A DNA stretch of 64,000 bases, from contig BCKZ01000010.1 in the NCBI GenBank assembly GCA_001600815.1, forward strand, positions 141,527 through 205,526, in the 5' to 3' direction. Below are positions 1 to 64,000 of the stretch, in pieces; position 1 is the first letter of the stretch, and each line of letters opens with the position of its first letter. Position numbers and translations under genes: made by a program. The stretch is from Alloascoidea hylecoeti (lineage: Eukaryota). The notes under the pieces were generated by a model that saw nothing but the letters and a program-made list of their open reading frames with translations, did no database searches and was not told the origin of the DNA.

Positions 1-296
1 GCAACCTACAATATTACTCTTGATGGTTTATTGATTAAATGAAATTGCCATACTTGTATAGATTATATATACAATGTTAATATATATGTGAGTTTTATTA
101 AACGTATGATGTTGTAAATGGATATCAATATATCATAACAATAATTACATAAATATAAGATAGTGTATGTTGGAAATGCAAACCCCCTTGGATCAAATAA
201 TATTAACATTAAAAAGTTATATATATAGATTAATGGTACAGATATAACTCCTGATTAGAGATGTTTTGTTTTGTTTGATTTCTAAAAGAAACCGAT

Positions 297-794
297 TTAC
301 TCTTCTGGAACATCAATATCACCATTGTTGATAGCATCGATTATATCATGTGGATTTTTACCATCTACACGACATCCAACAGATTGTGCAGTTCCCAAAA
401 TTTCCTTAGTAACACCGGCTAATGATTTAGCAAATGACTTATCCTTCATTTGACGTGCAATGTCAAAGATTTCTTCCAAAGGAATATTTCCACTGTGTTT
501 GATATTTTTCTCCTTCTTCTTATCTCTTGGAGGTTCCTTCAAAGCAGTAATAACTAACGATGAGGCTGATGGAACAACAGAAACCTTAGCCTGACGATTT
601 TGAATAGTGAGTTGTACTGTGACTTTAATTCCCTTGAATTTTGTTGTAGCTTTGGCAATATCTTCACCAACTTTCTTTGGTGATAAACCAAGAGGACCAA
701 TCTTTGGGGCAAGTGCTGATGAGGCACCGACTTCACCACCTGTGGCTCTTAGATAAATAATTTTAACCTCACTTGGATCGAATTTTGGTGGCAT
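297..794 (-). CDS. RPL12: 60S ribosomal protein L12 (uL11), 165 aa
   Basis: The protein starts [48 protein letters not shown]. The true ATG is at 794; the ORF-track extension to 839 uses a non-ATG start. Confidence 0.97.
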
Positions 795-917
795 TTTTGA
801 ATAATTGTTCTTTAGAGCGATGCTGATCAAGAAATTCAACTAACAATAATTGTTTGTCACTACCCGTGGTCCCACATTTACTTAAGGAATTCCAGCTTTA
901 CGCAGCTTAATATTGTT

Positions 918-973
918 TGTGACTGTTCCCAAAATGGGTACAGCCCTATGTGTGTTTTGTATTTTAGCACGTG
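918..973. promoter_or_regulatory. Ribosomal-protein promoter motifs in the divergent RPL12/KRE9 promoter
   Basis: TGTGACTG (Homol-D box) at 918-925, a Tbf1-like TAGGGCTGTACCC on the minus strand at 936-948, and CACGTG (Cbf1-type, GTCACGTG on the minus strand) at 968-973. Confidence 0.55.
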
Positions 974-1052
974 ACTCAATTGACGGTAGATTTAAAATTT
1001 GAGGTGGCTTTAACAATTTGAAAAGAACTTCGAACCTTAATCATAGCTAAGA

Positions 1053-1835
1053 ATGAAGCGAATCTTTTTGGCACTTCTTTTTTTGATATCTTATGTTTTG
1101 GCCGATGTGTCCATCACCTCTCCCACAGCTGGAGCAACGTATACGGCTGGAGCTTCTGTTACCGTAAAGTGGAAAGACGATGATAGTACTTATTCTTTTG
1201 ATGATGCATCCACCGTATCCATTGTATTGATAACAGGAACGGATTCAGATATGACAGCAGTATCAACACTTTTACCCACTACCGATGCCTCTTCATATAC
1301 GTCCAGTATGAAGTACACTTTTACTGTTGATGCTACCGTTGGCTCTTCTGGCTTGTATTTTCTTCAAATCTACACCGTCTATGATTCTGCGACTACTATG
1401 CAATATTCTCCGAGATTTTACCTCAAGGGCATGACAGGTACATCAGTTACTGCCACGGGAGATGTTGATGATACGCCTGCTGCTGTGACCTCTGCCGATG
1501 CTACGACCATCAATTCGGCCTCGTTCTCCGTTACTTATACTGCACAAACGGGGAAAACTCGGTATGCCCCTATGCAAAAGCAGCCAGGTACCACAGTCAC
1601 TGCAACCACTTGGACAAGAAGATTTGCTACCAGCGCAGTGACTTATTATTCAACCATTTCACCTAATCCGGTCGTTATATCTACAGTCACTCCTGGTTGG
1701 TCTTATTCAGTTACTTCTGATGTTAATTGGGCAACCCCTGCTTCTAACCCAAGTACTTGGTATGCTGCCTCAGAAAGGATCACCCAAAAGCCATCATTAA
1801 AATCAAAGAAGAAGAGAAGATGGATTGATATCTAA
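1053..1835 (+). CDS. KRE9: Kre9/Knh1 beta-1,6-glucan synthesis protein
   Basis: Signal peptide, Ser/Thr-rich body, and conserved C-terminal YTAQTGKTRYAPMQKQPGTTVTATTWTRRFATSAVTYYST and TVTPGWSY...NWATPA, ending KKKRRW. Confidence 0.92.
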   Translation: MKRIFLALLFLISYVLADVSITSPTAGATYTAGASVTVKWKDDDSTYSFDDASTVSIVLITGTDSDMTAVSTLLPTTDASSYTSSMKYTFTVDATVGSSGLYFLQIYTVYDSATTMQYSPRFYLKGMTGTSVTATGDVDDTPAAVTSADATTINSASFSVTYTAQTGKTRYAPMQKQPGTTVTATTWTRRFATSAVTYYSTISPNPVVISTVTPGWSYSVTSDVNWATPASNPSTWYAASERITQKPSLKSKKKRRWIDI

Positions 1836-4298
1836 ATGGTATACACTGATGCATTGATTTTATGAAAAAAGCTTTAATATATAAAAGTATAACTTTTTAA
1901 CCCCAAGTATGGATTTGGAGGCCAATATTTTGATGTTAATCAACTAATTTCTAGTCTCATTTATAAATTGACCATGAAATGAAATTGGGATGATTCCAGG
2001 ATTAAGAAAATTATTTTGAGATTTATTGTTGACTATGCTTTTCTCTCATACTTTAAATAATTAAATGATAATCTATATATATGAAATATAAAGAAATTAA
2101 AAAATATAGTTATAATGGTATACGATTCATTTTAAGTTGTATAATTAGCTAAATCCGTATTAAGATTTTACTGTACGACTTATATTTAAAATTTTAGACT
2201 TACTTTAGCTTGCAATTGGAATCACTAATTGTTTTCTAGATCGATCCCCATATAGTTATTGAGTGAAGTTACACATGGATAATTTCTAATAGTGTTTCTT
2301 AAAAAATTTGGGATCTTTAATAAATACTTTGAAATTTGATATATCATAGTTCAATTCGAGTTCATTCCATAATTGGTGAAGTCCATAAATCATCTGGAAT
2401 AATTTCATTGTGAAGTCAGGAGCAAGTGGAAGTTCAAATGATAAATGAAATTGAAAGCGATTCGTTCAATATATCACAAAATAGGGAATTTATAAATTGA
2501 ACAGTTAACATTAAAACAAAATTTTAGTCCAAATCAAATCGTATCAATGATCAAGGTAATTGCACCTTTTCCTGATCCAATATTATGTTGTTCGAGATTG
2601 ATAACAGGTCTTGCGGAGGTTATGTAACAATTTCAATTGTACCTCCAATTTCGAATATCATAATGACCACAGGGAGGTTATGTGGTATATTCATTGACGT
2701 TTATCTATAGCCCCAAATTAGCTAACATAGTGGAGAACCACAAACTACAGCGCTCACTACGTAATTGGACTTATATCATCATATTATAGGACCAACAGCA
2801 GTATTACTGATTCAGTTAAATCGGAGACAACCTATAACACATTTTTCTAAAAATTATTATACTCCAATAAGTATGGTTTTTATTTAAATGTCCCTATTAT
2901 TAAAAACAAAAGGAAGTTCTTCACCATATCCATATGCTCTAATAATACTAACACGAATTCTCGACAACTTGTATATTCAACTCATGATCACCGAGATGTA
3001 GAAATGCTGTAAATATGGCTGAAAGTTATGTTCATTATATATCTGTGATGGAAGTTATATATCTATCATTTGTTGTCTGTTTTTGTATTGTTTAATTAAT
3101 GTTATAACTTACAGCATATTTGAGAAGTCTTTGAAAATGGTGAATTATGCGAAGCTGCATATACCTATCTTTACTACGTATTCCACTTGGTGAGCGACAC
3201 CAAAGACTTCCAAAATCTATAAAAATAACTGCTAGATTCTTACGTGCCCCATTAAAGATGTTTATATTTTGTATAGACAATAAATAATTTTGTTAAATTT
3301 TCAAAAGTGTTTTAGTGCATATCTGTTGTTGTTGGTGAATACATATTGGTTTTCAGTGTTATTGGTATATGAATACCGATATAGCTCTTATTTAGTCTAA
3401 AAGAACACACTTCCTTAAGCTTGTGTTTTTTCTTCTAAAATTTAATTTATAGTATAAACTTTATATGGATCTTTTTAATGAAACCTGTTGAAACCCAGAT
3501 GTTTAAATCTGAGATATAATGGTGATACAATACTATATTTTTTAAATTATTTTCCACTTTAAATCTACCCCCATGTAGGTTCAACTTTGCAATCATTAAT
3601 TCTTCAGAACTTATTTTCTAGATAAGACTTATAGAAATCAGCACTGACACTTGAAATAACCAAAACTATCTTTAGATCTGAACTTATTTCACCTATACAA
3701 TCTCGGAAAAGGGTCAATTACTAACCTATATTTATTGCAAGATTCACGACATAAATGGTTTTGGATCATAAGATCTAGAATTATATATTCTCCAAAAATC
3801 CAGTATATGCATTTAAATACTCTCATTTTTCTATAGTTATACGTGTACTGGTATGAATAACTGATATAATTATCTGTACATGTTATTAATTAATTGTACC
3901 TGTGAACTGAGGATTACATTAATCATATGAAGTTAATTGAGGAAATGAAATTAAAGAACGTTAATAATCAACCAAACCAGATGTATGCCATTCACATTAT
4001 AACAACCCATTAACAATTACCCGAGTCTAAACTGGACTGAATAAAAAACATCAAATTAAAAAAATCAAGACATTTCAAAAGTCAAATTCGTTAGATATAC
4101 CTACATGTACGTAAGTTATATATATTAAGCACCATGATTATTTATAATCAAACATTAGTTATGAATATAATCAGGGATGCCCTATAAAAAAAGCAACAAC
4201 ATAAAGGTTAAAAATGGATATATATATATAGATATTAGTGTATGAATGTTCCTAATACTTGTAATAGAACAATTCCACATCACCAAATCAGTATTTTA

Positions 4299-6131
4299 TT
4301 ATCCTGAAAAGGCACTACTATCAGCGGTAAGTTCAAATGTGCTTAAATCATTAATTACCATTCCTGCAATAGCAGCAGACATCAACGTAGCTAGACAACC
4401 CGTAATCAAAGCACTTATGACTAAACTTGAAATAACTGACGATCTTTTGGGGGCTAGTTGACCTAATACACCAATTTGCGTACCAACACTACCAAAGTTA
4501 GCAAATCCACAAAGAGCATAAGTTGCTAGCATCGTAGCACGTTTTGACATTTGATTATATGGAGCTACTGTGACCAATGTATTAAAAGCATTATATTCGT
4601 TTTGAACAACCTTTATTGCAATAAGCCTTGATATGTGTAATAACTCATCTCTTGGTGCACCAAGGAAAAAAGCAACTGGGTAAAAAATATATCCAAAAAT
4701 TAATTGCAAACTTAAGTTACTAATATTCCAAAATCTACCAAACCAACCTAATAAACCATCAATCAATGCAACAAGGGCAATAATACACATCTGATTTGTC
4801 AAAATTGTTGCTGCAATGATAAGACCCATCCAAGCACCATTTGCGAACGCCTGTAAAACATTTTGAGCTTTATGTGATTCATCATCATTTTCTTCAGGTA
4901 TAATTACTTGACCAGAAGTCATCGATTCTTCCGTTTCTGGTACACGCATTTTAGAAACCGCTAATGAACATGGAATTGACATAACACAAGAGGAAACCAA
5001 TGCTTGAGGATTAAGTCCCATACCAATATAAGAAACCAACACAGAACCAGCTATTGTAGCAAACCCAGAACACATTACTTGATGAATCTCTGCTCTTGTT
5101 AAAAAAGGAATGAAATTCTTAATTAGAATAGCAGATTCACCTTGCCCAATAAATGGAGATGCTGCTGCTACAACAGCTTCAGCGCCAGAAACTCTCATTG
5201 TCCAGAAAAAGAAGTAAGCAAATTTCTTAACAGCCCATTGAATAACACCAAAGTAATACCAGATATAAATGAAAGCAATAAAAAATATAACAGCGGGTAA
5301 TACAGTGAAGAAAAACATTCCTAACTGAGAAACGGTTGAACTGGAGACAAAGGCAACACCATCTTTAGCAAACCCCAACAATTCCCTTGCTAGAGTTGAG
5401 ATGAAATTAAAAATATCATAGCCAGCTTTAGTTCTGAGAACAAATAAAGCAATAATAAACTGCATTAATTGCCCAACAATAACGGTATGCCATCGAATCC
5501 GACTTCTGTTTTGTGATGTTAAATAAAGGAACAGTAAGGCCAGAATTATTCCAACAAAAGAAATAGCCCGATCTCCTCTTTTAGAATCATTTGTTTCTTT
5601 TGGGACAAATGTTCCCAATAACATTACACCAATAGTTCCAAGGGCAGCACCTGGGAGTTTTAATTTTTCCGGAATGAATGATACAATGACAATAATTGTT
5701 CTATCCCAAATCCATTTAGCAACTCGAAGTACTAAAGCAGCTTTGAAATATAGAGTAATATATCTAACTAGGAGGAAAAGCCATAAAATAGTAGGAATTA
5801 ACCACTTGTGTCTATGCTTATCCTGGGCAACAATTGAAATCCACCATGCTGTGAAAAACCAAAACCAAAGGCCATGGACCAACCACATGTGTGATTTTAA
5901 GAAGTTTTTTAATCTTCGTACAGGTCCCATCTTAGGAAGAGCAGTATCCGAAACGTTATTTTTCTTTGATTCATCAGATCCTTCTGTAGCTATTGAAGTT
6001 TCATTATTGACATTTTTTCCCTTTTCGAATGTGGAGTCTTGACTTTCTATGTCTCCGTTAGTATTGTTGCTTATATTGTTGTTTGAATATGCATTCACTT
6101 CAGTTACTAAGTTGGGTGATGTTTCCGACAT
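4299..6131 (-). CDS. CNT: Concentrative H+/nucleoside symporter (CNT/SLC28 family)
   Basis: Multi-pass membrane protein with CNT motifs SGAEAVVAAASPFIGQGESA, MCSGFATIAGSVL, QNEYNAF and YALCGFANFGSVGTQIG. Confidence 0.93.
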   Translation of the reverse strand: MSETSPNLVTEVNAYSNNNISNNTNGDIESQDSTFEKGKNVNNETSIATEGSDESKKNNVSDTALPKMGPVRRLKNFLKSHMWLVHGLWFWFFTAWWISIVAQDKHRHKWLIPTILWLFLLVRYITLYFKAALVLRVAKWIWDRTIIVIVSFIPEKLKLPGAALGTIGVMLLGTFVPKETNDSKRGDRAISFVGIILALLFLYLTSQNRSRIRWHTVIVGQLMQFIIALFVLRTKAGYDIFNFISTLARELLGFAKDGVAFVSSSTVSQLGMFFFTVLPAVIFFIAFIYIWYYFGVIQWAVKKFAYFFFWTMRVSGAEAVVAAASPFIGQGESAILIKNFIPFLTRAEIHQVMCSGFATIAGSVLVSYIGMGLNPQALVSSCVMSIPCSLAVSKMRVPETEESMTSGQVIIPEENDDESHKAQNVLQAFANGAWMGLIIAATILTNQMCIIALVALIDGLLGWFGRFWNISNLSLQLIFGYIFYPVAFFLGAPRDELLHISRLIAIKVVQNEYNAFNTLVTVAPYNQMSKRATMLATYALCGFANFGSVGTQIGVLGQLAPKRSSVISSLVISALITGCLATLMSAAIAGMVINDLSTFELTADSSAFSG

Positions 6132-7643
6132 TAATATATCGACCTATAGGTACAGATACTATAATTGAAAAAGTGATCCTACAATATTGAAAAGATACGT
6201 CCAAACAGGAGATCAGAAGGCTGTTATATATGAAAAATTTAAAAAGGGAAGGCTATTAATTTTTTCAAAATTAAAATATGCATAAATCTTTACCCATATT
6301 TGGGTCGAGGATATTATTAACAGAACCTGCAGGATTTATAACCAATCGGAGGGAAATATTATATCCCTGCTTTTATCCCACATGGTATATTAAAAATATC
6401 CATTATTTTTGTTTGAATCATAATTTCGATGGACTATAATCATTGCTACTCTACACAGTTATATATCCAATTGCAATATACTACAATATACATGAGGTAA
6501 AACATAATTATAAGAATCAGTGTTCATCAGAAACAATTTACCGGTGTAATTGTTTAAATTTCATTTAAGATAAGATTCTCTCCTGACCAAAAGTCACACT
6601 TTGGCTTTTCGAAAATAAATGACAAGCATATGCACACGACGATGTTTTCGGAGCCGTGTGCAATTTGCCGAGGAGAAATATAAACTCATTTATCATATTA
6701 AAATATAATTATAATCTTTAATGCTTATATGAAGAGATAACAGGAATTATATAATATATAGCTAACTACATGGTTTTATATATCTAAATTGAATTTAGAC
6801 TTTTCAAATGATTCTTTTTAATTTCTCTCTTTTAGTAACAATTGCAATAATTAATCCCTATAATTATATATGTGCTATCGATATCAATGAACACAAAACT
6901 TTTAACAGCTAGAGAGTTTGAAATCAATGATTTAAATGAAAATGAAACTTTAACAAGTAAAGCCAAAAAAAAATATAACCCAATTTTGCTTCACACTAAT
7001 CACAGTAACTGAATTCGAAGGTTGCTGCTTATGACTTACATGCTTAAATTTGGAATGCAACCTTTAAATTTAGATTTGGCACCAGGGTTATTATCTAGAA
7101 CTCCGCATTTATAATTTATACATAATACATGAGCTTGTGATAAAAATGTAACTGAACATCAATTAATAATAACAGTGCTGAATCTGCTGAGATATCATTA
7201 ATTACAAGAGAACTTTTAAGCGCTATGTATCGGATTAATGTCGCACGCATAGCTGCAGGTTGCATCCGTATTACATAATCCTTTGATGAACATTAATAAT
7301 CCTAAGATTAAAAATCATCTCGATTTATTTATTTGCAATTGGCATAAAATAATTATACAGAATCTGGGTATACTCTGAATTAATTATATAACATTATAAC
7401 TTCTTATCTTTACCAACGGGTTGATTATCGTACGGCTTTTTCAATCATTAATATTGCAGCTGATAAGGTAAAAATAAATGGCCCAGGTTTCTTCCAAAGT
7501 TCCAATGCATTTATGTTAAGATTTTATACTATTATAAACAACGGTACTCTTGGAAGTCTTGGCTGGTATTAATTATAATACTGATATATTGATTGCAATA
7601 TTTACAATTAAAGAAACTCGCGCGAGATCGATGCAAATATGTA

Positions 7644-7796
7644 CAGTCGAGACCCTGATTATTGCCCGATTTGAAGACAGAACAATTAGACTAAATAGTA
7701 AATATACAATATATGAATGGTATACTTAATATTTATCTACGAAACATTTTGACTTCGATTCAACTATATATCAAACCAAAATTAGTGCCTCGACTG
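7644..7796. mobile_element. Putative non-autonomous Tc1/mariner-type MITE, 153 bp, with TA target-site duplication
   Basis: Reads TA|CAGTCGAGACCCTGATTATTGCCCGA ... TCAAACCAAAATTAGTGCCTCGACTG|TA. The terminal 8 bp are a perfect inverted repeat and 18 of 26 positions match. TA lies at 7642-7643 and 7797-7798. Confidence 0.55.
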
Positions 7797-8043
7797 TACA
7801 AAATCTTATATAAGGGTACAACTTTCCATTTTTCTAAACTACCTATTGGATATGCTATCGATTCGATATCTATTTCAATAAAAATTACAAATTTTAAGTT
7901 AACTAGCTTTTTCTGGGGTTATATGATCTACAACAGTTATTTTATTACCAGTACTTCAAAGTTACTTCATAATACATATACTTAGGTTAATTAAAGAAGA
8001 AGGTGGCCAAAAGGTGGACGAATATATATTAAGTTCAAAGAGC

Positions 8044-8069
8044 GGCCGAAATTAAGTGGAAACACTGTA
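8044..8069. repeat. Dispersed 26-bp repeat, copy 1; resembles a Tc1/mariner right terminus (CACTG-TA)
   Basis: GGCCGAAATTAAGTGGAAACACTGTA, 25/26 identical to 62193-62218. Confidence 0.6.
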
Positions 8070-9109
8070 TATCAGCTATCTACCGAAGTCTGCAACCGGT
8101 TTAATAACATATAACTTTCTCCGAGGAGTAATAGTGTTGAGATGTGTGTATATATACTGTTAAATAGATTATATATGTGTATGCAAAATTCTTAAACAGC
8201 AAAAAAAGAGAAAAAAACATAACTTTAAGATATTTTCATTTCTACCTGCTTTTTCTTGTTGCGTATAATGTTAGCGATTTTGTTTGGTATTTGAAATAAG
8301 CGCTCGAAGTAGTGCGCGTGCTATTCAAGAAATCGAATATAAAATCACATCCCGCAAGTTATCAGCAATTATTATAAAAATAGTGATGAGCTATATAAGT
8401 TATAGCCAACTGTGTCAATCACAGCAGAAACGAATACATAATACATTAGTAATATATAAATATTAATAAACTCAATTCCAAGATAATCTAAATTCATTAA
8501 CTTTATAAAGACTAAGGGAAGAGCAAGAAATCCATATTCTATCTACTCCAATTATAAATTCATATTCTTTATAATATAATGTAATCACTACTTCGCATTC
8601 TGCCTGTTGAGAATTTGTAGTCCTCCAATAGACTTCCCAGCACGGTTCCCAGAATATTAAGAAATTCCACTTTTTCTGATTTATTTCTGAAATTATATAC
8701 CCTATAAAGAGCCATAACATTGGCTGATCAACCTACATAGATTGGTGCTACTTGCTGATAGAATACTGCTTCTCATCAAAACAAAAAAAAAAGCTTTATA
8801 AGGTTACATGTAGATACAGGATTCCTCAAGGATTATAATTATAAGGGTATGGTAGAACGAAAGTTGGCCTAGATTAATGAATCCTCTTCTACAACTTCTC
8901 GTGATTGTCCAGTATAGGCAGTTGCAACGTGTATATTGTGATAATGATAATTGATAAGCTCAATTGGCGATTTTCTGACTGTGGTTATCTTGGAGGTTAT
9001 GAGGTTATATCGTAAACGGTCTGGAACTCCGTTATGTTGCTAAATCAATACAACACGTGATATGAACATTTTATACAAAACCACCTTCTTCATCTTTTTT
9101 CAACAGGGT

Positions 9110-9565
9110 ATGATGGATGAAAATGAGGCGAAAGCCCCAAATGGCCCCCTCCCCAGCATAGATTGGAATGCTCATAGAAGTAGTATCACGGGTGGAAAAT
9201 CAACTCAGAATCCGGATAAAGGTAATATGATTGTGGAAACTGAAACTGTTTCCGTGGTGCCTTCCCTTTCCGTGACCACACAACCAGAAGATGATGAACA
9301 GCAAACCTTTCTACCCCCTGTTCCAACCAACCCAGGCACTTCCAGCACTGTTCCACAAGTCAAAAGTATGAAATCTCGCAGTACACGTCCGTCACGGGTG
9401 GAGCTATTTGCGGCTAAAGTTGCTTCTGCAGTGAATGACGGATCAGACGAGGATGAGAAATTTGTCTACGAGGAACCACATACTACAAAATCGACCCGTA
9501 GCCCTTCGATTGTCTCCTCACAGTCACAACACGCTGCTACAAGTTCTAATATACCACAACCACAG

Positions 9566-9600
<35 letters not shown>

Positions 9601-11206
9601 ACAACCGCAACAACAGCAGTTACCTTTGTACTCCCGCAAGATTCGCAAAAAAGGTGTGAGCGACAATGAATCTCTCCAATCGCACTCCAGGCAGCAATCA
9701 AATGTCACACTGGATACGACAACAGACGATCAACATTTAATCAAAAACACCAATGGTTCGGAACAAAATAATAGGAAAATATCTTATAGACAGCCTGGAA
9801 GAGCTCCTACGCAAAATCTTTACTTCTACAAGGATCAGCCTCAGCATTCTAATAATGGCAATCTCAACAATATTATTTCTAATACTTCTAACAGTCATAA
9901 TGCACTACCGATCAACAGCCGTCCACTAAGAACAACGGCATCTAGATTTTTTGATCCTAGTGGTGCTCGACACCCACGTCGATACGTTACAATAACTGAT
10001 TCGGATTGTGACTATGATTATGACGTTGATGTTGATGATCTAGATGATTATGGGTATAGCGAAACAACACCACTACGACATGCTATATCCTCAAATGCAA
10101 TACGAAATGGGAAACCAAACACACGCCAAAGAGTTCATTCGATGAGTTATTTAAAGTCCAAGAAAAGAGGGAAATCTTCCAAGTTACCAGTTGTTTATTC
10201 ACCGAACCATCCTGTAGCTAATAATCATAATCACAACTATTTATACCATGGTCACCAACTACAGCAATCACCTACCCCGGTCCAATATATGACATCTTCT
10301 CCCCCAGATTTAAATTCTCCGTATTCTCCTTCTTACAACCCTATATCGCAGAAACCATCCTCAAGATATCATGTCATTCGTTTATTAATATATTTTCTCA
10401 TAACATCTATTCTTATTCTTTCCTTTGGGTTTGTCCTTGGATTTTTGTTAGCAACATCCAAAGAACTTCAACGATTAAAGGTGACTTCAATTTCCGACGT
10501 TTTGGTATCTGAGGATGAACTGGTTTTTGATATAGTCGTTGAAGCAGTAAATCCAGGATTTTTAAGCGTTACTATTGACGAAGGGGACATTGATGTTTTT
10601 GCAAAAACAAAATATCTTCATTCAGGAAAAGGATCTGATGATCTGGAATCTGTTCATACGACATCTCATTCAGAAGCACATTCATATATTTCATCCTCCG
10701 AGGCACATGCACTATCCGAACAACTAGTAGAGGAAACAATTCTCCTTGGACATATCACAAAATTCGACTTGCCTTTAAACTTTGAAGGAGGCTTTTTTAA
10801 TAAGAAACAATTGAAAAGCATTGGTGGTGTTAAGCTCGTACATCCTGGCTACAATACTACGACGCCTGGAGATGGAGATGGAGATAAAGATGATACTCCC
10901 GAAAAAGAACCTGATAAACCTGATAATGATGACGGAGGTGATAAAGATGAAAAAAATGGGGCCAATGGAGATTTGCCAAATGGGCATAAGGATGATGGGA
11001 CTCAAACACCTCATTTTCAATCGCCATATAGAATAACCCTTGCGAAAGATGATCCTGGTCATTTGAAATGGCTAAAACTATCACATCATCCTTTTGATTT
11101 AATAATTAGAGGTGTCCTAAAGTACAAATTGCCTTTATCCAGTGAGAAAAGGATAGCTAGTGTTTCTAAGCAGGTGCCTGTAGACACTGGTGAAGGTGAT
11201 GATTGA
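9110..11206 (+). CDS. VAC7: Vacuolar segregation protein Vac7 (PI(3,5)P2 regulator)
   Basis: Motifs RVELFAAKVASAV..SDEDEKFVYE, RPLRTTASRFFD and YSETTPLR; a single TM helix followed by DVLVSEDELVFDIVVEAVNP, ETILLGHI and HPFDLIIRGVLKYKLPL. The start is more likely 9110 than 9062. Confidence 0.9.
9563..9619 (+). repeat. CAG/CAA microsatellite encoding poly-Q in VAC7
   Basis: Mixed CAG/CAA run with one CCG interruption. Confidence 0.9.
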
Positions 11207-11873
11207 CTAGTATAATTAATAACAAACGGCTAAACCCTGGATATATGAAATTGCTAACGAAGTGGCTATAATTAATATTTTTTTTTTATTTTTATTTTTT
11301 TATTTTTTATTTTTTTATTTTTTCTTTCTATTTATTAAAATATAGCAATATACGGTACATATAGTAATAATAATAATAAATTAATTATAAATGGATTAAC
11401 ATTAATTTATTAAAAAAAACTGCGGATAAAAAGGAATAAAAATGATGATTGATGTTTGCTAATCAATTTATGTTTATGTTTTAAGTTTTAGCTATAATCA
11501 TTCAATATTCAATTGCAATAATAAATCTAAAAGAGGAGATGCTGTATATAATCAAACAATAAAAGCTTTAAATTTTAATTTAATTTGAATATTTATTAAT
11601 ACATACTGTAGGTATAACTGGTTATATTCGTAACATTACATATCATCATGATGGGTTGAAGAACTGCTTTAATCAATCGATTATATTAGTACACTTTCAA
11701 TATTTATTTACTCTACTATAATTACATGTTTCATTTCTAACTATATTGTAGTAGTGTAGTTGTTGAGTCTGAGTTTCATTTGGGTTTACCAGCTTCAAAT
11801 CTGAGTTAGTTAAAGTTGAAAATTCAATATTAATGCACAATTAACTATCCCATGTGTTGATGTATATTGAATA

Positions 11874-13613
11874 TTAATCATTTTCTTCCAAGTTCTCTTC
11901 ATTTTCGTTTATAAGTTTTCTTTTCTTGGATGCTTCAATCATTTCACTTCGCTTTTTTCTTTTGTTCTTAATTACTCGAGGAACAGTGCTAATTCTTTTT
12001 CTATCGATCTGTGATTTCTTAAAATTCTTTTTATCGTTTTTAGATAACTTCTTCATATCCAACATCCATTCTCCAAATCCTTTGGAACCAGATTCTTTCA
12101 TGACATTAACTACATTCTTTACAAGGTCCATATCATCCTTGGTATAAAATGTAACGGCTTTTCCTTTTCTTCCAGCACGACCAGTACGCCCAATTCTATG
12201 GACATAAGCCTGTGAAGATTGTGGGACATCATAGTTGATTACTAGATTAATACCCTTGAAATCAATACCACGAGCTAAAACATCGGTACAAATAAGTACC
12301 CATATATCACCATTACGAAATCTTTCAATGATTTGATCTCTCTGTCGTTGCGTTCTATCTGCATTGATAACATCAATGTTAAGTTTGTCATACATTAACT
12401 CGTGAAATAAAGCTTTTGATCTCTCAACTGATTGGACGAATATTAAAACAGGAGGTTTAAATTCACCTTCTTGGATCATCTGACGAACAGCTATTAGTTT
12501 ACCTTGTTCTGTACCACAGTATGTTAGTTTTTGTTCAATACTATCATTAGCTGCTTCTTTGTGACCAATAATAACACGAACAGGCCAATGCATTATTGAA
12601 TTTGCCAATTGCTCAACTCCAGAGTGTATCGTAGCCGAAAAAAGAGATTTCTTTAATGTTGGTAGAGTACATGATGCTAATATATTATCAGTTTGTTCTA
12701 AAAAGCCTTGCTCAAATAACTTATCTGCTTCATCAAAGATAAGTCGTTCAACTGTTGCTAAACTAACCAATTCTTCTTTTATAGAATCCACCAAACGTAA
12801 TGGAGTACTAATCAGAATATCATACTTGTTTATCAAGAAGTTAGTATGCCTTAATTTATTGATAGTTGTTTTGTCTAGGATAGCAACTTTAAGATCTTTC
12901 CCTTTAGTTAATTTAACACATTCATTAAATATTTGAGTTGCCAATTCTTTTGTTGGGGAAATAACTAATCCACGAATTCCATGATTCTTCTTATGTTCAT
13001 TTAACAGCTGAATCAATGGAATGACAAATGCTAGGGTTTTACCGGAACCTGTTGGAGCACATGCAATTAATTCTCTATTATGTAATAAAATAGGAATAGC
13101 TTCGGATTGAATTGGTGTAGGGTCTTGAAAGTTTTGTGATTTGAGATTAACCAACAATTTCCTATCAAAATCGAAACGTGTGATTAAGTCATTGAACGAA
13201 CCAACAGGGAGTGGAATATCATCTCCTGTGAGGTTAGCTTTATAGGATTTTCTAAGAATTCTAGCATCCTCTTTATTTGCGATTATTGGAGGGGGTATTT
13301 CCTCTTCTTCCTCTTCATCTTCTATCTGCTGCTTTTCAGCTATCTTTTTTATGGAATTTTCATCAGAGTTCTTTTTTGATTTGAAAAAGTCTGTTTCTTT
13401 CTTTATTTGTACTATCAGTTTCTCGTCTTCAATATTGAGTTTTTTTTGTCGGGACTAGTATTAATAAAGAGTTAGAATCATACACTTTATAATATATAAT
13501 TATCAGCTAAATATAAGAGATGCTGGACTTACAGTAGACGAGGGAAAATCCGAGGATTCGTCCTTATTTTTCTTGATGGAGGCACCAAATGATAATAGTC
13601 GAAAATAATCCAT
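11874..13613 (-). CDS. ROK1: DEAD-box RNA helicase Rok1 (DDX52), 2 exons, 553 aa
   Basis: Exon 1 is 13613-13533 ([15 protein letters not shown]...). Intron 13532-13455 has GTAAGT..TTCTAAC..TAG, phase 0. Exon 2 is 13454-11874. Motifs [15 protein letters not shown] and HRIGRTGR, plus Rok1-like [11 protein letters not shown] and [10 protein letters not shown]. Confidence 0.93.
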
Positions 13614-13819
13614 TTATATCAGAAACTATTTAGGAGATGGGCTAAAAAAACTTTTTTAATGTAAAGATGATGACATAATAATGACATAATATTTCAGTTG
13701 GATTTTTCACACTTTTTTCCACCAACCAACCAACAACTATCATATCTCGAAATTGTTAAAATAAAGAATAGCATTGTTGAAAGGGTACCATCTAAGGGCT
13801 TTGAAATATATATTACAAC

Positions 13820-14637
13820 ATGTTATTATTTAAGAATGGCCACCACTCTTTAAGGAGTCTTCAGCAATTGATGGTCAATGGAAGCATACCAAAAACATCG
13901 GTACAGACCAGTAGATTTACGATTCCATCTAGTCAAATTCGGTCTTTGGTGTATTTAAAGCCAAAGAAGAGTAATGGGATCAAGAGACCAGAAGCTGAAT
14001 ACTTAGTATCTTCGCAAGGAAATCAGCACGGAACCTCGCCTTCTAACTTAGAGAGTGTGAAAATGTTTCTTGGGGATAAATACAAGATCAGTGATGAATT
14101 GGTACTACAAGCTATCACACACAAAAGTTTTGCACATGGCTTAAAACCGTACAATGAAAAACTCGCTATAATGGGTATGTAACAGTTTCCAAGAAGTTGT
14201 TTTTGCAGTAGTTTATGTTTATAACTAACATCTTTATTTTTGATTTAGGCCATAATGCTCTAAAAGCTTATATATCACTTCACATTACAGGAAGTAACTC
14301 AGCCAATAAATTCTCCATAAATGGTTTCAATGTTGATGTTCTTGGTAGTTCTATATATACGGGACTCAGTTCATATGAAGTTTTATCTGCTTTTGGGCGA
14401 CAGAACGGCTTAGGAAATGTTCTTTTCTGGAGATCAGCCAAGGCTGAGAGTAGTAACCACAGGGCTAGCGGAGAGGATAAAATATTGTCTACTACTATAG
14501 AGGCTATCATTGGTGTTGTTTTCTTGCAACATGGAGCTGAGAAGCTGGAAAGTTTATTATATGAAAAGTTTTTTAGTGGAGGAAATTCACTGATTAATAT
14601 TGCAGCCAAAGAAGTGAGCAAACCCCAAACTCTCTGA
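13820..14637 (+). CDS. MRPL15: Mitochondrial large-subunit ribosomal protein mL57/MrpL15 (RNase III-like fold), 2 exons, 247 aa
   Basis: Presequence-like N-terminus and motif LQAITHKSFAHGLKPYNEKLAIMG. Intron 14175-14248 (GTATGT..AACTAAC..TAG) joins the two track ORFs in frame. C-terminal STTIEAIIGVVFLQHG. Confidence 0.85.
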
Positions 14638-15125
14638 AAATCATCATCATCATATTTTAATCCTTCTGGGATTCTGTATAAAGTTTCGCCAGTTGTATAT
14701 AGAAAGAAATATTAGTCCTGTTAATAGAAGTAAAAGAAATACATGTCCAAATGTTTCAAAAAACTTAAATTTATTTATGCCTTTTAAGGCCCGAGGCGTT
14801 TGAGGCTTTGAAGTTTGTACTAATTAAAAGATAAACATATTTTTCATGTCTTTCTTATTTTTCATTCATTTTTAATTTTGGTCTCTGATTGCAAAGATTT
14901 CAAAGCGAATCGCTGTTCTTATAATCTGTTGTTGGACTCTCCAGATCCGTCCTCAAACTACTTTCACTGACTAACAGCACGCCGTGTCACGCTTTCAGAT
15001 CGTATATTAATTAATATAATTAGTACTTCACTCCTTTTCGATCAACTCGTTAGACATTCGATTATAGAAAGGGGAACACCTACACACACCTCTATTTTAT
15101 ATATTGCTATACATACTAGAAAGTT

Positions 15126-18100
15126 ATGGCCCCAAACATAGATCCCAAAGAGGAAGAACGCATTTTAACTATACATCATCTGGCTCTAAGCCAATTTCTT
15201 AATGTTTCTTTCGGAACTGGTTTATCACCCACAGCGAGTCGAAAACCAGGCTCTAGCAAGGCTAGAGACAAGCTATTGAAACTATCCAGGGCCCAATTTT
15301 GTGAATTGTCAACGGATGTTTATGATGAGTTAAAGAGGCGTATAGATGAGTCTAGGGAACAACCTGAGTTTTTACTTCCAGTAACAGGGTTTCATCCCAA
15401 ACGAAATCAAGCCAGACGGAAACTCTCGAGTCTACCAACCACAAGATTTAAAGATCTAGCTACAGATATAACCTCCGAGATCGAAAGACGTTTACCACAT
15501 TTACAGGAAAACCTAGATGATAGTCGGGTATCGAGTTCCTTAACAGCAACTGTCCAGATCCATCAACCACCTAAAGTTCAAACAACCCTATCTGAAAACG
15601 TCCCTGTTAAACAACAGTTCCAACAGCGCAAGACACCAAGTGGCTCATCTGAACTAGAGGTCGAAGTTCCTTCTGTCACAATCGAACCTTCATCTGATAA
15701 CGAATCTACCAATGCTCCTACACAAGTTGGCGATTCCGAAGACGAGAGAACAATTACTCCCGACACTTCCACAGAGACTTCTACAGAGGTGGCCAAACCA
15801 ACTCCAAAGGCCGTTGGCTTTCAAAAAAGCACAGTTGTTCCTACAAAATCAACTTTAGCTGGAGATCTTAGCGAGGATTCTGATTATGACTCTGAGTATA
15901 GCACTAATAGTGAAAGTGTCTCGGATATCGAATCAAAGAATAGAAGTGAACCCAGTTTCAAACGATCTTCAAAACAACATAATGCTGCTGAGACAAAAAG
16001 GAAAGCTTTTGAAGAAAAAATCAACGCTTCTTTTGAAATTTCCGGGTTTGATGATGATAAAATAAGTGAGTCTTCCGCACAAGAAGAAGCCGATGAAACA
16101 GAAGATGATGTAGCTCCATTGGGATCAAGTAAATTAGTTAACACACCTTCTGCAGAAAATAATTTGGGACTTAAAGATAAAGATCGTGAAATTCAAATGT
16201 TACTTGAAGAAGGAACGAAAATGGATTCCAAAATTACACAACTTGAAGCACAAATTGCACAACTTGAAGAATATAAAGATACATCTGAGAAGACCATCGC
16301 ATCCAATAACAACAAGATTCTTGAGCTAAAAACTCAATTAGAAAGTGGTGGGGGAAGCTTCAAAAAACAATATGACGAGTTAGTCGAAGAATTTCAAAAT
16401 TTAACAGCTAAAGATAAAGAGCTAACAGAAACAAATAGAACCTTAAATGATCAAATTGGTGATTTAGAAATTGATTTAGATGAGTATAAAGAAACTGTTG
16501 AAAGAATGGGGGCAGAACTTGTTCATTCTAGAGAAGAAGCTACAAATTCAAATGATCAATTACATAATGAATTAGCTAGTAAAAATGAAAAACTTGAGAT
16601 GGAAGCAAAACAATTGAAATCAAAAAATAAATTATTATTTGAAGAAAATGAATCTTTACAATCATTACTTTCTATTGGAAATCAACACTCTCAACAACTT
16701 CAGGATCATAGTTCTACATTTGAAGCGCTACAAGATGAATATAATAGTTTAACCCAAAAATATACAGCGGAACAACAAACAAGTAAATCGTTACTCGAAA
16801 AGATCTCTCAACTTGAGACTGCGAATACAGATTTAAAAATTAAGACGAATAGCATGAAAGATAGAATAATCGAGTTGGAAATATCCAGCGAAAGGATGGG
16901 CCAATCGAACCCATCTTTATCAAATAGAGATTTAGGAGGAGATATTAATGATGGTATAATAAAGTTGAAAATTGATACTTTAGAACAAGACTTTTTGAAT
17001 ATGAAGAATAAGTATGAAATGTTACGAAACATGAAAAATGTTTCTTATTATGAAATATATCAAAATGAATTAAATACTCTTCATTCAAACTCAAAGTTTG
17101 GGGAACCAGACAGCGTTTTCAGCTCTGATGGACTCATAACCACCTACAACTTTAATAAATTTCAAATTGCAGTGGAAGAGTATCTTATCAGTATTCGAAA
17201 TTCTAAGAACGAAAAGACTTTAAGATTATTGAATGACATTGTCTTAGCAACAAGGGGAATTATTGAACAAGTTGAAACTGCACCTATTCCAGAATCCTCT
17301 TCCATTAAAGAAATATTATCACTTGTTAGTGCATCTGCCAATCATCTAATTACGTCTACAAGATATCAAGTAACCGCTGCTATAATATTACCGCATTTCA
17401 TCTCTGATTCTGCAGCAGCTGATCTATCCTTTTCTATTGCTGAATTGATAAAAATGGTGAAATTGAAGCCAACTGACGATGAAGATGCAGAAGCCACCAT
17501 AACTAGACAAAACCATGATTTTATTTCTGGTTCCATGGGAATATCCTCACAAAATGAGTCTCCTGAGTATGGAGGTAACAATTATAGAAACCAACCTCCT
17601 GTGATACCTTCCGAATCAAACCATCTACGTCAATTTAGTGTTTCTAATAATTCTCAACCACCGAGCTCGAAGATTCAATTAAGACACGCCAAATTGAGAG
17701 ATATGAATACCACCGATACTTCTGGTTCTGATTCGCAAAATTCATCTCCCACAGCTCCGGGACTACGAAACTTTGGGGTATTAGGTAAAAATGATAAACC
17801 GAGTTCGCCGTTGAATTTAAGAAAGAGGGGTGATAGATTTGGAAGCACTGATCATAGCACTCCATCACACGCTCATACTAATAGTGGACTAAGAAATATG
17901 AGTCTTTCTCAAGATAATCTTAGACAGGCTCCATTCAATGGTCTGGAAGATGAAGGACGCTCAAAGAGTAATGATTCTCCCGGGGGTTTCAGGAGTCAGC
18001 AATTAACAAATAGTGATCATGATGACATAAGAAACATGCACACAACAAATGATAGTATTAGTTCTCTAAGTAAAGGATCAATGCATTTATTAAATGAAAG

Positions 18101-19016
18101 TGCTCCCTCCTCTACTGATACATCACCAATTATTGACGAAGGAGAAATAAGAAACACACTTGTGCATTCAAAGAAGGATAGCAGTACAGTCGTACCCTTA
18201 GATTTGGATAAGATTACTGCCCCGAAACGGAATCCAAGCAGAAGAGCTCGCGATGTTAATGCTCACCGTCGATTACTTTCTACTGAATCTGAGTCCACTA
18301 AGAGTGACGTTAAGCCATTAAGGTTGGCATCGTCTCCAATCAACGAAGAAGCACCTTTAAGATCTAGAGAAGGTAGAGAACATCAACAGCACAATGATTA
18401 TTCTGAAGAAGCACCTTTAAGAACTAGAGAAGGTAGAGAACATCACCAGCACAATGATTATTCTGAACAGCAGGAAAGTGGGAATGCCTTTCAAGCTGAT
18501 TTTGACATTGATAATTATGATATCGAAGATCCGGATAACACTGTTCCTGAGCTTTTATTATACCTTGAGCATCAAACTACTAACACAATTACTACAATTC
18601 AAACATTATTACAATCAGTTAGAGCCGCTGGTTCTACTGTAGGCGTTCTGAACGATGAGGCAAAAGATATTATCAATGTTGTAACCCAAATGGTAGAAGC
18701 TACAAGTGTTGTGATGGAACAGACAGAAAATATAAGACTAAAGGAACATGGAAGATGGGTGTTACAAACGCTTGCCGATTGTTCTAAACGAATGGACATC
18801 CTTGTTAAGAATTCAGGAAAAGGAGAAGATAGATTACCTGATAAATCCTTCAAACAACGATTGGCTGGTTTAGCCTTTGACATTGCCAAATCTACCAAAG
18901 AACTAGTTAAAACGGTTGAGGAAGTGAGTCTTAAAGAAGAAATCGATCATTTAGAAAACAGACTTGGAAAAGATAATCAACAATACGATTATTCTGATGA
19001 TGACAATATTTTATAG
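15126..19016 (+). CDS. SPA2: Polarisome scaffold Spa2
   Basis: N-terminal SHD/GIT repeats (KARDKLLKLSRAQFCELSTDVYDELKRR; FHPKRNQARRKLSSL), a central coiled coil and a C-terminal GIT1_C-like KQRLAGLAFDIAKSTKELVK. Confidence 0.93.
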   Translation: MAPNIDPKEEERILTIHHLALSQFLNVSFGTGLSPTASRKPGSSKARDKLLKLSRAQFCELSTDVYDELKRRIDESREQPEFLLPVTGFHPKRNQARRKLSSLPTTRFKDLATDITSEIERRLPHLQENLDDSRVSSSLTATVQIHQPPKVQTTLSENVPVKQQFQQRKTPSGSSELEVEVPSVTIEPSSDNESTNAPTQVGDSEDERTITPDTSTETSTEVAKPTPKAVGFQKSTVVPTKSTLAGDLSEDSDYDSEYSTNSESVSDIESKNRSEPSFKRSSKQHNAAETKRKAFEEKINASFEISGFDDDKISESSAQEEADETEDDVAPLGSSKLVNTPSAENNLGLKDKDREIQMLLEEGTKMDSKITQLEAQIAQLEEYKDTSEKTIASNNNKILELKTQLESGGGSFKKQYDELVEEFQNLTAKDKELTETNRTLNDQIGDLEIDLDEYKETVERMGAELVHSREEATNSNDQLHNELASKNEKLEMEAKQLKSKNKLLFEENESLQSLLSIGNQHSQQLQDHSSTFEALQDEYNSLTQKYTAEQQTSKSLLEKISQLETANTDLKIKTNSMKDRIIELEISSERMGQSNPSLSNRDLGGDINDGIIKLKIDTLEQDFLNMKNKYEMLRNMKNVSYYEIYQNELNTLHSNSKFGEPDSVFSSDGLITTYNFNKFQIAVEEYLISIRNSKNEKTLRLLNDIVLATRGIIEQVETAPIPESSSIKEILSLVSASANHLITSTRYQVTAAIILPHFISDSAAADLSFSIAELIKMVKLKPTDDEDAEATITRQNHDFISGSMGISSQNESPEYGGNNYRNQPPVIPSESNHLRQFSVSNNSQPPSSKIQLRHAKLRDMNTTDTSGSDSQNSSPTAPGLRNFGVLGKNDKPSSPLNLRKRGDRFGSTDHSTPSHAHTNSGLRNMSLSQDNLRQAPFNGLEDEGRSKSNDSPGGFRSQQLTNSDHDDIRNMHTTNDSISSLSKGSMHLLNESAPSSTDTSPIIDEGEIRNTLVHSKKDSSTVVPLDLDKITAPKRNPSRRARDVNAHRRLLSTESESTKSDVKPLRLASSPINEEAPLRSREGREHQQHNDYSEEAPLRTREGREHHQHNDYSEQQESGNAFQADFDIDNYDIEDPDNTVPELLLYLEHQTTNTITTIQTLLQSVRAAGSTVGVLNDEAKDIINVVTQMVEATSVVMEQTENIRLKEHGRWVLQTLADCSKRMDILVKNSGKGEDRLPDKSFKQRLAGLAFDIAKSTKELVKTVEEVSLKEEIDHLENRLGKDNQQYDYSDDDNIL
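18345..18467 (+). repeat. 60-bp in-frame tandem duplication inside SPA2
   Basis: Two copies of EEAPLR(S/T)REGREH(Q/H)QHNDYS, differing at 2 of 60 nt. Confidence 0.9.
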
Positions 19017-19627
19017 ATTATTAAGTTTTTATTTTGAAATTTATAAATAGCAAATGTTTAAATTAGTTGTTGTACAGTATTAATTAAAGTATAAAAATAA
19101 GCTTATATGTACCAATTAATATTGCGAATTTGCAAAGTAATTGCATTTTGTATCCCTATTAGCTATGGCCAAGACAAATACGGACATGGCAGTAATAATT
19201 ATAAGGATGTTTGGATTTTAAATTGACCCACACTAGAGTACCCACAGTATTTGTGTGGGGAAAGCATAAAAGTAATAGAGCTGCACATAATAAGTTATAA
19301 TGCCTACATTTATCGTTGAAAAAAGTAATTTTTGAGAGGCGATTAGCGATTTTCCTGCTCTCAAACGTTAACATTTTTTTGTAAATGAAACTTAAAAATA
19401 TCAATTCTACAGTGTTTTTTAACTGTAATTTCATGGTTAAGTTTCTACAGCTATAGCTATGGGTTATTAACTAACATTATTATCCCCTTACACCCATGTA
19501 CTTACAACTATTATTATTCCATCATATACCCGTATGACTTGATCGTGACCTATATAAAAGGGATCGAAAATCCTTTCCGTCATTAACAGTTGTTTCCCTT
19601 CTAATTTGTACATTGCTTTCTTCTAAT

Positions 19628-22292
19628 ATGACAAAAGAAACAACTACGGAAACTGTCTCTAACTGGTTCTTTAGACAGGCTGGCACTAAACGGTGGAGCC
19701 AAGTTGCAAATCCTCGTTCTAGTGTTTCGGAGATTTTTCCTGAATTGATTGCAGCTAAAAAAATCTCAAATCCATTTAATGATATGAATGAAAAAGATGT
19801 TCAATGGGTAGGTGAAACGGATTGGGAATACAAAGGAACATTTTTTATATCAGATGATCTAAAACAAAGTGGGGAAAGAATTGAGATGATTATAGAAGGT
19901 CTTGATACATATGCAGATGTTTATATTAATGAATCTGAGAAACCAGTTCTACAAAATGATAACATGTTTCATATCCATACAATTGATATACTTCCTTTAA
20001 TTCAAAAGGGGGAGAATGAAATCCGTATTGTTTTTAAGAGTGCTTTATTGAAGGGCCGGGAACTTTATAAAGAAAGTGGTAGAAAGTTTGAGTCTTGGAA
20101 TGGTGATCCAAGTAGGGTTTTTGTGCGAAAAGCTCAGTATCATTATGGCTGGGATTGGGGTAAGCTTATAATATTAACTATAACGTGCAATCTTATGCAT
20201 TATATCAGCTGGGATCTAACCTTTTATTATAGGTCCAATATTGATGACCTGTGGTCCTTTCAGACCAATATACATTAAACAATACTATTCGAGAATTGAG
20301 GATATTTTCATTAAAACTAATGTTGCACCTTCATTCGAAGAAGCTGAGGTCTCAGTTCAGGTTGAATCAATTACAACTAAAAATTTGGAAATCGAAAAGC
20401 TACAATTACAAGTTGAGATATTTTACCGCAATCTATCAACTAGCGAAGCTAATTATGAAGATCGACTAATAGAAAAGAAATTGGTGCCATTAAATAAAGA
20501 GGAGATTACAAATGTCATATTTTCATTAAAAAGTCCACGGCTTTGGTATCCTCACACACACGGTATACCACATCTATATAAAACAAAAGTGACAATGAAA
20601 AAAGGAGATAAAATATTAGACCAATGGTCGAAGAGTTTTGGAATCAGAAAGGTAGAACTCATAGAAGAGCCTCTTTTAGGTCAGGAAGGTGCTTCTTTCT
20701 ACTTCAAAATTAATGGTGTACCAATATTTGCAAAAGGTTCAAACTGGATTCCAGCTCATAACTTCATTACACAATTACCGGATTCACACTATACAACTCT
20801 TCTTCTCATGGCTATAGAAGGAAATCAAAACATGGTTCGCGTTTGGGGTGGTGGCTTATTCGAGCAAGATATATTTTATGAAGAATGTGATAGATTAGGA
20901 ATAATGGTATGGCAAGATTTTTTATTTGCCTGTGCACAATACCCAGTTCATGAAAGCTATAAAAAGACAATTAAAAAGGAAGTAAATGATCAATTAAAAC
21001 GGTTAAGAAATTATTGCAGTATCGTAATTTATGCTGGAAATAATGAGGATTATACTGTAGCAGAATCCTTACAAAAGGATTCATCTAAAAGTTTATCACC
21101 AGAACTATACGCCAAAGAAATTTATGAAGAGTTATTACCGAGATTAGTTGCCAGTCTTACCCCTTCTGTACCATATCATTGTGGAAGTCCATATGGTGGG
21201 AAAAATTCACAGGATCCTACTGTTGGTGATATCCATCAATGGAATGTATGGCATGGAACACAAGAGAAATATCAGAATTGGGCAAAATTAAGTGGACGCT
21301 TTATTAGTGAGTTTGGTATGCTTGCATTACCAAATAAAAAAACATGTTTGGAGTTTACTTCTGATAAATCGCAATTATATCCACAAAGTGAAATGTTTGA
21401 TTGGCATAATAAAGCTGATGGATCTGAGCGAAGATTAGCTCTATATGTTATGGAAAATTTCAAGGTTGGGACAATGGACTTGGACTCATGGATTTATATT
21501 ACGCAATTAATGCAATCTGAATGTCTCAGTTATGCGTATAGAGCTTGGAGGCGTAATTGGAAAGGAAACAATAAAAGATACACGGGTGGTTGCCTTGTTT
21601 GGCAATTAGATGATTGTTGGCCAGTTACCAGTTGGGCTATTATTGATTTTTATAAAAGGCCAAAATTGGCATACTATGGTATTAAGAGGGAATGCAAACC
21701 AATTCAATTGGGGATTGCAAGATATGAAATTCCAAATGATTTCGATGATTATTATCATGGAAAAAGATATGCTATTGATATTTGGGGTGTTAATGATACG
21801 TTGAAAATGGTCGAAGGAGAATTAAATATACAAATATATAATGTTGAGACCGGAGAGCAAGTGATTGTTTTACCAAATGAGCGGGTGCGACTTGGTGCAA
21901 ATAAGGTAACCGAACTTCGTGAAAAGATTTCTATTCCAGTTCCTCTAAACACTAATTCTTCACCTCATAATCATTATGCTATTTATGCCACTTTCACAGA
22001 TCTCCGAAAAAAGAAGGAAATTGCATGTACTAGTGATTGGCCTCAACCACTGAAATATTGTAGTTTCTCTAATAGGAAAGTCAGTGTCAAATACATTGGG
22101 AATAATTCAGTATTAGTTCAAGCAGATAAGCCGGTAAAGGGGGTATATCTTGAAGCGAACCGCGAGAGTATCAGGTTTGATGATAATGGGTTTGATGTTT
22201 TTCCTGGAAAAAATAAGGTTGTTTACGCAAAATGGCTTAATGAATCAGACAATCTTAAGGTTAAGTTCTATGGGTCTGATGAGCAAAGTTAA
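19628..22292 (+). CDS. Beta-mannosidase, glycoside hydrolase family 2, 2 exons, 863 aa
   Basis: Intron 20160-20232 (GTAAGC..ATCTAAC..TAG) restores RKAQYHYGWDWGP. Other motifs: KGSNWIP, NMVRVWGGG, WQDFLFAC, GNNE, RFISEFG and WQLDDCWP. No signal peptide seen. Confidence 0.92.
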
Positions 22293-23285
22293 TCATACTT
22301 GCAAAAAAAATATTAATATTTATAATATGTGATTTTTAGATTTAATTATATATGTCACTGTCACTTACAATCAAATCCCCAATTTTATGTACAGCAATTA
22401 ATCCCACCATTATTTTTACATCATCGTTACAAGGTTATGTTACCTATTCTTAGTGCATCCGCAAATTAGAGTACGCTAAATCCGAATATTAGTACATCAC
22501 ATGGCTGAATAATTAGTCCACAATGTGTTTGATATATTAGGTGAAATGACCGTATAGTATATTGTACTCGGAGAAATTTTTATTTTTTCCTGGAGGTTTT
22601 GATCTACACTTATTGTTCTTGTTCTTGGGCAATCGTACCAACCACCACATATTTTAAGGGTTCAAAGGGGTTTCCATTTGTTGAGAAAAGAAAGATTCAG
22701 GATTGGATTTCTTATTTTTATACAAATATTAAATCATTAGGATTATATAGAATTTTGTTCCTCTCAATTTTTGTAGTGGATATTTTATACTATAGCTAGT
22801 AATCGTTATTAGTAATAACTATGGCTGTCTATAAATGGTATAACTATAAGCGCTAGCTTATATCTATGAGAACTATAACATAAAGTATAAGATTATTATA
22901 GTAGAGTATCTAGGGAATGAATGTCCGGTGAATTTAAATGAAGGATATAGCTACCGCTTAATAAGTAGAGTGAAAAAATACATAGTAAAAGCGTCACTCG
23001 TAAAGTAACAAATTACGCAGTTTATCAAAGAAGTGGGACAAAAACAATTTTTTTAACATGTTTCATAGCGCTTGGCGATCTAGTATATTATAACTACTCT
23101 GGCTCTCATCACAATCAGACAATTAAACCCACAACTGGAATACATTTAAATGTCAACATCAATGTAAATATGAATGCGCTCATAGTTACAAAACCTACCT
23201 GTTTAATAAAAAAAATATTCGCTCTGAAAAATAGTTATCATCTCAGCCTCTTGCAATATTAATTCATCAATAAATTTGTATAAAT

Positions 23286-25525
23286 TTACCAGGATAAATC
23301 TCCCTCAAAATAATCAATATGTGTCTTATTTGGTAAGTCTGACTTAAAATAATCTTGCAAAGAGAGTCTAACATCATGTACCATTGAATATGGTCCACAA
23401 GTAAGGACAGCAAGTGACTTCTTTTCTTTTAAAACTTCAAGATAAGAAGCTATATAAGCTCTGAGATCCGGCTTGACTCCCACGTTGTGATATGTATTTT
23501 CTAGCTCTTTTTCGAACTGCATGGTTTGATTTGGTGGTTGTATGTTTCCTGAGCTTTCAGAATTAGTTTCAATGTCACCTGTAATTAATCGGCTGGTACA
23601 AAAAACTTTAACTATAAGGTTATCGCATTTCTCTAATTCTATCAACTCATTCCTATACTCCTCGATGAATTCTATATTGTGACAAACCCATATAAAAATA
23701 ATTGAGGTTGATTGAAGTCCCTCAATTCTTGCCAAATCTATCGCATGTGAATACGCCATTGAAAATCCAACACCACCCGCAATAAAGATTGACACTTCAT
23801 GCTTATATATTGGTAATGGATTCCCATATGGACCTTCCACAAAAACCGGTAAAGTGCATTCTCCATTCTTAGAAGAAACATATTCAATTAATTTTTTCGA
23901 TAATCCATAATTCTTTTTAATTTTCAGTTTAATAATATTTTCTTCTTCTCTCTTTGGATTAATAATAGAAAATGGATGAGATTCAAAAAACCTTTTCATA
24001 AATATAATATAGACATAATTTCCTGGAGAATATTTCCACCAACCTGAATATGGAATTTTCAGTTGAATTATATCGGTATCATTAGTATCATTTAAAACTC
24101 TACATTCTGCAAATAATAAACCACCGGAACGGATTATTTTAGCCATTCTAAGAATAACTTCAAAGAACCATATGAAGGCAGAATAATATATCCACATTGT
24201 CCATCCTAAAGTTTTGCAATGCAACCAAATAAACATCAGGAATAATAAGACCAAAATTTTATGAGAAATTTTAAAAAATTCGTAGCTTGCATTTCTTACA
24301 AGTTTGAATGAAAGTGTAATAATATATAGACAACATATTATTGCATAATTGGCACATTGCCATTTAGTTAAAGACCACCTCACAACATAATCACTGCTCT
24401 TAAGTGCGTGTAAAACATAGAATATTGCATGTAATAGTATTAGAATTGTAGTAATTCTTGAGATCCATTTATGAAAAAAATTAAACTTTTTATAAGACCA
24501 GCCGGTTATAAAAATTAATGGATTGTTTCTTGCTGAAAATAATGTAATTAAAGGTAATTGAATAATTGCAAGAATTCCAGTTTTATCAGCGGCATACACC
24601 AATATTTGGTTTATTTTGGTTTTAAACATGTTATTTGGTTCCGATAAATCATAATTAATTGTACAAGCAATGATCATAATAATAATATAACATATAACAG
24701 TTAATATTGGCAGCCAATCTAAATGAAAACAGATGGGGATTTTTATGCTGTATCTTTTGTTAATGCGGATTTCATTTTTCCCTGGTAATATGTTCATGGA
24801 ACATGAATATCGAAGTTTGAACCTAGTTATATGTGAATGAGTATCATTAAGATTCAGAGAACTGTAGACCCAGCAAATAGTGTTGTAAATGGTGCCCAGA
24901 AACACTACCATCCCCCAATAGATATAAAAAAGTGCGATTCTAAATGTTTAAATTAAATGTATTCTCTGTTAGTAACAAAATTTAAATTAGGGTCAATCTT
25001 ACAATTATAAATAAAAAATTACCCCAGATTAGTTCCCCGTTTTCTATGATTGATGAGTCTGGAAGCAGAATTAAGGCTTATATTATAAATTTCAGGATCT
25101 GTACTAGCTGGATTTGACACAGTTACATTAAAAGAAGTATATATTCTTGCCCATCGATAATCAACTAAATATTCAGTTGCATTTTCAAAAATGCCAACAA
25201 GATCATCAAAAGAATAATCAACCTTTCCTTGAAGTAAGCATGTATTTTTCAAGAAATGATATGCCTCTGTAACCACCTCAACGTTATTGGCGCCATAATC
25301 TATACATGTTAGAATTGTTCCCATGAATGGTTGATTTTTGCAACGACATCTATAGTCGGGATCTGGAGGAGGGCAATCAAAATTGTAATCGGTATAATTG
25401 TTTGCGACATAAAGACATGCTACTCCCAGATGAGATGTGAAGCCGAGTGCATCAACCAAACAAATCCGTAGAACGACCAGAATAAGTGGTGTCGTCAAAC
25501 TAAAAGGGATGAACATGTTTTGCAT
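23286..25525 (-). CDS. FRE-family ferric/cupric reductase, 2 exons, 718 aa
   Basis: Exon 1 is 25525-25023 (signal peptide and Cys-rich N-terminus). Intron 25022-24940 has GTAATT..TACTAAC..TTTAG. Exon 2 is 24939-23286. Heme-binding His helices (FHKWISR..LLHAI; HKIL..WLH), HPFS, EGPYG, IAGGVG and CGP. Confidence 0.9.
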
Positions 25526-25942
25526 TAAGCGCCCAATTATAAAAGATGGTGTGAATGATAATAAAAATAAACAGTTCTACAAACTAACATTGAATATCCA
25601 TCCATCCACTTTTTTTGTTACACTTTATGCAATGCCAGGGCAGTCATTTTTTATTATGTTATGCATAAGATTTGTGATTTCATGAGAATCGCACGGGCTA
25701 ACACCAATATCAGCACTTGGATGCTTGGATGGAGGCTTTGATATGGGTGCCGGTAGTAAAGAGGGAAAGCTCTCATAATCAATTAAGCAGTTCTCTAGAA
25801 TAACAATATTCCCGTCCCGGAAGATGTGCGTGCTATGTTCCGGGACACAGTCACCAGTCACCCTACCGACCGGGTGCACGTGACGCCGGTGCAAGAGACA
25901 TAAACAGTGGATTCGAAGTTTGATGTTTGAAGTTTGATACCA

Positions 25943-28900
25943 ATGCCGGACGACCCACACTCCCGTCCACACACCCCGCAAAACGACATGGAAACGGGCA
26001 CCCTCACGCCACGTGCCCTGTCCCTCCGCCGCTTCTCGCTGCTGCCGCGGCAACACGACCGGGTGACGCTGTTCCGGTTCGCCAGGGCGCAGATATTCAC
26101 CCAAAACGCATCCCCCAGGCAGACGCACCCTCAGCTGCTGGGTCACGGGACGCTGGAGATATACCACGTGCACGACTACTCGGTCACGTACCTGCAGTGT
26201 GCGTCTGTCATTTACCCTCTGCTCCCCAAACTGAAGATAATAAAAGTATCCTTTGAACGATTTGTCATTCCTTTGACAAATCCTGAACGATACTGGGAAT
26301 TGTTAATCGACTCTCAAAACGACGAAGTCATGAAAAGTTTTGCAAATGTAGTCAAATCAAAGTGTATCTATCAAGATTTAACAATTAATCGGAATCAAAA
26401 CTCAATGACCGAAAAGTGGGTTGATGAAATCCAAATACGTGAATTGAAAAAAGAAATTGATCCTCCAACGATCCAAGAAGAAACTTCATCAACAACAACT
26501 CAAATAATTCATAAAATTTCAACAAGTACTATATCAACTTTAAATTCTTCATCTTTGACTCATTCATATTTTGAAGAGAATAAAGAAGGAACTTTGAATT
26601 TGGTTAGATCTTGTTCATCAAATACAACTTTAAGAAATTCAAATATAAATGTTAATCAATTAGAGTTCATACCAGAAACTAATGATATACAAGATGATAT
26701 ATCAATTTCAATGTCAATGTCAAATAAATTAAATGATGACAATGAAGAAATTCATATTCATGATCATGAAGATGAAGATGAACATCAACATCAACAAGAT
26801 GACAATGATGATGACTTTTTAACGGATATTGATAGTATTAATGAATCAATAACAATTGATTCAAACATCTTAGAAAAAATTCAAAATCAATTATCACCTC
26901 CCCATCCTCAATCTCCAATAATTCCTACTCTTACTCCTACCCCTATCTCTTTTTCTCAATTACCTCAATCACAATTTGAACAAAATATATCTTCATGTGA
27001 CGAATTTAATTATACCAATAAATTTTCAAATTCATTAGAATCAAATTCAAGAAAATTTAATGGTATAAACATTAATAATTTTAAAAATATTTCATCAACC
27101 GATTCATTTATGGATTATCAATTAGGTATTTCTTTTTTAAAATTAAATAATAGTACTCCAAAATTTAATCCTACTCAAAATAATAATTCTCCCTTAAATC
27201 AAATAGTATCTGATATGGATCCATCATCTTTGGATGATTACATGTCTCCAAATACAAATTTACGAAAAGATTTAAATACAAATTTACGAAAAAATTCAAT
27301 TTCAAAATTTTCAAATTCAATTTCAAAAAACTCAAAGAATCGTGGTATTGATTATGAAGACCTTGATGATTATATTGGTTTATTAGATATGGATACAACA
27401 TCCATATTAGAAATGCCACTTTCTTCAGATTTAAATTTAAACATGACACCAAAATGTATATTACCGATAAATGGCGTATCATCAAGTGGGTCCTCATCTG
27501 AATCCGATATAAAATCACCCCCAGCAAGCATTTATCCACATGATAATAAGCATCATAATAACCATAGAAATACATATAATGATGTACTTTGTAGGAAAGG
27601 GAAACGAATTAATGATACGTGGGTTGATGTTATTGCAAAATCAAAATTAAAAAAGCATAAATATAAATTAAAAAAATTAAAAACTAAAGAAAAAAAATCT
27701 GATAAATCAACAAGTACAACCATTAATCTTGATAATGATAATGATACTATAACAAATTTTCAAAATTTAAAATCAAATTTAAAAGAAGAAGAAAGAAAAT
27801 TAATGTTTAAAGATATGAATAATTTAAATTATCCATACCATGGCTTTAGTGGTTCTGAATCTTATAATAATTATGATAAACCCCTTTATTTCAATTTAAA
27901 CCTTAGTCCTGAATATGAAAATGAAAATGAAAATGAAAATGAAAATGAAAATGAAAATGAAAATGAAAATGAAAATGAAAATGAAAATGAAAATGAAAAT
28001 GAAAATGAAAATGAAAATGAAAATGATTCAAATATTTCAACAAATTTTCAAAAAATTAATAAAATTAATAAATTTTTAATGAATTTAAATAAAAATAATT
28101 CTTTCCCTTATAAACAACAACAAGATTTAGATTTAAATTTAAATTTAATTCATACTAAGAAAATTCCACACCAAAATCAAAATCCATCTCATAATCCATC
28201 TCATAATCCATCTCAAAATAATGATCAGTATAGCTCAACAATAACTACAGATACGGAAACAGAAACAGAAACAGAAACAGAAACAAAAAGGAAGAAAAGA
28301 ACACGAAAAAATATAAGTCATTCGAATTCTTATTCCCATTCTAATTCTAACAATATAAGCTTTTCAAATTCAAATTCAAACCAAATTATAAATTATAATA
28401 GTAATTCAAAAAAATTATCATCTAATAATCATAAATATCCACCATTAAATTTATTAAAATTAGAATTAGAACTAGAAAAGAAGAAAAAAATAAAATATTT
28501 AAATTCATCATTATCATCTTCAAATTTTAATAATAATCAAAATCAATTACATTTTAAATCTTTTAGAATTGAAAGAAATCCAACAAATATTGTTAATGTC
28601 AATGAAAATGGTATGAAAAGTCCTAATGATTCTGATGAAACTACAAAAGCATCACATGGTAGTGATGAAGATAATAATAGTAGTAGTGATGAAGATATGG
28701 ATGATGCATTGGATGAAATAAATAAAGCATCGATTTTAAATCCTTTTATTCAAAAAAATATTAATAAAAATTCACAGTATTATCATTCATCTTTAAATTC
28801 ATCTTTAAATTCAAATTCTATTCAAAACTCAAATAGATATCATGTCCATAATTTATGTCAACAATTCTCATCACCATCATATAGCCCAAATTCACCCTCA

Positions 28901-28948
28901 AATTCATTAATTAATAATGAATCATTTGCTAATAATAATAAAAAACAA

Positions 28949-28979
<31 letters not shown>

Positions 28980-29167
28980 TCAAAAAACAAAAACATCGAA
29001 ATTCATCAATAAAATATACATCAAGTGATATATTATCAATATTAATTGATAATGAAAGTGAATCAAAATCAAAATCATTACAATTTAATAAAAATCAAAA
29101 TAAAAGTATTCAAAATCAAAATCAAAAATCATCTTACGGGTTTAAGAAATTATTTGGTTTATTTTAA
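25943..29167 (+). CDS. INP1: Inheritance of peroxisomes protein Inp1, with a very long low-complexity C-terminal region
   Basis: N-terminal Inp1 domain RVTLF...LLGHGTLEIY...VTYLQC..IYPLLPKLKII...LTNPERYWEL. The first in-frame ATG is at 25943; 25988 is an alternative. Confidence 0.75.
27917..28024 (+). repeat. (GAAAAT)18 perfect hexanucleotide repeat encoding (EN)18
   Basis: 108 bp of uninterrupted repeat inside the INP1 ORF. Confidence 0.95.
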
Positions 29168-29722
29168 TAAAAAAATCATTCTCTATATAAATATAAAAAT
29201 GAAAACAAAACTCTTAATTCAATTATTTATAAAAAAATATATTTACGTTATACCATTATATTATTATTTTCCCTCTTTTTACTTGATTTATATACCTAAC
29301 CGATTTAAACAAACACTTTCATGTTATGTTCTGTTATATATTATTGACTATTTTAACTTTATAATTATTATTCTTTTTTTAATTATATATATTGCCTTTT
29401 GTCTCTTACCTTTTCTGTATATCTTTATTAAACATGTTCATTTCATTTGTTTTAATGACGAGTTATATTATTAATTAACATTGTTTTTTTCTGTATTTTT
29501 CTTTTAATTTTAAATTTGGATTATTGGTAATGGAGACAGATAATAACATTGTTTATAGTTTTTGTAATAGTTTAATTATCAATTGCATCAAACCTTATAA
29601 ATAGCAACTAAAGACTTTGTAAGATTCCCAAAAAATAATAAGCATGAACAACAAGATTTTTTATACTTTTATTGTAGTTGTACTATAAATAAATCTATTT
29701 CAAAGAACTACTTTACTTAATC

Positions 29723-31791
29723 ATGATAACTTTGCCTCCTAACCCTAGTGCTACATCTATAATACAACCTGAACACGATACATCCAAGTATTCAACTGTT
29801 AGGCCATGCGATTCTCATGAAATCATATCGAATTATGGTAAAAAGAATGTAAAACAGCAATGCCAGAAGGGAAAGTTTTTCATTTCTTTCCTAAATGAAA
29901 GACTAATTTATGTTCCAGGTGAAACTATTGAAGGTTTTGTTAATCTAGTTCCTGAAACTACTTTTTCTTACGATCGTTTAAAAATCTCCATGAGAGGAAT
30001 GGTCACCGAACACAATAATATCAAATGTAATTTCGAAATATTCTCAAAGTCGAAGGACGATAAATTTCCAGCAGCTTGGATTAATGTCCCCAAAGACAAT
30101 ACAGCTTTAGCTGGTAAGAATTATAAGCTGCCATTTAGTTTTACCATTCCTGAGCAATTAGAAGACCCATGTCATGATAACTTGCTTCATAGTCGTCTCC
30201 CTCCAAGTGTTATGGGAAAATACAAGCTGCCATTTATGAATATCAATAATGACTCCCACAATTATACTCACAAATATACCCTTTTTAAGACTGAGAATTT
30301 TCAGAATAAAGGGAAAATCAACCATGAATCTCCAATCTATGATAATGAGGGGATACCTACATCTCGTATCTGTCGTATCTCTTCAGGGATAGCCTTATCT
30401 AATAATTTGAAATCTGATATTTTTTCTTCAATTAACTGTGATGACAATTTTGATGTTGAGATATTATATTCTATTGAAGCAACAATTAAGCTTAAGACTG
30501 AGTCTATCACTCTAATAAATCCCAATACGCCACAACATATCCCAGAGTTGAAAGCATTTAGAGACTTCTTCATTGCACCTTCATATCCTGCTCTTTCACA
30601 TCATCTTCTTCGGCCTTATCTCGACACTACCAAATATGTATCAGCTGAGAATTTCAACAATCATGGATACTGGAATGAAAATATGAAATTAAAAACAATA
30701 CATTCAATAGATTCCAAAACAGGAAATTTATTATTTTATAAATATTTTGAATGGTTTACGGAGGAAGAAAATTATTATCTAAATCAAATGATGTCAACAA
30801 TTAAAGTCATTTCACCTCGTCCTGATCCAATTTTTTGCTTATCTAAATATATAACTAGGAAGCCTTATGAACTTTCTCCAGAAAGGCCAATTCAACGGCA
30901 AGTTGGTGGTGCTATTCAGCTGTGTGGGGATAATAATCTTATTTTTCCACTGAAGTTTATTTATAGTCCAATATCAATTGATGGGGTACTACAGCCTCCA
31001 CCAGTAATTACAGATTTGAGACCATTTTTACAGATTCATACTATTATTGGGGTGTCGATTTCACGTTTAAATATCACTAAAGATGTAAAAAAATATCCTC
31101 TAGTTTATAAGAAACGGGAGATAAAAATTGATGGGAAGAAGCATGACCTAAGTTCCTTATACAATGATAAATTCGAGTATGGTAAACTTTTTCTCAAAGA
31201 AGATTTTTACAATTGGGGTAAATGGACACCAAAATATGATGAAATAGCAGGCAAAAACATATATGAACGAATTTTAGAGATTGAAATACCTTCAATCACT
31301 GCTTCTCATTTAGTTCCAAGTTTTCAGTCCTGTTACCTATCAAGATCTTATGAATTAGAAATTCAAATCGAATTCAAATCTCAGAAGTTGAAAATATAAT
31401 AGGCAAAATAAAAAGAGGATTAAATATATTAAAATCCAGTTACGGATATAGTACTACTAATTTCAATTCTAAAAAAAATGGTAACTATAATATTGCTTCA
31501 GTTGAACCAAGAATGAATTATAATTCGTTATTATATGCTGATGAGAAGAGTAACATTGCTCCACTTGAATCAAAAATGAATCATAATTCTTTTGATATAA
31601 ACCATTCGATGTTCAATTGTGATAGTTATGGGTTTTCTTTAAATATTCCAATTGATATATGTTTGAAACCATACGGTGATGCTTCACCATATCCATATGC
31701 TTTGACAGAAAAGGAACTCTTCACTAATACTAGTTGTATTTTGAAATGTGTGGACTCTGTGGAGAAACGAATGAAGCGAATAATGTATTAA
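29723..31791 (+). CDS. Bul1/arrestin-like ubiquitin-ligase adaptor, frameshifted near 31380 (pseudogene or sequence error)
   Basis: ORF 29723-31399 has YVPGETIEGFV, YKLPFSFTIPEQL..C..HSRLPPS and LVPSFQSCYLSRSYEL. A second frame, open from 31354 to 31791, supplies FSLNIPIDI, which looks like the terminal strand. Confidence 0.65.
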
Positions 31792-32329
31792 TAAAAATAA
31801 TATGTGCCTATTTATACTACATGGAAATTAATTTATAATGTACGAACTATTAATATAATATAGGGCTAGAAAGGTCAAATACACCATAGAGTTATAGTGT
31901 CTAACTTAGCATAGATTATAAATTATTGTTTTTAATATCATAACTAGGTTAATTGTTAAAAAAACAATTAACAAGAAGAATCAAGCAACAACAACCATAT
32001 GAATCTGCAAAAATAAATACGATTGATGCCAAGTTGAAAAACTGGTGCCTGGAATCGTTTTTGATGTTATTTTCACATACAATAAAAGAAGCGTTTACTC
32101 CAAATCTCCATCGAGTTTGCCATCAAGGAATTTATTTAAAAGATTTCTGTATAACGGGCTCCGAATGGATCATATGTATAAATCAGTCAACAATATTGGA
32201 CAAATATGTAAAGTTATACCGGTATCTGACATGTTCGGTGATCCCTATTGCTGTAATAAAAAGCCTATTTCTTGAACAATGAGTGTCTTGAACAATGAAA
32301 AAAAAACACTTTCATTGTCAGACGATGGC

Positions 32330-32369
32330 CACGTGATACACCACGTGGGCACACGTGGTGTATCACGTG
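32330..32369. promoter_or_regulatory. Perfect 18-bp inverted repeat containing four CACGTG E-boxes, upstream of KAR9
   Basis: CACGTGATACACCACGTG-GGCA-CACGTGGTGTATCACGTG; the arms are exact reverse complements. Confidence 0.7.
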
Positions 32370-32483
32370 CCCGCAGTTTGTATCGAGGCGTCAAACCTCA
32401 AATTCCACAAAAGTCGATTGCTGGGTGGGATTAATATTCTTGTTAACTACCAGATAGATTAGTACTATGCTACTGGCATACTA

Positions 32484-35400
32484 ATGCTACGCCTAACCTC
32501 CAACCCAAACAGACCGAACAGAACAGGGCTGTCTTCTCTGCTGCAAAACATCCCTGAGGTCTCCTTCTCAAAGCAGCTGGAAAACATCATCTCCGTCTCC
32601 GCTACGTCCCACCTGAAGTCCAATAATGCCGACTCCTTCATCTTCGCCGACTTCCTCAAGACAAACCAGGGCTTGCCTCCTTCTTTCGAAATCATCCTCA
32701 CCGACCAGACCTTAAAGGACCTCGAGCAGCTCGCCGTGGAAATACATAACCACTTAAAGAATACAAGCGACATCTTATCTCAGGTGCCTGTGATAGATGA
32801 CATCGAATGGGTTTTTGAAGGTCGCTCAAAAGTATTATCAATAGCTTCCGATATCGATAAGTCTGGTATTGTAATGTGGAAAATGATGTCTTTATTAGAA
32901 CATGGTAAAAGACAATCTTATCAGAGAGATTTATTCTTTTCGGTATTACATGAAATTAAATATTCTGTTGAAGATTGGCATCAAGTTAATAAAACCACAA
33001 AAGATTTAAGATTTAAAATCGATGTTTCCTCTGCTTGGATCGAATTTTTATATAACGTTTTACAAGATGTTGACTCAACTATATCGAAATGTGAAGATGA
33101 ATTATTTCAAGTACTGGAAAATAGATTACGTGTTACTCCTGCATTATCCGAATTCGTATCTTCTTTAAATGATAAATCAAATTCAAATTTACATTCTAAT
33201 TTAAATGATAATGAATTCGATAATTCTGATAATGAAAGAAAACTTGACAGATTATTAGAATTTTTAACTTATTCTGAATTAGATAAAATGGTAAAATATA
33301 ATAATGATAATTATATCATACCAACTTTTAATTCAACTGAAAGAACTTTTAATGAAAGTTTTATTGAATTAATAACAAGATTAGACCCTTTAAAAGCAAG
33401 TATTGATTTTTTACCAATTCCTTTAAATTATTTTTTCAATTCTGCAACTGAAATTTTCCCAAATTCAATAAGTACTTTAAATCAAAGATTAATGGAAGTT
33501 GATGAACATTGGTCTTTACTTCAAAAAGATGTAAAAGATTTAGAAACTGATTTAGTTATTAATAAGTGGGAAACAATATTTATATTTATTTTGGATCAAT
33601 TACAATTTATATTAAATCAGTTTGAAAAAAAATATAATCAAACTGAATCACCACAATCACCATTAAAAACAAAAGATTCACAAGATAATCTTTCAATTTT
33701 ACATCATTCTCATTCATTATTAAGTTTAAAATCAATTAAAACAACAAGCTCAAGAACAAAATCTCCAATAGATTCATCATTTTCAATAAATACAACAACA
33801 ACTACAAATATTAATAATATTAATAAAAATAATAAAATATTTATTGAAAAAAAATTAAGATTAGTTGAAAAAACTCAACAAGAATCATCAAATATTTCAA
33901 AAAGATTTCAACAAACAATGAAAATTTTAAAATATTGTCTTTATTCAAGAAAATTAATTCCAAATGAATTAGACATTTTAAAACCTTATAGAGATAAATT
34001 TGAATTAATTATAATTAAAGCAAAAGAATTAAAATTAGAAGAAAATGAAAATATAAAATTATCATTTTTATGGAAACATCATAGATTACAATTACAATCA
34101 CAAGATCAAGATCAAATCAATCAAATTGATTATGATGATGAAATTGATGATAATGATGATTCAATGGATAGTTATTCAACTTCAAATTCAATCTTTCATT
34201 CAAAATCTGATTCAATTGAAACTACTACAAGTACTGACTCAAGTCCACATGATGAAAATACTTATTCAAATGATCGATTAAAAATTAGAAGAAGAGCTGT
34301 TGGTTCATTATTAATGAGTAAAATAAATGATTTAATAATACCGGATACTGGTGTTCCTTTACAACAACAAAACATTTTAGATGAAATCTCTGATATTGAT
34401 GATAATGATAATAAAAGTGAATATACTGTTAGAAGTTCTCGTTCTTTTTTTACTTTTGAACAATCAACTTCAAATCCAAATCCAAATCCAAAACAGAATA
34501 ATAATTATAAACCATACTTATCAAAAGAAGTAAATGATACAAATTTATCATTATCATCAACTGCTTTTAAAGATTCTGAATTTTGTGATGATACTGAAAC
34601 AAATACTCATGCACAATGTTTAAGTAATAATAATAAAATTAAAAGAAAACCAAGTAATTTATCATTAATTTCAATTGGTATAAATGAAAATGATAAAGAA
34701 GAATTTGAATCAAGAAGACCTTCTTATTCTCAACAAAAAAATTCTTCAACTTCATCTACAAATCCAATTGGTTCTCCATATGGTGGATTAAGTAGTTTAG
34801 CACAAGCAAGGATACCTTCAAATAGAAGTATTAATTATTTAAATTCAAATACAAATTTAAGTTCAAGTTCAAGTTCAAGTTCAAGTTCAAATTCTATTTC
34901 AAATTCAACTACATCTTCACAACCATTACCATTACCTAAACAATTTCAACAACCTCAAAGGAAATTATCAGAACCAACAGATATAAATAAAAAATCAAAT
35001 CATAATAATAATAATAAACCTCAACTACAATCTCCATTAAAAAATAATTTTATAATTCCAAATAATTTTAATAAATCAAAAAATGATAATGATATAGATA
35101 TAATAACAGAATTTGAAAATATTAAAAATCATGAAATTCAATCAATAACTGAATTTACTTCAAATTTATCAGTTAGGAGATCAGTTGCTCCACCACCTCC
35201 ATTATTTATGAAACTTCAACCAATTAATTCAAATAATGGACCACAAAATGTAGGTCCAAAACCAAGTATAAAAGATATTCAAAATTCAAAAACAAATAAT
35301 AACAATATTCAACAACAACAACATCAAAAGGAATATACTCATAATAATTCTTCATCATCAAAATCTATAAGATCATCAGTTATAAATAAATCTCCATATG

Positions 35401-35942
35401 AGTTAAAACATAATATATCTCATAAATCTTCATTATTATCATTATCTAGACATAATAATAATAATTCAAATTCAAAAAGAGATTCAATTTTTAGTTCAAA
35501 ATCAAAATCTGCCTCAAATTTAAATTTAAGTTCACCAGCTTCAACATCAATATCACCAAAAAGTACAATAATTAATTCAAATTATAATAGTACTAATAAT
35601 TCGCCAAAAGATTCTCAACCAAATATGAAACAAACAAAATATATTAATAATAGAGATTCATATTCAAGTGATCATTCATTAACACCACCATCTATTCATT
35701 CAATTTCATCATCTTCAAGATTTAATAAATCTTTAAGTCGTAGATCTTCTGTTTTATTTAATATGAAATCAAAATTTAGTAAACATGGATCAGTTGCTTC
35801 TTTAGAATCTGATTTAATTACACCTGTTGAAGAAAAGAATGAAATTGAAAATAATGATAATTTTGATAAAAATATGCCAAGGAGTGAAAAACCAAAATCT
35901 GTACATAGAAGGAAAAGTATCATATCAATGTTTATGAAATAA
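32484..35942 (+). CDS. KAR9: Karyogamy/spindle-orientation protein Kar9, with a long N/S-rich tail
   Basis: KAR9-domain motif IPTFNSTE...RLDPLKASIDFLP..LNYF, followed by WSLLQKDVKDLETDLVINKWETIF. Confidence 0.78.
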   Translation: MLRLTSNPNRPNRTGLSSLLQNIPEVSFSKQLENIISVSATSHLKSNNADSFIFADFLKTNQGLPPSFEIILTDQTLKDLEQLAVEIHNHLKNTSDILSQVPVIDDIEWVFEGRSKVLSIASDIDKSGIVMWKMMSLLEHGKRQSYQRDLFFSVLHEIKYSVEDWHQVNKTTKDLRFKIDVSSAWIEFLYNVLQDVDSTISKCEDELFQVLENRLRVTPALSEFVSSLNDKSNSNLHSNLNDNEFDNSDNERKLDRLLEFLTYSELDKMVKYNNDNYIIPTFNSTERTFNESFIELITRLDPLKASIDFLPIPLNYFFNSATEIFPNSISTLNQRLMEVDEHWSLLQKDVKDLETDLVINKWETIFIFILDQLQFILNQFEKKYNQTESPQSPLKTKDSQDNLSILHHSHSLLSLKSIKTTSSRTKSPIDSSFSINTTTTTNINNINKNNKIFIEKKLRLVEKTQQESSNISKRFQQTMKILKYCLYSRKLIPNELDILKPYRDKFELIIIKAKELKLEENENIKLSFLWKHHRLQLQSQDQDQINQIDYDDEIDDNDDSMDSYSTSNSIFHSKSDSIETTTSTDSSPHDENTYSNDRLKIRRRAVGSLLMSKINDLIIPDTGVPLQQQNILDEISDIDDNDNKSEYTVRSSRSFFTFEQSTSNPNPNPKQNNNYKPYLSKEVNDTNLSLSSTAFKDSEFCDDTETNTHAQCLSNNNKIKRKPSNLSLISIGINENDKEEFESRRPSYSQQKNSSTSSTNPIGSPYGGLSSLAQARIPSNRSINYLNSNTNLSSSSSSSSSSNSISNSTTSSQPLPLPKQFQQPQRKLSEPTDINKKSNHNNNNKPQLQSPLKNNFIIPNNFNKSKNDNDIDIITEFENIKNHEIQSITEFTSNLSVRRSVAPPPPLFMKLQPINSNNGPQNVGPKPSIKDIQNSKTNNNNIQQQQHQKEYTHNNSSSSKSIRSSVINKSPYELKHNISHKSSLLSLSRHNNNNSNSKRDSIFSSKSKSASNLNLSSPASTSISPKSTIINSNYNSTNNSPKDSQPNMKQTKYINNRDSYSSDHSLTPPSIHSISSSSRFNKSLSRRSSVLFNMKSKFSKHGSVASLESDLITPVEEKNEIENNDNFDKNMPRSEKPKSVHRRKSIISMFMK

Positions 35943-36060
35943 AAAAAATAATAAAAAACATTTTATAATTTATGATATTTTGTTTATGAAAAGAACACTT
36001 AAACTTATACGGATTGGATTTAACACACACAATAGAAAAAACAACAAATATTTCTAATGA

Positions 36061-36121
36061 AACTTTTTCTAAAACTTTCTAAAACTTTCTAAAACTTTTT
36101 TTTTTTTTTTTTTTTTTTTTT
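36061..36121 (+). repeat. Short (AAAACTTTCT) tandem repeat running into a poly-T tract
   Basis: The 10-bp unit repeats about 3 times and is followed by a T run at 36096-36121. Confidence 0.8.
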
Positions 36122-36719
36122 CATTTACACTTTACTTTCTATTGATATTTATATTATTATTATTTGTAGTTATTGTTCAATAACTAGTTACCTTCTTATT
36201 AAACCCTGTCTGTCTGTTTCTTTATCTTATTTATGCTTTCTCCTATTCGATTTGTTTGTTTTATGTTTTGTTCTGTTTGTTTTGATATGTTTCTTTTAAC
36301 ATCTATTTATTGACCACACACACACAACTATAACGATTGTTCTACCGATTCCAAATTCCAATTTAAGTTCAAATTCAAAAAATCAAATTTTTAGTGTTTT
36401 GTTTTGTTTTAGTTTTCACTTTTCATCTTATCTTGTTTATATATTTTGGATAATAACTTTTTATGTTTATTTATTATCGTTATTTTGCATCTTGATCGAT
36501 TTAGTAAATATGTAAGTAAAAGCTTACCGGTAGGTATTATCTTATTATCTCTACATAGTATAAAATATAAAGGGGTATTTATCTAGAAGAATATAATACT
36601 TGTAAGCTTTTTCAATATAATCATGAATGATTATAAGAGAGTGTAGTTCATTGGCAATGATTCTCAAAGTTTACGTATAAAATATTATTACCTTATGGTA
36701 TAAGTTTGCATATCCATAC

Positions 36720-37881
36720 GCAGTTAGGAAGTTTCCTTTCCTTAACAATTTCGAAATTCAGATCATGCCTGATCCATCTTGGAATAGTAGAAGTTTTCCA
36801 GATATTCTGAAAACGAGATTAAATTTTGTTTAACATTAGAACCATATTTAAAGCAAGTGGATGATTCTTTAATATTCTTGATATGCTTGAAATTCTTTAA
36901 CACTTAATTCTGATTTTGATTTTCCACTTGCTTTTAGTAATATATCAACACCAGTATTAATACCTGGATTACCAATATGAATATAAGTTACACGATCACG
37001 AACTTGATTAATCACAAGTTGGAATAATGTTGTCTAATGAAAATTGCCTTTGGGATATTATCTTCAACATCACTTTTATTTCCAAAAAGCCAATCTTTTA
37101 CTGACACCGATTTATCTCGAGAATCATCATTGATTTTTAGTTTTCCGTTTTCATTGACAAGCCATGGTATTCCAAACTTCTTGCCACTTCAACGTATTTA
37201 TCTGTATTTACCATAGTAGGTAATTATTCTTTCTAACGTAGCCCTTATACTACTAGCCTTCAAGGTTTTGATATCATGAGCATCTATCCAAAAAATACTA
37301 TCGTATATTCTTGCAGACCTAAAATCATATTATAAAGCAATTTGAGTTTTTCCGATACCACCTCTGCCTTTTAAAATAATTTCAGATCTACCAGTTGTTT
37401 CAATTAATGAGGGAGATATCTGATCTAAAATTTCTTCTCTTCCTGAAAATTTCTTATTTCTTGAACGTGAAACAATACTTCCAACTTTAAAATCGTCATC
37501 CCATGGGATATCCTTTAATGCATCAGCTTCTTTTTACCGATCATCTATAAATTTTATGAATTCTCAGTATGTTTAGCAAGATCATCTTCCATGTCTGTTA
37601 AATATTTTCTATCCCTATCCCATTTTGTCTGTTTTACCAATTTTGGTGCCTTTAATTTAAAATCAGCATCGTCGCTTACGTATGGGTCCAAATTTGCACC
37701 ACAATAAAATTGAAATAATATATTTGCTCATGGCATTCGCGTTTCTATTAGCATTAATAAATTTATGGCCATTCTTGTATCATCTTTATAAAGATTATCA
37801 ATTTTTGTTATATATTTTTTCAAACGATAAGAACCATCTCTAGTAGTCTAAGGAGATCAATTGTTGCAACCCCCATGACAT
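36720..37881 (-). pseudogene. Decayed NB-ARC (STAND/NLR-like) gene
   Basis: Manual minus-strand translation gives SRSRNKKFSGREEILDQI..IILKGRGGIGKTQIAL*YDFRSARIYDSIFWIDA..VKDWL, then in shifted frames LDNIIPTCD, VDILLKASG, LKNHPLALNM and ISFSEYLENF. There are several stops and frameshifts. Confidence 0.8.
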
Positions 37882-38672
37882 TCTATATTAATGATCGAAT
37901 AAATACAAGTAAATGTTTATGGAGAAATGAATGAAAAACTCTCCAGTGATGGAAACCGTAGTCTTTTTATATTCTTATATACTACCCTAAAACTAACCGA
38001 GTTTTTAAACAATCTTGCGATGTATCGAGAATTTTATCGGAGTAATAGGCTGGCTGTAATTAATTTTAATCTTCTATGAGTTGATTCTGTAGATTGATAT
38101 TTTTATTTGCCTGTAAGGTTGCCTGTTTTATAAGAGATCCCAGATATCCTAGAATTAACATGCTAATTTGAATAAGTTATAGCCTATACTTGTTGGAATT
38201 CAATGTAACAGTTTTATAGGAATCGTACTAATATACATGTATTGGAGTCTTCGTGATCAGTAATTACTGTTAAAGTTCAAAGTGCCTGTTCTCCCAGTTG
38301 CGCCAAAAAGCCAATCGACTCTTTAGTGAACTGTTCTAAGAGTGTAATATATATCCCACAATTACAGTTGTAACTTCCGTGATTACCTTTGAAGATCAAC
38401 ATCTGAGGTTAAAACTAGGGAAAGATTGTGAAGATAAATCATCTAATTAATTATAAGCTTCTTTGTTTTTCTTTTTAAGACATCTCACTACAATGTCGTC
38501 ACACCAAGTAAATATTACACTGGCCAGTGGCCACCACTTTGCATAGATTGCAATATCCAGCACTGATTTTACTATGCTCACCTTAATATCCACAAGCTCA
38601 ACAAAATGAAATCACCCTTTATTATTTTCTATATATTAAATGAATGCATGTACTATGAAGTAGTTTATATAA

Positions 38673-39967
38673 TTAGAAAGGATATGCCTCTTTCTCTGTT
38701 TCAGCAGTATAACCCATCTTTTCTTGTTCTTCCTTCTTCATCTGTAGATAGTTAACTAATGTCTCTCCATATGTATCAAATCCTTTATATGCTCGAACAT
38801 CACCATCCCAATGATTGATACCGTCTAATAGTCTACCTGCCACATATGGTTCATTACCAATCTGAGTAATAGGTAAGAAATATGTTCGAATAGTGAATAC
38901 AATAGCTCCACTCTTAGGTAATCTTCTCAATGATTGTCTTTCTGATCTAAAGTATATTTTGTTGATATCAGTTGCTATATCAGATGCTGCCCATCCAACA
39001 ACATTATCTTCATCTCCAATTGATTTAGACCAAGCTATATCATCATCATTTTGAATAAAATAATTGTTTCGCACTACTGGCTTATCAGGTCTAAGTTTAA
39101 TGAAAAATTTAGCCATACCATTATGAAGTTTTTCTTGATATTTTGGAACATCCCCAGAGGTATGAATGTCAGCCATTGGCATGTTTAATTTATCTTTGAG
39201 ACGCCAAAAACCAGCCAAAGCAATGGCACCAGCTTTTAAGTAATATACTCCATCTTCACCTTCTGGTAATACAGCAAGATCATCTTGAACGAACTTAGCA
39301 GCCATACCCATAGGATCTTCCTTTAATGGTCGTTCAAAAATATTAAAAGATTCACCAGTAAATAAATTGTCCATACCAACATCAGTTCTTTTAAATAGAG
39401 TTGGATATCTATCTGGTAAGTAATCACGGAAACATTCTAATAATTCACAAGCAGCATCAAATGCCGATGGATCAGTATGAACTAATTCATCATATTTTTC
39501 TTCGAATCTTTCAAGCTTTCGTTGATGATATTTTGGCCATTCATTATCAAGTTCGATCCAGTTATTCCAATCCATACTTCGGATACCCATCGTGACAAAA
39601 TAATTATGTTTGAATGGTCGATATGGTAATGGTTTGGTAGTATTGATATCCCAGTCTTGACAAGGGACTGGCTGGGGTGCTTTGAAATCTTCAGGAACCC
39701 AATCTAAATTAAATCATGATAAGTGTTAGTTTTCTCTGTTAACTTTAATGATACTATGAATATTCTTTGCTTACGTCCATATTTTCTTTTCTTGTTGTTA
39801 GCTAGCTTCTCAGGTAAAGGTTTGATCTTCTTGTCTTTGGTTCCTTCAATGTATCCAGATGTCTTGACAGCTAATCCTGTTAATAATACACCAGCGGTGA
39901 TCAGAAAGTAAGCAAGCTCTTTTTGATACTTGAAGTCAGAAGATGATAACGTCTGAATTATAGCCAT
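38673..39967 (-). CDS. DUF3445 (HRQ-family / heme-dependent oxidative N-demethylase alpha-subunit-like) protein, 2 exons, 407 aa
   Basis: Exon 1 is 39967-39775 (N-terminal TM segment). Intron 39774-39704 has GTAAGC..AACTAAC..TAG. Motifs KPLPYRPFK, MGIRSMDWNNWIELD, VQDDL, IHTSGDVP, RNNY and RSERQSLRRLPKSGAIVFTIRTYF. Confidence 0.85.
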
Positions 39968-40488
39968 TTAGTAAGATCTAATATATTAATGTGGATAAAT
40001 AATATATATTTTATGAGGAAGGTGAAGATTAAAAAGTTTTATTGATTTGAGGGGGATAACTTTGTTATTTATATATATTATACATGATTATACTATTGGT
40101 TATCAATTTTAAGATGTTAGTTGGGGTATTCTTTCCATTTTAAGTTAAAAGATGTCAGGATTAGAGTTGCTCATTGGGGAAAAATAAGATTTATTATTAT
40201 ATACAAATTATAATTGGAAGATTATCACGACATTATACTTCTAATCTGATAATTAATCAAACGTTTTCTTTTTTGAAAAATAAGCTCATGTTTCTTAAAA
40301 AAAAACGGTTTTAAAAAAGAGGTTTTAGGATTAAATATGCATTTCCGATGTATACCAGCCGTGCACGTGCACCCTGACATGTTAACCTTTTTCCTTAGAT
40401 TAGTTAGGTCTACCCTTAAATTTCAGAATCTATATTCTATATTCTATATACTTTGGTATATAGTTTTATATATACAAAGTGTATCACT

Positions 40489-43400
40489 CTAAAATAACCC
40501 TTCTATTTCACCTTTTTCATTAACTTCGACATCCATAAAACCAGAGTGCGTTGGTAATCCTGGAATTGTCATGATTTCTGCAGCAAGAGCATACAAATAT
40601 CCTGCACCAATTGAAGCTCTAACATCTCTAATTGGAACTGTGAATCCTGTTGGCACTCCCTTTAAAGTAGGATCATGAGAAAGAGAATATTGTGTTTTTG
40701 CAATGCAAACGGGCAATTTATCAAATCCTTGTGCAGTATATGTTTTGATCTTATTTTTGGCCAATTCGCTTAGTTCAATACCGGCCCCACCATACATTTT
40801 TTGAACAATTGTATTTAATTTATCTTCTAGTGATCCTTCCAAGGAGTAAAGAAGATCGACATTATGGCTCTTATTATCTTTAACAGCTTTTATAACCCCT
40901 TTAGCAAGATCAATAGCACCTTCACCACCACGAGCCCAATGGTCACTAGGAATAGCATCAACAGCACCTGCTAGTAATGACTCTTCTTTAATTGCAGCTA
41001 TTTCGGCTTCTGTGTCGGTTTCAAACTTATTAATAGCAACCACTACTGGAACTCCATATGCTCTAGCATTAGAAATTTGTTTTGCTAAATTGGCACAACC
41101 TTTGCGAACAATATCAACATTTTCCGTTTGATATATTTCAGGTAATGCCTGACCAGGCTTAACATCTGGAGCGCCACCATGCAGTTTCAATGCTCTAACC
41201 GTAGCAACAATGACAACAGCATTGGGCTTAAGTCCACTATTTCTACACTTAATGTTGAAAAATCTTTCACCCCCCATTGTGAAATCGAATCCTGCTTCGG
41301 TAACAACGAAACCTGCCTTTTCATCATGGTCTTCGTGTTCTGATGTACCAGCTAACTTCAAAGCAATTCTATCGGCAATAACAGACGAAGCGCCAATGGA
41401 AATATTAGCAAAAGGTCCAGCATGAACAAAAACAGGGGTGCCTTCAAGAGTTTGCATGAGATTTGGTTTAATAGCATCCTTAAGTAAGGCAGTCAATGCA
41501 CCAGCAGCACCAATATCGTCACAAGTAACTGGTTCTCCAGTATTACTAGAAGCAACTACAATACGACCAATTCTTCCTCTCATATCCTTCAAGTCTTTAG
41601 AAAGCGCCAATATAGCCATACATTCACTAGCCACACTAATATCAAATCCCGTAGCTCTAGTATGCTCTTTTTCAGTTGGAGCCTGTCCAATAGTGATCTG
41701 TCTTAAGTGACGATCATTAACATCAACCACTCTCTTCCATGTAATTGTCTCTGGATCTATATCCAATCTTGCAAATCTTGATATTTCTTCTGGTGTAAGA
41801 TCATCTGGATTAGTCTTGTTAATTCCCAATTTATCTAATCTAACTAACATTCCAGGGGAAAATTTTCGGATACCTTTTTTCGATGGTACCAATCTTTTAT
41901 ATAGAGCAGCATCCTTTTGACTTCTTTCATGGAACATTCGTGTATCTATTGCAGCTGCCAAAAGATTTGTAGCAGCAGAAATAGCATGTATATCACCGGT
42001 GAGATGTAGATTAAACTCATCCATTGGGATGACTTGTGCATAACCGCCGCCAGCAGCTCCTCCCTTCACACCGAATGTTGGTCCCATGCTAGGTTGACGA
42101 ACATTGGCAATAGAGAAACGTCCTAAATGTGCTCCAAGAGCTTGAACAAGACCAACAGTGGTTGTAGATTTACCTTCTCCTAGAGGTGTTGGAGTGATTC
42201 CAGCAACTAAGATGTAATTTCCATCTTTTCTATGTTTTAAACGATTATAAACATCTAAGGATACCTTTGCTTTATAATGACCATACTGCTCCAGTTCACC
42301 TTCAGAAATGCCTAATTCTGAAGCAACCTGTGTAATTTTCTTGGGAGTTTGAGCTCTAGAAATATCGATATCCGATGGTACCGGGGTTTCTAGTTTTAAA
42401 GGAAGAGGTGAAATATTTCGTGCGCCCTCTGTTTCTTGAAATCTTTTAGCAGAATCAACGACATTTTTAACTAACATGGCCACCGTCATAGGCCCAACCC
42501 CACCAGGAACAGGAGTGATTTTGCTTGCAACTTTAACAGCAGAGTCAAAGTCAACATCACCAACGAGTTTTTGCCCCGATTTCTTGGTGGAATCAGGAAT
42601 ATAATTTATACCAACGTCAATGACGACACAACCTTGCTTAAGCCATTCACCCTTAACAAAATTCGGGCTTCCAATTCCAGCGATGAGTATATCAGCTTTA
42701 CCGATAATGTCAATCATCTGTTCAGTATGGCTATGACACACAGTAACTGTGGCATTGGCGTTTTTTAGCAAATATGAAACTGGATTACCAACAATGTCTG
42801 AACGTCCAAGAACGACAGCACGCTTTCCTTTGATTTCTACATTGGCATGTTTTAAAAGTTCCATGACACCATTTGGTGTGCATGGGACAAACAACGGCTT
42901 TCCTCCTCGTTTAGCCAACTCACCAACGTTATACCGGCCAAACCCATCAACATCTTTTTCTTTAACGACTGCATTGGTGACATTCACTTCTGAAATAGTT
43001 TTTGGTATAGGGAGTTGAACTAAAATGCCATGAACGGATGAGTCATTGTTGAGGTTATCGATTTCATTTAATAATTCCGGCTCTGCAATTGATGTGGGAA
43101 ATTTCTTCAGTTCACAATCAATATTGGCAGCTTTTGCCGCTTTTAGTTTCATTCTCACATAGGCTGATGAATCGGATCGTTCTCCAACTTGAATTATAAC
43201 CAATTTGGGAACGAACCTTGGTTGGAATTCTTGAATTTTTGAAATTTCATTCGCAATTTCTTCACGAATTGACCTGAATCATAAAAAAAAGTGTGTCAAT
43301 ATCAAAAACTGATGAACCTTAGAATATTTGAAGATAACTTACTTGGCGATGTCTTTTCCATCGATTTTTTCGGCATTCAAAAGAGAAGTTGAAAAGTGAA

Positions 43401-43518
43401 AAGTTCTAACCGATGAGCGATTGGCAACAGCAGATCTCAGATGTTTTGCTTGGAAACATGATTTAACACGAAGCTGATTCTTAGTACTTGATAATAATGA
43501 ATGCCGTAAACCTAACAT
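40489..43518 (-). CDS. MIS1: Trifunctional C1-tetrahydrofolate synthase with mitochondrial presequence, 2 exons, 986 aa
   Basis: Exon 1 is 43518-43343 (MLGLRHSLLSS...RTFHFSTSLLNAEKIDGKDIAK). Intron 43342-43274 has GTAAGT..CAG. Dehydrogenase/cyclohydrolase motifs (KDVDG, PVPGGVGPMTVAML) and synthetase motifs (TPLGEGKST, GVKGGAAGGG) are present. Confidence 0.92.
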
Positions 43519-43915
43519 TTTAACTTGTATGCTAGCTTAAATAAGGGAGTTGGCTTGTGTATCTAGAATGAGATTGAATAGAAGGTCCAAGTATCTAAAC
43601 TTTTTTAAACTTTTTTAAATTTTTTCGACATTACATGCATGACAGGCAGTAGCAAAATCCATATGTTACAATCTTAATTATAATACTTAAAACATCTTCA
43701 GTAACAACTTCAAAAATTACAGTACTCTATATTTTTAGATTATTTATATTCCAAACAGAAAAACAATATAGCTCTCAGTTGGCTACACTAGATCATTCCC
43801 TATAATTATGATTAAAATAACACATCAGAAACTAAGTCCCAAAATATTTTTCTTTAAAAAGTTTAGAGAGTGTAAAATTTTAAAAAGCAAAATTATAAAA
43901 TTATTATAAATCTTA

Positions 43916-46900
43916 TCAAACTTCAGAAAAAAATCGTGTTTTAAACCAATTGAAATCACAACATTTAATGTTCAAACTTTCAGCTGTCGTTTTCATTGAT
44001 TTAACATCACTAATAAAAACACAAAAGTTGAATTTATCAATATTATCCAATGATAAATATGGTAAAGTTCGCCCTTCTCTTAACTTCAAACTATATAAAT
44101 CTTTTAATGACTTTTGGTAACGTGAAACACTGCTAGATACCAATTCCTCGGTAGTTTTTCGAATAGTCGACCGAAATGGTTCGTGAAGCCCACGAACTCT
44201 ATCTAGTGCTTCGACAATTTCACCATTAGGACTTAGAATGGCTACCTTCTTCATATGAAATAGTTGCTTGACAATCAATACCGCACGAGATGCCATTTCA
44301 CTCAAACGTGCATCTCTAGTGGTCCTCAGATTTCTCAATTCCGAGTAAACAATAACTGGTATAGTGCATTTTATCTTTCCTAATTCAATAAGCCTATAAA
44401 TTGAAGCGCAGCGATTAACTAAACACTGAGTGTCAAATATGAAAACTGTCGCATTAGTATTAATATAAGGACCAAACCCATTCTCAGACGATAATGGTTG
44501 AGTCTTAAATGCGTCTCGTATTCCTGAAATTTGATATATATTTCTGATCTGTGTTACTTGTGCTTCATATGATTGGATAACACTTGCAATTATAGGAGAA
44601 TCAAAAAACATTTTAACATTCTGCGTTGTAGCAAAATGTTCGATTTCATTTTCTAATTCAGTCAAATAAGTTGAATTTATTCCAAAATTTCCATCTTCTG
44701 TTGTGCATATTTGAAAGCCTTCATATTCCACTAATTCCAAAGCGAGTGATAATATCTTTCTATATCGCACATCTCTTTTTTTACAAATATTTATCTCTCC
44801 ATTTATTGGTACGTCAAAGGAGTCGTATTGAATAAATGAGTCAAGCCAATCTTCAAAATCATCACCTTTGTAAACCAAATCCATCCAATTTAATCCGAGT
44901 ATCTTCCATTCTTCATGCAAAATAGGATCTGATGGTTCCTCTTGACGATTATGAATATCAAAATCAGGAACTAATGGGCGAATCTTTTGTAAATAATCCA
45001 AAAGTAACTCCCAAGGAAACATTTTATTAATAAACAGATCAATTAATTTTCTCGCATTCGGAACAATTGATAATGATACTGTTAATGATTTTAAGAAATA
45101 TAACCACAATAATAAATGTTGTGAGCCAATTGGTGGTGGAAAAGATAAGTACTGAGATAAAGTTGTAAATGCAATAGCAACAGATCCCTGGTTAATTTTA
45201 TCAATAGCTTCAAGCCATTTCTCGTCACTCTTATCTGATACTTGTAATTTATCATCAAGATCCATTGTTCCAACTGAGTCGGTTGTATCATCATCTTCCA
45301 TTGATCTCATAATATTGTTTGCTAAACCAAATAAAGTCATAAAAGGGTTTTCTTTTACTTTCCCAAAAGACATAAGTTGGGTGACATTAATAATAAATGT
45401 GTTCGTTGCATGTAAAAGTGGTGAAAGTTTTGATTTTAATCTATTTTGTCCCGTCATATATTTCTCGATATTTTTAACCAAGACATTTTCATCTTCAGAA
45501 AGAGAAGCAGAGAGTTCATCTCTTGTAGGCCCAAAACAATTTCGCAAGTTTTCAATCATTATATTAAATTCATCATATTGTAGGTCAATGTTTATATCTG
45601 TAGAACATATGAACCTGTGTATTTTCATAAACTCGATTGATAAATCCTTCGTATCAGAATCAGGGACAGAACCTTTAGGGATAAGAGAATTAGTAAGGAA
45701 GGAATATATTAGACTGGACGATAATTCAAATGGTTTCCTTGCAGTAACAGTTTTAGCCAATAAAACAAATGAATCCATTTTATCCTGAGATACAAGGGCC
45801 TGATGATAGTATATTCTTCCGGCGCCAAAAACAGTACGTGAGGCAACACAATACCAATATTCCGAAGAAACTTTCCAACTAATATCATTTGAATGGTAAA
45901 GTGTTATAGAAAATCTTGATAAATCACCCAATGCTTCTGCCCAGTAAGCCCTTCTGTCAAACGGTCGATCTAAAAAGCATGAAATCACATCAAATGAAAG
46001 TATAACGAAATGATCTATAAGGTCATTATCTGTGTGAGCAGGCATTACCAGCTTTAAAACTTCAAGAAAATTAAAAATACCAAATGTCCAAAGTCTTAGG
46101 GGTATTTTATATTTCCCAACCAGCGCTGGGCCAATATTATTAGGGTCCTTTGCACCTACACAATAAGCTTGAAACATGAAATCATGATAAGTTTCTAATA
46201 ATGATTGTTGTAGTTTACAGAGCCCCCACAATTGTCGTATGAATGATGAATGGTTGTTCGTTTCTTTTAATTGTTGTTTCATAAACTTTGTTCTTTTATT
46301 ACATTCCTTCTCCCTCTGCCATAAAATGGAGTAAACTTCCTGTAGTTTACCTATCATAGCCCGGTGTTTTGAATAACCATCATTATTTCGATTATCAGAA
46401 CTTTTCAGAGAGCTTCTGTCGTTATCTGAACTAACAGAAACTGTTTCTGAATAGTCTGGAGATTGATATGCGTCGGAAGTGTCACACATAATATTACTAG
46501 TACTCTCTTCACCTGCATCGCTTTGGGGCTCCAGTATTGTGCTACCCATAGTAGCATTCCCACTGATTAATGATGATTCTTCGGCAGTTTCTTTTCTTAA
46601 TAAAATTTTAGGTCTGGATGGAAGAGTGTTTGCCCACGAACCCCCATCATGGCTGTTAAGAGGGCGATCACTCCAAGGAAACTGATTTCGGGGAGCTTTT
46701 GCACTTTGCAAATTAGATTCATTAATATTCTTTTTATAATTAGTCGATCTGATGTCTAAGGCGGCCTGGTTATGACCTCTATTTGTTCGAGACCCAAACC
46801 CATTTTGTCCAACACTGCCATTTCCCCGCTTAACCTGAGATCCCAGCCCTATTGAGGCGGGATTTTGAACAGTCGGTATAGGGTCTTTTCTAGGATTGAA

Positions 46901-47029
46901 TAATACTCTCTCTGATTTATTTGCTGTAGTTGGTGGTGAGCCATCCCTCGATGGGAAGCTTCTATCATAATCTGGATCTATGCCATAGTGACGATCACGA
47001 TTATCTCGACGACCTGCTGGTGGCGCCAT
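43916..47029 (-). CDS. Est1/SMG5-6-like protein (ESL1/ESL2 type) with C-terminal PIN domain
   Basis: Motifs YHDF...YKIPLRLWTFGI.NFLEVLK, WAEALGDLSR, WK.SSEYWY, GRIYYH and FPWELL; PIN-like FIFDT...IPVIVYSELR at the C-terminus. Confidence 0.8.
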   Translation of the reverse strand: MAPPAGRRDNRDRHYGIDPDYDRSFPSRDGSPPTTANKSERVLFNPRKDPIPTVQNPASIGLGSQVKRGNGSVGQNGFGSRTNRGHNQAALDIRSTNYKKNINESNLQSAKAPRNQFPWSDRPLNSHDGGSWANTLPSRPKILLRKETAEESSLISGNATMGSTILEPQSDAGEESTSNIMCDTSDAYQSPDYSETVSVSSDNDRSSLKSSDNRNNDGYSKHRAMIGKLQEVYSILWQREKECNKRTKFMKQQLKETNNHSSFIRQLWGLCKLQQSLLETYHDFMFQAYCVGAKDPNNIGPALVGKYKIPLRLWTFGIFNFLEVLKLVMPAHTDNDLIDHFVILSFDVISCFLDRPFDRRAYWAEALGDLSRFSITLYHSNDISWKVSSEYWYCVASRTVFGAGRIYYHQALVSQDKMDSFVLLAKTVTARKPFELSSSLIYSFLTNSLIPKGSVPDSDTKDLSIEFMKIHRFICSTDINIDLQYDEFNIMIENLRNCFGPTRDELSASLSEDENVLVKNIEKYMTGQNRLKSKLSPLLHATNTFIINVTQLMSFGKVKENPFMTLFGLANNIMRSMEDDDTTDSVGTMDLDDKLQVSDKSDEKWLEAIDKINQGSVAIAFTTLSQYLSFPPPIGSQHLLLWLYFLKSLTVSLSIVPNARKLIDLFINKMFPWELLLDYLQKIRPLVPDFDIHNRQEEPSDPILHEEWKILGLNWMDLVYKGDDFEDWLDSFIQYDSFDVPINGEINICKKRDVRYRKILSLALELVEYEGFQICTTEDGNFGINSTYLTELENEIEHFATTQNVKMFFDSPIIASVIQSYEAQVTQIRNIYQISGIRDAFKTQPLSSENGFGPYINTNATVFIFDTQCLVNRCASIYRLIELGKIKCTIPVIVYSELRNLRTTRDARLSEMASRAVLIVKQLFHMKKVAILSPNGEIVEALDRVRGLHEPFRSTIRKTTEELVSSSVSRYQKSLKDLYSLKLREGRTLPYLSLDNIDKFNFCVFISDVKSMKTTAESLNIKCCDFNWFKTRFFSEV

Positions 47030-47628
47030 AACTTCATATCTTCAAGAAATAAATATTATGGTTTTATGTGCACTGTATATGAAGAAGTATATCAGTCTTA
47101 TATAGTATGACGTTTTCCGCGATTAAGTCTAGAGTCAAAAACTTATTGAGGTTGGTATGGACGAATATCTTTCAATTAAATATAATGGAGTGGGATTATA
47201 TTTATCCGAAGTATAATGATAAGAAAGAAGAAAGAAAAAAGCTTTTAATTTTGTCGAATATATTATTGATTGTCAAAATTAACAATCGTAAATTAATAAT
47301 GCAACAGCAAAAAAAAGATGCGAGCCGTTAGATTCTACTTGAATACCAAAAACGAACGCTATTTTTAGCAAAATGAACAGCAAAAAAAGAGGATTCTTTG
47401 TCTGAAATTTCAGCGGACTTGAAAAACAGAGGGATTAATCAGCGCAGATTCACTCGCTTTGGACATTTACCCGGCCTTCTTGGATCTGCATTGGGCAAGT
47501 TTAATTACTACAATAACTCTATTGGGTCATGATCAACTTCTTGAATACTGCCAATTGTTATAATTATATGTTGCCATTCAACTAGTACTGCTTACTTATA
47601 TACATGATTCTAGCAATATTACTGATGC

Positions 47629-49425
47629 CTAGCTATACAAAAACGCCGCATTTTGATAAAAAGAAAGCATCGGGTTTTCTCCTCGTTTAGTAGACGTATC
47701 ATCCAGATCAGCCCATTGTTCAAGGAAATCTCTATGTGATGATTTGTTTACTAGTTTTCCACACACCTGCTTATATAGATCTGAAGCAACATCGAAGTCT
47801 GTAGGAAAGATAATGTCAAAAAACCCTTGTAAGCACATGTAAGTAGATGTCGTTACCATTCTACCATCTAAAACTGTTTGTACTACAGGGGCCTGATATC
47901 CTGGTATAGAATCTGGAAGAGTTGTAAAATCTGACATTAGTAAACGGTGTTCTGGAAATTTGTTTTTCAAAATGTATAAAAATTCAAGATATCTTGTTGG
48001 TAAGTATTCCGGATCTGATAAGCGTCCTCTAAAAGGCCAAAATTTGTTCTTCGCATTTCTAAACCATTCAGGTTGTTGCAGTGGATGCTCGCCTTTCCAT
48101 AAAAGCTTACTTGGAGTCTTGGGAATTTTAGAAAATTCACCTCTTTCTCTGAGGTAAAGAAATCTTTTTGACCAATCGTTCAAATCAGGTGTGTAATATT
48201 CGCTATATTCTCCATGTGAGTCAATTCCAACATAACCTTGGTATGGTCGTCCGGTAATATTATCATATCGAATAACATCATGAGCAAAATTATCTAAGAC
48301 CTCCAATGCAATGAAAAAACACGGATCTCTAACAACCGGCTTCCAATCAAAAATACTGGCGTTGATAATTTCTACTTTATCTTTATGTCCCGATGATTCA
48401 GCTTTTAATAATAAGGCATTGGCCTCCTGCTTTTCTGCCAATTTTTTCGAAATTTCAATGATTCTATATTGTGTTCTACTGTAAACATCTGGTTGATTTT
48501 TTGCTATGAAATCGAGAATATTAAGCATTAAAGTACCATTGCCACCACCCATTTCATATATAATTAAATCCTTATAAGGGTATAGTGTCAATTTATAATT
48601 AACAATCAAATAACGGGCTAAAGCTTCGCCATAATAGGGTTGAAAGAGTTCAGTAGGTGTATGCCAAAGTTGTAAGGTTGTACTTTTAGGGAGTTTGGTA
48701 TAATCTTTATATTGATTCTGCTTCTTTGATGAATCTTTAGAATCAGCCTTTCGTTTGCTGGTTATGGTCTTCTTCGAATTTTTGCTTGTTACTGCAGATG
48801 TTGGTGTTGGTTCTTTATCATCCTTTGCATAAATATTGTATTCATTTTTCCAATGTGACATAAAATCATCAACGTCAGTAATATCTCCATAATTGAATGG
48901 TTTATTGGTGTGAAAGATCTCTACTTGCTTAGAAAAATACCCATAATCAGGGTGATAAAGTGAATCTTCAATAAAATCGCTTGTTAACATCTTTACTCTT
49001 TTGGGTCTATCTTTTTTTCTACTTAACGTTCTGGAAGTCACCAATTTAAGACTATCAAACTCTGTGTTTTTGGCTTCGCTTACTCCAGTTGGATTTTTGA
49101 CACCCAGTACTTCCAAAAAACCAGTGAAAAGATTTCCTCCAGCTAAAACTTCGTCAGCGTCATCTATTTTAGAGGGTAAAGTATAACTGTATGTTGTTGA
49201 AGTGACGGTAAAATCTGTTTCATACTCCTCTTTTTGACTTGTGGTTACGGTTGTGGGTTTTTTTTCTCGTTTCGAAGCAGCTGATTTTGATTCTCTAGTT
49301 GATCTACTTGAAGTTGATGGGTTTTGTTCTCTATTAGAAATTGATCTTAAATAGACCTTTGACTGTAAATTGACCAGGTTAGTCAATGGAATTCGACTTA
49401 ATGGGCTCACTATTTTTAAGCTCAT
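47629..49425 (-). CDS. Mitochondrial SAM-dependent methyltransferase, NDUFAF7/MidA (DUF185) family, YKL162C-like
   Basis: Motifs DFIEDSLYHPDYGYFSK, LWHTPTELFQPYYGEALARY, IYEMGGGNGTLM, FIALEVLDNFAHD and GFFDIIFPTDF. Confidence 0.85.
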   Translation of the reverse strand: MSLKIVSPLSRIPLTNLVNLQSKVYLRSISNREQNPSTSSRSTRESKSAASKREKKPTTVTTSQKEEYETDFTVTSTTYSYTLPSKIDDADEVLAGGNLFTGFLEVLGVKNPTGVSEAKNTEFDSLKLVTSRTLSRKKDRPKRVKMLTSDFIEDSLYHPDYGYFSKQVEIFHTNKPFNYGDITDVDDFMSHWKNEYNIYAKDDKEPTPTSAVTSKNSKKTITSKRKADSKDSSKKQNQYKDYTKLPKSTTLQLWHTPTELFQPYYGEALARYLIVNYKLTLYPYKDLIIYEMGGGNGTLMLNILDFIAKNQPDVYSRTQYRIIEISKKLAEKQEANALLLKAESSGHKDKVEIINASIFDWKPVVRDPCFFIALEVLDNFAHDVIRYDNITGRPYQGYVGIDSHGEYSEYYTPDLNDWSKRFLYLRERGEFSKIPKTPSKLLWKGEHPLQQPEWFRNAKNKFWPFRGRLSDPEYLPTRYLEFLYILKNKFPEHRLLMSDFTTLPDSIPGYQAPVVQTVLDGRMVTTSTYMCLQGFFDIIFPTDFDVASDLYKQVCGKLVNKSSHRDFLEQWADLDDTSTKRGENPMLSFYQNAAFLYS

Positions 49426-49756
49426 ATCATTAACATTATCTCCGTTAAGAAAAACAGATCGTTAAAGTGTTGTTGATACTACTGAGGTCTCTCTCTCCCT
49501 ACATTTATTTTCACTTATTGGTGCTCACAACGTTTGTGGCATAGTCTAATGTATCTCTCTTAATAGCGGAATATATGCACATGTGCAACTAACTTTAAAT
49601 AACAATAATATTTTTAAAACATTGCATAGATATAGTTCTGACATCTTCTTTGGGTTTTAATCGGTTACTTTCACAAAAATCGTTTGTTATACTCCGTATG
49701 TATCTTCTGAACTTCGTATACTTACGGAAGATAATTAGATATAGTTACACACTAGA

Positions 49757-51815
49757 TTAATCAGAATCAGATGAATCTTCACTTAATTCCACCATTTTGT
49801 TGGAATTTTTATCTTTTGAAATACCACGTGTATAGCCCCAAGCTACTTTCCTTCGTTCCTTAGAATCTTTTCCTGGTGATAAATGAACATTACCTGCTGA
49901 AACAGATCCAATTGTGTACTTGCTTGGATGCACCGTTTCTGTAGTTAAAGATTCTAATCTTCTAGTTGGGTCAAATCCAATCTTTTGAAGAGTACCACCG
50001 TATGCAGCTTCTATAAGTTTTATTTCTTTCTTCTTCTCATTAGCGTCTAGTCTTGCATCTTCTTTTTCATCTAAATTATAGTCTAAATTTAATCTTTCAC
50101 CTCCTTTAATTTTAGACAACTTTTTCGCTAGTTGTTTATCTTTCTTTACAGTGTTTATTTTCATCTGTTTTTCAGAAATGTTTTGTATAACTGTCGGGTT
50201 TGAATATTGATCATCAAAAAAAGCCTTTCCAGCATGGTTACTGCTGAAATAAAGCATTGAACCATTGTTCATACGATCAGCTTTTGGCTTATGCGGATCC
50301 TCCTTTAGACCGTATTTTCCATCGTAATTGTTAGTCTTTCCCCCACGAGACGGCATATACATATGTTGTTTGACACCATTTTTGGTGGGTGATTTCAGGC
50401 CAATACTTGTGTTTAATTCAAGCCTATTACTGGCGGTCTTTCTGAAACTTTGTTCAGCATGATAATCACAATAAGATTGTCTTTTGTTATTAATCCAATC
50501 ATTACAAGAATGTCCATTTTTTGTTGTAGCAGGACAAAATCCCAAATCTCGGGCTTTTCCAATTTCAATTATAGCATCATATGATTCTGTTAGTACTATA
50601 TTGAAAGATTTAGCAGTTTTATCGTCTGTTCTCCATGGCCATATTTCTGGATTTAAAATCCCAATTAAATCACCAACTCGTAACTTCCAGTATTTTTCAA
50701 ATGCATTTCCGAATAACATAAAATCAATACTAATAGATAAATCAGTTAAAGTTATTTTCATAAATTTACCCTTTTTATTAGATGTTTCCCTTGGCTCGGA
50801 TTTTTGGGCTATTATACCAAGAACAGTAAAATTAGCATATTGAGGTTGCTCAAATTTTGGTGGCCTTACTTTTGCAAAAAGTTTTTCAATATTCAAAATC
50901 TTCATATCTTTTAAGGCTTCATCAATCTTTTCTGTGGGCAAATAAAGGGATTTGAGATATAGTTTTGAATATTTTTCTTGTGTTTCCTTTTCTATCGTCT
51001 TCAAGTCTTCTTTTGAATTGAAATTGTCTATTCCGAATGCATAAACCCTAGAATTTTTAATGCTAATTTTTTCTTCTATTTGTGCCTTATTTTGTTTCCT
51101 AGTATTTACTAATTTTTCTGCCAATGATAATGTTTTGTGATTGGTCGTCTCAGTTGATGAGAGCTTGGATTTGATGTTCTTCAGTGATGAATTCTTTGAG
51201 TTTGTAAACGGAGAGTGCTTTTGGGGACTTGGTCTCCTTGGCCATTTCAGAGAAACATCTTCAGCCTTTAAACCCTTATCAATGCCTAACAATATTCTAG
51301 TGGGTGTTTTATTTGGCGATTTTATTGGGGAACGAGTGTTTGGTTTAGGTGGAGTACTTGGAACTTGTGTTGTAAATTTTATGGGAGAAAGTTTTTGTTT
51401 TTTTGGGGTATTACTTATCTCTTTTATATCTTCTGGGGTTTGTTTTGCTCTCTTCAGAGGAGAGACAATTGTTGTTGAAGTCGTTGTTAATACATTCGTG
51501 TCATGCATTCGTTCATCGGGGAATGATGGTGATTTTCGGCTATAAGGCTAAAACAGTTAGAATTAAGATTCATTTATCATAGAAAGTCTTCATTTCATAC
51601 GCTTTCTGCTTTTCTTCAATTGCTTTAAACCGCTTTTCTCGTTTGATATTTTGATATTCTTGTTGTAACTCTCTGATCTGTCTTAGAATTTTGGCCTCTA
51701 TTAAACAAAAATTGTTAGATTAAGTGTAAAGATTCTAAATTTATAAAATTCAAAAGTAAATCTAAAAACATATATTACCATCATCAATATTGTCACTTTC
51801 AGAAGTATCCGACAT
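49757..51815 (-). CDS. MCM10: DNA replication factor Mcm10, 3 exons, 638 aa
   Basis: Exons 51815-51779, 51697-51601 and 51539-49757; intron donors GTAATA and GTATGA. OB-fold KLFAKVRPPKF..FMKITLTDL..YWKLRVGD.IGILNPEI, then EIGKARDLGFC and a CCCH zinc finger ending YCDYH. Confidence 0.88.
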
Positions 51816-51845
51816 GGAAAATGTATGTATTAATCAAATAAAACT

Positions 51846-51863
51846 ACGCGTACGCGTACGCGT
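51846..51863. promoter_or_regulatory. Three tandem MCB elements (ACGCGT)3 upstream of MCM10
   Basis: ACGCGTACGCGTACGCGT lies 30 bp upstream of the predicted MCM10 ATG. Confidence 0.75.
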
Positions 51864-52058
51864 TGACAATCCTTTAAAAGTAGGGTAACAACTAGTTAAC
51901 TATTTTTTAACACCAGAATCATTCTAGTATTTTTATAATTAATTAAAACTACCCCAAAACAATGGAGAGAAAATATGTTCATGAGGAAGATTAAGATGCG
52001 GTTAATGTGCAATTTCAAGGTCTATCAAACCTGAAATCCAAATTTTGGAAAAAAATGA

Positions 52059-52129
52059 TGCGTCAGCCCGGAGTCGAACCGGGGGCTCTTCGATGGCAAC
52101 GAAGAATTTTACCGCTAAACCACTAACGC
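52059..52129 (-). tRNA. tRNA-Gly(GCC), 71 nt, no intron
   Basis: GCGTTAGTGGTTTAGCGGTAAAATTCTTCGTTGCCATCGAAGAGCCCCCGGTTCGACTCCGGGCTGACGCA: acceptor stem, CTTCG/CGAAG anticodon stem with GCC, T-loop GTTCGAC, followed by an oligo-T Pol III terminator. Confidence 0.97.
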
Positions 52130-53259
52130 TGGAATGCTGTCAGTGGGGGGACCAAATTGAACTCGAAATTCTAGATATAGAGAAAGATTCTCATTTGGTA
52201 CATAATGATTGAGTCTCATCGGGGCTACTTCATAGATTTGTTACAGCCATGAAAAGAGCCCAATCTACTAGAAATCTTGAATGTGCCATCTCCTGGATCC
52301 AGAGTTAATTCAGGTGTGAGAAGGTTCCCAAGATTGTACCTATTCTTAATCGTGGAAATGACGAATGATGTGAAGAACATTCCTCCATCTTTATGACGTA
52401 TTCCATCTTTTGGCTGACACCAAAGAATTCTAAAAGCTATAAAAAAAACTACCAGATTCTCCCGTGTCTCACCAAAGTTGAGTACCTTTTACATGGCTAT
52501 AGACAACAGATCCATAGATTTGTTAAATTTTAAAATATATTTTAGTGTTTGTGTTTCTTGTGGGCGGTTATTACGAAACGTACTATGCTACCAAACGTAA
52601 CGGGTATGATACCGGAATCCTAACAACTTACCCTATACCTACTGATAATAATATAAAGTGGCTTCATCTCTACCTGATACGAAGGAATGCAGGTTCCCGC
52701 ATTATCATCAGAAAACGGGTGTAATAGCTCCGAAGATCAGAATCCTTACTGTCAATCTAACAAAATTTGCGGGGGACGAGGTAAATTGACAAAGGGAATG
52801 ATAAATGTACTATGGGACGAGCTTATATAGGCGAGTTAGTTCCTAACAATACGCGAGAAACTCATAGGACATAGTAATGATATACCGAGAAGAGTAAGGA
52901 AATCAAAGAATAACAAGAAGCAAGTATGTTTATAATTGAATTCGAACTATCTTAGTATCTTAGTATGGCTCATGCCGTGTCGTCGAAAAATAGAGAGAAA
53001 GATTGTACGCATATGAAGAGTATTGCAAAAACTCGGTGCATGTTCATTAATAAACAATGTTCAACATAAGTAAGCAATACACGTAGTCCAAAAGTTCGGA
53101 TATTTAGGTGTTAATGAGTTAGGGGTTCTTTCATAAAGAACACAACCAAAGATATGGTAAATATTAATATATAAATAAACATTTTAAATGTAATCAGAAT
53201 CTATATAAACCACTGAAACGTACTCTCTGTAAATATAATTCCATCCCAATTACCATAAA

Positions 53260-53964
53260 ATGACTGCAGTCGTTCCTAACACCAAAAAAATACTATGTCT
53301 CCATGGATTTCTCCTTAACGGTAAAGTCTTTTCAGATATATCTTCTCCTCTAAGAAACAAGTTAGCAGAGGCTGGGTTTCAACTTGAGTATATAGACTCG
53401 CCAATGAGACTCAGATATAAGGATATAAGATACAAAATAACTATTCCTGAAGGATCCAATCCCGATACATTATTACCAGAAACACGTCGCGGCTGGTACC
53501 AAGTGGTAAAGGAAGTAGCTGGTGATGAATGGTATAACCTTGACAAACCATTACAATTTATAAGAGATTATATTAGAGAGCATGGTCCTTATGATGGACT
53601 CTTTGGATTTTCACAAGGATCCGGTGTTATATCGGCTTTACTTGGTGGTGATAGTGCTGAACAACTTAGAGAGATGAATCACGGGCAGGATCTCAAATTT
53701 GTAATTGTTGTTTCGTCTTTTATGGCTGAAGACGCCCATAATAATCATGCCAGATTCTACCATGATCATAATGATATTAATATACCTATATGTCATGTTT
53801 ATGGTCTTGTTGATACAATATTACCAAAGGAGAGGTCAATTAAGATGTTGGATTTTTGTAATCCTGAGAAAACCACAGTCGTTGAACATGAAGGAGGTCA
53901 TGAAATTCCTTCTAAACCTGTTTATGTTAATGCTATTGTTGATTTCGTTAAGAACCAATATTGA
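53260..53964 (+). CDS. FSH1/OVCA2-family serine hydrolase
   Basis: Motifs KKILCLHGF, GPYDGLFGFSQG (nucleophile elbow), HVYGLVD and HEGGHEIP. Confidence 0.9.
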   Translation: MTAVVPNTKKILCLHGFLLNGKVFSDISSPLRNKLAEAGFQLEYIDSPMRLRYKDIRYKITIPEGSNPDTLLPETRRGWYQVVKEVAGDEWYNLDKPLQFIRDYIREHGPYDGLFGFSQGSGVISALLGGDSAEQLREMNHGQDLKFVIVVSSFMAEDAHNNHARFYHDHNDINIPICHVYGLVDTILPKERSIKMLDFCNPEKTTVVEHEGGHEIPSKPVYVNAIVDFVKNQY

Positions 53965-54981
53965 GATGTCTAAATTTCTATTTATGTCATACCACAATTA
54001 CAATTACATATATACCTGATTAATACGTTCTTTAGGCTAACGCTATATATGGTAAACATTTGCTATTTTCTGCCTATTAGTACGACTTACCGGTATATGC
54101 GTAACATTAAATGGATTATCCGGCGAATTATACTGGAAATGTGTGTCAAATGTAATTTGTTTCAAGTGATGAAGTACTTTTCCATTTTTGCACCAATACT
54201 TCTGTATAATTAGTTCATCAAATTTAAAGCTTAGCCATAGAATGAAAGATGATCTACACGTCTGAGCAACTATATTTATTATAACATGATCATTATCAAT
54301 TGTATTTGAAATTCAGAGACGTGCGCGTAAATCAAATAAATTATGTATCACTTCTATTATTTTAAGTTGAAAAGGCACTCTGTTCAAGTCTGTTGTGGTC
54401 ATTAATTTGATCTAGTAGTACATATTACACCTAAACAACACTCGCAAGCGATGAAAATTCAGATTTCTCTATAATTAATAAAGTAGAACGATAATCTATT
54501 GGCTCCATAGAAGAGGGGTAGCTATAGGAATAATATCAGGTTTCCACTAATATTTGTTATTTCATCAATCGATTTCATTCTACTCTATTGTAGTGATAAT
54601 TTTTTGAGCATCTTGTAAGTTGCTTTAAATTTAATTAAAACATTTTTCTGCATGCTTAAAAAGGGGTTGATCATGATTAATAATTAGTTCGAGTAAGGTT
54701 AAATTCCCATATAACATGAATGAGTATAGTTCTAAAATGGGAATGAAAATCCGATCAAGTTAAATGGCACATCTACAATATTTATACAGTATAACTTATA
54801 GACTCATATTCATGAATTGAATTATATTAATGATATATCATGAAACAAAGATCAATAAAAAGTGAAAAATGAAAAACATCTGCAAAACATGTGAAATTCA
54901 AAGGTCTCTGAATACTATCAATTAATTAATCATTATTAATTATATAACATTATACTAGGAAGTAAGTTATGATTTCGAAAT

Positions 54982-55912
<931 letters not shown>

Positions 55913-56478
55913 AATTGAAGTGATTTTTATTAATGTTGAGAAGAAATCAAAGAAGAAGAAAAGAAAGAAGATGGATCTTTTCTAAAAGGGATAAATTTAA
56001 GTGAAAAAAACAGCAGTCCTAATTTTTTTAAATTAACCTTCTATTTTAAGATAGTGATGTGTTCTTAATAATATAAAATAATAGTTAATACAAGATGTTT
56101 AATTTCGTGAAAAGAATCAATTTTTTCGTTATCATAGATCATAATATTTGTTTTCTGAGATCAATCGGTGATCACGCCTTAAAGCCGATCCTATAAAGCA
56201 CAGAACAGATCAAGAGTCTGACAGTTGCAACATTTCCATCCGCCGGCATGTCTCCGATGATTCTCCTATGCTTCTTTTGCGATAAAATATACACAAATAC
56301 ATACATTTTCTTGTCGTTATAAATACCAGCAAGAAAATCTGATATTGTTAGAAAAGAAAGGCTATTTTTATTCTCGAAGGTTTGCATGGAAATGTTCGGA
56401 TGTTACTTAAAGCCAAACCCTTTTGAAACAAGCTTGAAAAAATAGGTAAATAAAGTAAAGTAGTATATAGAGACAGTT

Positions 56479-57564
56479 TTATTTGGCTGTGTCCGACCCA
56501 TTTCGATCTTTGGTCGTCTTTCGGAATATACCTGGACGGCCTGGACGATCTCGACGGGCAGCGCCGGCCGGAACAGCATCATTGGCACTAATATTATCTA
56601 TTTGCACAATTCCCCCATCGTCGATTTCACTCCATTCATACCCATTATAGCTGTGCTCATGACTTTCTTGCGGCTGAGCTTTTCTTTTGAATGGATCCAA
56701 AGTAATTGATTCTCTGTTCAGTTGCCGACAAAACTTCCAAAAATCACTGGAGTGATAGGAATGGACATTATGGGCCAATTCATGACACATCACACCTTTA
56801 ATATCATTATAATTCTTAAAAGAAAAGTCATTATTTCGAAGTCGAAGCAAGATTATTTCTCCTTTATTCCGATTTAATCCCAGACAATCTGAGCAGCCAT
56901 TTGCAAATGGCTCAAGTTCTGTTAAAATTGTCACTTTTAATTTATACTTGTTCATCATCATTCTTATACCACTATCATCTCTTAATCGTTGAAGAATCTC
57001 CTTTGCTTTATTGGAATCTTTAAAATTCGGCAACGCCACTATCTCACCAATTAAGTCGTTTGGAAAAGTTGTAACACAATTGCAGGTTCTATAAACCGAT
57101 AATCTCCTACATCTTGTAAAGCTTAAAGCTCTCCTTTCTGCTATTTTCATAGTTTCAATCTCTTTAATGGTACTTCCAATAAGCATTATCCTTCTTTGAT
57201 TCATGGCTGATAATATATCAAATATTCTAATATATTTACTTTTGTCATCATTATTTTTATTAAACTTAATACATCCGTACCTTGATACAAATAATCTCTG
57301 ATTTTCTGGAGGTATATCCGTTAATTCATATATTTCAGTTTGGAGTTCCCAAATTGTTAGATGTGGATCAACACCCTCAATTCGATAACTTATTCCTTTA
57401 AACCAGACTTCGATTGAATTTGAGAGATTTGGTTTGGGGGGTTCTAGATCTAGCGTATGTGCAACCGCCGATTTTTTTAGGTTTTGCAATTGAAATTCGG
57501 GATTTTGAAGTTGTGTTGCAATTGATGGTTTGATTACCTTTTGCTTGAGATTGGACATTTTCAT
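56479..57564 (-). CDS. Ubiquitin-like + WLM zinc metalloprotease (Wss1/Wss2 family)
   Basis: UBL-like LQTEIYELTDIPPENQRL..IMLIGS; WLM motifs LQRLRDDSGIR.MM, LTELEP, LGLNRNKGE.ILLRLR and MCHELAHNVH..H..DFW (HExxH). Confidence 0.85.
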   Translation of the reverse strand: MKMSNLKQKVIKPSIATQLQNPEFQLQNLKKSAVAHTLDLEPPKPNLSNSIEVWFKGISYRIEGVDPHLTIWELQTEIYELTDIPPENQRLFVSRYGCIKFNKNNDDKSKYIRIFDILSAMNQRRIMLIGSTIKEIETMKIAERRALSFTRCRRLSVYRTCNCVTTFPNDLIGEIVALPNFKDSNKAKEILQRLRDDSGIRMMMNKYKLKVTILTELEPFANGCSDCLGLNRNKGEIILLRLRNNDFSFKNYNDIKGVMCHELAHNVHSYHSSDFWKFCRQLNRESITLDPFKRKAQPQESHEHSYNGYEWSEIDDGGIVQIDNISANDAVPAGAARRDRPGRPGIFRKTTKDRNGSDTAK

Positions 57565-60500
57565 AGTTCTTATAATTTTTTATATGATTTTGATTAAATA
57601 TTAAAATTAATATTAATAGTAACGATCTCTTAATTTTGAATAAACCAGTAATCAAAGAAAAGACAAAATAGATATATAAATGTATATTTTTAGTTATACA
57701 ATAAACTGTAGCTAACAGATTAATCAAGCAAATCAGCAAAAAAGAAGAAACAGAATTCGAAATGGTTACAAACGAGAGTTTAAGATACATATATATAGAT
57801 TACAAATACTTTAAAATTTTATTCCAGAAATTGAAATTCATATTAATATTGAAATTTCATTTAATAAATGATCATGATGCAATTAATATTACAATGGTAA
57901 GCACAAAAAAAAAAAGAATCCACAGCAATTGACTCCTTAAATTCGATTCATTGTCGACATTGTATGGCCCTTATAACCATTACGCATCAATATTAATAAA
58001 GAAAATATTATATTACATTAAACAATATAAAGTAAACTCTTGAAGTCAACTTTCCGTGATCTAATTGTCAGATAATATTTCAGGCTTAACTAGAATTATG
58101 TAATTATAACATACTTTAGATCCAATTAACCAGGAACAGAAAGATCTGAAGTGGACGTAAGTATCTTCTTGACCTCACCTCCCCAGAATGAAGTTCTCAA
58201 ATATTGGTAAAGCCAAAGCTTAAAGACATAGTCAGTGATGGGCATGAGTTGTCCATTGAGCTCTTTCGTATTCACATATCAATATTAATTGTCATAAAGG
58301 ATGGTTCTCTCGTATTTTCTTGCAGTATGCATCAAACTCCATTAATGTATGCTTAAAACTTATATAATTAAAGGATGACAACTATTCTGAAAGAAAATTC
58401 TACACTCCAATATTAATAATTTGATATTTTTGATATGTTTGATTCCAAACTTCTTTTAAATTTTTTATCTTTCTCGGACTTGGAAAAAGAGGTTCAAAAC
58501 ATTAGCATTATATATTTCCAAGTTTTGAAACATCGATGTTAAATATTATATATTTTAAATTTCATCTCCTGAGATTTCATGATAATTTATTAAATAATAA
58601 TAATCTGATACCTTGCAATTGAATTTTGAAAATGAAAAAAAGAAAAATAACTGCAGTCATATTTATGTGCAAATATTGAAATTATATACAACCTTATGAT
58701 TATATGGAAATTATTGCAATTGAAAATATTTAGTGGTGATATAAATATTTATAGATATGGAGACAGAAGTTTAACGCGCCCGTATCTTTCTGTTTTTTCG
58801 GTACAGCTTGCAATTCATAGCATAACTTTAAAAGATTCTTTGATATAAAAATAGAAGTAAACTCAATTGCAACATTAATATGCCTCTGATATGCCCTAAT
58901 ACACTGATATATAATTATACACATGTACACAACAAATTTAGACTATATTGAAATTTTTATAACGTTAGCTATGATTTAGTGTGGATTACAACATGCATGA
59001 AATACCTACAATATTATACATGGCTTTAGCTTAAGGCTTCCCCATGTCCATGTCAAATTACATAAGTAATTATAAAAATCATGATCGTAATTATAATATC
59101 GTTAATCTAATATTATATATTGTGGCTATTAATATATCTTATTATAAATATTATTCTTGATCCAGATTATTGTATCTTAACATTCATAATAAACGTAAAC
59201 TTTAACGGTGAACTTTTATAATTCACCGGATGTTAGTACCATGTTACCTAATATCCCCCTTTCTCCTTTGCTTTTATTTGCAATTAAATCGAACCACAAA
59301 ACAGGCTTTACACCCGATACATCATAATATTGGGATAATTGGACCTACGCATATTTCAAGCTGGAGTTTCAACCACAAGCACTCACATAATTATTATTAT
59401 AACATCAATTATATAGGCGCAATATTAGTATTAATGTTTACCATTTTCAAGCCCAATTTAAAATTCAAACTAAGTTGTCTGGCTATTGATATAATATATG
59501 AATTTCAACTAGTTATAGCTATAGAAAAAGTATGGAAATTGCAGTCAATACGAATAAATATTAATATTAATCAATATACTTTTTCTCTCCATCTGGATCT
59601 TCTTCAGGTTCGTAAATTGAGTCTAGAATATGTAAAGCGCATGTTAAAAAACTAACAGTAGTACTAGTAGCTAGGGATATTAATATTATTAGTGAATGAG
59701 TTATACCGCTAATTGTAAACTTATATTAGTAGTATCAATTCCACTGGTAATAATCATTTGATTAAATCCATAATATTACTGTAATAACCCTGATTGTTAA
59801 ATATGTTTATGATTAATTGTAAAACTATTTATAACTAAAAAGTCCAATCTATATATCCTGTAAGTACACATGATGTGGTGGCTAATATATAGACATGTAT
59901 AAGGCTTATACATTACTGTATATTAATACTTGCTTGATGATAAATATTTAACTAGACTTCTAATTACAACATTAACTAATTATAATTCTTATGACTAATT
60001 ATAAAGTTCTATAAATATAACGCGTAAGTTATGTTTTCAATTGTCGAATATAGCCATGCGAATAAAATGGTTATAACTTATAATATTTAAGTTTACACTA
60101 AACTAGTACTTAACCATCAATTTATAAATAGTATAATTCAAATTCACATGTTCGTATCAAATCAATAAAGAACAAGCTCAATTTCGAAATGCCAATTATA
60201 TGTAAGCTTTATAAAATTGAAGTTCAGCACTGGAACTGGTAACCGCCGATATGGTCATTAGATTCATTTGCATATATGGTGCACTTCACTGAAATTGTAC
60301 AACTTTTAGGAAAATAAAAATTTAAAAAAAATATATTTACATACCCCTCGAAGATAATGTGATCACAACACCAAAATCACTTTAAATATGTATTAAAGGC
60401 TAATAAATGGCAAATGTAAATCTTGTTGTTTCAAATTAATTTTTGTACTTCTTTGTCAAATATTTTCTTCATATTTCTTAACTTTGTAGTCTTCCAGATT

Positions 60501-62192
60501 TCGCAGCTATATTAATATGTATATGCATAGTTAAAAAATAGGGTCGCGCCTGCATGACTCAGGTGCGAACAGGCAATAAAGTTTACCTTATCCGAATATT
60601 TGAATGTACACTCATCTTGCAATATTACCTCATGGCGTAATATGTACAGTTGCATGCATCTTCTTGGAGACTGATGCTTTGACGTTGTGAGATTTGTATT
60701 ATATTTTGTGTAATTGTAAGTGAAAAGTAAAAGTAATATTATATGAGTTATGAATATCCAACTATACTGTGCTAAAATACTTTGTAGATTTAAACCATTA
60801 AGAACCTATTGGTAATCTTAAAGTGACTTGTACTTATGAACTAAAAACTTGAAGAACGAAAGAAAAAAGAAAAGAAAAGTATTTATATGACCAAAAAGGA
60901 TTTACTCTGAATTGAGCTAAACTAAAGCTAAAGCTGAAATTTCAAAGGATCAAGACCTTGAGAAAAAAATAATTTTTCATTTTCAGGCAAGTAAAATCAA
61001 ATTTGAGGGTTTATTATCACGTCAATATTTCATAAAGATTCAAGAAACGAGGTAGCTAAGTTGGAAGTTATCTAAATTAGTCCTCTTTCATTACATTTTT
61101 GGTGGGATTTCATTTTTAATGTAGTACTTAAATTTGATTTTAGTTGCTTACTTCAAGTTACGCAAATGAAACTCTTGCATGATCTTTTAAAGAAGTTTCT
61201 TTGACAGCTCTCAACTCGGTAATCAACATCATTAGTGTTCCACTAATATATATGTTAAATAGATGCTTGCTGGATGCTACTTATGAATACTCTGGCTGGG
61301 ACATTGGTGCTTGTTTGATTGTGTTTTTGGTATTCATTCCTGATTTAATTGTTACCACGTGTGCTTGTGTTCATTTAAATATGTATTATGCCTGCTAATA
61401 TATATTTTAATCTTAATATTATACATGACTTTCTACTTAATGATGATAGTAAAGATGAGAAGGGTGTAGATGAATTGGGCTTCGCCTAAACGCCAAGTTT
61501 GATTAATAATGATGTATGTAACTTTATGTGAATTGCTTTGATACGGGAATAAACGGACAGCAGCTTGTCAATTTCACTTGCAGGGAAAGATTGTAATATG
61601 TATTTAATGATTTAACAAGTTACTTATGTCAACTAGTAAGAAATAATTGGCATCTAAACGATGACCTAAACTGTCCTTTGAATTCGCAGTTGATTGTGGA
61701 ATACGGCTTTAAAGGGTTGACACATACAAATTAAACTTCATTTCTGAGCATTAGTATTAATTGAAATGTAATTTTTCTTTTGCCATAGTATAAAGTCGAT
61801 ACGCCATAACCTATTGGAATCAATATTAAGCTTTTAATACTTGGAAGGTTAAGACCTGTACGGATTGTTTAATCGTTGGCAGATTGGTATTCTTTTTCAC
61901 ATTTTTCATGAAATAAAGCTTGCAATTGATTTTTAGATTAGATGTTTAAATTTTATCCTTTCTTGGTCTTCAAATTCTCTGATTGCTATCTTTTGGTAAT
62001 TATTCTGCTGCGGTCATAAATCGAGACATTCTCGAGATTTAAATTTAATAACACTCGTAGCTTTCTAATTTTATTGAAATCACAACATTCCTTACCTATC
62101 TAAAAATCACCGGATATTCGATTCAACAGGTGGTTTAACATTAGTAGGTACAGTGGGTAACATGGCAGAACAATAATGCATATGCATCATGT

Positions 62193-62218
62193 GGCCGAAA
62201 TTAAGTGGAGACACTGTA
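62193..62218. repeat. Dispersed 26-bp repeat, copy 2; Tc1/mariner-like terminus
   Basis: GGCCGAAATTAAGTGGAGACACTGTA, 25/26 identical to 8044-8069. Confidence 0.6.
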
Positions 62219-64000
62219 AACGATTCAACTTATAACGCTTGACAAATTGCATCGTGTACTCGATAGTATATAAATCAATGATCATGATCCGGTCTAGAGA
62301 GGTGGCTTAATCACAGATGTATTCAGTATTCAACCTTCAATTAAAAGTCTATATATAATTACGTAATTAATATTTAAGCTATAGTACTGGTATGTTAGAT
62401 ATATTTAAAATTAGTATTATGAAAATCTTGCAATAAGAGCAGATCTAGATGTTACAATTTATTTTGGAGTCATAAATATCAGTATATAAGCGATTCAAAG
62501 TTCAATTTATATGCCTCAAGTTCAACCGATATTATATAAACTTTCTACTTTAAGTTATACATGTATATTTAAATTTAAACAATATTTACCTTGTATAGAG
62601 TGTGTATGATTACCAAAGCATATAAAACAAAAGATTATCACATAGTAATGAAATTTTCACTTTTTACCAAACTCTGATTGGCTCGAGCTCTGTATTAATA
62701 TCGACATTCATTGGTATAGATAATTATGTAATCAACTAACATTTACAGAAGTTATAATATGGTATATGTGTCTTTGAAATTATCTAAGTTAATCTATTTG
62801 AGACAGAAATAATATTAATTGCTGTTTCTCTTTTCACATTTCTATATATCGCGGTGAATATCGATATCGTCAGAACGGTTGAATTTACTAGTGGGACAAA
62901 AGACGTTAATTGCAGTTATAATTATAACAGAATATAATATTCATGTGTTATTAATATATTAATATTGTACGCATAGCTATAGCTTAGTATATATATGGAG
63001 TAACCAATTGGTCAATAGCTATATTCATTTGAATTATATTCTGTAGTTTCAAATAATAGCACTTGGGAATTCTCCAAGTGGAGGCCTAGAATCCTTAGAT
63101 ACACATATAAGAAGAGGAACTAAGTTGAAAATGACCATAATCTCGAGATATTGCTACTTTTGGTGTAGCTATAGCACCTAAACCGCTGCATCCAATGATA
63201 TTTGGTTTTATAGATCCGGTTTTCCGATTAATTAATTATTCTCGTAAGATTTTGGATTTTTAAAGATGATCATGAGGTGATACTAACCAGCTGGGGTGCA
63301 TGAAATGATGGAGACAACTGAAATTAATTAGAAACCGCTCTTAATGTTTGTACGTGTGTAACTTCCTAAGAAAGTAACGGGTTATTCGGAATTTACAAAA
63401 TGTGATAACAACTATAATCGGGAGGACTATGTAAAAAAAATGGTGTGCTTTTTTCTGCCATTCTCCTTTGCGTAATTTATAATATACAGGAGTATGCATA
63501 TGTATATGCATAGACACAAAAATATAAGATATTGACCTAACACTATATATATTCTGACTATACTTGCCATTATTACCAATTATATTTTCTTAGCTCAAAT
63601 TTATAATTGTTCTTCCAAAGTTTTACCTCATTAATGTAAATTGATATACTAATCGTGCGTGTGGTAATTCTAATTGCAATAAATTTTTAAAAATATAGAA
63701 TAATATGCATATGCAAGCTTTAAGTTTAAAATTACGATCATGCTTGATTTCACCGTATTTTTCAGGGTAGAATACTATGTGCATCTAACGGTGATAACCG
63801 CCGTGCAAAAATGAAGTCACAACAAGAAACGGAGTTATTATTTAATCTAAACTGAAAATGAAATTATCACCCAATTTTGAATTAATTAGTGATGAATCAG
63901 ATACTGGGTATCAGCTACTATTGTTCCTTACTTATTTTAATTATGATGAAAACTATCATTTTTGCAATGTTAATTGTATACCGAATTTATATGGACCAAT

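Follow-up and report, generated by a model that had tools for sequence, protein, structure and literature searches.

A probable NLR-type receptor pseudogene and a less damaged second copy in an apparent budding-yeast genome

The minus strand of the window, as we call the whole 64-kb stretch of DNA analysed here, very probably carries a dead fungal NLR pseudogene between positions 37876 and 36763, consisting of a predicted four-helix-bundle N-terminal domain followed by an NB-ARC module. This relic is a copy processed by decay, a unitary-looking pseudogene, and it is unable to yield a receptor: there are at least five in-frame stops and five frame-changing indels, and Walker B and sensor 1 are gone. 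At least one more copy is present in the same organism without the lesions that we were able to check. The finding is new in that it adds a dead member of a known receptor family, together with a less damaged copy in the same organism, to a subphylum that is reported to be without it.

The original prediction had stated that NLRs are generally reported missing from Saccharomycotina, and the available portions of four papers say the same: no NLR matches in 38 Saccharomycotina genomes (2014; PMC4986451), absence from yeast genomes in an update to 882 strains (PMC10197012), NLR-less genomes described as 'largely Saccharomycotina' (PMC5658179) and NLRs missing from yeasts (PMC9815663). Reviews from 2017, 2022 and 2023, as far as their accessible text goes, report this absence in yeasts, arguing that it ties NLR immunity to multicellular, filamentous growth. 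Our literature search, within the partial texts it returned, found no report of an NLR in Saccharomycotina.

Architecture of the relic and its homology

The relic extends from an ATG at 37876-37874 to about 36763, beyond the span first reported. It preserves the start codon, a helical N-terminal domain of roughly 140 residues and the first 60% of the NB-ARC module. That the 5' end and the N-terminal domain are preserved could be recognised because the N-termini of two proteins, P0002 (274 aa) and P0059 (423 aa), match there. Both are NCBI-sourced, form single-member clusters and are the closest relatives among the matches listed. Homology stops at about 36763, equivalent to position 267 of 433 in our profile of the nucleotide-binding (NOD) module; about 40% of that module, its winged-helix end and any sensor repeats are missing. 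The recognisable pieces are as follows.

37832..37876, minus strand: start codon ATG (37876-37874) and first 15 codons (MGVATIDLLRLLEMV); compared by eye with the P0002 and P0059 N-termini
37557..37847, minus strand: remnant of the helical N-terminal (effector-type) domain, with in-frame TGA at 37730-37728; tblastn with P0002
37201..37563, minus strand: linker and NB-ARC start, with pre-P-loop RNKKFSGREEIL, Walker A GRGGIGKT and RNBS-A YDSIFWIDA; profile and tblastn
37015..37188, minus strand: family-specific insert (GKKFGIPWLVNENGKL ... VKDWL), TGA 37191-89 just before it; profile positions 116-150, E 0.045, rank 3 of 3208
37002..37075, minus strand: deletion block, net 109 nt lost, taking the Walker B strand and most of RNBS-B; second-copy contig and P0059
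36872..37003, minus strand: ARC1-like segment (RDRVTYIHIG...DILLKASGKSKSEL...), ending in TAA 36871-69; profile positions 193-230
36840..36887, minus strand: GLPL-like motif region (ILKNHPLALNMV); by eye against the family consensus GELPLAL
36766..36843, minus strand: last recognisable piece (GSNVKQNLISFSEYLENFY), ending in TGA 36765-63; profile positions 249-267 of 433, E 30 alone

The first 15 codons are followed by a gap of about 28-31 codons relative to P0002 and P0059, and by a change of frame. In the N-terminal remnant, residues 45-132 of P0002 align to 37838-37563 with 41% identity (joint tblastn E 6e-44), and residues 52-145 of P0059 align there too. A 1-nt loss at about 37558 links the NB-ARC start to the upstream frame; a contig of the second copy, described below, has one extra base behind 37558. 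The linker and NB-ARC start cover profile positions 4-103 (E 1e-13 and 2.3e-8). Eight queries were placed onto the relic region by tblastn, and seven full-length or partial NLR matches hit this piece at E 1e-13 to 4e-18. The family-specific insert aligns to the same segment in P0029, P0009, P0003, P0057, P0065 and P0059. Within the deletion block there is an island, SLDNIIPTCD (37040-37011, in its own frame), followed by TAA at 37010-08. The ARC1-like segment reaches only E 2.7 alone, yet it ranks fourth of 3208 and is colinear, and residues 466-509 of P0029 match it in tblastn. The GLPL-like region is flanked by two losses relative to the second-copy contig, of 10 nt at about 36883 and of 4 nt at about 36839-43; being too short for scoring, it was matched by eye alone.

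Since three pieces share a frame, 37533-37015 can be read as one stretch, and this read-through of 173 aa with X at three stops (P0001) was used in an HMMER scan of 1.84 billion representatives. At E<=1e-3 the scan returned 2634 proteins, of which 39 reach E<=1e-10; the best match is P0002 (E 1.8e-25, 59% identity). Pfam domains were sought in 24 of the 150 listed matches, mostly the longer ones. NB-ARC was above the Pfam cut-off in 16 of these 24 and at E<=1e-3 in 18; HeLo was present in nine, DUF7779 in 12 and TPR_10/TPR_12 in 12, while a few had alpha/beta-hydrolase or TIR N-termini instead. A custom NOD profile made from 17 full-length matches was then run, filters off, on all 3208 six-frame pieces (>=12 aa) of the window. 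Four adjacent minus-strand pieces took ranks 1-4, in profile order: 37533-37333 (positions 4-63, E 1e-13), 37329-37201 (positions 65-103, E 2.3e-8), 37188-37015 (positions 116-150, E 0.045) and 37033-36872 (positions 193-230, E 2.7). Elsewhere in the 64-kb window the profile found nothing better than E 8. The downstream pieces of the relic are individually insignificant (E 2.7, 30 and 38-42).

The motifs that had been picked out from the letters alone are all on the minus strand where they had been placed, including GRGGIGKT (37368-37345), NHPLAL (36866-36849) and the TAA at 37332-37330 directly after QIAL. YDSIFWIDA, VKDWL, LDNIIPTCD, DILLKASG and ISFSEYLENF are present, and each matches the family consensus, in which the equivalents of the reported motifs read RNPKFCGREDIL, GMGGLGKSQIALEYAYR, YTSIFWIDA, VKKWL, LKELLPTCE, LELLLKSAG, GELPLAL and ISFSEYLERL. 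The Walker A signature GxxGxGK[ST] is intact and aligned to consensus GMGGLGKS. The consensus segments for Walker B and for sensor 1/RNBS-B, WLLVIDNLD and GHIIITSR, have no counterpart in the relic. NHPLAL, set against consensus GELPLAL, and then ISFSEYLENF follow in the right order, in pieces that are individually insignificant or unscored.

The proposed NB-ARC/NLR identity is supported through homologues, 16 of the 24 scanned carrying NB-ARC above the Pfam cut-off. An HMMER check against PF00931 had been suggested for it, and here the outcome is divided: homologues pass, whereas the relic itself scores 16.1 bits (E 0.007), under the gathering score of 23.5 bits. The family assignment therefore rests on transitive homology. 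Other Pfam matches on the relic are IstB_IS21 (E 0.008) and nSTAND_NTPase5 (E 0.024), and a PDB sequence search with it gave generic P-loop proteins only (E>=0.016). Taken by themselves, such matches would fit a chance resemblance or a fragment of some other P-loop family (IstB/AAA, ArsA), the outcome named in advance as fatal to the NLR reading. They cover the P-loop only, whereas the matches in the protein library reach 130-150 residues through family-specific segments that lie beyond the P-loop. The 2634 matches, the tblastn alignments and ranks 1-4 of the NOD profile rule this explanation out for practical purposes, and we give it next to no weight.

Beyond the end of the relic little is left to recognise. 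It had been noted that no TPR, ANK or WD repeats could be seen downstream, and neither these nor DUF7779 were found by Pfam when 35943-36902 was read through in all three frames; a profile built from 32 long matches likewise found no rest of the NOD and no repeats downstream. There is no second relic copy within the 64-kb window, repeats around the locus amount to short chance-like matches with no long flanking repeats, and an Rfam search of 35900-38800 returned no family. A metagenome scan with a 67-aa piece of the window gave 80 loci at 35-55% identity, driven by the generic P-loop, with neither the relic nor the second copy among them. A word-based homologue search with P0002 returned P0002 itself and no longer protein at E<=0.001, although the full HMMER scan did find relatives.

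Lesions, second copy and gene family

In-frame stops are present at 37730-28 (TGA), 37536-34 (TAA), 37332-30 (TAA), 37200-198 (TAA) and 37191-89 (TGA), with further stops at frame junctions at 37010-08, 36871-69 and 36821-19. Changes of frame lie near 37835, near 37558, inside 37075-37002, near 36883 and near 36840. In three sequencing runs from three studies, 36300-38293 is covered by contigs that show 0 differences from the window. All three runs are flagged as a possible source of the window sequence; at most two of them are therefore independent. An identical 240-nt contig spans 36936-37175, deletion block included, in a fourth run, which comes from a second wood-decay metagenome sample. 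Because identical contigs recur across runs, assembly error cannot account for the stops and indels.

The three runs from the three studies also contain contigs matching parts of the relic at about 86% identity, which we refer to as the second copy.

404-nt contig, on 37279-37674: 55 differences, one gap
2.7-3.6-kb contig, on 37149-37075 and 37002-36794: 181 letters where the window has 72
1.1-2.1-kb contig, on 37959-37836: relic match only down to 37836

The 2.7-3.6-kb contig continues for about 3 kb of sequence unlike the window, past the end of the relic. The second copy is without both checkable stops and without all four checkable frameshifts. Four frame junctions that had been inferred from protein homology coincide with its indels: +1 nt behind 37558, a net +109 nt between 37002 and 37075, +10 nt at 36883 and +4 nt at 36839/43. 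The arithmetic of these indels reproduces the frame path of the window. Reconstructed over 37310-37588 by applying 40 listed substitutions and a 1-nt insertion (the list lacks 60 further differences and may be incomplete outside this interval), the second copy reads open in a single frame through 93 codons and includes a canonical Walker A; it has Gln and Glu at two TAA stops of the window. The claim that the Walker B segment had been deleted turns out to be right as well: in addition to the 181 letters against 72, P0059 holds about 36 more residues at the deletion block, including WLLILNN, equivalent to Walker B, and GHIIITT, equivalent to RNBS-B.

Could the locus nevertheless be a working gene, with its apparent stops and frameshifts due to introns, recoding or sequencing error? 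ADE3 and the demethylase-like gene nearby seem to have introns or upstream exons, and P0002 was called as a protein. Against this, the stops replace conserved motif residues, as in QIAL-stop-Y, where Glu stands in both the consensus and the second copy; Walker B and sensor 1 are physically absent; the sequence is identical, with 0 differences, in runs of three studies; and the neighbouring long ORFs of 887-1296 aa are intact. We consider a working gene at this locus highly improbable and treat the relic as a pseudogene.

A different question is whether the contigs of about 86% identity are paralogues, or the other allele or a homeologue of the relic locus in a heterozygous or hybrid genome. 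Their depth is about that of the window across the three runs (0.7-1.1x for the 1.1-3.6-kb contigs, 1.3-2.4x for the 404-nt contig), and they part from the window exactly at the window deletions, as an allele or homeologue might. The ADE3 of the window, on the other hand, belongs to a single-member cluster with the next best protein at 76%, so that a neighbouring gene gives no sign of a second, slightly diverged genome copy. The flanks of the relic (36434-36768 and 37975-38242) were matched by the window-identical contig only, a result to be read with the 80% cut-off in mind, under which diverged intergenic DNA might fall. On balance an allele or homeologue seems unlikely, and the second copy is more probably a paralogue.

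A comparison of the relic with the second copy over 80 codons counts 12 synonymous and 18 non-synonymous differences (dS 0.28, dN/dS 0.36). This ratio, from a small sample, suggests that selection was active for part of the time since the two copies separated. The second copy is neither P0002 nor P0059, which share an N-terminal domain at 32% identity (E 1e-32). Both resemble the relic in having the same N-terminal domain, the start of the NOD and an AT-rich-coded composition. A tree of the first NOD half (124 rows) unites the relic with P0002 and P0059 at 98% local support. Between P0002 and the relic, identity is 54% over 37563-37228 and 41% in the N-terminal domain. Roughly the final 20 residues of P0002 correspond to the insert read out of frame and stop at the out-of-frame stop of the window; P0002 was therefore probably called on a frameshifted gene. 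P0059 is without a canonical Walker A and ends just after RNBS-B. Given the second copy, P0002 and P0059, this organism or lineage has a small family of NLR-like genes under birth and death, in line with the earlier expectation of further copies elsewhere and of birth-and-death turnover.

Whether this Saccharomycotina organism still carries an intact, expressed NLR, in which a four-helix-bundle executioner, NB-ARC and a sensor would be joined, is a matter on which we are tentative, leaning slightly towards the negative. In its favour, the second copy is open over the 93 reconstructed codons, lacks the four checkable frameshifts, continues for more than 3 kb past the end of the relic and shows a dN/dS of 0.36 against the relic. 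The one RNA run among those listed contained hardly any of the sequence words of this region, a result that has no bearing on expression. Against it, P0002 and P0059 look truncated or degenerate, and there is no full-length close relative among the matches listed.

The N-terminal domain and likeness to known receptors

The closest known counterparts of the relic are the HeLo-NB-ARC-(DUF7779)-TPR NLRs of Pezizomycotina. Their NOD is colinear with the relic from the pre-P-loop to ISFSEYLE at 30-40% identity, they share with it the family-specific 'GIPG...VKxWL' insert between RNBS-A and Walker B, and in both a helical domain lies directly upstream of the NOD. Examples among the matches are Orbilia javanica KAK6337134.1, Rhizina undulata KAL7269006.1, Ascobolus immersus RPA74722.1 and Dactylella cylindrospora KAF3935759.1. 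The relic differs from these NLRs in being a pseudogene that has no Walker B, sensor 1, winged-helix end or TPRs, in an N-terminal domain that does not score as HeLo, and in a host placed on the Saccharomycotina side of the ADE3 tree.

For the N-terminal domain, P0002 and P0059 are the only close counterparts found. Pfam found no family at E<=10 in this domain of P0002 and of the window piece. A HeLo (PF14479) profile from nine matches scored -3.9 bits on it, and hhalign of HeLo against it gave a probability of 6.5% over 35 columns, which fall on the matching helix of each, the last one ahead of the NOD. The AlphaFold model of P0002 residues 1-142, made from a four-row alignment, is a four-helix bundle (pLDDT 55-82); the NB-ARC part of P0002 was modelled at pLDDT under 50. 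Foldseek with the N-terminal model of P0002 gave no match at E<=0.001. In VIA-align the modelled bundle superimposes on plant CC-NLR/MLKL-type bundles (Rx CC 4m70, the Sw-5b N-domain 7x8u, AtMLKL3 6ka4, MLKL 4btf and NRG1.1 7l7v) at Z 8.7-10.9 and rmsd 2.7-3.2 A over 98-128 residues, where Z under about 13 is unspecific. Plant CC-NLRs and P0002 have the same order, bundle then NB-ARC. Unrelated bundles (GCP4, Sla2, talin) score against P0002 like those of CC-NLR/MLKL type, and sequence similarity to the latter is not shown. In a language-model protein atlas, residues 1-150 of P0002 had no usable match; for whole P0059 the first match was a cluster in which 100% of members carry HeLo and 92% carry NB-ARC (score 0.93, 188 shared features). 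These results support a predicted four-helix-bundle domain of effector type in the position of HeLo, for which the structural matches are unspecific.

Homology to HeLo/CC-type NLRs suggests how the ancestral protein may have worked. A ligand would have been sensed by C-terminal repeats, which would have triggered nucleotide-dependent oligomerisation of NB-ARC; this in turn would have brought the N-terminal helical bundles together, leading to membrane damage and cell death. Homology and decay are shown at the locus; the mechanism is inferred from homology only.

Host genome, origin and significance

The window is AT-rich (GC 32%) and includes genes of KAR9, Inp1, Spa2, MCM10 and ADE3 type. The relic lies between a KAR9-like gene on one side and a haem-dependent-demethylase-like gene on the other. 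Neighbouring ORFs of 887-1296 aa are intact; the ADE3 and demethylase-like genes seemingly have introns or upstream exons. The relic sequence was found in two wood-decay metagenome samples.

That the host is a budding yeast had been proposed from the letters alone. The ADE3 of the window (887 aa from the first ATG, a single-member cluster) has its best match at 76% among the 120 listed. The best named matches at 73-74% come from Myxozyma, Dipodascopsis, Lipomyces, Kockiozyma, Nadsonia and Magnusiomyces, and Pezizomycotina reach 71-74%. A tree of 36 rows was built, 35 of them chosen by hand from the top 120 matches, a set without Taphrinomycotina and without the later-branching yeast orders. 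Lineages were checked for four species, and the remaining named rows carry their customary assignments. In this tree 14 Pezizomycotina fall on one side (100% SH-aLRT), and the window is on a 22-row side with Lipomycetales, Nadsonia and Magnusiomyces, within a 97%-supported set together with one Nadsonia fulvescens copy and eight other proteins. This single gene tree of limited sampling supports a host on the Saccharomycotina side, presumably deep-branching or poorly sampled, and with it the proposed yeast identity.

How the gene came to be in such a genome can be read in two ways, and the choice concerns its origin only. It might have arrived by horizontal transfer from a filamentous ascomycete, followed by duplication and decay, or it might have been inherited from the common ancestor of Saccharomycotina and Pezizomycotina. 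Twenty matches were looked up, and all ten of those with an organism name are from Pezizomycotina (Hyaloscypha, Rhizina (2), Orbilia, Jackrogersella, Colletotrichum, Fusarium, Kalmusia, Ascobolus and Dactylella). The surveys cited above, within their available text, report no NLR in yeasts (PMC4986451, PMC9815663, PMC10197012, PMC5658179), so vertical retention would need many independent losses. Speaking against transfer, no single named class encloses the yeast trio: on a long stem (0.79), it stands at the base of a 43-tip group that includes HeLo-NB-ARC-TPR proteins (83% support), in a tree of the first NOD half that is unrooted, with 184 columns and 124 mostly unnamed rows. Identity to Pezizomycotina proteins is only 30-40%, and the N-terminal domain is without a close counterpart outside P0002 and P0059. 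The GC content of the relic (30.9%) is like that of the host (32.3%); any transfer would therefore be old. Horizontal transfer is in our judgement the less likely option, although the data are compatible with it, if the transfer is old, as well as with vertical retention in a deep yeast lineage.

A relic and a better-preserved copy in a genome on the Saccharomycotina side alter the picture of NLR absence. Either the base of the subphylum did not lose these genes entirely, or a yeast lineage can gain NLR genes and keep them for a while. Protein-based surveys would miss relics of this kind, and a yeast-specific profile is now usable for six-frame searches. If the organism does carry an intact, expressed copy, this would be the first NLR-type system of regulated cell death or non-self recognition in the budding-yeast subphylum, and the relic would be one casualty of the turnover of its family.

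The relic, a relative and wood decay

The relative of the relic encoded outside the window, the 423-residue protein P0059, has the N-terminal domain in common with it. P0059 has no canonical Walker A motif and the acidic residue of Walker B is replaced by Asn, so that it is either an ATPase-dead NLR-like protein or a further decaying copy. Relic sequence identical to the window is present in two wood-decay metagenome samples of one study (public sequencing runs X1 and X5), which hints at wood decay as the habitat of the organism. For the wood-decay metagenome runs the share was 0.99, and a 240-nt contig was identical to the window on alignment.

A probable high-copy repeat upstream of the relic

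A dispersed high-copy repeat seems to begin at about position 38268, some 390 bp upstream of the relic ATG, its first letters being TGTT. The summed contig depth rises from 7–27 beside the repeat to 4165–13508 within it (three runs; 38268–38300), and, among public-run contigs on this stretch of the window, numerous distinct ones terminate at 38261–38270. The stretch compared with the run contigs ends at 38300, and the right end of the repeat lies beyond it. An Rfam search of 35900–38800 returned no family, and no second copy was found within the 64-kb window.

Neighbouring genes and their structure

Other genes of the window are as follows.

19628–20278 and 20244–22292, plus strand, two overlapping ORFs, head to tail
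32484–35942, plus strand, KAR9-like gene, 1152-residue product
38673–39967, minus strand, haem-dependent-demethylase-like gene
40489–43278, minus strand, ADE3-type gene

The KAR9-like gene has a GC content of only 26%, and its product is extreme in Asn and Ser content, with long low-complexity runs. The ORF at 20244–22292 encodes a GH2 beta-mannosidase-type protein, matched in a Pfam run on this second ORF from its residue 17; the two overlapping ORFs may be a single gene broken by an intron or a frameshift. In both the ADE3-type and demethylase-like genes, coding sequence of conserved appearance continues upstream of the first ATG, and the Pfam match to the ADE3 catalytic domain begins only at profile position 47. 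Together, these sequence features suggest that the two genes have 5′ introns or upstream exons. If so, gene structure here would be richer in introns than that of familiar yeasts.
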